From Chara braunii (lineage: Eukaryota > Plantae > Charophyceae): a stretch of DNA of 64,000 nucleotides. The translations under genes and the position numbers were made by a program. The stretch spans positions 2,709,592-2,773,591 of the forward strand of contig BFEA01000045.1 of assembly GCA_003427395.1 (NCBI GenBank), given 5' to 3'. Positions 1-64,000 of this stretch are shown piece after piece; the stretch's first letter is position 1, and each line of letters begins with the position of its first letter. Below the pieces are notes generated by a model that did no database searches, had not been told where the DNA came from, and saw only the letters and a list, made by a program, of their open reading frames with translations.

Positions 1-55
1 GTTCGTAGAAGATTGGTTTGGGGGTTTCGACCATGTTGAGGAAGTAGCCAGCACT

Positions 56-1166
56 ATGGGGCGGGTGCACGTGAATTGCGCCTGGTTGACGGAAGAATTC
101 TATAAAACGTCCTTGAAATTTGGGCCCTTACATGGCGATAGAGCCTGGGAGGTCCTCATCATTTTGGACATCGAAAGGAATGACCGGCTGGAAGTGACTC
201 CGGAAAACAGGAAGGCTATAATTCGTCATGAGGTAGCTGTCGAGGTACTATGGTTCGACTGAGAGCGGAAAAAGCCGCGGGGCCAGACAAGAATGGGAGA
301 ATTGCTAAGATAAGGGAATGTGATGTCTGGCCATTGTAGGGTTCGGTGCGGATTGTGAGCAAGAAGGCCAAGGACGAGAGCGCAATGGCACGAAGGAGGA
401 CGTTTCTTGAAGACCGCCCCCTAGGCATTGAGCCACCTAGGGAAGTGGAGGGTGGAATAGAGATTAGTCTGCCAGCCGCGAGCGAGGGCTGACACCCGAT
501 GGTGGACTGGGTCGGGGTTGAGCTCATGGAAGACATGGTTTACCTGGTAAAAAAGGTCGAATGGCGCGAGGACGAGAATGGGGAATGAAACCCGGACCCG
601 CGGGGGCATGTGCGTGCGGAGGGGCGATTGTATGTATCTGAGGACGGGTGGCGGGAGTTCGGAGTCCGGTTGGCATCAGGAGAGGACCCGTTGAGTATGT
701 TTGAAGGGGCATGGCAGTTAGTGTGGTGGGCAGGGTTCGAGTTTGCGGATCCGGGATTTGATGATGTAACGGCAGACCTTAGGTTAGCTAGGGCCGGAAG
801 TTTTGAATTGCCTAGCGAAAATATTTGGATGAGGCTGCCGCCCTTTCTGCTGGAAAGGCTAGGCGGACTGGAGCTTGTCGGACGGGCGGTTGCCGACCTC
901 GCTAATCTGGCATACGAAGACGCGGTGGTACACCAAGAATAGTAGAATACTATCGGGCCTTCCTAGAAATGGGACCGTTTAGCGGAGAACAGAGGTATGA
1001 AGTGTTGCGGACCCTGCGCGCCGTGCTTACCACTAGACCAAGGGCTCTGGTTGTTAGCAATGGGGTTTATTGGGGCGTTGTTCGATGGGAAATAAGTTGG
1101 GGGATGACGTACGTGGATGACCTACACCGATTTTATGAGCCGACGAAAGTAGGAACAGGCTGGTAA
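56..1166 (+). pseudogene. Decayed accessory ORF A upstream of gag, unknown function; paralogous to ORF B
   Basis: Fragmented ORFs 56-262, 610-942 and 969-1166. The 610-942 peptide aligns without gaps to part of ORF 1293-2156 (pattern G..Y..E.GW......LA.G...L..F..A...V...G, then W.R.P.F). Confidence 0.5.
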
Positions 1167-1292
1167 AAGGGCCAAGGAAGGAAGGGGGAGGGGATAGAGA
1201 GGAAAGGAAGCATCGAGTTAAGGACCAAGGAGTTGCTCAGGTGAGGACAGAAGAGAAAGATGAAATAAGTAAACTCGCTTGTTGTTTAAACT

Positions 1293-2156
1293 GTGCAGGG
1301 GACCGCTAAATCAACAATGGCGATGAGACGCACCCGGACGTCGCAACGGTCCACGCACCCTCGGCCACCCACGGAAAGTGGAGGCGGATGGGAGGTATCG
1401 CTCCCGGCAAGCTACATGGTCGGAGGAATTGACACTGAATGGAGAGTCGTGACCTTGGGAAGGGACCAGGCGTTCATGATGGTAGAATGTTTATGGAGTG
1501 GGATGAGGTTCGATAGGGGACCAGGGGACGACCTGTATATCGACCTAAAGGTAACAGGAACCGTATACCTGCCGGAGGTCGGATGGCACATGCTAGAAAC
1601 GGAATTGGCACTAGGGCATGAGCTGTTACCAATCTTCCAAAGGGCTACTAGGATAGTGGACCGAATAGGCCAGGAGGTGCGAGGAAGAAGGAACGTGGGG
1701 CTGAGAACCCAGGTGGAGGTAGGAGGATGGCGAGAGTTTAAGGCCTCGATGACGGGACTGTGGTGTCGAGTGCCTCGCTTCATGGTGGACTTGGTATTTG
1801 GCAGCCTCTCAAGGGCAAGAAGCCTGGTGGAGTCAACTCTAGTCTGGAACCACTACTTTCGTCCACAGACGACGGGGATGTTTTACGATGTGTCAGTTAG
1901 GCACTGGTCGTTTTGGGAAAACCAGGCCCGTGAACTACTCGAACTCGTCAAAATCCTGATATTCGGGTTACCACGCATGGCGTTCGAGGAATATGAACCA
2001 ATAATTATCAGGGAAATAGAAATGGGAGAAAACTATCTTCAGGGGTGGCCGACCTGTTTGAAGAACCGGATGAGCAAGACAGACCTGAGGGACCGGCGTG
2101 AGAAAGGAAAGTACCGGGAAAAAAGTAAAAGGTGGAAAACCGGAATGAGAAGCTAG
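1293..2156 (+). CDS. Accessory ORF B (287 aa) upstream of Gypsy gag, unknown function
   Basis: Uninterrupted 287-codon ORF with globular-looking composition. Preceded by an acceptor-like TGTGCAG (1292-1298); in-frame ATG at 1317. Paralogous to ORF A. Confidence 0.6.
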   Translation: MQGTAKSTMAMRRTRTSQRSTHPRPPTESGGGWEVSLPASYMVGGIDTEWRVVTLGRDQAFMMVECLWSGMRFDRGPGDDLYIDLKVTGTVYLPEVGWHMLETELALGHELLPIFQRATRIVDRIGQEVRGRRNVGLRTQVEVGGWREFKASMTGLWCRVPRFMVDLVFGSLSRARSLVESTLVWNHYFRPQTTGMFYDVSVRHWSFWENQARELLELVKILIFGLPRMAFEEYEPIIIREIEMGENYLQGWPTCLKNRMSKTDLRDRREKGKYREKSKRWKTGMRS

Positions 2157-2553
2157 CCGTCAGCAAGAGAGTAGTGGTCGGAGTTCCATCCTACCTGAGA
2201 TCGTGACAGGAGAGAACTAGGAAGACCACCCGCGCTGAAAGACGCTGGGGCATCCGGGTGTCAGGGAGTCAAAAGGACTACCCTCGAGGGGAGAGCCACT
2301 AGCCTCAGACACTGCCCTAAGGACCGGGGTACGGCAGTGACAAAACGCCAAACCTCGGCAGCAAGCCTTCCGACAGAATAAAGACAGGACGACGCCCTGT
2401 AGGAAATTGTCAGGTGAGTCGTCCCGACAAAATAAGACGGGAAAACATGGAAATAAGTAAGAATAAGGGGACCTTAGGGCCCGGGAACTAGGGAAACTAT
2501 GAACAACCGGCCGTTTCGCAAAAAAAAATTTCATATGCAGGGTAGGTAAAAGG

Positions 2554-4190
2554 ATGGCGTTGGAAGAAGAGGTTGAGGAACTCCGAAGCAAAGGAAGTCA
2601 GGGCACGGGTAGGGGTACGGAACGAAGCGAAGCATCAGTAAAGGATCGAGAGTCGGCAAAACCAGAGGGGACCAGGGAAGATGGGAAGGATCTTTCGACA
2701 GACGAAAGTTCGGGGAAAACTGGGGGTAGCAAAAGAGGACCTCAGGAAAATAGGGAAGAAAGGGACAATGGAAGATCGAATCCTCGAAACTCAGAAGGGA
2801 CCACGCCCAAGAAAACGAAGGTCTAAGACACTCGCCGTAAGCTGGCAGAGATAGAAAAACGAACCACAGAATATAAAGCAAGGCTTATGGAGGAAATGAT
2901 GGCTGGGCATGAAAGGGATTCCCTGGGAGAAGGGTCGCGAGAGGAACGTAGGGTCAGCCAGGGCGAAGTCGGGCACGGAGGGAAGGATAACAACCATAAG
3001 GGAACGCCTAGCAAGAAAGAGAAGGAAAAGGGGATGCTCCTTCTGTGGAGGCAGAAAAGGCTACGACCCCGCCTGCTATGGACAACGGGACTAGCCGCCT
3101 GCCCGCCACACCGAAAGTAGCAAAGGGTTGCGACAGACTTTGGAGTCTCAGAGAAAGGGTGCTAGGATGGTTCGATCCTGAGGGTACGCCAAAGGCTGGG
3201 GAAAAGCAGGGGGATAGCAAGGAAGGAGAAGAGACCAGTCCGGCTGGTGAAGCAGGTAGCTCTGAGAGAGGTCTTAAGAAAATAGTAGTTACCCTCACCC
3301 GGGCTCTGAATAAGAATCAGGGGTATTTGGCCGATGCCAGGAAGAAACTCACTTTCGATGGGGCGAACATTACGGAATTCCTGATAGACTATGAGAACCT
3401 GGCAGCCTTGTTGAAATGGAGTGAGGAAGAGAAGATAGATCATTTGGGGCAGCATGTGTCACTGAGTCTCGGTAGAGACATTATGGTCATCGTTGCCACT
3501 AGTGGATCCTAGAAGGAAACCAGGAACGAGATGATGAGAAAGTACCTAAAGGCGGAGAAGATGGCAACAGAAGCCGAGTTAGCGGCAGTCCAAAGGAAGA
3601 ACTGTGTGACTTACAACGACTTCCTAACGGTCTTTACTCTAGTCGCGCTACGAATTCTAGGGGTAACAGACCGGATAATGAGCAAGTATTTCCTCAGGCA
3701 GTTCTCCGAATTCGACAAAGACAAGATTCTATCAGCTTACCAGCAGACTAGCAAGTTCGAGTACACTAGGGATGTGGACTTCAGCACGGTAACAGACCTC
3801 GCAGAAAAGACAATGGTGACCGATACGCTAGCCCTGCTTAAGGAAGGGGAGGTTATAGACTTGACTGGGAAGACGGGGGATAAGGTCAAGAAGGGGATAG
3901 AGAGCCTGCACGAACGAGTGCACGGGGTTGACAGCAAGATGGAAAGAATGGAAAATGCCCTATTAGTAATGCAGGAGCAGGTGTCCCGACCCGCCCTCCC
4001 GCCCCAAGAAGCCGTAGTTCCGGCAGCGGTAACGAATCAGGGGTATGGCAGAAGGGATCCGGCCAATGAGCAGTGCAAGTATTGCACAATGGTCGGACAT
4101 TTCGTGCGAACCTGCCCAAGACTCAACCATGATATCATGAGACAGAGATGCAGCAGGTCCCTTTTCTCGGACCCCAGAGAGAGCGTGTAA
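2554..4190 (+). pseudogene. gag: Ty3/Gypsy gag with stops and frameshifts
   Basis: Retrotransposon gag-like segment FDGANITEFLIDYENLAALLKW; CCHC zinc knuckle CKYCTMVGHFVRTC (~4073-4115); broken into ORFs 2554-2826, 2887-3120, 3045-3512 and 3531-4190. Confidence 0.88.
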
Positions 4191-7100
4191 ATTGGAATTC
4201 GTCAGGAGGGATACGGCGTGCCGTCATCATCCTGAATAACTTGGATATAGCCGCCGTGAAAGCGGAACCGGTAGCCGATATTGTCTGGGACCAACCGAGG
4301 GGACGTGGACCACAGGCCAATTTCATCCTAGAAGGAAATGGGCAAGATAGGGTAAACATCACCACCCGACGGGCCGGTGCGGAAAAGAACCTTATTCGAG
4401 ATACAGTAATGGAAGAAGTCGCAGGGACTAGCGCAGATCAAGGGGAAACCGAGGCCGAAAAACCAGAAAAGGTTTACGGAAAGGGAAGGGAAGAAGAACC
4501 GATAGACAAAGTTGCGGCGGCAAAGAAGAAGTTCAGGTATCAAATTCCGATCCTGACTTCGCCTGAAATCGACGGTACCCTAACTAAGTTGCTGGGTACC
4601 ATGGTATCGGTATCCTTCCAAACCATGCTGCAATTCAGCCCAAGGCTGCTTAAAGAACTCAGGCAGCTGCTAACGCGCAAGCGCGTAGAGGTAGAGGAGG
4701 CCCCGGAACCACCGGAGCAGGAGACAGAAGAGCCCGAGGCACCGCAAGGGGTCTCCAACCTCCAACGAATTATAGGGGATCTGGAGGACCTGGAGAAAGT
4801 CGTTGGAGACATCCGCCTAAGCCTACCGAACCGAGAAGGTGGAGAAGTCATGAGGGCACCGCTCGGGACGAAGCTTAGCTTCCATGCATTGCCTGTAGGA
4901 AAGCTGAAGGTCCAGATCGGAACCCACCACACAGATGCATTAGTGGACGGTGGTGCGGAAATTACCCTCATACGGCGAGACTTTGCGACAATTACCGGTT
5001 GCACCATGAACAAGGAAGTGACAGGGAGTATCCGGGGAGCTGGCGGAGAGATTCCCTTCGCAGGATATGTCACCAAGTGCGCAGTTAAGGCTGGAATCAG
5101 AGAGTCAATCTGGTCCTTTCAGTGGATGACCGTGATGGAAGAAATGAACTATGACATAATTCTCGGAAGACCGTGGTGCGCCAATGTAGAAATGATAGGT
5201 ATGCATTTGTATGATGGCACATACATGGTAGATATAGAGGACCCTTTGACTGGTCGCGGAGAACTCCTCCGACTCCTTGGGACCGGAGGGGATCCTCCGA
5301 AGGGCAAGTTGGCAACTTGGTCGCCGACGTTCGAGGAGAGTGCGTGAAAGGGGGCATTTGCACGAATGGAAGGTATGAGGGAAAGAGTAGAGATCATGAT
5401 TGAGGAGACCTTTAGCAAGAAGGAGTGGATCAAGATAGGTCTACCTCTGAAGAAGAGGAGGCAAGAGGACGAGGCCCTGAAAGTTATGGTGACAGAAAAA
5501 GAGTCGGAAGTCGAACTTGGGGCTAGCCTGCCCAAACCAAAGGAAGGCCGGAACGAAACGCCGGAGGTGGTGCTTGAAATCCCAGACTTGTTACAAGTCG
5601 TTAAGGCCATCAGGTACCACAAGGTGGGGGTGGACCCCGCAGCGCGTGCTAAATTTGAAGAGGGGGTCCGAAAGGGCTACTGTCTGAACGGGAAGCTAGT
5701 CAGCATCCAGCCCCGCGTCCTGGAGGTAGCAAGGCCGATCCCGACCGTTCATTTTTTAGGAGAACGATCCGAGAAGGAAGTGTGCGAAAATACAAACCCG
5801 TAGGGAAAAAAGCCAAGCCGGTTTCGATCCTAGTCGAAACATCAAGGGAAGAGGCCATGGAAAAGGAGGAAGAAATCCTGCAGATAATAAGGGAGAGGCG
5901 AGCAGCGGAAGGGCACCGGATACCTGATGAGATAGTGGAGACCATGAAGATAGGGGTAGAAGGGTTCTTAACGGCGGAAAAGACTCAGTTGATAAGAAGG
6001 GCGTGCTGGGAATTTCACATAGCCTTCACCTTCAATGACCACCAAAAAGGCCGATTGGACGCAAAGCTAATTTCCCCCGTTAGGATCCACACGGTGGAAC
6101 ACGAATGCTGGAACGACAAAGGACCTGCCTACGAGTTCGGAATAGCGGCGGAAGTCGCTGAGTTGCTTAGAGCCAAGATAGATTCATTCGTGGCCGAACC
6201 TACCACGTCCCCCTACGCCATCAAGTGGTTCGTTTTTCGGAAACTGAACAAGACGCTCAGATGGATCCAAGACTTGCAGAAGTTGAACGCAGTAAGAATC
6301 CGGGATGCGGGATCGCTTCCATAAGATAACCTACTGGCAGAGTCTCACGCCGGACGAAGCATTTACTCCCTGATAGACCTGTACTCAGGATACGACCAAC
6401 TGCCACTCGATGCGAGAGATATATCGTACACCGCCATGCACACCCTTGTAGGACAGCTGCAGATGCAAGTGACCCCTATGGGCTTCACAAACGTTGTGGC
6501 GGAGGCACAAAGGAGGATGCTTGCGGTCGCAGGGGACATGTTCCCGGAAAAATGCGAACCCTACATAAATGACAATCCCATAAAAGATGCGCATGACAAG
6601 GATGAGACAGAGGTCCAGTCGGGCATACGGAAGTTCGTCTGGGATCATCTACAGGACATTAAGGACTTACTCCGACGGTTCCTGGTATATAACATTACTG
6701 CAAGTGGACCAAAAAACATTCTGGCAGTTCCAGAAGTGACCATACTAGGATTTCGCTGTGGGGCCTATGGGAGGAAACCCAACCCAGGAAAGACGGATAA
6801 GATCTCCCAATGGTCGACGCCTCTGCGCACAACGACGGAGGTACGAGCCTTCCTAGGGGTCGTCGGATTCTGGAGGATCTTTATCAAAGGGTTCGCAAAG
6901 ATAGCAGAGCCTATCCGCGCAATGATTAGGGAAGGAGGGACTATGGAATGGACCGAGGATAGGGAAGCGGCAATCCGGACCCTCAAAGATATCCTGTCTT
7001 CCGATCGAGTCACTTTGGCAGCGCCTTGCTTCAATGATGAAGTGGGGCGACCCTTTATCCTAGAAACGCACGGAGGACCCTTGGCGGTAGGGGGAGTACT

Positions 7101-8151
7101 GATACAGAGAAGTGAGGAGGGTAAGGAGAGGCCTATCAGGTTTGATAGCAGGACCCTAAATTCGGCAGAGCGGCGGTACTCACAGTTCAAGAAAGAAGCT
7201 TTAGCCATTCTACATTGCCTTAAGACTTTTCAGGCATACCTATTTGGGAGACGGTTTATCTAAAGAATCGATCCGACCAATGTCGCCGGGGCATTAAAGA
7301 ACTACAAGCCTATAGACCCGACCGTTGAAAGGTGGATAGGCTTTATATGGCAATTCGACTACAAGGTCGAGCGAATCGCGGGACTCCGAAATAGGGCAGA
7401 TGGGCTAAGTCGGGTTTGCATTACGCCGGAGGAAGTAGAGGATGCAGAACCAATCGACGCCTTCCTAGAATACGAAGGGGGGACCCTTGTCATAGATAAC
7501 GAGATGGCAGGCATCGCTCCTACAATGGATCAACTGTTGATTCAAACCCTGGAAAAGGGCGCACCTGTGGTAGTTGCGGAACTCAGGGAAGGACCAGTCA
7601 CCATGATTAGACGCAAGGATGATAAGGATTCCTGGGGAGCAACGATGGGGCCAAAGGAAGAGTTGATGGCAATGGCCGTTGAAGGGGGTCAGGAGGCTGT
7701 GATGAATCTAGTAGAAACTTGGACGCGAAGAGAGCGGCAGTATCTAGTGAATCAGGCTCAGGAGGAGCAAGACACCGATCAGAAGGGACGATAATTCTTC
7801 CTTATCCAGATGTATGATGGCATGTTTAGAGAAATCGGTCCGCTACTAATAGGAAACAAGCAGCCTATGGAAGTCAGCCCCAAGGCAAGGGAGGAAGCCG
7901 AGAAGTATGTTTTGAGGCACGGTCACCTGTTCAAGAAAGAAGAAGGAATGATGCCTAGGCGTGTCGTATGCGGAAGGTCTCGACAGTTGGACATAATCCA
8001 GGCAATGCATGATGGGCTAGCCGGAGGGCACCGGTCATCCAAAGGAACTCTGGCAAAAATCGCGCCACTTTATTTCTGGCCAGGTATGGCAGGCATGGTG
8101 GCGACGTACTGCCAAACGTGTCTGATGTGCCAGGAAAGGAGTTCCGCACGT
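4148..8151 (+). pseudogene. pol: Ty3/Gypsy pol, 5' part: protease, RT, RNase H and integrase HHCC domain
   Basis: Protease ALVDGGAEITLI...ILGRPW. RT motifs IQDLQKLN, IDLYSGYDQ, TPMGFTN and YIND (YIDD mutated). RNase H FILETHGG, KKEALAI and NRADGLSR. Integrase HHCC HDGLAGGH...CLMC. The order PR-RT-RNH-INT defines Gypsy. Several in-frame stops. Confidence 0.95.
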
Positions 8152-11100
8152 TGTCGGAGGGCACGGTGTCTCGGCCCTCCTGTGTACGAAGTCTCTGCAT
8201 AGTACCAGTTTCCTGCTCTGGTACCTGGATCGTTTCTCGGCGTGGACAGGTCCCGGTGGCATAGCCCTCAGCAAAAGAGGTGCGCCACAGGACTTCCATT
8301 GGTCCACACAGGCTTGGCGCCCTGCTGTACAGCAGAGCACAACCGGCCTGTGACCGTGGGAGCCGCCGGGTTCGCACTGGGACGCGGAGGTGAGAGGGTT
8401 GGCTCAGTCTTTTCAACTCCGCGCCGAGCGCCCCTCTACTGAGTTATGGGTTAGGTGCGTGAAAAACAGAATTGCTGTCGGAAAGGAAAAGCTGAACAAA
8501 AGAAATAAAATGAAATAAAGATATGAAAGAGACAAAGAAAATAGGAAGCCTGATCAACACGTGGATCAGGACTGTCGCTTTAGTCCGGAATAATCTAGCG
8601 GCGGTTGTCTATTGTATCGTCTGAGTTTCCTTTTTCCCTTGTTATTATTTTTACCATTAATTTTATCATTACTAACTTATCGATTTTTCAGATACAGTTT
8701 CCCCTTTTGTTAGGGTCCTGTCATTTTGTAGGGAGGCCAACGGCTCGGGTTTCGAGTCCAGGCGGTGGTGTTGCGGTTCAGGCAGGCCCAACCCTTCGAA
8801 TATCACATGTACTGGGCCTGCGCATCTAAGTTCCGCGCAGTAGGACCCCGGTAGTTGTATTGGGGGCCAGGTACAATGGGGTCTGCGTGGACTTGTACAG
8901 CTATTTAGGCGGAGCCGCGGTGCGAAGGAAAAATTTTGAATCGCCGCCCCTTTTCTTTCTATGATTATTATTATCATTATTGTTACTGCTTCACTGGTTT
9001 TGGAACGCGGCTTCCCTTTCGTTTTCAGTCCCTTCGCGGAAAAACTAACGGTTCGAATTCGAACTCGTCTAATTTAGTGGCCAGGTGGATCGACTTTTCG
9101 CTACTATTCCTGGCTTTTCGTTGCTATTCCGCAGTTGTCACACTTGGCAAAGCGCACGCCAGGGCCCTAAAAAAAGAGGGCGACCCTCAGCCGCATTGGT
9201 AGGAAGCGTATCACCTCCTATAGAGGGGTCATACGCCCCCTCCTTTCCATCGGACACGGGCACCCAACGGAGATAGCACAGTGCTCTCTTTTAGGGTGAA
9301 AACTCGGGCGGTCGGGATCCCGTTATGGGACCGCAGTGCCAGACCTGTTGTTTTATCGCGAGGGTCTGAAACCGACAAGTGCAGGGCTGGTTCATGATAG
9401 ACCGATGAGTTTCAGATTCGAATGTTACTTTTTGAAAATCATTTAGTTTTTTTTTTTTGTTTTTTTTTTTTATCGTCCTGTATTATTTATTGCCTTATTT
9501 TAAAATTCTTGAATCCGGTAAAATCCGAAAGGGCTAATCGGAGTACCTCATTCAGAACGTAGGGAGGTAAGCCTATAAGAGGAAGAGGGAGACGAGATAT
9601 CGTCTGCGGCCGGCAGCCTGGTAGTACGCAGTCCGTACCGTGGGCTCTGGTGGAGAAAGGCGAGCTATTGGAAGTTGAGGGCTCTGTGCTGCGCTGTTTA
9701 CCGAACGGGTGCTGGCTATTGAGGAAGAGCGGCTATGGCTTTGCACGGGTATAGACCCTGCTATTGGTACCACCAGATTCGGTGGAAGCCTATGTCCGGG
9801 GAGGGGCCCTGGATTACGGCTATACTCAACTACGACGGGGGAGACGAGCTAAGACTGAGGATCAACGTGGAGGGGGGAAAAGAGGAGGTGATGCGGACTG
9901 ATGGGAAGCTACAGGGTGCTATCACAGAGACGAAAGACCGTGCGGAGAGGCGCTGCAGGAGGGACGGCGTGACTACGGAAATGCAGGTAACGGTCTCGTA
10001 TCATGAGACCGAGACTTCAATGGACACGGCTGACTGGGAGCAGGCCCACCTGGAGCGAGACTCAGGTGGGGAGAGCAAGATGAGCGAGGCGGAGGACCGG
10101 GAGACGGATCTCAGATCCTGGAATAGACCAGGCGAGATCTAGAAGCACCACCGGGCGGTGAAGCCAGTGGAAGAGGGACCCGAGGCCAGATCTCGGCAGC
10201 TGATGCCTAGAGGTCGTGGGACGAGTGAGAAGCAGGGCAGAGGTAAGAGACATGTGTGAGAGACACACGGAGAGAGAGAGAGAGGCTGCGTGAACGAGCG
10301 GGTCGCGACCTTGCTAGATACGGTTGATGTCAACCGTTGCTTCCAGGTTCAAACGGGGCGTCTTGTGTCTACCGAGCGCTGCAGGTCTCCAAAAAAAAAG
10401 GCCAGTTGTCCGAGATGAGGGTGCTGGCCCTTGAGGCAGGTACACGTGGGAAGCAGAATATATACGTGGCGCGGCCTGGGAGGAGCAAGCGCGGTCAACG
10501 AGGGGCATAAGTGAGAGAGTGGGCAGTACGCCAGAGACATGCAGGGTAGTCTGATAGAGCGGAGCATGTGACGAGTCAACGCCTGAGAAAGAACATGTGA
10601 GAGCGGAAACACGTGAGCAGAAAGAAAATGGTGATGTCAGCAGGACTAGCACGTGTTGAGCCAGGGAAGTGACCGTAATGAGCAGTGCGCACGAGTGCAT
10701 TAGGCAGTGAGAGAGAGAAGGCGTGTCAGTGTTTGACGGTGGCAACTCAGAGTGAGTTTACTTTGAGCCCCTATAAAGGGGCATAGCTGGCTGATATGTC
10801 GGTTAGGCTGGAACTATAGACACTAATCCTGCAGACACAGTGGGGCCTGTAAGAGGACGGCCAGAGCACCTTGGACGCGGACTGCAACCGCCCCTGGCGA
10901 GTCACGACGGGAGTTTCTAATTACTCAAGCGGAGAGACAAGAGCGACAGCACGAGCACGGCGCATGAGCACCATATCCGTCAGAAAGTCGGGAAAGCAAG
11001 TGGGTTTTGAGGACGAGATGGAGCATGAGACTGTGACCTGGGTACGCAATCTACAAGTGGCACGTTCACACGGAAGGGAAGAAGTAGGCTTGGTGCATGA

Positions 11101-14100
11101 GTGATTACTCAGCGGGAGAGGAGAAGGTTCTTTTGAAAGTCAAGACGGGTGGGCTAACCGTGGGGAGACGGACGAGCACGAGGAGGTTGCGAGTGTGCAT
11201 GGTCGAAGTGTGGCACAAACTATACGTGGACAGCCAGTGGTGAAGCGAGACAAGAAAGGGCATAGAGCGAGGCAAGGGAACGCGCGTAACGTGTGTTGAC
11301 GACAACCACTATTTGCATACTCATGTAAGACATGAGCTAACTACGATCGGCAGAGGGAGAAGGAAAAGTGAGAGAGGGGAGAGGAGCAGAGAGAAGTTTT
11401 ACGGGTATAGTGTCGATGGTGTCACTTTCGCTTCATCCCCCAGTTTGGCCTGCCATTTCGGGGGATATGTTTGTTTCTTCTCTTTTTTCTTGAAAGGTGT
11501 ATTCGGCCTCAACAGAGAGACACGACGGCTCGTCATTGCTTCTTGGTGTTCCTTTTTTTTTTCTTATCATTTCCTCAGATGATTCTGTTCTTACTAACCG
11601 GAGCCGGTGAGACACGTGAGCGGGAGAGATCGACAAGTGAGAGTTGTTGGCGAGCTCTGCTCACGACAACAGAACCTGGGGATGTCTGATGACTAACAGA
11701 GACCCACCAGGAAGGAAGGGGAGGTCGAGGACGTGGGAAAACTAGAGATTATGCATGAGTAACGTGCAACTCAGATTGTCAGTGGAGAAACTCGTGCGTA
11801 TGCCTGTATGAGGAGTTCCTAATGAATGATTTTTTACCCTCTTTACGGGTCACATTGAGCCATAGTGATTGAGAGCACGGGAAGCTGGTAACGTAGAACT
11901 CATGTATTGGCTTCTGAGTAGTGTATAAACTGAAGCATTGAAATGCGAAGGCTAGTGTCTCTTTATCCCCCACCACGCTGATCACTGCTCTTGTCTCAAG
12001 CTGTCTGTCTGCAGCTCATCCTGTTTGTCACACTGCGAACTTGGAAAATATGCATTGCTAATGACCATTGGTTTCCTGTGGATTCGTACCGTCATCGAAA
12101 GCCAATAGTTATTTTTCCGGAGCGACGATCAAACACGCCGGGTCTCGGATTCTTTAAGATTGAAGTATCGGACTCAAGTAATACTTCGTTTATCCTAGAT
12201 CCGGGTACCTGACTTCCGCCTACCTTTAATCTGAGTCTCTAAGTCAATACTCGATATTTTCCCCACCTTTTCTTTCTGTGTGTAATGCTTTGATTGATGT
12301 AATTTTGGGGGTGCTACGCTTTCGTGTTGTGTGGAGTGATGAGAACCACTATGCAAAACTGCACTATTTTCTGCTTATTGGAGTCTGATCGACGGTCAGG
12401 CAACATACTAAGACGTTGTTTTGGTTTGCTCCTTGTCAAGTGAAGTTCAGACGAGACCCTCGATGTGCCATGACAACTGATAAAGCCTTATTCATGTATA
12501 ATTTTTGTGGGTTCCCTCGCTTACCGGAAAGTGGACAAACTAGTTTCCTGATTTTGATTAGTAAACTAGATGGGGAGCGCTATTCTTTTAATGCTTACTA
12601 TCCAATGATCTCAATTAATGTCGCTATGACTTTGGTTTCTGATAGCTAACTAGAGAAAGGGAAATGAGAGGGATCATTCGATTGAGAACGCCTCTGGAAA
12701 CCAGTTCCCAACAGCGAGGACCAGGCAAGAGTCACCTAGACGGCTTTTGAGAAAACTGGTTTGTCATTGAGCGGAGGGGTTCGACCACTAGACATTGAAT
12801 AAGACCAAGGGTCACTCGATTAAACTGGCCTTATCTCTATTCCCGTTTTCTTCTGCCCTCATTTTGTGGGTAGTGCCCTACCCAGTGCCCTGTTTGTCAG
12901 AGCCGAAAATTGCCTGGGACTGGGAGTCAAATAAGCCGGGTGGTTTTTGTTTAGTGATGAGAAGAGGGGAAAGGGAAGCTGGAAAGTCTGCCCTGACGTT
13001 TGACTGAGTCGGGGCTAATTTGTCCCTTTTAGTAAATTGCTGATGAGACGAAGGCACTCAATCATAAGGAGTATTGCTTACCAATTAGTTAAATATTTGC
13101 TTGACGGTGATTAATCGACGGTTACTCAGACATAGGTCCTGCATGTGATGTCCACGAACATGACTCTGATAAGTGATTAGCACAGTATGCTCTGATGTGA
13201 CCTATGAGTTTGAAAAGCAAATCATGGTTGTGCTATTCACGCACTGAGCTCGGGCACCAAGCGTAGATCTCTGGCTACGGACATCACCACGGGTCATTTC
13301 CTAGGGGAAATACGCTCAATGGATGGAAGACCAGTTAAAAATGTGTTGCAGTTCAGGACAAGCCTAAAAACAACCTGAGTAGGAAATATCAAGAGTAGAG
13401 AGCAAAGCTTACCCTTTCCTCTACACTATTCGACTAGTCCAATGACCTGTTATAAGTCAGATAGTTGGAGGGGCGTGAGATCAAACCCCCATACTTTATC
13501 TTTATTCGTAAGGGCTAGCCAGACAATTAAGAGCAGTGGTTTTCAAGGCCCGAAAAGGGTTGTTTCTCCTTGAGCTAATACTATTCTGGGTCATGTCCTG
13601 TCAGACGAACAGAGCAGTTTTCAAAAAAAAAAAAAAAAAAAAAAAATGCAGCAAGGGGACGAGCCCTGCTGTCTGATGATAAAGATATCGCGGCAGATTG
13701 AACCCTTAATAATGAGCCCAATGTCAAGGCTGTTGACCGGGAGGGCAAGCAAAATATTTTAATCAACCCAGATTGGCGACCACGAGGGACAGTGAGGTAT
13801 TAGTAGTAAAGAGCAAATTATTCAGAGACAAAAGAGAGGGTTGGGAGGAAGAGGCTCTAAGAGATACAGAAAAATACAGACTAGCCCAGAGATAGTTCGC
13901 GGTTGGTATAGTAGGAGGGAGGAGGTACATCGAATATGTGATCTACTTCTACGGATTCGATAACAAGCTGCATAGTACCAGTTCCTCGCTAGAAAGCGTG
14001 GAACAGGCCAGGGCAAGACTTGCATGAGTTCTGCAGCACTCTAAACACCGCGCAGTGGTACATGCGAAACTCTGTCAACTTCTGGTGGCAACCAATTGAA

Positions 14101-14133
14101 CCCTCCACCTGCAGCAAGGCAACATAGTAAACC

Positions 14134-14250
14134 ACGACTTTCAGACAAGTACTCAGACAACTTTCAGACAAGTACTCAGACAACTTTCAAACAAGTACCT
14201 AGACAACATTCAGACAAGTACTCAGACAACATTTGGGCAAGTACTCAGAG
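14134..14250 (+). repeat. ~21-bp tandem repeat (TTCAGACAAGTACTCAGACAAC-like), about 5 copies
   Basis: Repeated CAAGTACTCAGACAAC motif visible. Confidence 0.8.
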
Positions 14251-14714
14251 CAACATTCAGTGCTCAAAGCAGTACTCCGTGCAGGGCTCCTGGCAGTGTT
14301 CAGAACTGTATCCTGCGGCCACTCAGTCATTACTTAACCATTATGTTAATCGCCTCTCAGCCATCAACTTAGTTAGTATTCAGTAACCGGCCAACAGTTA
14401 GAAACAGTACATTGGGACAGGCGATTATGGCAGCATCGATTAACCGGTAACTGAACTGCGGATGAGCAGCAATCCAATCAGCAAACAGTCAGCAAAGGAC
14501 CAGTAGTCAGCCAACAGATGATCAGTGTTCAAAACAGTAAACATTTAGACATTCAGACCAAAGATCAAAGGAAGAAGGTGCTTAGACTCAGTACTCATCT
14601 AGATCTCAGGGACCGCAACCAGGACAGTACCTAGAATGGTGCACTGAATGGCGAGAGTACCTTTGGGGACGACATTCCTTGCACTCATGAGTACAATTCA
14701 GTCTACTCACGTCA

Positions 14715-15329
14715 GTGCTGGCCAGTCTCAATCGGATTTCATGCAAGGAGGCATTCCATTATCAGTATGTTAGTGCCATTGGTTTTAGACAGGGAGATCT
14801 GTCAATCTTCATTGTCCAGACCAGTTTTGCTGATGGCACTATCCATGATCTGAGGCCTTACCTGAAGAAGGGCAACGAGACTCATGAGCTTTTTGATCCA
14901 GTCTGGATCTCAGCCACCGAATACCTTGAGCAGAGAGAGAGGGAGCTCGATGAGAGTGGCACTACTCTGATCCGCAGCTTTGGGCCGATGCTTTATACTG
15001 ACTATCCTAGGCCTCCAGTCCCTTCTCTTCTCACAGATGGCACAAGTTGGCTGGATCTGATTGGTATGGCAAAGAGGTACATCACTCCTGCAGTGATCGA
15101 CGTTGAGGCGCTGACCGAGCCCACCGAGTATCCCTACCTCAGACGAGGAGTCTTCTTAGTGGACGGACTGCCTACTTTATGGAGGAGTTTTGCTCCATGG
15201 TTAACTACTGTGTCATGTGCCTTGGATGGTCATGCTCAGAGCTTGCTGGCTACAAGTGGCATTTTGTCACGGAGCCTCAATCTCAGATTGTACGTGGGCG
15301 TGGGTCTCGGCACCAGAGAAGATCAGTGA
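14715..15329 (+). CDS. Unknown ~200-aa ORF carried inside the 8152-15819 insertion
   Basis: Open for 204 codons, protein-like composition, followed by a T-rich 3'UTR-like stretch. No motif recognised and the start is uncertain. Confidence 0.4.
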   Translation: MLASLNRISCKEAFHYQYVSAIGFRQGDLSIFIVQTSFADGTIHDLRPYLKKGNETHELFDPVWISATEYLEQRERELDESGTTLIRSFGPMLYTDYPRPPVPSLLTDGTSWLDLIGMAKRYITPAVIDVEALTEPTEYPYLRRGVFLVDGLPTLWRSFAPWLTTVSCALDGHAQSLLATSGILSRSLNLRLYVGVGLGTREDQ

Positions 15330-15819
15330 AAAGAGATTGAAAGAGACTGACCAGAGGGATGAGTGAGGACTCCTGATAGGTGCTGACCATTCTTGTTTAT
15401 GTGTACTTTCTGAGATTATTATGAGTTCTCATTCTTCCCTCATTCAATTGCCTTTGTCTTTGCTCGAGTTAGTCAGTCTTATTTCCTGCATTATTCTTGT
15501 TTGATGATTGCCTTCGTGGATGTTTTGTCACAGTTCTCAAAATCAGATTGACATAATTGATGCATACATAGCACCCCATAATTTTATGATTGTTATTTGC
15601 ATAATTCTTTGTTGTTCCGAATCAAAATAAAAGATTCCTAAGACCGGGGACCGGCGAAGACCGCAATTGAAGGGTCTCGCTCGAAGCCGGACGCACACAA
15701 CTGGAAGGGATTTGCATTATTTAATTTATTTTATTTATTGCAATCATATACAAAATCCTGCGTGACAGCCTGTTGGCTTTCCGGTCGCTCGAGGTGGCTC
15801 GGCTGGAAAAAGTGCGACG

Positions 15820-16785
15820 ACGTGTCTTCGAACCCCTTAGACCTACGCGGGTACTGGGGTCGGGGCACCTCGTCCACCTTGACCTCGCGGTTATGCCTGT
15901 ATCAATGGATGGATACAGGTATATCTTGGATGCAAGGGACAATCTCAGCGGTTACGTGGAGGCAGTAGCTCTTAAGAGAAAGACGGGGGAGTGACCGATT
16001 GGATAGAAGACTTCTACCTTAGGCACCCCTTTGTGTGCAGATTCATAGCAGATAATGGAACGAAGTTCGTTAACCAGGAGGTGTTGGGTAGGCTTAAGGC
16101 GTTGTGCGTACCTATCAAGATCATCGAACCATATCACCCTGAGGCTAATGCACCAGTAGAAAGGGGGCACCTGACCTTGAAAAACACAATCGCCAAGTTG
16201 GCAGTCGATGACCTGGGGAACTGGCCGCGGTACCTTAAGCAGACAGTCTTCTTTGAGAACATGACACCAAAGAGGACGACGGGGTGCATTCCAGCGGAAC
16301 TCTTGTATGGAAGGGAGATTGATTTCCCGGTGGAGGCTCTGGTCCCTACCTGGAATAGGTTAGATGATGATCCGCACTTGTCCACGGAAGAGTTAATCGC
16401 CGCACGTTGCCAACAGGTCGTCAGGAATGAGGAGGCACTGGAGGAAGTGGTTAACCGTGTGATGGATAGCCGAATGAGGGACAAAGCAAGGTGGGACGAG
16501 GTGAAGAATATCCGGAAGGAGCTGCTCCAAGTAGGGGAAAAGGTGCTGGTTAGGAACTCGGCTCTTGAAAGCACGTGGTCTGGGCAGCTGGGAAAGAGGT
16601 TCAAAGGGCCCTACAAGATCGCTAAGCGGGTGGGATTGAATACGTTCGAACTTGAGGATCTTGATGGCACTAGCATAAGAGGGTCATTTCCGGGACAGAG
16701 GCTGGTCAGGTTTTTGAGCAGGGATCCGGTGGAACAATGGTTACATGAGGCTCAGGACAGGGAAATAGGGGAATTGACAACCTGA
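15820..16785 (+). pseudogene. pol: Ty3/Gypsy integrase core and C-terminus (DDE, GPY); no chromodomain seen
   Basis: VHLDLAVM, YILDARDNLSGYVEA, FIADNGTKF, PYHPEANAPVERGH and FKGPYKI; frameshift near 15990. Confidence 0.95.
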
Positions 16786-17123
16786 AAGACAGGCAGCTGG
16801 CTATGATTCTATACTGCCTCCCTGCGGAAGTGATCATGATTGCAGGGAATTGTTTGTTTTTGTGTCTTCTTTCCCTTGGGGCATGGGATGACTGCCTTGG
16901 CTGAATATGAATGAGGATGGGAGCATTGGACAATGTACCATAGTTTTTGTGGGTCAATTTTGGGGACTGTCTGCATGGGGTACCTACGTGCCGAGACGAT
17001 GTGCCAAGGGTTCTGAGGGATAATAGGATTACCAATTATATGGGCGCAAGCAAGGGTTCTGGGGAAGCCTGTAATTCTGCAAGAGGGAGTGGAGGGGAGT
17101 ATGTGTGCGTATGAGGGGATGTC

Positions 17124-17795
17124 GTGACTGTTATGTGTGGACGTGACCAGGAAAGGAGAAAACAACAAGAAAGAATAAAGATGGAGTTTGGGAACGAAAA
17201 TGACAGCAACGCCATCAACAGGCCTAATGAGGAACAGCCGACAAGACAGGCTGGAGAGTCAAGCTCCAGAAAGAGGAAGTTGTATGTGAGATTTGACCAC
17301 AATTTGGTTTTGAATAGAGGGGGGATAAAGCAAGGGATTCGGGGGCCTTCACCTCTCAGAGGGGGGGAGCCAATAGTTCTCCCTTCAGATAGCGATGATA
17401 GTGAAGAAGAGGTTGGGAACCCGGGGAAGAGACAGAAGGTGGAAGAGGAAGAGTCCATCGAGGTCATAGACCTCAGCAGTGAGGAAGAAGAAGATGAAGT
17501 TACAACATCCACAAGAGAAGTACGGGAAAGAGAGGAGGACCTGGGGGAAGAAAAGGACAAGTGGATAAGGGAACTTGGGCCGACTTTCAGTGACTGGTTC
17601 GATCAATGGGCTAGTATTTTGCGGTACGACTGGGCGATGAGAGGGAAAGAAAAGTTGAGTAGAGGAGAAGACATAACGCCCACAACCTTCTTCACAGAGG
17701 AGGAACTCCTTGGCTTACGAAGGACAAAGAGAAAGATGCAACAAGAGATTGATGATGGTGCAAGAGAGGCTCAACGCAGGGCAACTGGGCAGTAA
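17124..17795 (+). CDS. Sense 3' accessory ORF (223 aa), charged, with NLS-like and SIM-like motifs
   Basis: Open frame downstream of pol; basic clusters RKRK and KRQK; IEVIDLSSEEEEDE and PIVLPSDSDDSEEE; Trp-rich helical C-terminal part. Confidence 0.5.
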   Translation: MTVMCGRDQERRKQQERIKMEFGNENDSNAINRPNEEQPTRQAGESSSRKRKLYVRFDHNLVLNRGGIKQGIRGPSPLRGGEPIVLPSDSDDSEEEVGNPGKRQKVEEEESIEVIDLSSEEEEDEVTTSTREVREREEDLGEEKDKWIRELGPTFSDWFDQWASILRYDWAMRGKEKLSRGEDITPTTFFTEEELLGLRRTKRKMQQEIDDGAREAQRRATGQ

Positions 17796-18729
17796 AGGGG
17801 TAGTAGACAGAACAGGGAATAGTTAGAGAATGGGTAGGGCTGGAACCTGGGCAGGCAGAACTGCCATTTTTAGTCTTGCATTTGAACTTTCTAAGAATGG
17901 ACTGCAATGAGACAACTTTCTAGTTTCAAATAGCTAAGGATTGAGCAGCTTCTTCAGAAAGGGCATGGGGGTCATTGCACTCAAGAGTAAAACAACGAAA
18001 GGCTGGGTTTGTTTAAAAAAAGCAAGGGAAAAACAGATGGGCCTAGATGAGACAAGTCTGTAATGTTGTTTTTTGCATTCGAACCTTGTCTCCTTTTTTT
18101 TTGGAAGAGCTGCGACATAATAACTCCTTGGACTGGGGAAGTTAGCAAGGGATGGGTAGTCAGTGCTACTTTGTATAAGTACTCGCTCCTTTGGAAAACA
18201 TGGACATTTTTTGTAGTAGGAAGGGAACTGGGAATGATTGACTCTGTTTTGGGAGACGGACGAGGGTATGTGAATCGTCGAAGAATGAAAAAAGTCGATG
18301 GCAAAGAGTTTCCTTTTGAGAATTGTGTATTCATGGTTCAACGAGTCATGGCATGAGTTCTTGCGAGAGATTAGGGGACCTATGGGTGAAGAAGCATGAG
18401 AAACCCGCTTCCTTAGGAGCCTAATCCAACCTATCCCAGACAAGTCCAGAGCAGTGATAAGGCATGAGAGATCAGAAAGAGGAAACATTGGTTGAGCAAA
18501 TAATCTCCGCAATGGTTGACCGGCCGGGCGGGCTAGTGCTGCTTGGGGTTGTGAGCCTCAAATTGAGCACTAGACGCTAAGTCGGGTGTATGTATGAACA
18601 TGAGAATGGTGAATGACACGAGACAAAAGGGCAAAGGCATGCGTAAAACCCAAGAGATGGCCACCTTCTAACCTCCGAGACGGAGATAGGATCCGTTTCC
18701 TCGAGGTCCATCCCCTCGGGCGCTAACAT

Positions 18730-19285
18730 TGGAAATGGATAAGGATGGCCCTAACCAGGCTGTCCGAATGAAATGGATGAGGATGGCCCTAACCAAGTTG
18801 TCCGACTGAAATGGATAAGGATGACCCTAACCGGGCCGTCCGATGAAAATAGATAAGAATGGTCCTAACCAAGTTGTTCGACTTGGAATTGGAAAGAACG
18901 ACCCTAACCAGGTTGTTCGGAATGACCCCGGACAAGGGTCATTCTTTGGAATTGGCAGTGGGGTCCCCTTGCATGGTTGCTTGAGAAGGATGAGATTGGA
19001 AAGAGCTGAGTCTTGGAAAAGATATTGGACTGAGCTTTGAAAAAGGATACTGGACTCAGCTTTGGAAAATATACTGGACTTAGCTTTGGAAAGGATATAG
19101 ATTTCAACCTTGGAAGAGATATTGGAATGAGCCTTGAAATTGAAGCGAGCCTCGGGATTCGATTGAGCTTTGGATTTGGATTGAGCCTTGGATTTGGATT
19201 GAGCTTTAGATTTGGATTGAGTCTTGGATTTGGATTGAGTCTTGGATTTTAATTGGGCTTTGGAATTGGAATGAGCATTGGAAAT
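18730..19285 (+). repeat. Cluster of minisatellites (~40 bp, 24 bp and 18 bp units)
   Basis: AAATGGATAAGGATGGCCCTAACC... about 5 copies; ATACTGGACTCAGCTTTGGAAA 3 copies; GGATTTGGATTGAGCCTT about 6 copies. Confidence 0.85.
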
Positions 19286-19380
19286 TGCATTGCATAAATA
19301 GGGGACCCTAGGCAACTTGAAATGAAAATGGAAATAGCCTTGAAATGAATTTCTCTTTTTTTCTAGTCCTTGGCCTCAGC

Positions 19381-19396
19381 AAGAGGGGGATACCGG
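19381..19396 (+). promoter_or_regulatory. Putative polypurine tract and degenerate start of the 3' LTR of the first Gypsy element
   Basis: AAGAGGGGGA followed by TACCGG, two transitions away from the TGTCGG start of the LTR-like insertions at 8152, 30993 and 62224. Confidence 0.45.
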
Positions 19397-20254
19397 TGCT
19401 CGCACTGCGACCTCAAGACCTCTATCCCTTTGAGGGAAAAAGTCTCAGTGCAACCTGTTCCTCTTAAAAGGGGATGAGGGTTAAAGGACCAAGGCACCTA
19501 CCACTTGAATCAGTGCTACCCGTCCGGAACCAACTCCAACAATGAGCTTTAGTCGGGGAGTTCGTACCGCGCCTCGTGTTAAACGACTAAACATCAAACG
19601 GTGAGAGAACCAAATAGGCGAGAGAGTCATTCTTATTCTAGTCTATTTTGCTACTCTCCAACCACACACCATACCATAGAGGGGTGGCATGGCCGTTTGG
19701 GTCGGACCTCGGCTTCCCGCAGTAAGTTGGGTAGCACTGTCCAAGGGGAGAGGCTGGCGTGGTACCGGGTGGAGGTCGCCACCACCACGGGGAATTGACA
19801 CTGCCCTGCCGGAACATTACAACCGTTTCGGAACTAATTGCGAGGTCTTCGTAACTGAACTCGCAGACTAATAGAGAGCCCCAACTCTCTTGAAAGGAAG
19901 AGGCCGGATCCAGAAAATTACCACTCGGGAGGAACAATTTACGAGGAAAGCTTTTACGGCTAGACGAGGCCCTGGAAGACTTGGAATGGACCTGCCCGCC
20001 AGACGTGAGGAGGAACCTCAGTATTGGTGTTCGCCACGTGAGAGAAAAAAGGTCGGACCGAGTAGGAGGATGCGGCGTCGTTCGCTGGGGAGAAACTGAT
20101 CACTCTTCCTCTTGTGAAGCGGACGGGCTTGTGTCCTTGACTGCGGTTGGTGGGCCAAAGGTCTGCATAACCTCCGAGTGAAAACCAGTTGCGCGATTGG
20201 GACATCGCGTTTTGAGTGGGGGGAAGGTGTGTCATCTACCAATGAAAACACATG

Positions 20255-20640
20255 CAAAAAAATTGTGTAATTGGCTTTGCATGGGCCTGAGAAAAAGGGG
20301 TCTGGCAAGATGCCCAGAACATAAAAGAATTGTGTAATTGGCTTTGCGTGAGCCTGTGAAAAGGGGACCTGGCAAGATGCCCGAAACAGAAAAGAATTGT
20401 GTAATTGGCTTTGCGTGGGCCTGAGGAAAAGGGGCCTGGCAAGATGCTCAGAAGAGAAAAAGACTTGTGTGATTGAATTGACATGAGCTTGAAAATGGGT
20501 CGGGCGATACGTTCGAAAAGGAAAAGACTCGTATGATTGGCTTTGTATGGATCTGAGAAAAAGGACTGGCAGGCTGGGGAACGGATGAGTAATTGGGGTG
20601 CATGGGCCTGAGAAAAAGGTCTGACGAGGCATCTGGAAAA
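20255..20640 (+). repeat. ~65-bp tandem repeat, about 6 diverging copies
   Basis: Unit AATTGTGTAATTGGCTTTGCGTGGGCCTGAGAAAAAGGGG...GGCAAGATGCCC. Confidence 0.8.
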
Positions 20641-21989
20641 GAGATGCACAAGGGATGAACCGAGCATTGCACATGGAACGTCAATTAAGTAAAGGGCAAG
20701 AAAGGACGGAGGGTGATATGCATGCGGAATTGGCAGGACCTGATGAAGGGCGGGAAAAATGACCCGGGGGAAATGTATGTGGATTTGGCAAAACCTGAGC
20801 TTCGGGGACGGGTGAAGGGAAAACATAGATTGCACAGGCCGAAAAGTAGATTATTTTTTTATGTTCTAAGAGTAATGAATGAGACGAAACCAAAATGGCC
20901 TCTGCTCGAGAATGTTTTCTCAATGAAATGGGAAGATAGATTTAAGATTACGAAGCACTTAGGGGGCGTTGTACCTGTGTCCATTGATCCGAAGTGGGTA
21001 TCACCATAGCAAAGGCGGCGGTTGTACTGGACGAACATACCCCTTCCGGAGCAAATGCCTGACATTGAGTCACATCCGAAAACTAGCCTACAATTTGTTA
21101 TCAACAATGCTAAGGCATAAAATAAGAAAACCAATTGTGTTATGACAACAAATGGTCATCCTGGGAATAAAGCCAGCATGAAGCACATGAAGCAAGGAAA
21201 GCCTCACCTGCTTCATGTTACTGAAGTCGAAAGAATTATGGGTTGCCCTGCTGCGTATATAGAGTTGACTGAAGAGGAAGTTCACATCTCGATAGAGGGA
21301 AAGATAAAGAGGCAGTGCTATGATGGAAATGAGCAATCTAGTCTAAGCTGTAGAGGGAAAAGAGAACCTTTGACTCCTCCCATACCCTCCTCCGCCCCAA
21401 GGGCGGAAACCCAAAAGAAATCCATGAGAAAACGAATGGGAAAGGACAAAAAGAACCCTGGCAAGTTAACTGTCCGTCTCACCCCACCCCCTCTTTCCTC
21501 TGTCCACAAATCCAAACCCTACTAACTATGGATTGGTGCGCGATGAGGACATCGTGAATGAATGGGGGGAATGTGTCGGGACTGGTGAGTCTCGAATGAC
21601 TTCCCGTCACTCAAGAGACTTTATTTGGCCAGTTTGTGCACGACAGAGAAAATCGGAGGTAAGAAGGAGGGAAGGATTGGAGGCATAGGCACAGGCACTA
21701 GGAACCTAGAGGCTGCCCAAAGTCGTTGGGACCATTGAACCAAGAAGAAATTGACGGAACAAGGAGCAGCAAAGGACCGCGAGGAAACGGTAAAGGGGAA
21801 CCTTCCCCGAAATAGAGAAGGACCGCTGGAAAAAGGTAGTGACGTAGGAGGCGCGCCGTAGAGAGAGAAAATAAGCAAGGGAGAGGGAAAAATAGTACAT
21901 AAAGCACCGGCGCGAGAGGGTGAAGCCGGGTCAGGCGACCACCACGACGCAGCGGCAAAGGGGCCGTGGGCCAGGAAAGAAAATACCAT

Positions 21990-22370
21990 GCCGGCAGGAC
22001 AAAGTACTGGGGACCGCGTGAGATCGAGAGAAAATACGGTACTGGCGGGACAAAGTCCCGGGGACCGCGTGAGATTAAGAGAAAAATGTGTAACTAGCGG
22101 GACAAAATGTCGGGGACCTCATGAGACCAAGAGAAAATGTGGCACCCATGGGACGAGTGTCGGGGACCGCGTGGGGCCAAGCAAAGATGCAGCACCTATG
22201 GGACCGGTGTCGGGGACCACGTGAGGCTAGGCGAGAAATGCAGTATCGGAACAAGTACTAGCGGGACCACCGGCGGGACAAGTACCGGCGGGACCACTGG
22301 CGGGACAAGTACCGGCGGGACCGCTAGTGGGACTAGTGCCGGGAACTGCGGAACAAGTGCGGGGACTTGT
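21990..22370 (+). repeat. GC-rich tandem repeats (~48-55 bp grading into ~27 bp units)
   Basis: GCGGGACAAAGT..CGGGGACCGCGTGAG and GGCGGGACAAGTACCGGCGGGACC units. Confidence 0.75.
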
Positions 22371-22820
22371 GACGTCCCAAGGAAAAATGGTGGCGCGGTA
22401 CGTGGTGCAAATAATTAAAGCAAGTTGCACCGTCAAGATCGGGGATCTTGACGGCCAAAATTATTAGCACCACTAGTGCAAGTGAAAGCAAGCGGGAGGG
22501 CCAAAAGAAAAATAAAAAGTAAAGAAAACAAGTGCTAGAGGCATGGGAGCAATCTGAAAAATCTCGGATTGGCCTCCCCCAAGAAAATGAGGCCAAAAGA
22601 GCCAACGTGAGAAGAATAGGCTCCACGGAAAAAATCGGTGCATGGGGGCCTACCGTTTGGGAGAGAGGAGGCTAACGATGACTCTCAAGGGCATGGAAGT
22701 GCTACAACTGCAGTTCGAAAAATAACGGACTGACCCTTGGGCATAGGAAGGGCCAAAGCTAAAAGGAGGAGGCAACAAAAGGGCCTTAACGGCTAGTTGA
22801 CACTTCACATGCAAAAAAAA

Positions 22821-22852
<32 letters not shown>

Positions 22853-22854
22853 AA

Positions 22855-23347
22855 CGGGAGGTGAGGGAGGATGAGTGAGTTGGCCGTCGGTTGGAACTGC
22901 AGCAAGTGGGGATTGTCAAGTCCCAAAGTTTCCAAGAAAGGAGGAAAAAAAAAAGAAAAAAAAAAAAAAAATGGGAGGTGAGGGAGAATGAGTGAGTTGG
23001 TCATCGGTTGGGACTGCAGCAAGTGGGGATTGCCAAGTCTCAACTGTCCAAGAAAAGAGGAAAAAGAAAAGAAAAGAAAAGAAAAATGAGAAAAGGGTCA
23101 TAACGGCTAGTTGACACTTGACATGCAAAAAGAAAAAGAAAATAAAAATAAAAAAAAATGGGAGGTGAGGGAGGATGAGTGAGTTGGCCGTCGGTTGGGA
23201 CTGCAGCAAGTGGGGATTCCCAAGTCCCAACTGTCCAAGAAAGGAGGAAAAATAAAAGAAAAGGAAAATGGGAGGTGAGGGAGGATGAGTGAGTTGGCCG
23301 TCAGTTGGGACTGCAGCAAGTAGGGACTGTCAAGTCCCAACTGTCCA
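22855..23347 (+). repeat. Four copies of an ~80-bp core separated by A-rich spacers
   Basis: GGGAGGTGAGGGAGGATGAGTGAGTTGGCCGTCGGTTGGGACTGCAGCAAGTGGGGATT..CAAGTCCCAA at about 22856, 22973, 23160 and 23270. Confidence 0.85.
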
Positions 23348-26169
23348 CAAGTGAAGGGAAAAGAAAAGAAAAAGAAAACAAAAGAAAAAGTCAAAAGGGA
23401 GAAAGTCAAAAGGACACTAACGGACGAAAACGGGCACCTGGGGGAGGGATTTTGGACCAGATTCATTTTGGCAATATGGCGGTTACAAAGGATCTTGATT
23501 TTTTTTAATTTATGTAGAGAAAATTAAAGAAAATCAAGGCCCTTTGCAACCGAAAAATAACGGATTGCATGGGGGAGGCCAAAAATAAGTTTTGAGTGCA
23601 CCAGGAGCCAAAATTGAGACCGGATGCACTTGGAAATTGACCGCTTGATTTTCTTTTAGTGGGAGGCTAGTTGGGGGAGATTGAGGCAATTAAAACTGCC
23701 CCTAGTGCAGTCCGAGATGTAACGGACTGCATAAGGAGGGGCAAGCACAAGGTTTTGAGGCTCCGGGAGCCAAAATTGAGCCCGGATGCCTTAGGAAAAT
23801 TAACGTCTTATTTTCCTTAGGCATGGGGCGTGACGAGGGACTGTGGGGCTAGCAAAGTGGCTATGGATGCAGTTCGAGAAAATAACGCACTGCATAAGGA
23901 TACCCACCAAGGGAAAATGGGTCGCGGCATGTCCGAAACACTAGAAAACGGCGCCGCGGGCCTATAGGAGTGTGACAGTAAAACGGCGATGGCACGACGG
24001 GGGTCCCTCGGCCGGGAAATTATCAACGACACTTCGGACACATGGAAAGAATAAAACGGGACTGGCGGGGACATAGGAAGTCCCAAATAAAAATTGGGCA
24101 TCAACCGGGATGATGCCGGGGGCCAAAGGGGCCCAAATAAAAATTATCGGAAATTGGGCTTTATCGACAGCAGCACCGGCGGAACGGAAAAATGGAACTA
24201 GTCCGGGAAGCAGCGGGGACTTGAGGTTTCCCAAGAAGACCACTAGCCAATATGAGGAGTGGCCGAGAGAAGCAAACGGCGCCGTCAAGATCAAGGATCT
24301 CGACGGTGGAAAAATATCAGCACCACTAGTGAGGACACTAGTGGGGCTAAAAACATGAGTGAGAAGCAAAAATAATAATAAGGGGAGGGTTGCCCAGTAG
24401 TCCGGGGTGTTTTGGACTAGCTAGGCATGAGAAAACAAGAGCCCAAGGGGCTCCAATCAAGAAACGGGCTAGCCAAGAGAAATCAGAGGCAAGGGGGCTT
24501 AAAATGGAGGCTAACGGGAGGAAAATGAGCCCCTCGGGGCATGGGCATGCCAACTTGGTGGGCCGGGGTGTAACGGCCAACAGTCAGGCATGAACCTGGC
24601 CACAATCAAGGCTCTAAGGCGTAGAAAGAGAGTGCACAGCAAGTTGACACATGTCACAGCAAAATAAAAGAAAAAAAAAGAAAAAAAAGAAAACAAAGAG
24701 GGAGAATGAGACAAAATAAGAGAAATGGGTGGAGGGGAGTGTGCCGGCCCATTGGGATGGCTGCAGTGGGGACTGCCAGGTCCCAATGATGACCTCACTC
24801 CTCCTAGATCTAAGGAGTGCAGGCCGGATTGCTGAGATCTCAACAAAATCTGAATTAAAAAGGCAAAAATAAAAGAAAATGCAAAAGGGAGAAATCCGGT
24901 TTTCTTTTGAGCCATGGATCTGAGATCAGATCTCATGGTGGAGAGGAAACAACCATTTTTTGTGAGCCAGCACAAAACGGCTAGATCCAGAATGAGGTGG
25001 CAGCCCAAAAATGAAAAGAAACAAAAGAGGGAAAAAGACGAAACCGTGCATTTGGCCCAAAAAGAGAGTCAGATGCACCAAAAATTTAAAAATTCAGCCT
25101 ATAGGCTCAAAATTGATCCAAGGACCACCATGGGGTAGCTCGGAATATCGGTGGCCTTGGATTTCAGCTTGATCCAAGGCTGAAAATTTGCCGCCACATG
25201 GAAAAATGGTCCGGCCTACCCAAGGGAGGCCCAAACTTAGAAAAATCAAAAATAAGGTCCACTACGCCTTTTTCTCTCAAGTAGGCTACCCCTTGGACCT
25301 TGGAATCAAGGGGGCAACATTTTCCAAGAGGTAGTAGGCTGGAAAGAGGCCTAAGGGATAGGCCGAGTTGGTACCAACCACTCGGACTGCATGTACCTGG
25401 CCGAAAAGAGACCCAGGTGCCCCCAGAGAGGCCTAAAGGTAAGATATGGCCAAGGGGGTACCTCGGTTCACCTTGGGGCACTTAGGAGGGCCCAAGGGCT
25501 GGCCGGACTACTGTTCCCAGCCTATATAAGCTGGGGATTCAGTCCGCCACATACACACTTGCATGAGGAGTGCCCATGCTGCCCAAATGAGCCCGTGAGA
25601 GCTCTAGAAGCATTCAGAGAGTAGTGAGGGGAACCCGTACCAGTTTGGAGGTGCGAAGGAGGATGTGAGCTAGTACGAGAAGACTCTACAAGCTACTGGT
25701 AGTGAGGGAGGTAATCCGCCATAGCTCCCAGGTTAGTGGAGAGGAAGGCAAGACTAAGAGGAGTCTCATTTGCCCTCCTCCTAGAGGGGAGGACTCCCTA
25801 GTCTTTGTGGTAGGAGTCCATAACAACTTGGAGGAGGTGAGAGAGGAAGGAGAAAGGCTTGAAGGAGCAGGAAGCCATAGCCTAGAAAGAGGGAGTTTCA
25901 TTGAGAGTGACACATCCAAGGGGTGAGTGAATAAATGTTTTCCCCCTCTTCTCTCTTCTCTTCTCTCCCCTCTCCCTCTTTTTCTCCTCCCCTTCTCCTT
26001 CTTCTTCCCCTTCTTCTTCTTCATCCTTCTCTTCTTCTTCCTTCTTATTCTTCTTTTCCTCCTTTTTCTTCTTTCCCTTCTTTTTTTTTTCCTTCTTCTT
26101 CCTCTTCTCCTTCTGCATCCCCCTCCCTCCCCTCTTCCTTCTCCTCACCCATCCCTCTACCTTCCTCCT

Positions 26170-29100
26170 CACTCATCTCCCAGTGTATGTGAGTTTCAAA
26201 ACTTGTCCTTTCTCTCATATTCTCCATCTTCTACTTGTTTTCCTACTTAGGTGTGAATCGTAACTCATATCTTCGTGTAGAGTAGTGTTTGAGTAGTGGT
26301 TTGTGTTTGTTTTGTCTATTCTACCTCTCCCAAGTGAATCGCAACTCTCTCCCTAGTGTTTGTGAGCCGAAACTTGTGATTTTCTCTCATGATCTTCATG
26401 TTTCTACTCATTTTTCTACTTGGGTGTAAATCGCAACTCATATGATGATGTCAACTTGTGTTTGAGAGTTGTGATTTGCATGTTTTGTCCTTTTCTTCAC
26501 TCCTATGTAAATCGCAAATCATCTCCTAGTGTATGTGAGCCCAAACTTGTGATTTTCTTTCATGATCTTCATGTTTCTACTCATTTCTCTACTTGGGTGT
26601 AAATCGCAACTCATATGTTGATGTCAACTTGTGTTTGAGCATTGTGATGTGCATGTTTTGTGCTTTTCTTCACTCCTATGTAAATCGCAACTCATCCCCT
26701 AGTGTATGTGAGCCCAAACTTTTGATTTTCTCTCGTGATCTTCATATTTCTAGTCATTTTTCTACTTGGGTGTAAATCGCAACTCATATGTTGATGTCAA
26801 GTTGTGTTTAAGTGTAGTGATATGCACGTTTTGTCCTTTTCTTCAGTCCTATGTAAATCGCAACTCATCTCCTAGTGTATGTGACTCCAAACTTGTGATT
26901 TTCTCTCATGATCTTCATGTTTCTACTTATTTTTCTACTTGGGTGTAAATCGCAATTCATATGTTGATGTCAACTTGTGTTTGAGTGTTGTGATGTGCAT
27001 GTTTTGTCCTTTTTTTCACTCCTATGTAAATCGCAACTCATCTCCTAGTGTATGTGAATCCAAACTTGTAATTTTCTCTCATGATCTTCATGTTTCGACT
27101 TATTTGTCTACTTGGGTGTGAATCGCAACTCATATGTTGATGTGAACTTGTGTTTGAGTGTTGAGATGTGCATGTTTTGTCCTTTTCTTCACTCCTATGT
27201 AAATCGCAACTCATCTCCTAGTGTATGTGAGCCCAAACTTGCAATTTTTTCTCATGATCTTCATGTTGCTACTGATTTATCTACTTGGGTGTAAATCGCA
27301 ACTCATATGTTGAAGTCAACTTGTGTTAGAGTGATGTGATGTGCATGTTTTGTCATTTTCTTCTTTCGTATGCAAATCGCAACTCATCTCCTAGTATATG
27401 TGAGCTCGAACTTGTGATTTTCTCTTATGATCTTCATGTTTCTACTCATTTTTCTACTTGGGTGTAAATCGCAACTCATATGTTGATGTCAACTTGTGTT
27501 TGAGTGTTGTGATGTGCATGTTTNACTCATTTTTCTACTTGGGTGTAAATCGCAACTCATATGTTGATGTCAACTTGTGTTTGAGTGTTGTGATGTGCAT
27601 GTTTTGTCCTTTTCTTCACCCATATGTAAATCGCAACTCATCTCCTAGTATATGTGAGCCGAAACTTGTGATTTTTTCTCGTGATCTTCATGTTTCTACT
27701 CATTTTTCTACTTGGGTGTAAATCGCAACTCGTATGTTGATGTCAACTTGTGTTTGAGAGTTGTGATGTTTTGTGCTTTTCTTCACTCCTATGTAAATCG
27801 CAACTCATCCCATAGTGTATGTGAGCCCAAACTTGTGATTTTCTCTCATGATCTTCATGTTTCTACTCATTTTTCTACTTGGTTGTAAATCGCAACTCAT
27901 ATGTTGATGTCAAGTTGTGTTTGAGTGTTGTGATGTGCATCTTTTGTCCTTTTCTTTACTCCTATGTAAATCGCAACTTATCTCGTATTGTATGTGAGTC
28001 CAAACTTGTGATTTTCTCTCATGATCTTCATGTTTCTACTCATTTTTCTACTTGGGTGTAAATCGCAATTCATATGTTGATGTCAACTTGTATTTGAGTG
28101 TTGTGATGTGCATGTTTTGTCTTTTTTTTCACTCCTATGTAAATCGCAACTCATCTCCTAGTGTATGTGAACCCAAACTTGTGATTTTCTCTCATGATCT
28201 TCATGTTTCGACTCATTTTTCTACTTAGGTGTAAATCGCAACTCATATGTTGATGTCAACTTGTGTTTAAGTGTTGTGATATGCATGTTTTGTCCTTTTC
28301 TTCACTCCTATGTAAATCGCAACTCATCTCCTAGTGTATGTGGGCCCAAACTCGAAATTTTTTCTCATGATCTTCATGTTGCTACTGATTTTTCTACTTG
28401 GGTGTAAATCGCAACTCATATGTTGATGTGAACTTGTGTTTGAGTGTTGTGATGTGCATGTTTTGTCCTTTTCTTCTTTCCTATGCAAATGGAAACTCAT
28501 CTCCTTCTGTATGTGAGCCCGAACTTGTGATTCTCTCTCAAGATCTTCATGTTTCTACTCATTTTTCTACTTGGGTGTAAATCGCAACTCATATGTTGAT
28601 GTCAACTTGTGTTTNNNNNNNNNNNNNNNNNNNNNNNNNNNNNNNNNNNNNNNNNNNNNNNNNNNNNNNNNNNNNNNNNNNNNNNNNNNNNNNNNNNNNN
28701 NNNNNNNNNNNNNNNNNNNNNNNNNNNNNNNNNNNNNNNNNNNNNNNNNNNNNNNNNNNNNNNNNNNNNNNNNNNNNNNNNNNNNNNNNNNNNNNNNNNN
28801 NNNNNNNNNNNNNNNNNNNNNNNNNNNNNNNNNNNNNNNNNNNNNNNNNNNNNNNNNNNNNNNNNNNNNNNNNNNNNNNNNNNNNNNNNNNNNNNNNNNN
28901 NNNNNNNNNNNNNNNNNNNNNNNNNNNNNNNNNNNNNNNNNNNNNNNNNNNNNNNNNNNNNNNNNNNNNNNNNNNNNNNNNNNNNNNNNNNNNNNNNNNN
29001 NNNNNNNNNNNNNNNNNNNNNNNNNNNNNNNNNNNNNNNNNNNNNNNNNNNNNNNNNNNNNNNNNNNNNNNNNNNNNNNNATTTTTCTACTTGGGTGTAA

Positions 29101-30992
29101 ATCGCAACTCATATGTTGATGTCAACTTGTGTTTGAGTGTTGTGATGTGCATGTTTTCTGCTTTTCTTCACTCCTAGGTAAATCGCAACTCATCCCCTAG
29201 TGTATGTGAGCCCAAACTTTTGATTTTCTCTCGTGATCTTCATATTTCTACTCATTTTTCTACTTGGGTGTAAATCGCAACTCATATGTTGATGTCAAGT
29301 TGTGTTTGAGTGTAGTGATATGCATGTTTTGTCCTTTTCTTCACTCCTATGTAAATCGCAACTCATGTCCTAGTGTATGTGAGTCCAAACTTGTGATTTT
29401 CTCTGATGATCTTCATGTTTCTACTTATTTTTCTACTTGGGTGTAAATCGCAATTCATATGTTGATGTCAACTTGTGTTTGAGTGTTGTGATGTGCATAT
29501 TTTGTCCTTTTTTTTCAGTCCTATGTAAATCGCAACTCATCTCCTAGTGTATGTGAATCCAAACTTGTGATTTTCTCTCATGATCTTCATGTTTCGACTC
29601 ATTTGTCTACTTGGGTGTAAATCGCAACTCATATGTTGATGTGAACTTGTGTTTGAGTGTTGTGATGTGCATGTTTTGTCCTTTTCTTCTTTCGTATGCA
29701 AATCGCAACTCATCTCCTAGTATATGTGAGCCCGAACTTGTGATTCTCTCTCAGGATCTTCATGTTTCTACTCATTTTTCTATTTGGGTGTAAATCTCAA
29801 CTCATATGCTGATGTCAACTTGTGTTTGAGTGTTCTGATGTGCATGTTTTATCCTTTTCTTCACTCCTATGTACATCGCAACTCATCTCCTATTGTATGT
29901 GAGCCCAAACTTGTGATTTTCTCTTTTGATCTTCATGTTTCTACTCATGTTTCTGCTTGGGTGTAAATCGCAACTCATATGTTGATGTCAACTTATATTT
30001 GAGTGTTGTGATGTGCATGTTTTGTGCTTTTCTTCACTCCTATGTAAATCGCAACTCATCCCCTAGTGTATGTAAGTCCAAACTTGTGATTTTCTCTCAT
30101 GATCTTCATGTTTCTACTCATTTTTCTACTTGGGTGTAAATCGCAATTCATATGTTGATGTCAACCTTTGTTTGAGTGTTGTGATGTGCATATTTTGTCA
30201 TTTTTCTCACTCCTATGTAAATCGCAACTCATCTCCTAGTGTATGTGAGCCCAAACTTGTGATTTTCTCTCACGATCTTCATGTTTTGACTCATTTTTCT
30301 ACTTGGGTGTAAATCGCAACTCATATGTTGATGTCAACTTGTGTTTGAGTGTTGTGACGTGCATGTTTTGCCTTTTTTCTCACTCCTATGTAAATCGCAA
30401 CTTATTTCGTAGTGTATGTGAGCCCAAACTTGTGATTTTCTCTCATGATCTTCATGTTTCGACTCATTTTTCTACTTGGGTGTAAATCGCAACTCATATG
30501 TTTGAGTGTTGTGATGTGCATGTTTTGTCCTTTTCTTCACCCCTATGTAAATCGCAACTCATCTCCTAGTGTGTGTGAGTTCAAAACTTGTCATTTCTCT
30601 CATAATTCTTCATCTTCTACTTGTTTTCCTACTGGGGTGTGAATCGCAACTCATATCTTGGTGTAGAGTAGTGTTTGAATAGTGTTTTGTGCTTGTTTTG
30701 TCTATTCTACCTCTCCCAAGTAAATCACAACTCTCTTCCTAGTGTATGTGAGCCCAAACTTGTGATTTTCTCGCATGATCTTCATGTTTCCACTCATTTT
30801 TCTACTTGGGTATAAATCGCAACTCGTGTGTTGATGTCAACTTGTTTTTGAGTCTTGTGATGTGCATGTTTTGTCCTTTTCTTCACTTCTATGTAAATCG
30901 CAAATCATCTCCTAGTGTATGTGAGCTAAAAACTTGTCATTGTCTCTCAGATTCTTCATTTCCTACTTGTTTCCTACTTGGGTGTGAATCGT
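26170..30992 (+). repeat. 173-bp tandem satellite, about 25 visible copies plus an N gap
   Basis: Near-identical 60-aa pseudo-ORFs recur every 173 bp (26420, 26593, 26766, 26939...). Each monomer has two GTAAATCGCAACTCAT half-units. A variant monomer occurs at about 26180 and 30570. The array is cut at 30992 by an LTR insertion. Confidence 0.97.
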
Positions 30993-32146
30993 TGTCGGGG
31001 CAGAAACCCTGACAAGGGTATCTGCCAGTGTTTTTCAACGTCGGACGCTGTCTGACCTTTTTACTTTATTGGAAGACTGGATCAAATTGATGTTGCCAAA
31101 ATTTATTCAGACCAGCGCTATGAGTAAGAGACTTAAAACTTTTTTGAACCTGACGTCGTCGACGCAGGACAACATCGACATTCGTGTGGGATAACGGGAA
31201 TCGGCACCGTCGTCCGCGGGTCCCGACGAGGCCGTAGTAGCATGCGGTCGTGGGAAAACTAAAGTTAAAGCCTAGGCTACCTATGATGAGGTCGCGCGGC
31301 TGTTAAGCCGCACGATTCAGGGCCTAAGCGGGCCAAAAAGGGGCCGCCGCGGCAAGATGGACCGCTGCGTGAAGGGATGGCTTAGGGTCCATACGGCTTT
31401 TGCGCCAAGGACCCGGGGGCGAAGGCGTCGAGGCCAGCTAAGTAGGGCAGTTGTTAAAGCTGTGGGCCGTCGACCCCGCCCGCCTGCCACGGCAATATGC
31501 TGGCTTAGCAGGCGAAGCCTCCTAGGTACCGTCACCAGATTACCACCCCGCAGACATGGGGATCGAACCTGACAGAGTGCACTACTGAGCTAGCTCCTTT
31601 TGGAGCAGCCGCGATTTGACAGAGGGTGCGACCGATTTTCGGTCGTGCGATCTTCGAGATCGCGCGGCTGAAATCAGCCGTGCCGTACGGATGCGATGGA
31701 GCAGCTACAACGCCAAGGTAAGGAGTTTTCTCCAATTTTTTCTTGGATTCGTTTTTTTTTTCTCTTTGTAGTGCGTGTACGATGGCGCCATCGTGGCGAA
31801 ATGACGTGACCGTTGGCTTAAGCCAACGGAAAAAGGAAAAGAAAAAAAAAAAAAAAAAACGAAGCGCCATCTGGCGCGAAAAGAAGTGACGGGGACTTAG
31901 TGTCCCCATAGAATATAACGGGCGCCCGTTTTTCGGGCAACCCTTTCGCATCAAGGTGGAGTTTTCCTTTTTTTTCTCTTTTGATTTTTTTTCTTTATTA
32001 GATCTTGCTTAGATTTTTATTTTTTTTTTTATTTTTTTTTTTATCCTTTCTAGATTAGGGTTAGATTTCTTTTTTTTTGTCCTCTTTCTTTTTTTCTCTC
32101 TTGTGGTGCCCGTTCGTTTCGGACGAACAGGCAGAGGCCACTGCAC

Positions 32147-32203
32147 CAGACTGTTTCGTCGGACCTCCACCGACTCATCAGGGGGTTGAACCCCGACAGT
32201 CTG
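32147..32203 (-). ncRNA. Type III hammerhead ribozyme (copy 1)
   Basis: Minus strand reads CAGACUG UC / GGGG UUCAA CCCC CUGAUGA GUCGG UGGAGGU CCGAC GAAA CAGUCUG. Intact core, three perfect stems, GUC triplet; predicted cleavage between 32195 and 32194. Confidence 0.95.
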
Positions 32204-32416
32204 CCCATGGGCAGTGAATGTGCCGCCCTAGGCGGCCAGATTCGGACAGAGAGAGAGGGGGAGAAAGGAGGGTGGAGGGAACTTACCTGGCCGTTGGCCT
32301 CCCTCTGCCTCCATTGATAGAACAAGCTGAACCGGATGAATCTTCAGCCCGAACGCGGGCAGATGCGCCGTGGGCCAGCCATAGTGGCTGTGCCCGTTGA
32401 AACAGGCAGGACGGTG

Positions 32417-32476
32417 CCCGACTGTTTCGTTGGACTTTCACCAACTCATCAGGAGGTTGAGACCCCGACAGTCGGG
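32417..32476 (-). ncRNA. Type III hammerhead ribozyme (copy 2)
   Basis: Minus strand reads CCCGACUG UC / GGGG UCUCAA CCUC CUGAUGA GUUGG UGAAAGU CCAAC GAAA CAGUCGGG. Intact core, compensatory changes versus copy 1; predicted cleavage between 32467 and 32466. Confidence 0.95.
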
Positions 32477-32609
32477 TAGCTCGTTCAAGGTGAGTGTTTT
32501 TTTTTCGGAAAAAGGCGGCGCCGTTCGTTTTAGTAACGGGCTGCAGTGTTTGCTGGCGCGCCCGAACCTGGCGTTGAAAGCGTCCGGACGTGGGCGCGGG
32601 GCAAAGGGT

Positions 32610-32662
32610 GGAAATAAGACCCTGTTGAGCTTGACTCTAGTTCGACTCTGTGAAATGACTTG
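32610..32662 (+). pseudogene. 53-nt fragment of cytoplasmic LSU (26S/28S) rRNA
   Basis: GGAAATAAGACCCTGTTGAGCTTGACTCTAGTTCGACTCTGTGAAATGACTTG matches the conserved eukaryotic LSU segment GGAAAGAAGACCCTGTTGAGCTTGACTCTAGTCCGACTTTGTGAAATGACTTG (recalled from memory) with about 3 mismatches. The flanks are not rRNA. Confidence 0.85.
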
Positions 32663-34907
32663 GGGGGGGGAGGGGAGTGCTCGTTCATTTCTCAGACGAC
32701 GAGTTGCCCCTGCCTTAGAGGAAAAAAAAAAAAAAAAAAAAAAGGGGGAGGGTAGAAGTTGGAAAAAGAAAAGGAAACGACCGTGGATCTAGCCGCGACC
32801 TCGGTCCAGATGCAAGTTTAGAAGTATTTGGACTATGGATAGCTAGCAGACTGTTGGTTTCAGCAGCCTGCTTGAAAATGGTTGAGTACAGCCATTTCTG
32901 GGCTGCGTCTGGCCGCGGGTGAAGGCCAGATGCATTACCAGGGTACAGAACTTGGTTCCCCTAGGGGAACATCAAGTTTTCTGGCCCTTGATCGCGATTT
33001 AGATCGAGGGTCAGGCTCTATTCCGAGATTTGGCTTGGGGCAAAGCAGCTGCCCTCAGCCTTCAGCCAGCTATAAAAGCTAGCCTGCCACCCAACAGCCT
33101 CACACTTGTGGCAATGCTGCTGGGGCATTCTACTCAAGTAGATGCTGGCTGGCTGGCTGCTGGTGTGATAAGGCGAAGTGCTGGAGGTCTGAAGAAGCAC
33201 TGGAGGAAGGAGGAGGCAACCATAGCTAAAAATTGGGAACTTTTTGCCCCACCTTCCGTGCTGTGCTGCATGCTGTGGGGAAGTCGTGGCCTTGAGGTTG
33301 CTGCTGGTTTTCTAGGGAGGTGCGGCGGAAGCACTGCCGAATTCTTGTGGCGACGGCACTGATTTTCTTGGCGGTACGGCGAGGGCGCTGCCGGATTTTG
33401 TGGCAACAGTATTTTGCACAGGACTGCGAGAAGGGGGCTTGGACGTTGCCGCAGGGACGGTACCGCCGAGGTGGAAGTGCATTTTGGAATAGAAAGGGTG
33501 TGGCGATCGTCTCGTTGGAGGCATTACGGCACGCGACACTTGTAAGAATTGTCGAGGCCGTTGTTATTTTTTTGCGGCATACCGAGTAAGTGGGGATTGG
33601 GTCTCGAACCACCAAGTTTTGCAGCAGGCAGGTGGTGACCTAACTTGGTATTTGGTGGGTTGAATTGGCGCTGTTTTGGTGGAAGGTGTGACGTTGAGGC
33701 TGTGAGATTTGAGAGTGGGGCACTCTCCTCAATGGCAAGCTCGCTTCTGTGTTGGTGAGCGGCGCCTAAGTCAGCGGCGGCGTTTCAAGGAGGGTGTGAC
33801 TTGTTCTTGTGAGCGCCCACAACGAGAGTGGTGCGACCGAATTTTTGTGAAGATATTTGGCTTTCTTGAGCGAGCCCTCATAAAAATCACTCAAGGTCAG
33901 TGCGACTCAGTTCCCTTGCACACCCGCGTGAACCCACACCTTGCATGACCTTGCTTTGAATTCAGGGGAAGAGGTAGAGTAAGAGTATGATGTCATGCGT
34001 GTGAAGAAAGGGCTGACTTGTCTTGGGGATGGATGAATCTCTGGATTGTTACTTTTCTTGATTGTGCAGGTAGGTTGGGAGATGCATGAGAGAAGGAATC
34101 ATCATTGTTTGCTCGGGAGAATAATAGGGATGCTCACCTTTTTCCCACTCAACCTGAATGCATGTGACAGAAAAGAGGAGAAACAAAAATAATAATGAAA
34201 GTGCGAACGGACGGGTGCCAAAAGAATGAAGGCCGTGAGAAAATTAAAAGAAAGGAAGACAAGGGAACACCTTAGTATCTCCCCAAGGATTTCCCCATTC
34301 TATCCCGAACGACCACTATCCTTCTATGCCCGGCTAAAAATATCTTACTTCTTTCTCTTCTCGATTTCGTCTAAGTCGACCCTTAGCCGGGAAGGCATAG
34401 ACCGGTCGTCTGCACCTAGGGTCTACGCTTCTTTTCTCTAGGAGGCATCTGAGGCGGGGGTTCGTTGCCTTAGGGGCCGGCCCTGTTATCGACTCGGAGT
34501 GGACCGCTTATGCGGGGGGATACCATGCTGTTGCAGTGGATCCAGCCCAACTTCTGAGTCCTGAACAATGTGTTTGGGCGAGGGGGAGAGGTATTCCAAA
34601 CCATTTCCTAGAGGGTAGGGTGTCTTGAAGCTAGGGGCAACCACCTCCTCGTGCTTTCAGGGAAAGGGGAGGCTGAATCTAGTACCCTGCTGGGTAGCCG
34701 TTTTAGGAGCCACCAACGCGTGGGAGGGCTGGCGCCACAAGAAGCCCAGCCCGTGATTCAACTAGTGTTAAAGGAAGTGCAAATAGGCACTACTTTCACG
34801 GTCGGACCGTGACACAAGAATCACTGCCCGAAAAGGGGAGCGAAGACTGAACATGAAAATTGGTATATCTGAATTTATTTTGACACAGTTACCGCTTCGT
34901 CGTTCAA

Positions 34908-35411
34908 ATGCTTGCAGAGACAGTGATCCTCCGATTGTTTAGCACACGCGAGGCGGCGGCTAATTGGTTAGCGGTGCCGACACGATCCCGCGCCGGTATG
35001 ATACGGAAAGGAAGACTGGTGTACAACCCACTTGAAGTTTACTCGGAATGGGATGTGCCACGATTCTGGGACGGGAGCGTGAGGAAACCACCGCGGTGTT
35101 ATATTTTCTTGGTTGAACCAAGCCAGCATATTGTACGATATGACTTCGCGTCGCCCTACCCGTATCGGGATTATGGAGACATAAACCTTGTCGTGATCCA
35201 CGAGGATTGTCCGGGAGTAGAGACCATTCCTGATATTAGAGGGATGTTCCTTCACATTGTACTCCACTTGAATGATCTACGAGGTCCGTTCGGCCTCCTT
35301 CATCATGTGAGACGGGTCCGAGCGAATAGATTTAATATCATTCGCTCAGAACATTTCGATGTCACCGCGTTTTATGACGAGGCTTGTGAAATTTACGAGA
35401 GCCTCTTCTAA
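34908..35411 (+). CDS. Unknown 167-aa accessory ORF in the second Gypsy 5' region
   Basis: ATG-started open frame with protein-like composition, preceded by acceptor-like TTTTGACACAG; followed by a further fragment at 35516-35866. Confidence 0.45.
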   Translation: MLAETVILRLFSTREAAANWLAVPTRSRAGMIRKGRLVYNPLEVYSEWDVPRFWDGSVRKPPRCYIFLVEPSQHIVRYDFASPYPYRDYGDINLVVIHEDCPGVETIPDIRGMFLHIVLHLNDLRGPFGLLHHVRRVRANRFNIIRSEHFDVTAFYDEACEIYESLF

Positions 35412-38400
35412 CAGGTGGCTTCTTCGATGTGCAGATGCCTAACGGACGCTGGGACTTCACTCAGGCCAGATATCTACTGATTCGCGATACTACGGACGAG
35501 GAGCTGATCCGGTGAGTGGAGCGATTATTACTGGTTCGAGATGGAGCGCCCACGCGGTGGATTGGTTTTATCGGCCTGCTCAGTGGTGGGCAGGAATTTT
35601 TTCCTAACTCGAGCGCAGATGTTTGCGCCAATGTGCCCCGACTTCCAGACGAGGTTCATGGATATACCTTGTACTTTCATCATGCGAGCAACCTCCAATG
35701 CCTTTCTCGGGTCATTGTGAGCGTCAAAATTACCCTATCCGGGAAGTGCTATGACTTCGTCCGGATTAAGGACACCACGACCACACACCTGTTTCGGATG
35801 CGTCAGCCGTTCCGCGCCATAGTCTGGAAGCTCGCCTCACGGATGACTTATCTCTATGATACGTAGAAGGTTCAAGTCTCGCGAGGTGGACGCGTCTCCA
35901 CCTTGACTTTTGACGACGAGGAGCTTACGCGACTCGACCGGTTAGAGGCTGAGGCCTGTGAGGGCCGACAGGTTTATCCCGACCAAGCGCACCCTCTTGA
36001 ATCAGGTGCCACTGCTAGTTGTCCTCATAGTAGGGTCACATCCACGTGACTCTACAGGGGTAATAATAACAAAATAAACAACAATCTTGTGTAGGTAGGC
36101 CAACCGGATGGATAGTATCTGGATCGCCCCGATGATAACACTATCATGCTTATGCATTGAGGGGTAATCGATCATTTAAATATAAACTGAGTAAATCGAA
36201 GAATGAATATTTGAAAAGGTGTTGATCGGGACAATGAGGACAAAGTAACAGAAGACGAAACAGTCCCACGCCAAGCAGCCTGGTGTTGGCGATGGCTACT
36301 TCGTCATTCGTGAAACAGAGAGAGTAATTATCACTTAGGGGGACAAAGCGACTAACGAAATTACACTCGCCCCTCCAAGTAGGTATACGTGGTACGGAAG
36401 CGTGGTCGAACCGAGAGTTCAAACATCGACCAGAGCCAGATCACTTGTGATCTGCATGGTATCATCGGTATTTACTTGTAGAAGTTGTGCGCGACAGACT
36501 TACCTATCGTGCCGTGTGCTGCTCGCCCGAAAGACGACGACGATGAAGGGGCACGTACCTGATCAAGTGCGCAGTTAGAAATAGCAGGTGCGTGGTTATC
36601 CTAGTGCATGGGAAATGTATGAACCTGACCGGGCATTTGCCTGGGTGCTTTGGTTAGAGAGTAGGAAGAGTCGCAGAGTAAGGACGATGGCGTTTTGGGT
36701 GTCGCGGGTTGCATCAAAAAGGGGAAAAACACGTACGGAGAGAGAGATTGGCCTACCTTGATCGATAAGGAGTACATACTTGGCTGTGGTGATGATCTAT
36801 GAGGTCGGCACCTTCATGCACGTTGGTTATGCTGACGTTAGCAAGCTGCTTCGCCGTTCGTAGATGGGATAGACTGACTGTGTGGTCGTAAGCCTGGGCG
36901 CTGAGTACAAGAGAGGGGACCGGCTCAATCCACATTTTGGAGGTGATGGTGCATGGTTGTTCCTAGCCGGTGGAAGTGGCCATTCCATTCCGTCAACGAG
37001 CGAGATCCAGCCTGCTAAGTAGCTACGCAGGGACCTTTCCTCATGACGAACTTCTTAGGGAGTTGTCAGACGGCTAGCCAACGGAAGAGCGAGGGGTGAT
37101 AGATCAGGAGCTCCCTAACCTCGCCGCTGCTGTTGCGGAAGTCGGGCTGTGATAGCAGGATATTGCCTTCGTCCGAACTTAAGTAAGAGTGGCCATGGAT
37201 CTTTGACCTCCAATCGATTACAGAGCACGCTGCGTGGTACTGTATGCAGAGATTGTATCTGTCTCTGGGTGCTACCAACGCTGTGTGTCTAGAGCATCGT
37301 TAGCCACCATGTAACTTGGTCGTTGCCGTATCTTTTTACTGCTCCATTGTTGTGCGTCCTACGGGTTACTTCGGCTGTGTAATTGCGACAACAGCTACTG
37401 CGGTTGCTGTTTGAGCTCCGCTGCTGTGTTCGTCTATGGTTACCACATACCGTTTGGGTAAACTGCGCGCCCATCCGGCTAGGTTGTGTAGAGTTGAGTT
37501 GGTCAAGGCTAGGGGCACTGCAGCTTGGAGGTGTGGCTGGGCTTGTCGAAGGTCGCTATTACGATCAGCGGGTCATTTGGAAAGCGAACAGCTGGTGGGC
37601 TGGTTGTAGTCAACCAAGCAGTTGTGCGTTTGGCCGCTGTTGCACCCGTTTGTAGCTCCACAGCTGTGCGCGCTACTTCTCATTACAGTTGGGTGCTCTA
37701 CTACGGCGGTTGTGGGGCTTGTTGCGGGCTGCTGCTGAGGCTTGCTGCAAAATTAAAGTTGTAATGGTGATTGGGCTACTCTTGGCTCTGCGGTATAAAA
37801 CGCACTGCAAGTGCCCGTGTTAAAGTTGTTGTATTCTTACATTGCAGCAGCTACGTGTTTAGTTGTTGGTCGGTATATTGCCCCACCAGACAAAGGAGCA
37901 GAGGGGAACAAGCTGATACAAGAAACGAGAAACCGCTGAGGCGGCTATGACAGATCGGGTGTTGACTGCTGCTGTTGCGATGTGAAGCTTACTGTCACGC
38001 AATACTTCCCGCTGCGAATTGCTGAGGATCGCCACGTACAGTTTGGTGGTGCTAGCTGCTGTAGTTGGGCTTGCTAGCTGCTATAGTGGTACTCGCTTTA
38101 CTGTTAACTTTGGTGATACCGTAGGTGCAGCTGTGTCTCACGGCGCCCTGTTGCTACACACGGCGGCCTGCGCACATTGAGCTGGGAGGGTTGGTGCGTT
38201 CATTGTGAAGGGGGGCTGTTACTGCGGTTTGGGAGTTCGTCAGGGGAACTCGGCTCCTCAGTTGGACTTTGGGGTTGACCAAGCTGTTACACTTGGCCAC
38301 CATTGTGGGGCCCTCAGGCGTTGAAGATGTGAAGGCCTTCTCACGCGAGTCTGAGTGCGCCCCCCTTGTACCTGAGAGACTCAAACTTCCTCTTTCTGCC

Positions 38401-38824
38401 TTTTTTACTCTAAGTTTAGTCTATTGGCTCTGAGAGGAAGGCGGCAGGCGGGATTGCAACCCGTAATCCGCGCCAAGGCCTCTGTGGGAGGTTTGCCCCA
38501 CCGATTGCGGGAGCTCTGCCGGAACTCAAGAGGAGTTCTGGAGGCAGGGAACTCAGAGGTAATCATTGCTTTCCCTTATAAACCCAGTATAACCCCTATT
38601 TATACATCTCCCTATGTATTGGTTGAATGTATTGCATGCACCCCTACTTTGACTTTTTGGGGCTGACCTTCAGGATATAAATCAGACTAAGTAAAGGAAT
38701 GTATGTACAAAGGCAGTTTCAGTTCTTTGTTTGTCTGAAAGCAGATTGTCATATGGGGTTGCATCAGGGGGGGGGGAGGTTGGGAGGAAGGCAGTTTTGC
38801 TTGTGCTTGAACGGGTCTTATAGG

Positions 38825-39262
38825 GTCAGACATTGTTTCTAAGATGAATGGGATGACTGTTGTGTTTTGTTCTGTTTTCTGAAGGATCAAGCATTGTTTC
38901 TAGGACGAATGACTTGGTTGCTGTGTTTATTTAATTGCGCCAGGCATTGTTTCTAAGATGAATGGTCTGGCTACTTATATTGTGGGGTATCAATTGCTTG
39001 AATTTTAAGGGTCAGACATTGTTTCTAAGACGAATAGTCTGGTCGTTGTTTATTTTAGGTGGTTTCTGAACAGTCTCTGGGTCTTGGCCCAGGGTACTCT
39101 ACCTTTTTATGTGCTGAGAAAAAGGGGTTGAGCATTGTTTCTAAGACGAATGGCTCGACTCTTTTTTATTGTTTTATTCTGAGGGGGGTTCAGGCCAAAG
39201 GACTAGACATTGTTTTATTCTGAGGGAGGTTCAGGTTTCTATATAAGATGAATGGTCTAAGT
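38825..39262 (+). repeat. Irregular tandem repeat with core CATTGTTTCTAAGA(T/C)GAATGG, about 5-6 copies
   Basis: Core seen at about 38831, 38892, 38945, 39017 and 39133. Confidence 0.75.
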
Positions 39263-39308
39263 CTGAGGCAACAAGACTATAACGAGAACAAAGGAATAAG
39301 ATTCTTTA

Positions 39309-39369
<61 letters not shown>

Positions 39370-39659
39370 NNNNNNNNNNNNNNNNNNNNNNNNNNNNNNN
39401 NNNNNNNNNNNNNNNNNNNNNNNNNNNNNNNNNNNNNNNNNNNNNNNNNNNNNNNNNNNNNNNNNNNNNNNNNNNNNNNNNNNNNNNNNNNNNNNNNNNN
39501 NNNNNNNNNNNNNNNNNNNNNNNNNNNNNNNNNNNNNNNNNNNNNNNNNNNNNNNNNNNNNNNNNNNNNNNNNNNNNNNNNNNNNNNNNNNNNNNNNNNN
39601 NNNNNNNNNNNNNNNNNNNNNNNNNNNNNNNNNNNNNNNNNNNNNNNNNNNNNNNNNNN

Positions 39660-40260
39660 AATAAACTAAACAACATTTGCCTCAACGTTACATCCAAATT
39701 CTTTACCAAACTTGAAATAAAAATAAAATACTAAAAATAAATAATAATAATGACAATTAGAAAACATAAAACGAGAATGAAATTATTGAGTGGGCGAGCA
39801 CGTTTTTTACATCGCCATCTTTGGCGATTTTTCATTTTGTTTGGGCTGTGAAAAATGCAATAAAAATTTATATATGTGTATATTACATAATAAAGAATCT
39901 ACAAACAAAGTTAGAAAAAATAATCATTTTGTTCATGCCCCGAAATAAAGGAAAAACAAAAAGTGAAAAGAGAAAAAAAACAAATTAGTGAGTGGGCAAG
40001 CAAGTTTTGACACCACCATTTTTGCCGATTTTTCATTTTGTTTTGGCTAAGCAGAATGGCTTCAAAATTTAGAGGGAGGTACCTTACATCACAAAAGAAC
40101 TCACACAAAAAAACTCCCAAAAAAATAACAATATTTAGGTGCTAAAATATTTTTTTGCGGGGTCCGAACCCCTTCAGGTTCGGGCCCCGTACGAGGACCC
40201 GAACGCCCGAACGTTCGGGGTCAGCTTAGGGGCCTCCGTACGTTAGGTCTGGCAACCCTA
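39660..40260. mobile_element. One end of a probable non-autonomous hAT-like DNA transposon inserted in (TA)n
   Basis: Ends TCTGGCAACCCTA (reverse complement TAGGGTTGCCAGA, a hAT-Blackjack-like TIR), followed by TATATATA. (TA)n also precedes the gap (39314-39369). Subterminal CCGAAC/GTTCGG repeats and an internal ~65-bp duplication (39781/39983). The other TIR would lie in the gap. Confidence 0.5.
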
Positions 40261-40489
40261 TATATATATTGTTTTAACCCTCGTGTTTTTTATTGTTTGT
40301 TAAGGTTTCACCCTGACTTTTATTGAATGGTCATTTAACAAAGGTGTTGAGTATTTAATTATGGTTGGTTGGACAGAAGGTTGGGGTCTGCATGGTTAAA
40401 GCGAGGGGTATGAGTATAGAGAGTGGTTGGGGTTGACTCCGTATAGTGCATGGGAGAGATTTAGGCATTTAGAGATTGGCAGGACTAGT

Positions 40490-40590
40490 TCTACATTAGG
40501 TCCGGGCTGCCGGTTCTGACATCAGGTCCGGGCTGCCAGTTCTGATATGAGGTCCGGGCTGCCGGTTCTGACATTAGGGTCGGGCTGCCT
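40490..40590 (+). repeat. ~26-bp tandem repeat AGGTCCGGGCTGCCGGTTCTGACAT, 4 copies, upstream of gag
   Basis: Directly visible. Confidence 0.85.
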
Positions 40591-40653
40591 GTTCGTGGGG
40601 TAAGGACAGCAGACTCTCGATACAAACTCAAGCCAGAAACGGGAGTGAAGTGT

Positions 40654-43600
40654 ATGGTGGCTGACACGATGGGACCACATTTGGACGAGGAACAACAGAC
40701 CATTGTGTACCGAGCATCACCGGATCGTGCTCTGCGAGACCTCAAGGAGCGTATCCGATAGAACGCTCCATTGAGATGTGTAGAGCAACCCGACGATGGG
40801 GAGCCAGAGGTGATGGTATGTCCGGTCATTGGAGAACCAAGCAAGGCCGCCACGGTGGTACGAATGAAGAGTCGAACTGAGCCTCCGAGTTTTCGGCGAG
40901 AGTCGACTGTTCGAAGCTCACCTACGTACGAACGAAGAGATGCTAGAGGTGACCGAGGCAGGGATGACTGGAGGGACCAGTACATCCGGGAGCAGCTCTG
41001 GAGAGACAGAGAGAGAGCCACACCGCCCAGGCAGATCTATGATCCTCAGACGGGCGATTCATATTCCCTACCTTATGAGAGGAGGGATAGGTACATCATC
41101 TCGCACCAACCTTCGGAGTTCGACACCAGACCCCTCATTTTCAAAGGATACGGTATCACCGAGTATCTCGAGAAGTGGGAGCTGCACGCATACCGTAGTC
41201 AATGGTCGGAGGACGAATTCATAGATAACTTCTTGTTTAATACGGACCCGAGCTTGAGTCAAGTGATTAAAGAAGCCCGACCGAAAGATAGACGATGGAC
41301 TACCTACAAGGCCAGCCTCTACGAGCTTTTTAAACTGGAGGATGCCAGGAGCTGATGACTCAGGGTGAGGATGAGAGTGTTCAGGTCTTTGGGAGGCGAT
41401 TCCAGAAGATATCTGATGCCCTTATTGCGAAAGGGAAGCTGTCGGAGGTCGAGAGATGCACTATCTTCATCGGTCGACTGCCTAGAGGGAAGCATAAGGG
41501 AGTACTGAGGGAGATGCCTTATGATAAGTTAGACTTTGTCGCGGTACTCCAGTTGGCAATGAACGCTGAGGCCGATGACTACAAGGATTTAGTCTGGAGA
41601 GGAATGCAGCGGCGGATAGGTGTCCAGACTTCAACGATCAGCCTTGGGCAGAGCGGCGGTATTTGATGGACAGGGATAGACCACAACGAACGAGAGACAG
41701 AGAGACGGTGATAGACGAAGTGAGAGAAATGAGAGAAATGATGAAGGGGTTGGCCAGACAAATGACCAATATCGAGACAAAGACGGGAGCCACCACTTAT
41801 CGGGACAAGCCAGGGTCCCCCTATTCATTGCGATGGGACCGCAGGAACACCGACCCGTGGAGGAGCATCGAGGATAGAAACCCTCGCACACTAGCGGACT
41901 ATCGCGCGAGAGAAAGGGACGATGATGCCTGGCGACGTAGGCATGACGACATTGACAGAGACCGCCGGGGTGACAGGTATCGGGATTCTTTTAGCCGAGG
42001 GGGAAGACTGGAACAGTATCCACGCAGTCCCAGATATGGAGGGAACATGTACGGATACCGAAGCCCAGACAATTTTAACTCGAGGGACAGAGACGACTCC
42101 CGCGGCAGATGGGAATCGGACAGGGACCGATATCGTGGCGGTTACAAGAGGACAGAGCGAGGCGGAGGTCGCCGGGAAGACCCGCGCGGGCAGTATGATC
42201 GAGGAGGATATNNNNNNNNNNNNNNNNNNNNNNNNNNNNNNNNNNNNNNNNNNNNNNNNNNNNNNNNNNNNNNNNNNNNNNNNNNNNNNNNNNNNNNNNN
42301 NNNNNNNNNNNNNNNNNNNNNNNNNNNNNNNNNNNNNNNNNNNNNNNNNNNNNNNNNNNNNNNNNNNNNNNNNNNNNNNNNNNNNNNNNNNNNNNNNNNN
42401 NNNNNNNNNNNNNNNNNNNNNNNNNNNNNNNNNNNNNNNNNNNNNNNNNNNNNNNNNNNNNNNNNNNNNNNNNNNNNNNNNNNNNNNNNNNNNNNNNNNN
42501 NNNNNNNNNNNNNNNNNNNNNNNNNNNNNNNNNNNNNNNNNNNNNNNNNNNNNNNNNNNNNNNNNNNNNNNNNNNNNNNNNNNNNNNNNNNNNNNNNNNN
42601 NNNNNNNNNNNNNNNNNNNNNNNNNNNNNNNNNNNNNNNNNNNNNNNNNNNNNNNNNNNNNNNNNNNNNNNNNNNNNNNNNNNNNNNNNNNNNNNNNNNN
42701 NNNNNNNNNNNNNNNNNNNNNNNNNNNNNNNNNNNNNNNNNNNNNNNNNNNNNNNNNNNNNNNNNNNNNNNNNNNNNNNNNNNNNNNNNNNNNNNNNNNN
42801 NNNNNNNNNNNNNNNNNNNNNNNNNNNNNNNNNNNNNNNNNNNNNNNNNNNNNNNNNNNNNNNNNNNNNNNNNNNNNNNNNNNNNNNNNNNNNNNNNNNN
42901 NNNNNNNNNNNNNNNNGAAGAGGGACTGTCCTGACCTCAGGCGGGCTATAGATGAAGGACTTGTCGTGCTTGATGATCGTAAGTACGTCAAGTGGGCAGA
43001 TGACATCGGCGACGTGTCGATGTTCCCTTCGATGAAGGAGAACGTTGAAGCCAGGCATGTACGATCAAGCAAGGGTAAAGAAGTGGCAAGGAGCCAGAGT
43101 TTGCGGATGAGTTTGCCTTCCGATGACGGGGCGCCTGCGACACCTATACGGGTAGCAGCGACTAAGTCCGCAAGGGGGTCTTCCTCTAAGAAGACTGATA
43201 CTGATTATGTGATGGCAGAGAAAGATGGGCAGAGGATTGAAGGAAAGGAAGTTATACTTTCGTCGCGCAAGCGCGGAGCCCGGGAGTTTACTATGAAGAG
43301 CACATTGGATGATATAGATACGGTGGAGCCTCTCAGACGCGCGCTTAGGCAACCGATGCAGTGCACAATACTTGAATACTTGGCGGCTTCGAGACCTGCG
43401 CGAGATGAGCTACATATGATCACGCGCAAGACGCGCATTCCTCTGGGAGACGAAGTCCAGATGACTTCCAAACCAGAGGTACCCTCCGTGGCAGTATCGG
43501 GAGTGTGCGCTAAGGCAGAACGCGCAGCGACAGTATATTTGGATGAGATGGAAGGCGTGCCTCCTGACAAGTTTTACATTTTAGGGAGTGGGACAGTAGA

Positions 43601-43804
43601 GACCATCCTCAATGACGAGGTAGTCCTCCATGGGGTGATTGATAATGGTAGCGAAGCTGTCATCATAGATGAGGAGCTCGCAGTGCGATTGGGGTTGGAC
43701 CTCGACAGGTCTTACCTGTTCGAGATCGAGACAGTCGATGGACGAACGTAGAAGATCTTCGGGGTTTGTCACAAGGAGGCCATTGAGGTCGAAGGGTTGC
43801 GCGT
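40654..43804 (+). pseudogene. gag: Gag-protease of the second Gypsy element, interrupted at 43804
   Basis: ATG at 40654 is in frame with 40771-41355. Gag-like FKGYGITEYLEKWELHAYRSQW; RD/RG-rich region; end of a zinc knuckle (KRDCPDL) after the gap; protease GVIDNGSEAVII. Coding is lost at the TGTCGC junction. Confidence 0.88.
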
Positions 43805-46423
43805 TGTCGCTGGGCGCAATTTTGCATCTCACGGAAGATGCGTTTTCAGCAATATCCGAGAGAGTGTCCCATTTCTGAGTGACCGCGACCAACTCTCAGG
43901 GATTGGGAGTGTCACTCGCATTTGGATCTAAGTAGAGAGTGTCTGAGTGTGTGGGCGCGCGGTTTTAAGGTGCACATGATGTTGTTCTTATTGATGTTAT
44001 AGAGCCTGCGTTTCGCCGGTCAAGCTTAAGACTAAGCATTTTTTCTTCTTGTTGTTCTGACCACGATGTGCTTGCGCTTATGTGGGAGAACGACGTCGAC
44101 GACGGTGTTGCCCTTGGACAGTAATAGGAGTGTGAGGGAGTAGAACAGCGGCAGGGCCGTCGCGCGGTACGTACGAGTCTCAACGACCGTGGGATTAGTC
44201 GGTAAGTAGGAAGAGTGATATTAGAGTGTTTAGCTGCTTTAGCGGACCTACATGCGTAGCGGTACCCGTTTATTTGGGTTTTCGCTAGTATTAAACTCAG
44301 TGTTGGGACTATTGGTTACGGCAATGGATTTTCAAAGCGGAGGTACGGGGATCGAGGACAACAATTGGCCGCGATGGAGCGTTGGAGCAGTTAAAGGTAT
44401 CGAGGGGTTGAGGGCCCGGCGATGCTATCCCCCCTTGTTGCCGGCCCATTCGTGGGCCCGGTCGACGAAACTGAAGAGGGGCGCTGACGGTCTTCCCCAA
44501 AGCGCGAGTTTCCGAGGCTGATAATTTGTTTTTACTTTTATTTTTTTCTTTACTTATTTTAGTTGCCGGTCCTGTTTCTGGGACGAGGCACCAGTTTTTG
44601 TACCAAGGTAGTTTCGGGGACCAGCGAGTGTAGCTCAACTGATACACCCATGAACTCTGGAAACTCGGGCCAAGGAGTCAGCGTATGTGTCCACAGATGG
44701 GTGCGTAGCCAACGAGGCGGAAGAAGTCGAGTGGCGGGAACCTCCTGCAGGTCCACCGTCCACCAACCACGATCGGTTGTGTGAGGTTTGAGTATGAGCA
44801 TGCCCGGTTGGGGCCCAAAAGGTGGACTGTGTCGGGGCACAGTAAGGCGGGCGCACCGGGGCGGAGGCCGCAGCAACACTGACCCTGTCCAACTGTGTGC
44901 CTGGGACCCGTTCCATTCGACCTTCGAAGTTCTCATACGAATATTTGCTTACTACCACCAAGATCTGCAACGGGGCTTGCTTCACCCGGGATCGGGCTGC
45001 AGGCTTTGCAGCGGGCCCCGCGCCCTCCTGCTCTTCACGACGGCTGAGTATAGGCCGCATGCCTCAGCCCCATTTGTTTTCGGGACTGATTGATTCGGCA
45101 TGAGAAGTTGGCGCTCGCTGCTTAGCGGATTTCGACGTTCATGAGCACCGGGCATGCCGTCTATATCAACCAGCGCCATCGGTGGTGTCTGGATTAGCGC
45201 GCAGCTCAGTACCGGCCGGGGCACGGTCGAGCGAGGCCAGAGGAACAACGGTGGAGGCCCACAGCGATATTGCAGTGCACATCGTCTGTCGAACTTGGGA
45301 GGGGGCCGCAGCGATACTGGCGAGTGAATCGTTCGTCAGACTTGGGTATAGGGGCGAAATCGATCCGTCTTATAGTTGATTCCCTTCGGAGTTCTCCTCA
45401 AGATAGCGGAGCTAGCGGACGCTGCGCTGTGGAGCGGAGCCGATATCAATGAGGGAGGGCGGAAAGAGCAATCGGGGAAATAGGTGGGAGGATTCGAATG
45501 AACCTAGACGGCGGTCTGCGCTAGGTGCATCCGAAAACGAAGAAGAAGACGATGACGACGGTGACGGAGATGGTGAACACGACCGGGGGGAAGACGACGT
45601 CTCACTGGTTGCTTAATGAGATCGAGCGAAAGGATAGCATAGGTGGGGGATTTCAAGGCTGGCGACACTAATTTCGAGGTTAGAATTAGTAAGAGTTAGT
45701 AAAGAAAGAAGTTAGTAAGAAAAAGGTGTGCGCCGAGATGTCGAGAAGGAGAGCTATCGCGCGAGGAAGAAAGTCTATCTCGTTCGTTCCTTAACGAAAT
45801 CAGACGAGGTAGGATGTTAGATGGAGGTTTTGTCCCATTGCGAGTCAGATGGTAGAGTTAGATTTAGAATAGAGTTAGTAGTTTAGCCGTATCAGAAAAA
45901 CGGGGTGCGCGAATGTGGCGGGAGTGCAGCTATGGCAGAAGGCGAAATTTCAATATTTTGCTCGATTCTCTATAGAATCGAATGAACTAAGAGCGGATTC
46001 CGGGGTTCTAGGACCTCGCGAAACGATCTATAAAGTCAGATCAATGAGGCGGGGGGCGGAAATTGCAGCACGAGCAAGAGGAGCTGCGCCCACTGCGAGA
46101 AAAGTGAAGATCTGTATCTGACCGTGTTTTGGCGAAAGATTCATTTGAAGTTTTGCTCATTCAATCGATGGAAGTACCGTGAAGAGAGCCGCAGGTTGGA
46201 TACTTACCTGTTGGCCGATGCATTGCTCATCCTGATCGACGGCTTATTCATCCTGACTTAGCTGCCCCCTTGTATATTGCGAGTATATTCAGGTTCTGGA
46301 CTGATTGAACATGGCTGCGCTGATGGCCAGGTGCATTCAGGCAAAGAAGAGAGAGAGTCTAAGAGTAAATCGGCAGAGAGAAAGAGCCCAAACGAGGGAG
46401 AAGCAGACATTATCAGAGAGATG

Positions 46424-46454
<31 letters not shown>

Positions 46455-46977
46455 GGAAAGAAAAGGAACGTACCTGGCGTGAGAAGCTGGCATCAGGCGA
46501 TGTATCTTCCCATGTTCTAGGGAAGAGTCATCCTTGTCGCTTACTCCAACCATCCAACCAGCACAACGGAATAGGGAGGCACGTATGGTGATATATCTTC
46601 CTATGTTTTTTTTGGAAGGCCCCTTCGCATATTGCACGCTGGCAGGCTGCTCAGTTGGTCCAGGCGGTTGCTCCCCAGAGTGGACTTGGAGGAGAGTAGA
46701 CGAATCTGGCCGAGAGGATGACCAGATGTGTCAGATGACGGATGATAGTTAATAAGTACGAGTTAGAAAGGGAAAAAAAGAGATACTCACTTGGCTGATG
46801 CGGTTGTCTTTGCTCGGTTTTCTGCACGGCATTGCGATGTACTTCCTCTCGATCTAGGGGAAGGTTCGTTCTGAATTTATACAGTCAGGCAGCGACACTG
46901 CAGTAGAGGGGCAATGTTGCGGCCGGCAAGGTTCGTTCTGAATCAGGCAGCGACACTGTAGTAGACGGGCAATGTTG
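43805..46977 (-). mobile_element. LTR-like insertion into the protease region, probably reverse orientation; far end not seen
   Basis: TGTCGC follows GCGT; its reverse complement GCGACA resembles the 3' end of the 8152 insertion. Minus-strand donor-like sites at about 46207, 46473 and 46790. Orientation is inferred. Confidence 0.55.
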
Positions 46978-47197
46978 CACGCCCGGCCGCGGCCGGGGGG
47001 GTCAAGTCGGCCGCGGCCTCGGCCGTCGGCCAAATCGGCCGGGTTCGGCCACGGCCGACCAGCCAAGTTTGGCGCAACAATTTTTTTCCCGTATTTTAGT
47101 GCACAAAAAAAAATATATATATATATGGGCTTGTAGGGTTAAAAAAAACCTACACGCCCATAATTTTTTTTGGGGCATTGTTGTTTTCCATTGCGTA

Positions 47198-47245
<48 letters not shown>

Positions 47246-47789
47246 GGAGGGTAGAANNNNNNNNNNNNNNNNNNNNNNNNNNNNNNNNNNNNNNNNNNNN
47301 NNNNNNNNNNNNNNNNNNNNNNNNNNNNNNNNNNNNNNNNNNNNNNNNNNNNNNNNNNNNNNNNNNNNNNNNNNNNNNNNNNNNNNNNNNNNNNNNNNNN
47401 NNNNNNNNNNNNNNNNNNNNNNNNNNNNNNNNNNNNNNNNNNNNNNNNNNNNNNNNNNNNNNNNNNNNNNNNNNNNNNNNNNNNNNNNNNNNNNNNNNNA
47501 AAAAAAAGCGGGAAAACCCGCTTTCGCCCGCGCAACTTCAGCGTGGTGGGGTGTGTGTGTGTGTTCATGTGTGTGTGTGTGTGTGTCGAAGTGCCATATG
47601 CAACCATAGCAACCCATTCATGGGAATCTCCATTAGCCATAGATATACCATTAGTTCTGCAGGCAGTAGGATTACATACCTCGTCATCCTGGAGCCGCAA
47701 CCGTCTCTCCTCGTCCGCATCTGCTGGCAAACCAAGCACACACTTTTATGCATAAAGAAGATAAGTACAGCAAGGAGGAGGAGGAAGAA

Positions 47790-49684
47790 GAGTAGGGAGC
47801 GTGATGGTCAATGCCATCAACACCAGCAGTATAACTGGTGGAGGAGGGGTGGCGCATCCCCTAAAGCGCTTTTCGCCGCTTGCGCCTGTCACGGCTCATC
47901 AAAGGGTGAGGTTCCTCTGGCTCCCAGTGGTGGTGAGCGGGCAAGTAGTGAGGATTCGAGCAGTCGGTGTTCTGAGCCGAACTTACCACGTGCTCGTTGG
48001 CTTCAGCTTCGGCGAAGTATTCGTCCATAGCCGCCATTCCTGTCCACGTCCTTGATTGGAGATGGCCCGTCGTGATCGCAGTGTAAGGCTTCACTGCCTA
48101 CGATCTGCCGATCAGCACTCACAGCAGCAACGTTTGTTCACATGTGTGAACTATTAGCGACTGCTAAGGAGAAAGAAGTATGGAGATAGACAGCCTCCTT
48201 TCTCAGGTAGCGATGGAGGGTCTAGCCGTCCCATCCGCAGTACCGAGTCTGAGGTTGGAGCGAGGAGAGCAGGGAGGGGAGGTAGTAACGCAGGCAGTAG
48301 CTTGCGCAACCAACCGTGGGTCGCTCCGGCTGAAGATGCGGATGAACCCATTGGCCGCTTACTTTTAAGCAGGTGTAGTGAGGTGGAGATGCAGCTGGAT
48401 GGTGTGGAAGGTGTGTGCGGGTGTATGGGTATAGTTGGTGCGAGTGCAGGTGGTAGATTGCTGGGCTAGCGGGGTTGGGTAGTGTGTGGTAAGGGTGGCG
48501 AGTCGTGGGTGTGGTGGGGGTGTATGTAGTATGGTTTTTGGATTCATCACACCGGGGGGTGGTTGGAGAGTTTTTTTTTTTGTTTTTGTTCTTCGTGATA
48601 TGGGGGGTGGTTGTGTATGTAAGGATGGAAGGCGTGTATTCTTTTGGTAAGCTATGTCTTTTTGGCGGGTTCTCAGAAGTCAGTTGTTCGTTTGTGCGCT
48701 CATGGGCGGGGTGGGTCAAGTTGTGTCCGTTTGAATTTGCAGAGCTTTGTTTTTTATACTGTCTGCGTTTTGCTGTGACGTCACGTTTTCGGGTGATTGT
48801 CTGTATGTGTTTCAGTCAGTAGTGGAAGGAAGGGCGTGCTATTTTTAAAAAAATAATTAATTGAGTCTGCAGGTAATGTGTTGGCATTGTTCTGGTATTT
48901 TTTTGCGTATGTGTTTTGTCGTTTTTGTTCTTGTTTTTTGTTCTCAGAGCGTGTGGCCTGTTTTTTGTTTTTTGTTTTTTGTTTTTTGTTCTTGAGTTCT
49001 TGGTTTTTGCTAGCGTACGTCGCATTGCTCGTGTATGGGTGTGCCTTCTTGCATTGGGGGTGCGAGTTTGGGGATGGTGGGCGGGAAGGTGAACTCTGTT
49101 TATTTTGAAATGAGGTCCCGGGTTGGTTGTGTGGGTCTATTTATTTTTCATGACTTTCATGTTTAACTGGTAGTGCATAGAGGGTTGTATTTTTGTGTTT
49201 GCAGGTCATATGTGGGTATTGTTCTGGTATTTTTGTCTGTATATATGTTTTATCGTTTTTGTTCTTGTTTTTTTGTTCTCAGTGCGTGTGGCCTGTTTTT
49301 CTGTTTTTTTTTTTTTTATCTTTGGTTTTTGGTTCTTGCTTGTGTACGTCGAATTGCTCGTGTGTGGGTGTGCTTTCTTTTATTGGGGGTGCGAGTTTGG
49401 GGATGGTGGGCGGGAATGTGGTTTCTGTTTATTCTGTAGTAAGGTGCTGGGTTTATTGTGTGGGTCTTTTTTATCTTTCATTTTACATGTCCTTCCTACT
49501 TAATGGTAGTGCAGAGGGGGTTGTATTTTTTTATCTGCTGAGGTGTACAGATTTTTTTTTTATGCTTTGTTTATCGTGTCAATGGTAGTATGCAGTAGGT
49601 TGTACTAACAATGTTGGTAGGTCTGTTAGTGGTGATTGTATGTGTGATGTTTATCAATTTTGATTTTGGTTGTTTGTGCAGGTA

Positions 49685-49741
<57 letters not shown>
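47790..49741 (-). repeat. Downstream pseudo-LTR including (CA)n and an internal ~320-bp duplication
   Basis: Near-identical to 59805-61766; internal duplicate about 48866-49190 versus 49195-49530. Confidence 0.92.
47859..47906 (-). ncRNA. Minimal type I hammerhead, C3U core variant
   Basis: CCCU UUGAUGA GCCG UGACAGGCGCAAG CGGC GAA AAGCGCUU U / AGGG; identical to the 59874 copy except CUGAUGA is UUGAUGA. Confidence 0.7.
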
Positions 49742-49746
<5 letters not shown>

Positions 49747-49905
49747 CCTCGTTCCCACGTGATGGGGTTCATGAAGGGGAGCAGGTACGGATGTCGGACC
49801 TGTCCCCCTAATGGGAATGAGTCCTCCATCCGTACCGTCTAGCGATGTTTGCGTTAGCCACATACATTTTTAGTGAAATTGTTGTTCTATTATCGTGAGG
49901 GTTTG

Positions 49906-51980
49906 TCAGGGTAAGCATCTGAAGGGTTGGTATGTGTTTTGGTTGTTTAGTGTGTTTTTCGTTATTTGAATACATCTTTGTAGGGGGAAACCATTGTCAG
50001 TCATGATTCTTAGGAGCTTTTGGATTTGTATTGCTGCGTTTGTGCTGTCATTTTCTATTGTCATAATGGTGATGATTTGGGGGATCAGAGTTTTGAGTGA
50101 TTGTGTGATGGGGCGGTTAGAATCGAATTTAAGCAGTCGGATGATATTGAAGTTCAGTAAGTTTCTTTTGTCATACTTGTGGGTTAAGAAGGTGCCTTGT
50201 TGCGTGTTGGTTATTTTGATGGTTACGTTTAGAAAGTTGCATTCAGTACCAATTGGTTCAGGATTCATGGAGTATGTAGTTTGATCATTTAGCGTTACGA
50301 ATTTAAGGGGGTATAGGAAGTATACACTCCTTGGGCTAGTGATCTCTGGGTTAATGAATTTTTTAATGTAGGGGTTGTTGATCGTGTGTAAGTGGTCGAA
50401 GTATCTGAATGTGTGTGAAAAAAATGGTAGTAGGTGCTGATTTCTGTTGTGTGTGAGTTTTTTCATGAATTTATACTCAAATTTGAAGAAGTATATGTTG
50501 CACCATATGGGTGAGCAACTGACTCCCATTGGGATTCCGAGTGTCTGCCTCCATGTACGGTTGCCAAGGGAGGTGTATGCGTTGTTGATTAGCCATGTGT
50601 TCATCTGTATGATGTCTTGCGGAGAAAGGGAAGGTCTGGTTGGCTCTTGGTTTGCGGTCCAATAACATTTAAAGGTGGGTGTGTCCGTGTTCGTTCTGAT
50701 TTCATAGTGCAGAGTGACATTTCTTCCGTACGTTTTTCTTGCTGTAGTAAATGCTAGCTGGATGAAGAATGGGATGGTGTTTGGTAAGCCGTCCATTGAT
50801 TGGTCTGTCGGAACAGTTCCGTAGCAACGGGTTATGTCTGCCGCAAAAATATTGTTGATGTGGGTGGGAATGTTGTATATGTAGTCTGTTGCGGAGTCTA
50901 TGATCCACCAAAAAGGGACGTTTTCGCCAGTCTTTTGGAGTGTTTGCTCGGATAGTAGGCCACAGTGTTCTTGGACTGCTTCTTTGAGTTTATTTAGTAT
51001 CGTTGAACAGGCGTCTGCAAGTGGGGAGAAGATGACGTTGGCCGCATTTGTAAGCCAGCGAAATGTATTTTTATATTTTTTGTATGTGGCGAAGAGGTAG
51101 GGTATCGCGGGTTTTCCGAGTGGGATTGTGGGGAAGTGTACGGTGAGTTCTTGTGTGAGTAAATGGAGTAGTTCATTCTTGGTTAGGTGGCATGGTGTAA
51201 AGTCGGGTCCGGATAGTCGTTGTAGGGCAATGAATCTTATAAGATTGATACAGCAGACGGTCGGTGTGTTAGGTGCTTTGTCAGTCCCGGATATATAGAA
51301 GTGAGAGGTTATATACTTTATCTGTTTTTGTATTGCATGGTTGTGGGGGTTTGGTGCATTGTTTTTTGTGTATCTTTGTAGGCAGTTTGCCATTATTCTG
51401 TGTAGTTCCGTTGTGGCTGCAATGATTTGTTATTGTGGAATTGTATGTTCTGTTTGGAGTATATCGATTATTTTTGTCCAGGCCAGTGCACATTCATGCA
51501 TGACGGTATGTGGGTTGAGACAAGGGGGATATGGTTTAATACGTTTTCAATTAGTGTTCTAAGCTGGGGGTTTGTGAAAATTTTCATGTCCAGGGTGATC
51601 ACATGGGGTTCCATGTCTTCCAGGAGTATTGAGTTGGATATGTTGTTAATGAATTCCTTAAACCGGTGTTGTTGACAAAAACATTTGTCGTTTTGCTGTT
51701 CATACCATCCTTCTATTTCAAAGTTCTGAAAGACTGTTGTTGGTTTATACGGCGGTTGGGCCATGTGGTTGTCATATGTCCATCCAAACGTGAAGTTGTC
51801 AAGGACATTTTGGGCTTATGGGATGAATTTGGTGAGAAGAGTGTCAAAGAGTCTTCTGGGTTTAATGCGTTCGAATAGTTTGTTCTTGTAGTGGATGTGT
51901 ATTATGTGTTTGGGGTGTTCCTTGTTACTTTGCCAGCCGAGTCTTCCATGAGGGAGCCGTTGTAGTCTTCCGAGGGGTTC
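49906..51980 (-). pseudogene. Penelope-like reverse transcriptase with upstream CxC linker; inactivated
   Basis: ISGTDKAPN, IPYLFATYK, FRWLTNA, FAADITRCY, WRQTLGIPMGVSCSPIWCNIYF, FRYFDH (YxDD mutated), CNFLNVTI and HKYDKR. Upstream KCFCQQ...HVITLDMKIFTNPQLRTLIENVLNHIP. Stops at about 51430 and 51816, frameshift near 51525. Confidence 0.92.
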
Positions 51981-52332
51981 CTGCAGCCCAAATTAGCAGA
52001 GGTTTAGAACGCATTAGTTGGGCATGTCATTTCTGCCTTTTTTAGTTTACGGTGCTTGTTTTGTTTATTCGCTGGGTGTATGGGGTATCTGGATTACTTA
52101 GTTTATCAGACAGATTTTATGATTTTGCGTAGATTTCTAAGGGTAGAAAAAATACTGCAGAAAAGGTCATTTGTCCTATTTGTATTGGTTTTTTAGCGGA
52201 GTGGTCGGTGGAAGATACTATAAGGATGGTTTTTTTTTTTTTTTGATTGTGCGCGGGTGATTGCAGTATGTAGGAGTGATGGGGGGAAGAGGGGTAAGAG
52301 CGGCGGAAGGAAACAGCAGGGAGTGCAGAGGT

Positions 52333-52336
<4 letters not shown>

Positions 52337-52423
<87 letters not shown>

Positions 52424-52424
52424 N

Positions 52425-52484
<60 letters not shown>
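52337..52484. repeat. (GA)n microsatellite between ORF1 and RT
   Basis: Directly visible. Confidence 0.95.
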
Positions 52485-52490
<6 letters not shown>

Positions 52491-52889
52491 AAAAACTTGC
52501 ACATTGATCATTTAAGTTGTTGTTGTATCATTTTTGGGGGGAAATAATTCAGTCAGGTTGCATGATTCATAAAACGGATATAAAGAGGAGAGTGGGCGAG
52601 TGTGAGTTCAGTGTTTAGAAGCACAAGCTGGGGAGGGGGGGAGAGAGCAAAAGTAGGGAACAATGAGAGATGGAGGGAGAGAGGGGGAGGAAAAAGAGAT
52701 GGGGGTGTAATAGTTTTGTTTAGAGATTATTAAAAAGCCAGTCCTTGGGGGGACAACAACAAGTAGCTGCGGGAGGCCAATCATGTTTTATGGGAACTTT
52801 ATGGTAGTGTGTTCTTATATAAAAAAGAGGCACATGTCTGCTCGACTTGCACGCCAACAAATTGACTGATGAAGAACATGCGAGCAGCA

Positions 52890-55634
52890 TTATGCTATTG
52901 TAGCAACTACTCTACATGCTGTGTTTAGCAGCTGTTTGCTTTTCCTCATGTTGCACGAACTGTAGTTCCTATGTACTGTCATCCCTATACCATGGAAATC
53001 TAGGCCGGATCTAGGCCATCTGTTAGCAATCCTAACAGTGAGCGTGAAGAGCACTGTTGGAGTGTCATGCTTGCTGAGCTTCTTGGAACTTGGTAAACAG
53101 GAGGTAACCCTGGTAGATATAGCAGTTGATGCAAAATCTTGAGCCAGGTTGCCTGAGTCGAACTTGTGCAGGATTTTCTTGAAGCTTGCGCGTGGGTCTC
53201 TTGCTGGTTGTGGCAGCGTCAGGTATCAGAGGTCCGTGAGCGTCAACCCTCCGTGGTTGTAGTCTTCGCTAAGATTCCTCCTGGTCTGCTTGTTGTTGAC
53301 CTGTACATAGATGGTCTCCTGAACGATGTCGGCGGAGTAGCTATCGTCAAGTTCGGGGTCGACTAAGGAGCATTCAACATTGTACGGTTCGAGAAGGATG
53401 CTAATGTCGCTGTATTCCTTGGGTGGTGTATCTGGGGATGGTGATTCGAGAACGATTGGGTTTTGTCGTTGAGATCCTTGTGCATGCGATGTGGATGGGA
53501 GCAGTGCTGCTCGCTGTTGGTACTGGGACAGGAATTGGTGGATGGGTGGGAGCCATTGTCTGGCCTGTGTTGTGTTTTGTGAGAGGGCTAGGGCTGCATT
53601 GGCTGCAGAGAAGGCAGGTGCAGACCTTTGTGGCTGGTGGTTGAGGACTGTTCAGATGAATTGTTGGGCTTGCACAGAAATGGGTTATGATGCGTGGGTG
53701 GGGGGTACTGGGAGGTGCATGTGCTGTGCGTTGCTGGTTGGAGCGATGATCTGTGCAGTAGGGTGTAGGGTTGTGCCGACATACGTGTGGGCAGGGGGGT
53801 TGGTCGTGTGTTGGCTGACATGCTGTGGTTCGGTGCTGGTGTCGAGGTGCTGCTGCGGTTGCTGCTGCGGGATTGCTTGCTGCTGCTGCGCTTTCCTTGC
53901 TGCAGCGAGTCTTTCCTTGCATTTTTGCCATCTGCCCTTCTGTGATATTTTCGGAGGGTGAGGGAGGGCAGTAGTGTTCTTCCTTGCTCTGTGTGAGTTT
54001 CGGTGAACCGTAGTCGTTTGCGGGGGAGCCGTAGTGACAGATTGTGGTTGTTGTGCTTGTGGTGGTGGTGGTGTTTGTTGTGGTGCTGCTGTAGTGGGGT
54101 GCCGTTGGGTTGCTGGTGGTGTGCGTGTGGGTATGTTGCGCGGGTGTTGTTGAGGAGCGGGGTTAGTGTGCGTGTGGAGTGCTGTTGCGTGTGCTGTGGG
54201 TTCAGCTGGTGGCCGGATGTGAGTGGGGGGTGGTGAAGTGAATGCGATTGTGGTTTGTTTGTTTCTGCTGCGTTGGATTATGCCTGGGGTGGGGTGATCT
54301 TTGCGTTTGGTTGGTGTTGGTGAAGGGGTGGTGGTCTTGCTAACCGGGGGGAGGAGTGTGGCCAAAATCTTTCTGGCCAGTGGCATGTCCCTGTATGGAG
54401 CTCTGTCGCAGAGTTGTTCCATACTGGTCTATGGGGAAGCAACAAGCAGGTGGGTTAGGTTCATCATGTGTCTCCGCATGTATAGGAAGGTGACCTGCAG
54501 TTTGACAGGTTTCTTCCATTCATTTTGCAGTTTATCTGTTAGTTCGACCATCCTCATCATGTCCGAAGGCACATCTGCCTCGAAGATGTCAAGGTTGGCA
54601 ATGTAGAACCACAACATGTGGTCAAACCATGCGATCACGCCGCTGTGTGATGGGCAACTGCACTTTAAATACGGTCTGCCTGAGTTCCACAACTTTTTGA
54701 ACTCGTAGAGCTCAGTTATGGGTTTCTGGATCGCTTTTTGGTGAAGTAGGGGGTGACATTTCGGGCATTTGGACGAGTCAAGTGGTCCAAGGATTGGGAA
54801 GTTAGCATCAATTGTTGCTTTGCAGATGGTTGCCTTCTTGGCATCTTCTCTGCACTCAGCGAGGTCCATCTCAGTGAGATTATTGAATGCCGCATATGCC
54901 TGGGTGGATATGGGGGCAGTGTGGTTGAAGGAATCAAGCAACCAGAGTTTGTTATCATGGTTGCTGCTGATTCCCTCAATCCACCTGGCAGTTTGGACCA
55001 GGATAAATGGCGCATCGGGAGACATTTTGAAGAAGCCGGATTTGCGGGGTGTGGGTGTAGACACGGTAGGATTTGCAGCCTCCTGTTGTCTTTCGACGAT
55101 TCTTTTGAGATACCATTCTCTTTCGGCTTGTGTGGGGTTGAGGTGTTCAAGCATTTTGAGCCTGTGCTCGTGTGATGATTCATGAGTGGTCACCTCACCT
55201 GGGGTGCTGAGATGCGCAGAGTTGAAGCCATGAAGGTCTAGTATGACCTTCTCAGATTTGGAAACAATTTTCTCCATTTCTCTGTTCTGTAGGGCGGCCT
55301 GCTTGATTATTGAGGGCAGGTCCTTGGCGTAGGCTGCGATGATGGGGTCTTCTTCTCCTCTGAGGTCTTTCGATTTGGACACAATGAGTGCCCAATCTGA
55401 GAAGAGGAGATTTTCGATGAGAAACGGGGCTTGCCCGTTGGTGGCATTGTGGACCTTGTTCAGAACTTGTTATGGGAGGGCGAGCATGGCGATCTGTGCG
55501 TGGACGCTGGGCGGAGTGAGCTGGATGAAGTTTTTGGCCTTCTCAGCAAGCTCGTGGTGCCAGCCATTAGCTGCTTCGGATTCATCCTGCAGCAGACACG
55601 TCGGTACACAACCGGGGTTTAGTGTGTTAATCAT
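52890..55634 (-). pseudogene. Large ORF1 (~915 codons) of the PLE with a GRF-like zinc finger and a Pro/Thr/Gln-rich linker
   Basis: The ATG at 55634, ORFs 54429-55382 and 53685-54422, and my manual translation to 52890 share one frame broken by five stops. Motif CPKC...NSGRPYLKCSCPSHSGVIAWFD. Confidence 0.7.
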
Positions 55635-56951
55635 TTGAAAAATCGTATCAGATCGTGTTTTTTCAGGACGGTTTTTGTGCTGGTGTGTTAGAGAGCAAGG
55701 AAGTCTGCGACTTGTTAATACTCTAGTGATTTATATATTAATTTATTCAGTTTTATTATTATTTTTATTTTTATATTATTATTATTATTTATATATATAT
55801 ATATATGTGTGTCGTCAAATATATATATATATATATTTTTTTTTTTGGTTTCATTCCTTTGTGGAGGTTTGCTGTGGTGGAGAGTGACTTTTTATTATTT
55901 TGTATTATTTTTTGTAGCAAGGTGGTCTATGCATGGCCGTCAGGAGGGGCCGGGTGGATGAGTCGGTGGGCTTCCTCAGCGAGGTCATGCTGTCGGGCGC
56001 ATTCGGCGGGCGAAGGATAGGCATATTCGGATTAAGGGTATAAATTGCATGCTGTGAGGGTTAGCGAGTGGTTTGCTAGATATCTAAATATAGTACGGTG
56101 TTAAGCAGGTGCAGTATCGATCGTTACTGGAGTGGATAAGGGGGAACAAACTGCAAATAGTCTTATATTTGAATAGATAGCGGCTTGTCCCTGAGTGGTA
56201 TCATGCATTATTATTTTTTAGAAAATTATATCTTTTTATAGCAAGAAATAGTCTTGTCTGTCTCGTTCTAATTTTACCGGATTCGTTACAACAGGAGGAT
56301 CGAAAGATCAAAAAGAAAACGTAGTCCCTGTGGATTGATGATACGTATACATTGGGAAAGGAAACTTATATTTTGCCGATCCTATATATTTTTATCTTTG
56401 CGTTGTTGAATTGCTGCTGTATTATTTTTGCGAGGGTTTGGGGTGGGTGATGGGGGTGGCGATACTACGATTAATGTGGTATTTAAGGGCGATAAAGGTT
56501 CATTAGATTTTCATATTGGTTGTCGTTCCGGAAGTCGTTTTTTGTTTGTTTTTTGTTGGTTCAATTTTTACCGGTGGTTGTCGAGGGGTAAGTTTGTTAT
56601 CTGTTTTTTTTTGGGGGCGGGGGTTGTGTTTTTTCTCAGGGGGGGCTTTTTGTTTGGGTGTGAGGTTCTGTGCTTTGGCCCGTTGCAGTTGGTGGATTAA
56701 ATGTGCGCCTATTTTGGGCGAGTGTTTTTTCTTGGGGGGGGTTTCATGTGTGTTTCCTCATGCGCACAAAGTATAAAAACGGTAGTCGTGTGTGTGATGG
56801 TTATTACTATCGAGGTGGTGGAGTGATGATGTTTCGTAGTTGGTGTTTTTTTTTTTGGCTTGGCAGATATAGACCGAATTTGTTTCCAGTTGTATCCTTA
56901 GCTTCGTGTTCTGAGACGGTGATAGCAGTTGTTGTGGTGTGTCGGGGGCAG

Positions 56952-57329
56952 GTGTGTGGTCATACCGTAGTGATCTATGAGATGACCGAGCTTCGGGATT
57001 ATATGCCCGATTGTGACTTCGGGTTTGTTGGAGGGGATACCCGTTTCGGTTATCGTAGTTATGAAGTTGATGCAAATGGCACGATGGTTCTACGTCTGGA
57101 GCTGGGGCTGGGCTATGTAGGGGACGATCTGCGAGATGTGGGGGTCTTTGTGATAAAGGTGCATGATTATGTGCCGAATTCGCCTGGGGTTGGTGGAGAC
57201 GATCTTGTTGAGAAGATCGTTCGTCTATTGTTGTCAACTGTGGCTAGGATTGCGGAGTGGGAGGCACAGTTGGATGCAACATTGGTCGCACGCCCTTATC
57301 TGCATGGGGAGCTGCGCTATGATATGTAG
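56952..57329 (+). CDS. Antisense ORF or exon inside the PLE, unknown product
   Basis: The 3' half of ORF 56670-57329 is protein-like (YEMTELRDY...RLELGLGY...VFVIKVHDY...LVEKIVRLLL) and follows a CAG at 56949-56951. Confidence 0.4.
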   Translation: MCGHTVVIYEMTELRDYMPDCDFGFVGGDTRFGYRSYEVDANGTMVLRLELGLGYVGDDLRDVGVFVIKVHDYVPNSPGVGGDDLVEKIVRLLLSTVARIAEWEAQLDATLVARPYLHGELRYDM

Positions 57330-58084
57330 TAGTAGGGTATGTGAGCGGTCATGTCTTTGATCCAGGTTAATAAGAGTTGGCAGTGGTTTGGTTCATAGTA
57401 GGGGACGGAGATTTGTATAGCTAGGTCTTGAGTGATGGGTGTTGTGACGGGTTAGGAGTGAAGGGTGTTGTGACGGGTTATTAAGTGTGGGAGTATGTTT
57501 TTGCGTATCTCACGGGGGGAAGCAGTTTACGTTTATGACATAAAGATGTAGTTAATAATGACATCAAGTTGTCGTCAAAAAATCTTTGCTATTGTGAATA
57601 CTGGTTATTTTCCAGTGTTTCGGATAGGAAGCCTGTCGTAATTTGGCAGTGAACTGAATTAGTAATCAAGCATACTGGTCGGTGTAATCTGTATACGCAG
57701 GCTTTCCTTGTTTTTTTGGGGGGGCCATAGGGAGGAGCGTACGATCGGCAACCAATCGTAGTTGCTGACGGGTTCTACCTAATAGCTGTAGGGGGGTGGA
57801 TATGGCTGGATCAGTAGGGATCCTCAGGTTGTATCGGGGGTAGTGAAGCAGTCGGGCTGGCAGGTGCCGTCCTTCGAATTTAGACAGAGGATCATTCTAC
57901 GTGGGGGCATGTTGGATAAGTGCAGGGTCAGGATCAGAGATGATGTGGTGTTGCAAGCGCTAGTACCTGCTTCGGCACATTCTTCGGTTCCCGCTATTAT
58001 TTTTTCAGAAGCATGTAAGAGACGAGGTAATAAGAGGTGGTAGAGTGGGATCACGTTGTCGTAATATGATCTCATCGCTTAATG

Positions 58085-58810
58085 TACCAGATTCAAGGGC
58101 GGTTGTTTCGTGGAGATGGGTCCAGTGTGAAGACTGAGTGGGTTTGTCGTCAACTTCAACGATGTGCTTGCAAATCAGGCGCCACACCTAGTGCTCTACT
58201 AGTATGGTCGTTTGTGTCGTTTCTTAGTGGATATAGGGGGACCGTATGATATGAGAAAAATTGGTGATACCATGGTTGCTGCGAGTCATATGTTGAACTA
58301 TCCTAGATATATGACATCATAGCTTATGTCGTCGATCAGGCTTAATTCGGTAATCAAGAAGTGGCAAAAAGGTTTACGGATATGAGGCGGTAGACTGGAT
58401 TCACGATTGTCATTTCGGGAGCGTGAGGAAGACGAGGTACTGTGAGGCGGTAGACTGGATTCTCGTTGTCGTAATGTGGTCGCATTGCTTGGATGTATCA
58501 GATTCAAGGACGGTTGTTTTGGTGGAGATGGATCCAGTGGGAGCGCTGGGAGGGTTTGTCGTCATCTTCAGAGACGTACTTGCTAGTCAGGCGCCACCAC
58601 CTAGTGTTCTATTAGTTTGGTTGTTGGTGTTGTTTTTTAGGGGATATATGTGGACCATATGATATGAAATAAACGTACTTTGCTACTGCAGGGGATTTTT
58701 TTGGGAAAAATAGGTGATATCATGGTTGCTGCGAATCATATGTCGCACTGTCGCCGACAGCTTATGTCGTCGATCAGGCTTAATTTGGTAATTTAGGAGT
58801 GGCGAAAAGG
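58085..58810. repeat. Diverged internal duplication in the PLE 5' region (offset ~410-440 bp)
   Basis: CAGATTCAAGG.CGGTTGTTT..GTGGAGATGG.TCCAGTG...TCAGGCGCCAC...CATGGTTGCTGCGA.TCATATGT...AGCTTATGTCGTCGATCAGGCTTAATT appears twice. Confidence 0.8.
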
Positions 58811-59804
58811 TATACGGGTCAACGGGTGATACTTTTTGTAGGAATCGGTAGTCGGGTCTACGACCGCTTTTATATGGGCGGCAGGGTTATGTGCCATATA
58901 TATGCAAGGAATGTTTGAGTACCTACACTGGAATCCGTGTGTCATGCCGGGAGCAATGGTGGAGGAGGTTAAGACAGAGCGAGAAGGAAAAAATTGGTAC
59001 TGATTAGTAATGATGGGGCGAGTAATCGGTACTATATTTGGACTTTTTTTTTTTGGAGAGTACGGGTTACGAAGGGACTAATGTCTGTTGGCGTGTATGC
59101 ATCCGCAAGGGTTTTGCGGGTACTGCAGGAGTCCTGTGAAGATTATGCTTTACTTTCTAAATCAGTTTGATTTTCAAACATGAGCGTGAGAGATACGTAG
59201 GTAGAAATCGTCCTTTCATGAAGTATCTACTGAGGGTGAGTGAGGCAATCTGGGGGGGTGGGGGAGACTTAATGAGCCACTCTGAGCTTATGGAGAGGGA
59301 GGGGGGTACCACAGTACTCCGTTATGAAACTTGTGTATTGTTTGTGAGGGTACGATCACTGCATGTGTCTTGTCTATGCGTCAGGTGCTTGTTGGTCTTT
59401 TTCTTGTCATTCATTCAAGATCGGAGGTGGGCCATTCAGTATGCGAGTGGACTGTGCTTACCCTTGTTGCCCTAAAAAAGTGAAGGATTATTGAGTTCCC
59501 CAGTCTGTCATGATTGATGCATCTTGTGTGATCCATGTTTAATCCGGTTGGGGACATACGATGTGTGTGATACAGGCAAAAATTTATTACGGAAAGTGCG
59601 TGTAACATAGTAGAGACTTGAGAAGGCCATTCCCGTTCGCCGGCCGATGATATAGCATGTGGCGAGTACTGCGGGTCGGCTTTGATAAGTCTGGTGAATT
59701 GAAAAAGATGTTTTGGGGGTCTTTTTTTGCATCTCAGTACATACCCCGCCGTGCCGGTTGAGATCTGCGAAAGCGAGTTGTAGTCCGGCAGGAGTCATGG
59801 GGAT

Positions 59805-61704
59805 GAGTAGGGAGCGTGATGGTCAATGCCATCAACACCAGTAGTATAACTGGTGGAGGACGGGTGGCGCATCCCCTAAAGCGCTTTTCGCCGCTTGCGC
59901 CTGTCACGGCTCATCAGAGGGTGTGGTTCCTCTGGCTCCCAGTGCTGGTGAGCGGGCAAGTGGTGAGGATTCGAGCAGTCGGTGTTCTGAGCCGAACTTA
60001 CCACGTGCTCGTTGGCTTCAGCTTCGGCGAAGTATTCATCCATAGCCGCCATTCCTGTCCACGTCCTTGATTGGAGATGGCCCGTTGTGATCGCAGTGTA
60101 AGGCTTCACTACCTACGATCTGCCGATCAGCACTCACAGCAGCAGCGTTTGTTCACGTGTGTGAACTATTAGCGACTGCTAATGAGAAAGAAGTATGGAG
60201 ATAGACAGCCTCCTTTCTCAGGTAGCTATAGAGGGTCTAGCCGTCCCGTCCGCAGTACCGAGTCTGAGGTTGGAGCGAGGAGAGCAGGGAGGGGAGGTAG
60301 TAACGCAGGCAGTAGCTTGCGCAACCAACCGTGGGTCGCTCCGGCTGAAGATGCGGATAAACCCATTGGCCGCTTACTTTTAAGCAGGTGTAGTGAGGTG
60401 GAGATGCAGCTGGATGGTGTAGAAGGTGTGTGCGGGTGTATGGGTATAGTTGGTGCGAGTGCAGGTGGTAGATTGCTGGGCTAGCGGGGTTGGGTAGTGT
60501 GTGGTAAGGGTGGCGAGTCGTGGGTGTGGTGGGGGTGTATGTAGTATGATTTTTGGATTCATCACGCCGGGGGGTGGTTGGAGAGTTTTTTTTTTGTTTT
60601 TGTTCTTCGTGGTATGGGGGGTGGTTGTGTATGTAAGGATGGAAGGTGTGTATTCTTTTGGTAAGCTATGTCTTTTTGGCGGGTTCTCAGAAGTCAGTTG
60701 TTCGTTTGTGCGCTCATGGGCGGGGTGGGTCAAGTTGTGTCCGTTTGAATTTGCAGAGCTTTGTACTTTATACTGTCTGCGTTTTGCTGTGACGTCACGT
60801 TTTCGGGTTGATTGTCTGTATGTGTTTCAGTCAGTAGTGGGAGGAAGGGCGTGTTATTTTTAAAAAATTAATTAATTGAGTATGCAAGTAATGTGTTGGC
60901 ATTGTTCTGGTATTTTTTTGCGTATGTGTTTTGTCGTTTTTGTTCTTGTTTTTTGTTCTCAGAGCGTGTGGCCTGTTTTGTGTTTTTTGTTTTTTGTTTT
61001 TGAGTTCTTGGTTCCTGCTAGCGTACGTCGCATTGCTCGTGTGTGGGTGTGCCTTCTTGCATTGGGGGTGCGAGTTTGGGGATGGTGGGCGGGAAGGTGG
61101 ACTCTGTTTATTTTGATATGAGGTCCCGGGTTGGTTGTGTGGGTCTATTTATTTTTCATGACTTTCATGTTTAACTGGTAGTGCATAGAGGGTTGTATGT
61201 TTGTGTCTGCAGGTCATATGTGGGTATTGTTCTGGTATTTTTGTCTGTATATGTGTTTTGTCGTTTTTGTTCTTGTTTTTTTGTTCTTAGTGCGTGTCGC
61301 CTAATTTTCTGTTTTTTGTTTTTTGATCTTTGGTTCTTGGTTCTTGCTTGCGTACGTCGAATTGCTCATGTGTGGGTGTGCTTTCTTTTATTGGGGGTGC
61401 GCGTTTGGGGATGGTGGGCGGGAAGGTGGTTTCTGTTTATTCTGTAGTAAGGTCCTGGGTTTATTGAGTGGGTCTTTTTTATCTTTCATTTTACATGTCC
61501 TTCCTACTTAATGGTAGTGCAGAGGGGGTTGTATTTTTTTGTCTGTAGTGGTGTACAGGTTTTTTTTTCATGCTTTGTTTAGTGTGTCAATGGAAGTATG
61601 CGGTAGGTTGTACTAACAATGTTGGTAGGTCTGTTAGTGGTGATTGTATGTGTGATGTTTATCAATTTTGATTTTGGTTGTTTGTGCTGGTAATTATGTG
61701 TGTG

Positions 61705-61766
<62 letters not shown>
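59805..61766 (-). repeat. Upstream pseudo-LTR, running into (CA)n and a gap
   Basis: Near-identical to 47790-49741. Confidence 0.92.
59874..59921 (-). ncRNA. Minimal type I hammerhead ribozyme with palindromic stem III
   Basis: CCCU CUGAUGA GCCG UGACAGGCGCAAG CGGC GAA AAGCGCUU U / AGGG. Stem I CCCU/AGGG, stem II GCCG/CGGC, palindrome AAGCGCUU; predicted cleavage between 59878 and 59877. Confidence 0.82.
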
Positions 61767-62223
61767 NNNNNNNNNNNNNNNNNNNNNNNNNNNNNNNNNN
61801 NNNNNNNNNNNNNNNNNNNNNNNNNNNNNNNNNNNNNNNNNNNNNNNNNNNNNNNNNNNNNNNNNNNNNNNNNNNNNNNNNNNNNNNNNNNNNNNNNNNN
61901 NNNNNNNNNNNNNNNNNNNNNNNNNNNNNNNNNNNNNNNNNNNNNNNNNNNNNNNNNNNNNNNNNNNNNNNNNNNNNNNNNNNNNNNNNNNNNNNNNNNN
62001 NNNNNNNNNNNNNNNNNNNNNNNNNNNNNNNNNNNNNNNNNNNNNNNNNNNNNNNNNNNNNNNNNNNNNTTTTTTTTTTTGCGAGGGGGTAGGGGAGCCC
62101 CCCCCGACTCGAAACCCACTCCCCTCTCCCAAAACCCCCTCCCCGATAGGCCACGGCCGCGCCCGAAAGTTCTCGGTCGGAGCGGCCATGGCCGGGGGGG
62201 TCCCGGCCTAGGCCAGCGGCCGC

Positions 62224-63133
62224 TGTCGGAGGGCGCGCTATCCCGGCCCTCCTCTGTGCACCAAGTCCCAACGTGATGCTAGTCACTCGCTCTGTTGCTG
62301 TGGCTTGTTAAACTATTATCGAACCTGTTACTATACTGATATATCCGAGTGGTGCCTTGGCTTGGACCAACCTTGTTTTAGCGCTCGTCCTCGACAAAAG
62401 GGGTGCGCCACAGCTCTTCCATTGGTCCACGAAGGCTCGGCGCCTGCTGTACAGCAAAGCACAACCGGCCTGTGGTCGTGGTAGCCGTCGGGCTCGCCCT
62501 GGGACGCGGAGTTGAAAAGACCGGCGCTGTCTTTTCTACTGCGCGCCGAACATGCCCTGGTCGAGTTATGGGTTAGATACGTAGGCTAGTTGTGACGGTC
62601 GAATAGGAGGGGCAAAGGAGGGAGAAAGAAAAGGGAAAGCAAGAAATAAAAGAGAAAAGAGGAAAAGAGAAGGGGAAAAGAAAATCGGGTATCAGAATGG
62701 CGCACTGATCTAGACCATTATTTTAGTCAGAGCCGATCTAGCGGCATCTGATCGTCGCTGTGTTATGATTTGTCTTTGTGCCCAAATTTTGTTATTCCAT
62801 TATTATTATTATTTTTATTCTTATTCTCAGACACGAGTTTTCTTTCGGTTCTCGTCGCTTCGTTGGGAGGCCAACGATTCCGGCTTCGAGATTTGACAGT
62901 GGTATTGCGGCCCTTTGTATATCCCATGTACGGGGTCAGCGTATTTATGCTCCGTGTGGTGGAACCCATGTAGCTATGATAAGCGGCAGATACAATCGGG
63001 TTTTAGACCTGTACGTGGATTTCTACCACTATCCGGGTTGAGCTGCGGCCTGGAGGAAATTCGAAGCGCTATCCTTTTTCCTTCTACAATTATTATTATT
63101 CTTATTATTCTTATTATTCTTATTATTCTCATT

Positions 63134-63164
<31 letters not shown>

Positions 63165-64000
63165 TTATTATTATTATTATTATTACTTCACTGGTTCGCA
63201 GACGTGGCCTTCCTTTTCCTGTCATCTCACGGGAAGGCCGACGGTTTGTATTTCGAACTCGGTGACCCACAACCTAAGTAAGCCAACCCCGCGTATACTG
63301 TCGGTGCGCTAGCTCTGAATTGACGCAGTGCGGTAAGACCCCAAAAAGAGGGCGACCCGCGGCCTCATCGGTCGGAGGAATATCACCCCCTGCAGAGGGT
63401 CATAAACCCCCTCCTTGCCATCGGACGTAGGTACCCATTAGGGGTAGCGTTTGGGTGTTTTTAATAGGAAGAAAATAGGTGGTTCGTAGTCCGTTATGGG
63501 ACCACCTCATCGCTGCAGTTGGTCAGTAGTAGAGTCGCGAAGTCCTGAAGGTGAAAGTAGCAAGCGGTCTAGTCTGTACTACGACCATTGAGCTGTGAAT
63601 TCTGACCCTTCAAAAAGAAATTTGATTGAGAATATTTGAATTTTTATTTTATTTTATATATATACACTTTAAATTATTATTTGAATTTTCTTCAGCACGC
63701 CGGGATCGCGGCTCTTCTAAGTCCTATAAAAGAGGGAGCCCTTGGGTCTCCCGGCAAGCGAGTGAGGCTATCGTGCTGCGGGTAGAGTGGTGGTGGCTCG
63801 CTGAGGTCCTCTGTTCCTGACGGATCTGAGTCTGGTTGGCCATCGCCCGCTCACGGGGTATGAGTGTGGGCGGAGCGCTAGTGCTGGCTATCTTGCGGCC
63901 AGTTAAAGGGCATCAGCTGGTTACCTCGTTGTGCTGGCGCAGCTAGCTTGGGACCAAGAAGTCAGGAGTAGTGGGTGTCTGTGCGATCCGGGTGGCTATT
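62224..64000 (+). mobile_element. 5' part of an LTR related to the 8152 insertion; runs off the window
   Basis: Starts TGTCGGAGGGC after CCGC. Collinear blocks shared with 8152-9600: TTCCATTGGTCCAC, CTGCTGTACAGCA.AGCACAACCGGCCTGTG, GAGTTATGGGTTAG, AAAAAGAGGGCGACCC, CCGTTATGGGACC and CCTATAA. Confidence 0.85.

Follow-up and report, generated by a model that had tools for sequence, protein, structure and literature searches.

A tandem pair of type III hammerhead motifs in an LTR-like repeat of Chara braunii and the transcribed hammerhead family to which it points

Results and discussion

The two hammerhead cores found in a 64-kb stretch of Chara braunii DNA (the window, i.e. the whole stretch that was analysed) belong, as diverged copies, to a type III hammerhead family that is abundant and transcribed in Chara. 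This family, which is apparently undescribed, is a stronger result than the pair, and the pair is, on present evidence, mainly a lead to it. Regarding the pair itself, we place moderate confidence in the explanation that two family members were captured as passengers by an LTR-like repeat and were kept because they are antisense.

Two complete motifs with pairing-preserving differences

Hammerhead 1, the upstream motif on its own strand, lies at 32417..32476 (-) and hammerhead 2 at 32147..32203 (-). In a comparison with the Rfam model RF00008 (Hammerhead_3; gathering score 48.5), hammerhead 1 matched at 32419-32474(-) with 49.4 bits (E 7.6e-8) and hammerhead 2 at 32148-32202(-) with 53.7 bits (E 4.6e-9), both above the gathering score and over the full model length. 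A preliminary description of the window had called two complete minus-strand type III hammerheads and had suggested an Infernal search as a check; the call is borne out by these matches. Both motifs comprise the features of the type III model, namely a conserved core (CUGAUGA and GAAA), an NUH triplet (GUC in both) and three listed helices of which helix III is open. The type III descriptor found only these 2 sites in the 64-kb window and none in 150 Markov simulations of 64 kb. In isolation hammerhead 2 folds as a hammerhead (z -2.4), and the secondary-structure probabilities are moderate for the motifs alone and poor in some contexts.

With C17 at 32467 in hammerhead 1 and at 32195 in hammerhead 2, the predicted cuts fall after these two positions and are 272 nt apart. 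The geometry that had been proposed for the double-cleavage product, a putative 272-nt RNA running from 32466 to 32195 on the minus strand (32195..32466), is thus confirmed from the coordinates.

The two cores are 87.7% identical over 57 columns, and the alignment comprises about 97 columns when the hairpin following each motif is included. As described before, the differences preserve pairing in all three stems: stem II shows GUUGG/CCAAC vs GUCGG/CCGAC, stem III CCGACUG/CAGUCGG vs CAGACUG/CAGUCUG, and stem I one G.U vs G-C, with the remaining differences being two changes in loop 2 and a 1-nt indel in loop 1. In a simulation with 7 random substitutions (300,000 trials), the core and all pairs stayed intact in 0.1-0.9% of the cases, and two double-compensated pairs were obtained in addition in 0.01-0.09%. 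The compensated change of stem III consists of two transversions. That of stem II, read from the sequence, consists of two CpG-type transitions, which slightly weakens the covariation of this stem. The earlier interpretation of the covariation as selection on this pair is not supported, since variation in these helices is also present in numerous other hammerheads of Chara and the covariation of the pair may therefore be inherited from the source family.

The hammerhead family in RNA and DNA

For the RNA, 6-13% of each of three stranded oligo-dT runs was read and aligned at an identity of at least 85%. The matching reads amounted to 1790, 5065 and 2643, and all but 4, 57 and 11 of them fit only partly. 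Per strand class, the RNA depth was 128-590 in the bin of hammerhead 2 compared to 3-14 in the bin of the spacer. At position 32165, 770 of the 786 plus-mate reads in run X21 (~98%) carry a letter other than that of this locus; the form present in about 98% of the expressed relatives lacks the private loop-2 changes of hammerhead 2. The library can be oriented by the rRNA reads at 32563-32683 (326 vs 14 in X22), and given that orientation about 2/3 of the hammerhead reads originate from ribozyme-sense RNA and about 1/3 from antisense RNA (~2:1). Runs with a share of 0.05 were left out of the evidence, among them X14, which covers the cores and the rRNA scrap described below.

The genomic data are contigs of three Chara DNA runs (X1, X2 and X3), all from one study that is possibly the source of the assembly. 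Hundreds of genomic contigs match the core and then continue into other flanks. The loose ends at the hammerhead borders in X2 comprise 40-133 contigs each, among the best listed, where one contig may count at both hammerheads. Furthermore, five contigs join one core to another core (joints 32460 to 32146/7), with intervening sequence between the two.

Read by eye and as reverse complements, the 30-letter flank consensuses form an extended helix III, and this complementarity is what links the 5' and the 3' consensus, which were obtained from separate reads. A CUG/CAG helix is common to two flank types and hammerhead 2. In one flank type GCAU/AUGC closes this helix and in the other GAGGGG/CCCCUC, after which a U-run follows. 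Across the copies, position 2 of stem I is A-U, G.U or G-C. The commonest flank type in the DNA has 13 nt of its 5' flank in common with hammerhead 2 and shares most of the first 20 nt of the 3' flank of hammerhead 1. One flank type carries a GUU triplet, and hundreds of reads per run cross its cut site, so that those RNAs are uncut, religated or antisense. In other relatives, (AT)n or (GT)n adjoins stem I, and for a third expressed flank type at 32425/32461 no convincing fold was obtained. A reading of one family flank as a PPT plus LTR start was dropped, since the same letters pair as helix III.

The exact degenerate core pattern matched neither viral nor metagenome contigs (0 each). A type III family of Chara or of charophytes was not found in a literature search by title and start of abstract, with most subscription papers outside its scope. 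The only published Chara hammerheads found are the type I motifs of Penelope-like elements described in the available text of PMC8557442 (Craig et al. 2021); the supplement of that paper gave no match to six core and rRNA motifs, a weak result as line breaks split its sequences. The main text of bioRxiv 10.1101/2022.07.19.500677 does not mention Chara, and its 1KP transcriptome supplements may hold such RNAs. The preliminary description had considered as an alternative that the pair is a copy of a known retrozyme family, which comes close to what was found, except that the family appears to be undescribed.

Most descriptions of genomic type III hammerheads and LTR retrozymes come from flowering plants. 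Their acquisition by horizontal transfer, with bacteria or insects as donors, has been suggested (PMC7761336). If true, an abundant and expressed type III family in a charophyte would represent an older source within the plant lineage and would bear on ideas concerning the origins of viroid-like RNAs.

The repeat that hosts the pair

The pair is located in a 5.5-kb multicopy LTR-like block at 30993..36496 (+), delimited by depth, termini and a motif scan. The block starts with TGTCG and ends with CGACA, i.e. it shows TG...CA ends with a short inverted repeat, and a TATA-like motif was matched at 33070..33078 (+), about 600 nt from the hammerhead pair and on the other strand. In X2, the bins of the block outside the ribozymes showed a depth of 1459-25203 (345 in one low-complexity bin), which as contig depth is not copy number. 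Beyond 36533 the depth was 16-36, a drop of about 100-fold that places the right edge near 36500. On the left side, the DNA is multicopy from 30990 and TGTCG starts at 30993, right after a 173-bp satellite ending at 30991. This satellite forms an array from 26171 to 30991 with about 25 units that are roughly 90% alike.

No second copy of the block, as a partner LTR, was found within the 64-kb window, and no PBS or PPT by motif scan. A tRNA-Met PBS motif was without match in 30.9-41 kb on either strand, and no TSD surrounds the block, its flanks ATCGT and GACTT being different. The missing partner LTR, PBS, PPT, TSD and link to gag-pol lower the probability that the block is an LTR, not that it is LTR-like; "LTR-like" is a fair label and the LTR identity is putative. 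The LTR-like region of the preliminary description is therefore retained in the form of the multicopy block with its TGTCG/CGACA ends, while the connection of the downstream gag to the block, and with it the view of the hammerheads as antisense to their own downstream gag, is not supported by the intervening DNA. Between the block and the gag-like region at 40.6 kb there are at least 1.6 kb of single-copy DNA (36533-38190), a (TA)n run and an assembly gap (N). The gag-protease frame at 42918-43748 has 78 relatives, each of them named Chara braunii.

The multicopy block contains open frames of 175 aa (34884-35408) and 116 aa within 34884-35866 (+). Pfam gave no credible family in any frame of the block, including the 116-aa frame. 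For the 175-aa frame, which may be a decayed gene, neither relatives of near or greater length nor a usable Atlas match were obtained. No tRNA genes were found in the 64-kb window, and a scan for bacterial promoters and terminators, which is unsuited to this host, yielded nothing above shuffles.

Insertions starting with TGTCG were observed at 8152, 30993 and 43805, each preceded by CGT, and this suggests a CG-centred target preference. An identical junction of an A-run and GGGGGAGGGTAGAA occurs at 32722-32757 and 47221-47256 in two different LTR-like insertions, namely the 5.5-kb block and the insertion at 43805, and may mark a shared promoter-proximal segment of such insertions by its A-run and 14 nt.

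Probable capture as passengers

Next to the pair, a diverged LSU rRNA scrap was detected at 32605..32675 (+), antisense to the hammerheads. It matches RF02543 from model position 2396, with the best match to about 2460, at E 2.3e-5 in a 123-nt scan and only E 1 in a 311-nt Rfam scan. In X22, 380 reads run from this scrap into rRNA-like sequence. A further diverged LSU rRNA fragment of about 330 nt (44885-45213 (-), 118 bits) lies within the insertion starting with TGTCG at 43805. The occurrence of rRNA scraps in two LTR-like insertions suggests an uptake of abundant cellular RNAs by such regions. Rfam did not detect a second rRNA-like piece at about 32666-32720(-), which is not claimed. The insertion at 43805 interrupts a gag-protease frame.

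In the explanation that we favour, the source of the pair would be diverged members of the abundant, transcribed Chara family, which were likely captured together with the rRNA scrap into the variable upstream part of the 5.5-kb repeat, the probable route being template switching during reverse transcription. Capture of sequences into LTRs by aberrant template switching is documented (PMC13317346). Like the BARE-2 and Veju TRIMs described there, the block would carry foreign RNA-derived sequence inside an LTR-like region; unlike in those captures, the pieces in Chara are ribozymes and rRNA scraps, and no such case was seen in the available text of PMC13317346. The survival of the pair could be explained by its orientation antisense to the putative promoter of the repeat, as a hammerhead in the sense direction would cleave the RNA of the element itself. 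In this view, the differences that preserve structure probably reflect selection in the mobile source family, for which self-cleavage of its RNA would be necessary, and the pair would have no function at this locus.

Depth and variation of the module

The hairpin that follows hammerhead 2 showed a depth of 407-435 in X2 (single-copy 14), 142 in X3 (single-copy 7) and 16 in X1 (single-copy about 5). This corresponds to about 20-28x the single-copy depth in X2 and X3, resembling the thinnest parts of the block, and to only about 3x in X1. Indel variants of the hairpin flank were seen in several contigs, and two other contigs join the hairpin (at 32128) to a core through different linkers. A 455-nt contig covers 32185-32639 with one difference and thus comprises the spacer, hammerhead 1 and the rRNA scrap; its depth is single-copy, a value in which the spacer is not separable from the adjacent cores, and as it crosses the hammerhead 1 core with its many relatives it is compatible with further copies that are 85-90% identical. 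Given the hairpin depth in X2 and X3, a module of hammerhead and hairpin could belong regularly to the repeat family. The two cores are entirely preserved, although this copy departs from its relatives at many other positions.

These data bear on a rival explanation that we consider improbable, in which a giant-LTR retrotransposon family would carry the pair as a module that is fixed, under selection and cuts antisense transcripts of the promoter region twice, which would limit dsRNA and silencing. It would agree with the multicopy block, its TG...CA ends and its TATA-like motif on the opposite strand, with the high depth and the indel variants of the hairpin flank, and with two intact cores, for which the neutral probability is <1%. 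It conflicts with the missing second LTR, PBS, PPT, TSD and linked gag-pol, with the different linkers through which the two other hairpin-bearing contigs reach a core, and with the private loop-2 changes of hammerhead 2, which are foreign to nearly all expressed relatives. Nor was there any sign of minus-strand RNA over the spacer. If the pair were fixed in a giant LTR, a ribozyme would be used by a retrotransposon against its own antisense RNA.

Spacer, predicted folding and activity

The spacer had been described as not being a simple repeat. This is right, but the two motifs stay homologous for about 35 nt beyond each ribozyme, and this stretch reaches into a third hairpin, which had been overlooked. 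Based on local alignment and folds, this hairpin lies at 32391..32408 (-) on the 3' side of hammerhead 1 and is homologous to the one following hammerhead 2, a longer hairpin at 32107..32133 (-) that was identified by folds and is also joined to hammerhead cores in other genomic contigs. Compared to the next unit upstream, the 272-nt unit showed no similarity (score -52; shuffles -65 +/- 13), downstream the local alignment gave no homology beyond the ribozyme and the hairpin, and no tandem repeats were called at the hammerhead pair.

The 272-nt RNA folds with -107.3 kcal/mol (z -2.26), and 4 of 200 shuffles were as good. In the folding models, helix III of hammerhead 1 reaches a probability of 0.86-0.93 for transcripts that begin no more than about 250 nt upstream and stop shortly after the hammerhead, while its helix I reaches only about 0.2. 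In a growing transcript that starts at the first cut, the helix probabilities of hammerhead 2 are 0.00-0.13, i.e. the motif is predicted to be masked, and they rise to 0.28-0.56 once the transcript extends about 80 nt beyond the motif. Judged by sequence, the tract CCUCCACC in the spacer (32271..32278 (-)) is complementary to GGUGGAGG of hammerhead 2 (32164-32171), and the two private loop-2 changes of hammerhead 2 create this 8-nt match. Pairing with the spacer tract is likely the cause of the predicted block. Blocked hammerhead folds are also predicted for active retrozyme RNAs (PMC4918200), and the masking of hammerhead 2 therefore does not prove inactivity.

In the three oligo-dT runs (6-13% read), no 32195/32466 back-junction was found, which is a weak test as oligo-dT libraries miss circles and uncapped, tail-less fragments. 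The same runs listed no joints of any kind and showed no pile-up of read ends and no sign of spacer transcripts, minus strand included. This copy appears silent. If formed, a minus-strand transcript would, according to the folding models, likely be cut at least at hammerhead 1. With a seemingly silent copy and the predicted masking of hammerhead 2, circles of 272 nt would form rarely or not at all. The proposed circRNA production thus finds no support in the poly(A) data, which contain neither spacer transcripts nor joints, or in the models, in which hammerhead 2 is blocked within the 272-nt RNA.

Comparison with known retrozymes

In plant LTR retrozymes the ribozymes lie in direct repeats of 300-400 bp around a core of 300-600 bp, accompanied by a tRNA-Met PBS, a PPT and a 4-bp TSD, and the RNAs comprise 600-1000 nt (PMC4918200). 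The Chara sequences resemble them in the canonical type III motif, the genome of the plant lineage, the non-coding and transcribed nature and the predicted blocked folds, as well as in the occurrence of solo motifs and of close tandems about 90% alike (PMC4918200). They differ in the repeat of only about 100 nt (57 nt for the ribozyme, about 97 columns with the hairpin), the period of 272 nt, the PBS and PPT that were not found and the charophyte host, and the architecture of plant LTR retrozymes is therefore not present. In the table of PMC4918200, which is based on databases of August 2014, Chara is absent and the Chlamydomonas and Selaginella entries are footnoted as type I.

Metazoan non-LTR retrozymes are near-identical tandem units with type I hammerheads (PMC7761336; bioRxiv 10.64898/2026.07.22.740005). 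A period within 150-300 bp, the lack of LTR, PBS and PPT, and a high copy number are shared with them (PMC7761336), as is the co-occurrence with Penelope-like elements, one of which lies in this window. Unlike in non-LTR retrozymes, the Chara pair is of type III and its units share only the ribozyme and the hairpin. Head-to-tail homologous monomers of 150-400 bp are thus not present: the length fits, but the flanking units are unrelated outside the ribozyme and hairpin. By analogy, the pair would work like a retrozyme ribozyme but belongs to neither retrozyme class as defined.

With rather low probability, the pair could be the remnant of a small retrozyme-like unit that moved via the 272-nt circular RNA and was inserted into the block as one piece, with two ribozyme-plus-hairpin repeats of about 100 nt around a unique core. 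The 272-nt period lies within the 150-400 bp of tandem retrozyme monomers (PMC4918200), the repeat extends into the shared hairpin, the 272-nt RNA folds better than 196 of 200 shuffles, tandem hammerheads are found in other contigs through the joints given above, and RNA of both polarities, about 2:1 in the Chara family, is reported for retrozymes as well (PMC9695139). All this is opposed by the dissimilar upstream unit, by the homology downstream that is restricted to ribozyme and hairpin, by the missing tRNA-Met PBS motif and back-junction in the respective searches, and by the spacer, which was seen only as a single-copy contig.

A joint claim would be that the family, with its very high copy number and strong transcription, represents a third retrozyme architecture in the algal relatives of land plants (type III, with a covarying extended helix III and a U-run in place of the hallmarks of LTR retrozymes) and that the pair is at the same time a circle-releasing, antisense-destroying pair domesticated by a giant LTR; we regard this combination as doubtful. 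The data lend no support to an LTR module dedicated to circRNA production or to the destruction of antisense RNA, although such a module may exist.

The observed/expected ratio of CpG is 0.67 over the hammerhead pair compared to 0.94 for the 5.5-kb block, and the motif AACGG occurs in 9 copies in the 900 bp around the pair. Both values would suit a local duplication of one hammerhead-plus-hairpin followed by drift, where the CpG-type transitions of stem II would reflect CpG decay, further compensation chance, and the third hairpin might be a DNA motif of repeated AACGG. We consider this very unlikely, given the neutral probability of 1e-4 to 9e-4 for the observed pattern, the two transversions in stem III and the different flanks that the two hammerheads share with the genome-wide family. 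A reading of the two 100-nt repeats as mini-LTRs in either orientation was rejected by eye, as PBS, PPT and matching ends are missing and no purine tract, read from the sequence, abuts either repeat.

The region 31700-32600 contains about 10 AACGG/CCGTT motifs per kb compared to about 2 per kb elsewhere, several of them as inverted pairs. The AACGG motif is associated with cell-cycle enhancers. Splice-donor-like sites in the same region number three on the plus strand and one on the minus strand.

A Penelope-like element in the window

Chara braunii harbours the Penelope-like elements Chlamys-2/3/5_cBra and PLE-X1_cBra, the type I hammerheads of which are in most cases of the minimal form that has a palindromic helix III (Craig et al. 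2021, PMC8557442). The pair described here is similar to the Chlamys/PLE-X hammerheads in its host and in being carried by a retroelement; unlike those minimal type I motifs in pseudo-LTRs, it belongs to type III and its helix III is long, and no PLE frame lies nearby.

A Penelope-like element was observed elsewhere in the window at 47787-61749 (-), with 2-kb direct repeats at 47787-49741 and 59802-61749 that are 96% identical. Its frame at 54429-55469 resembles, by eye, PLE-X1/X2_cBra. Each 2-kb repeat contains a minimal type I hammerhead-like motif, undetected by Rfam, with a palindromic helix III as in PLE-X1_cBra (about 59922-59870), and in the copy at 47905 C3 is changed to U. The Penelope-like element is of a known kind.
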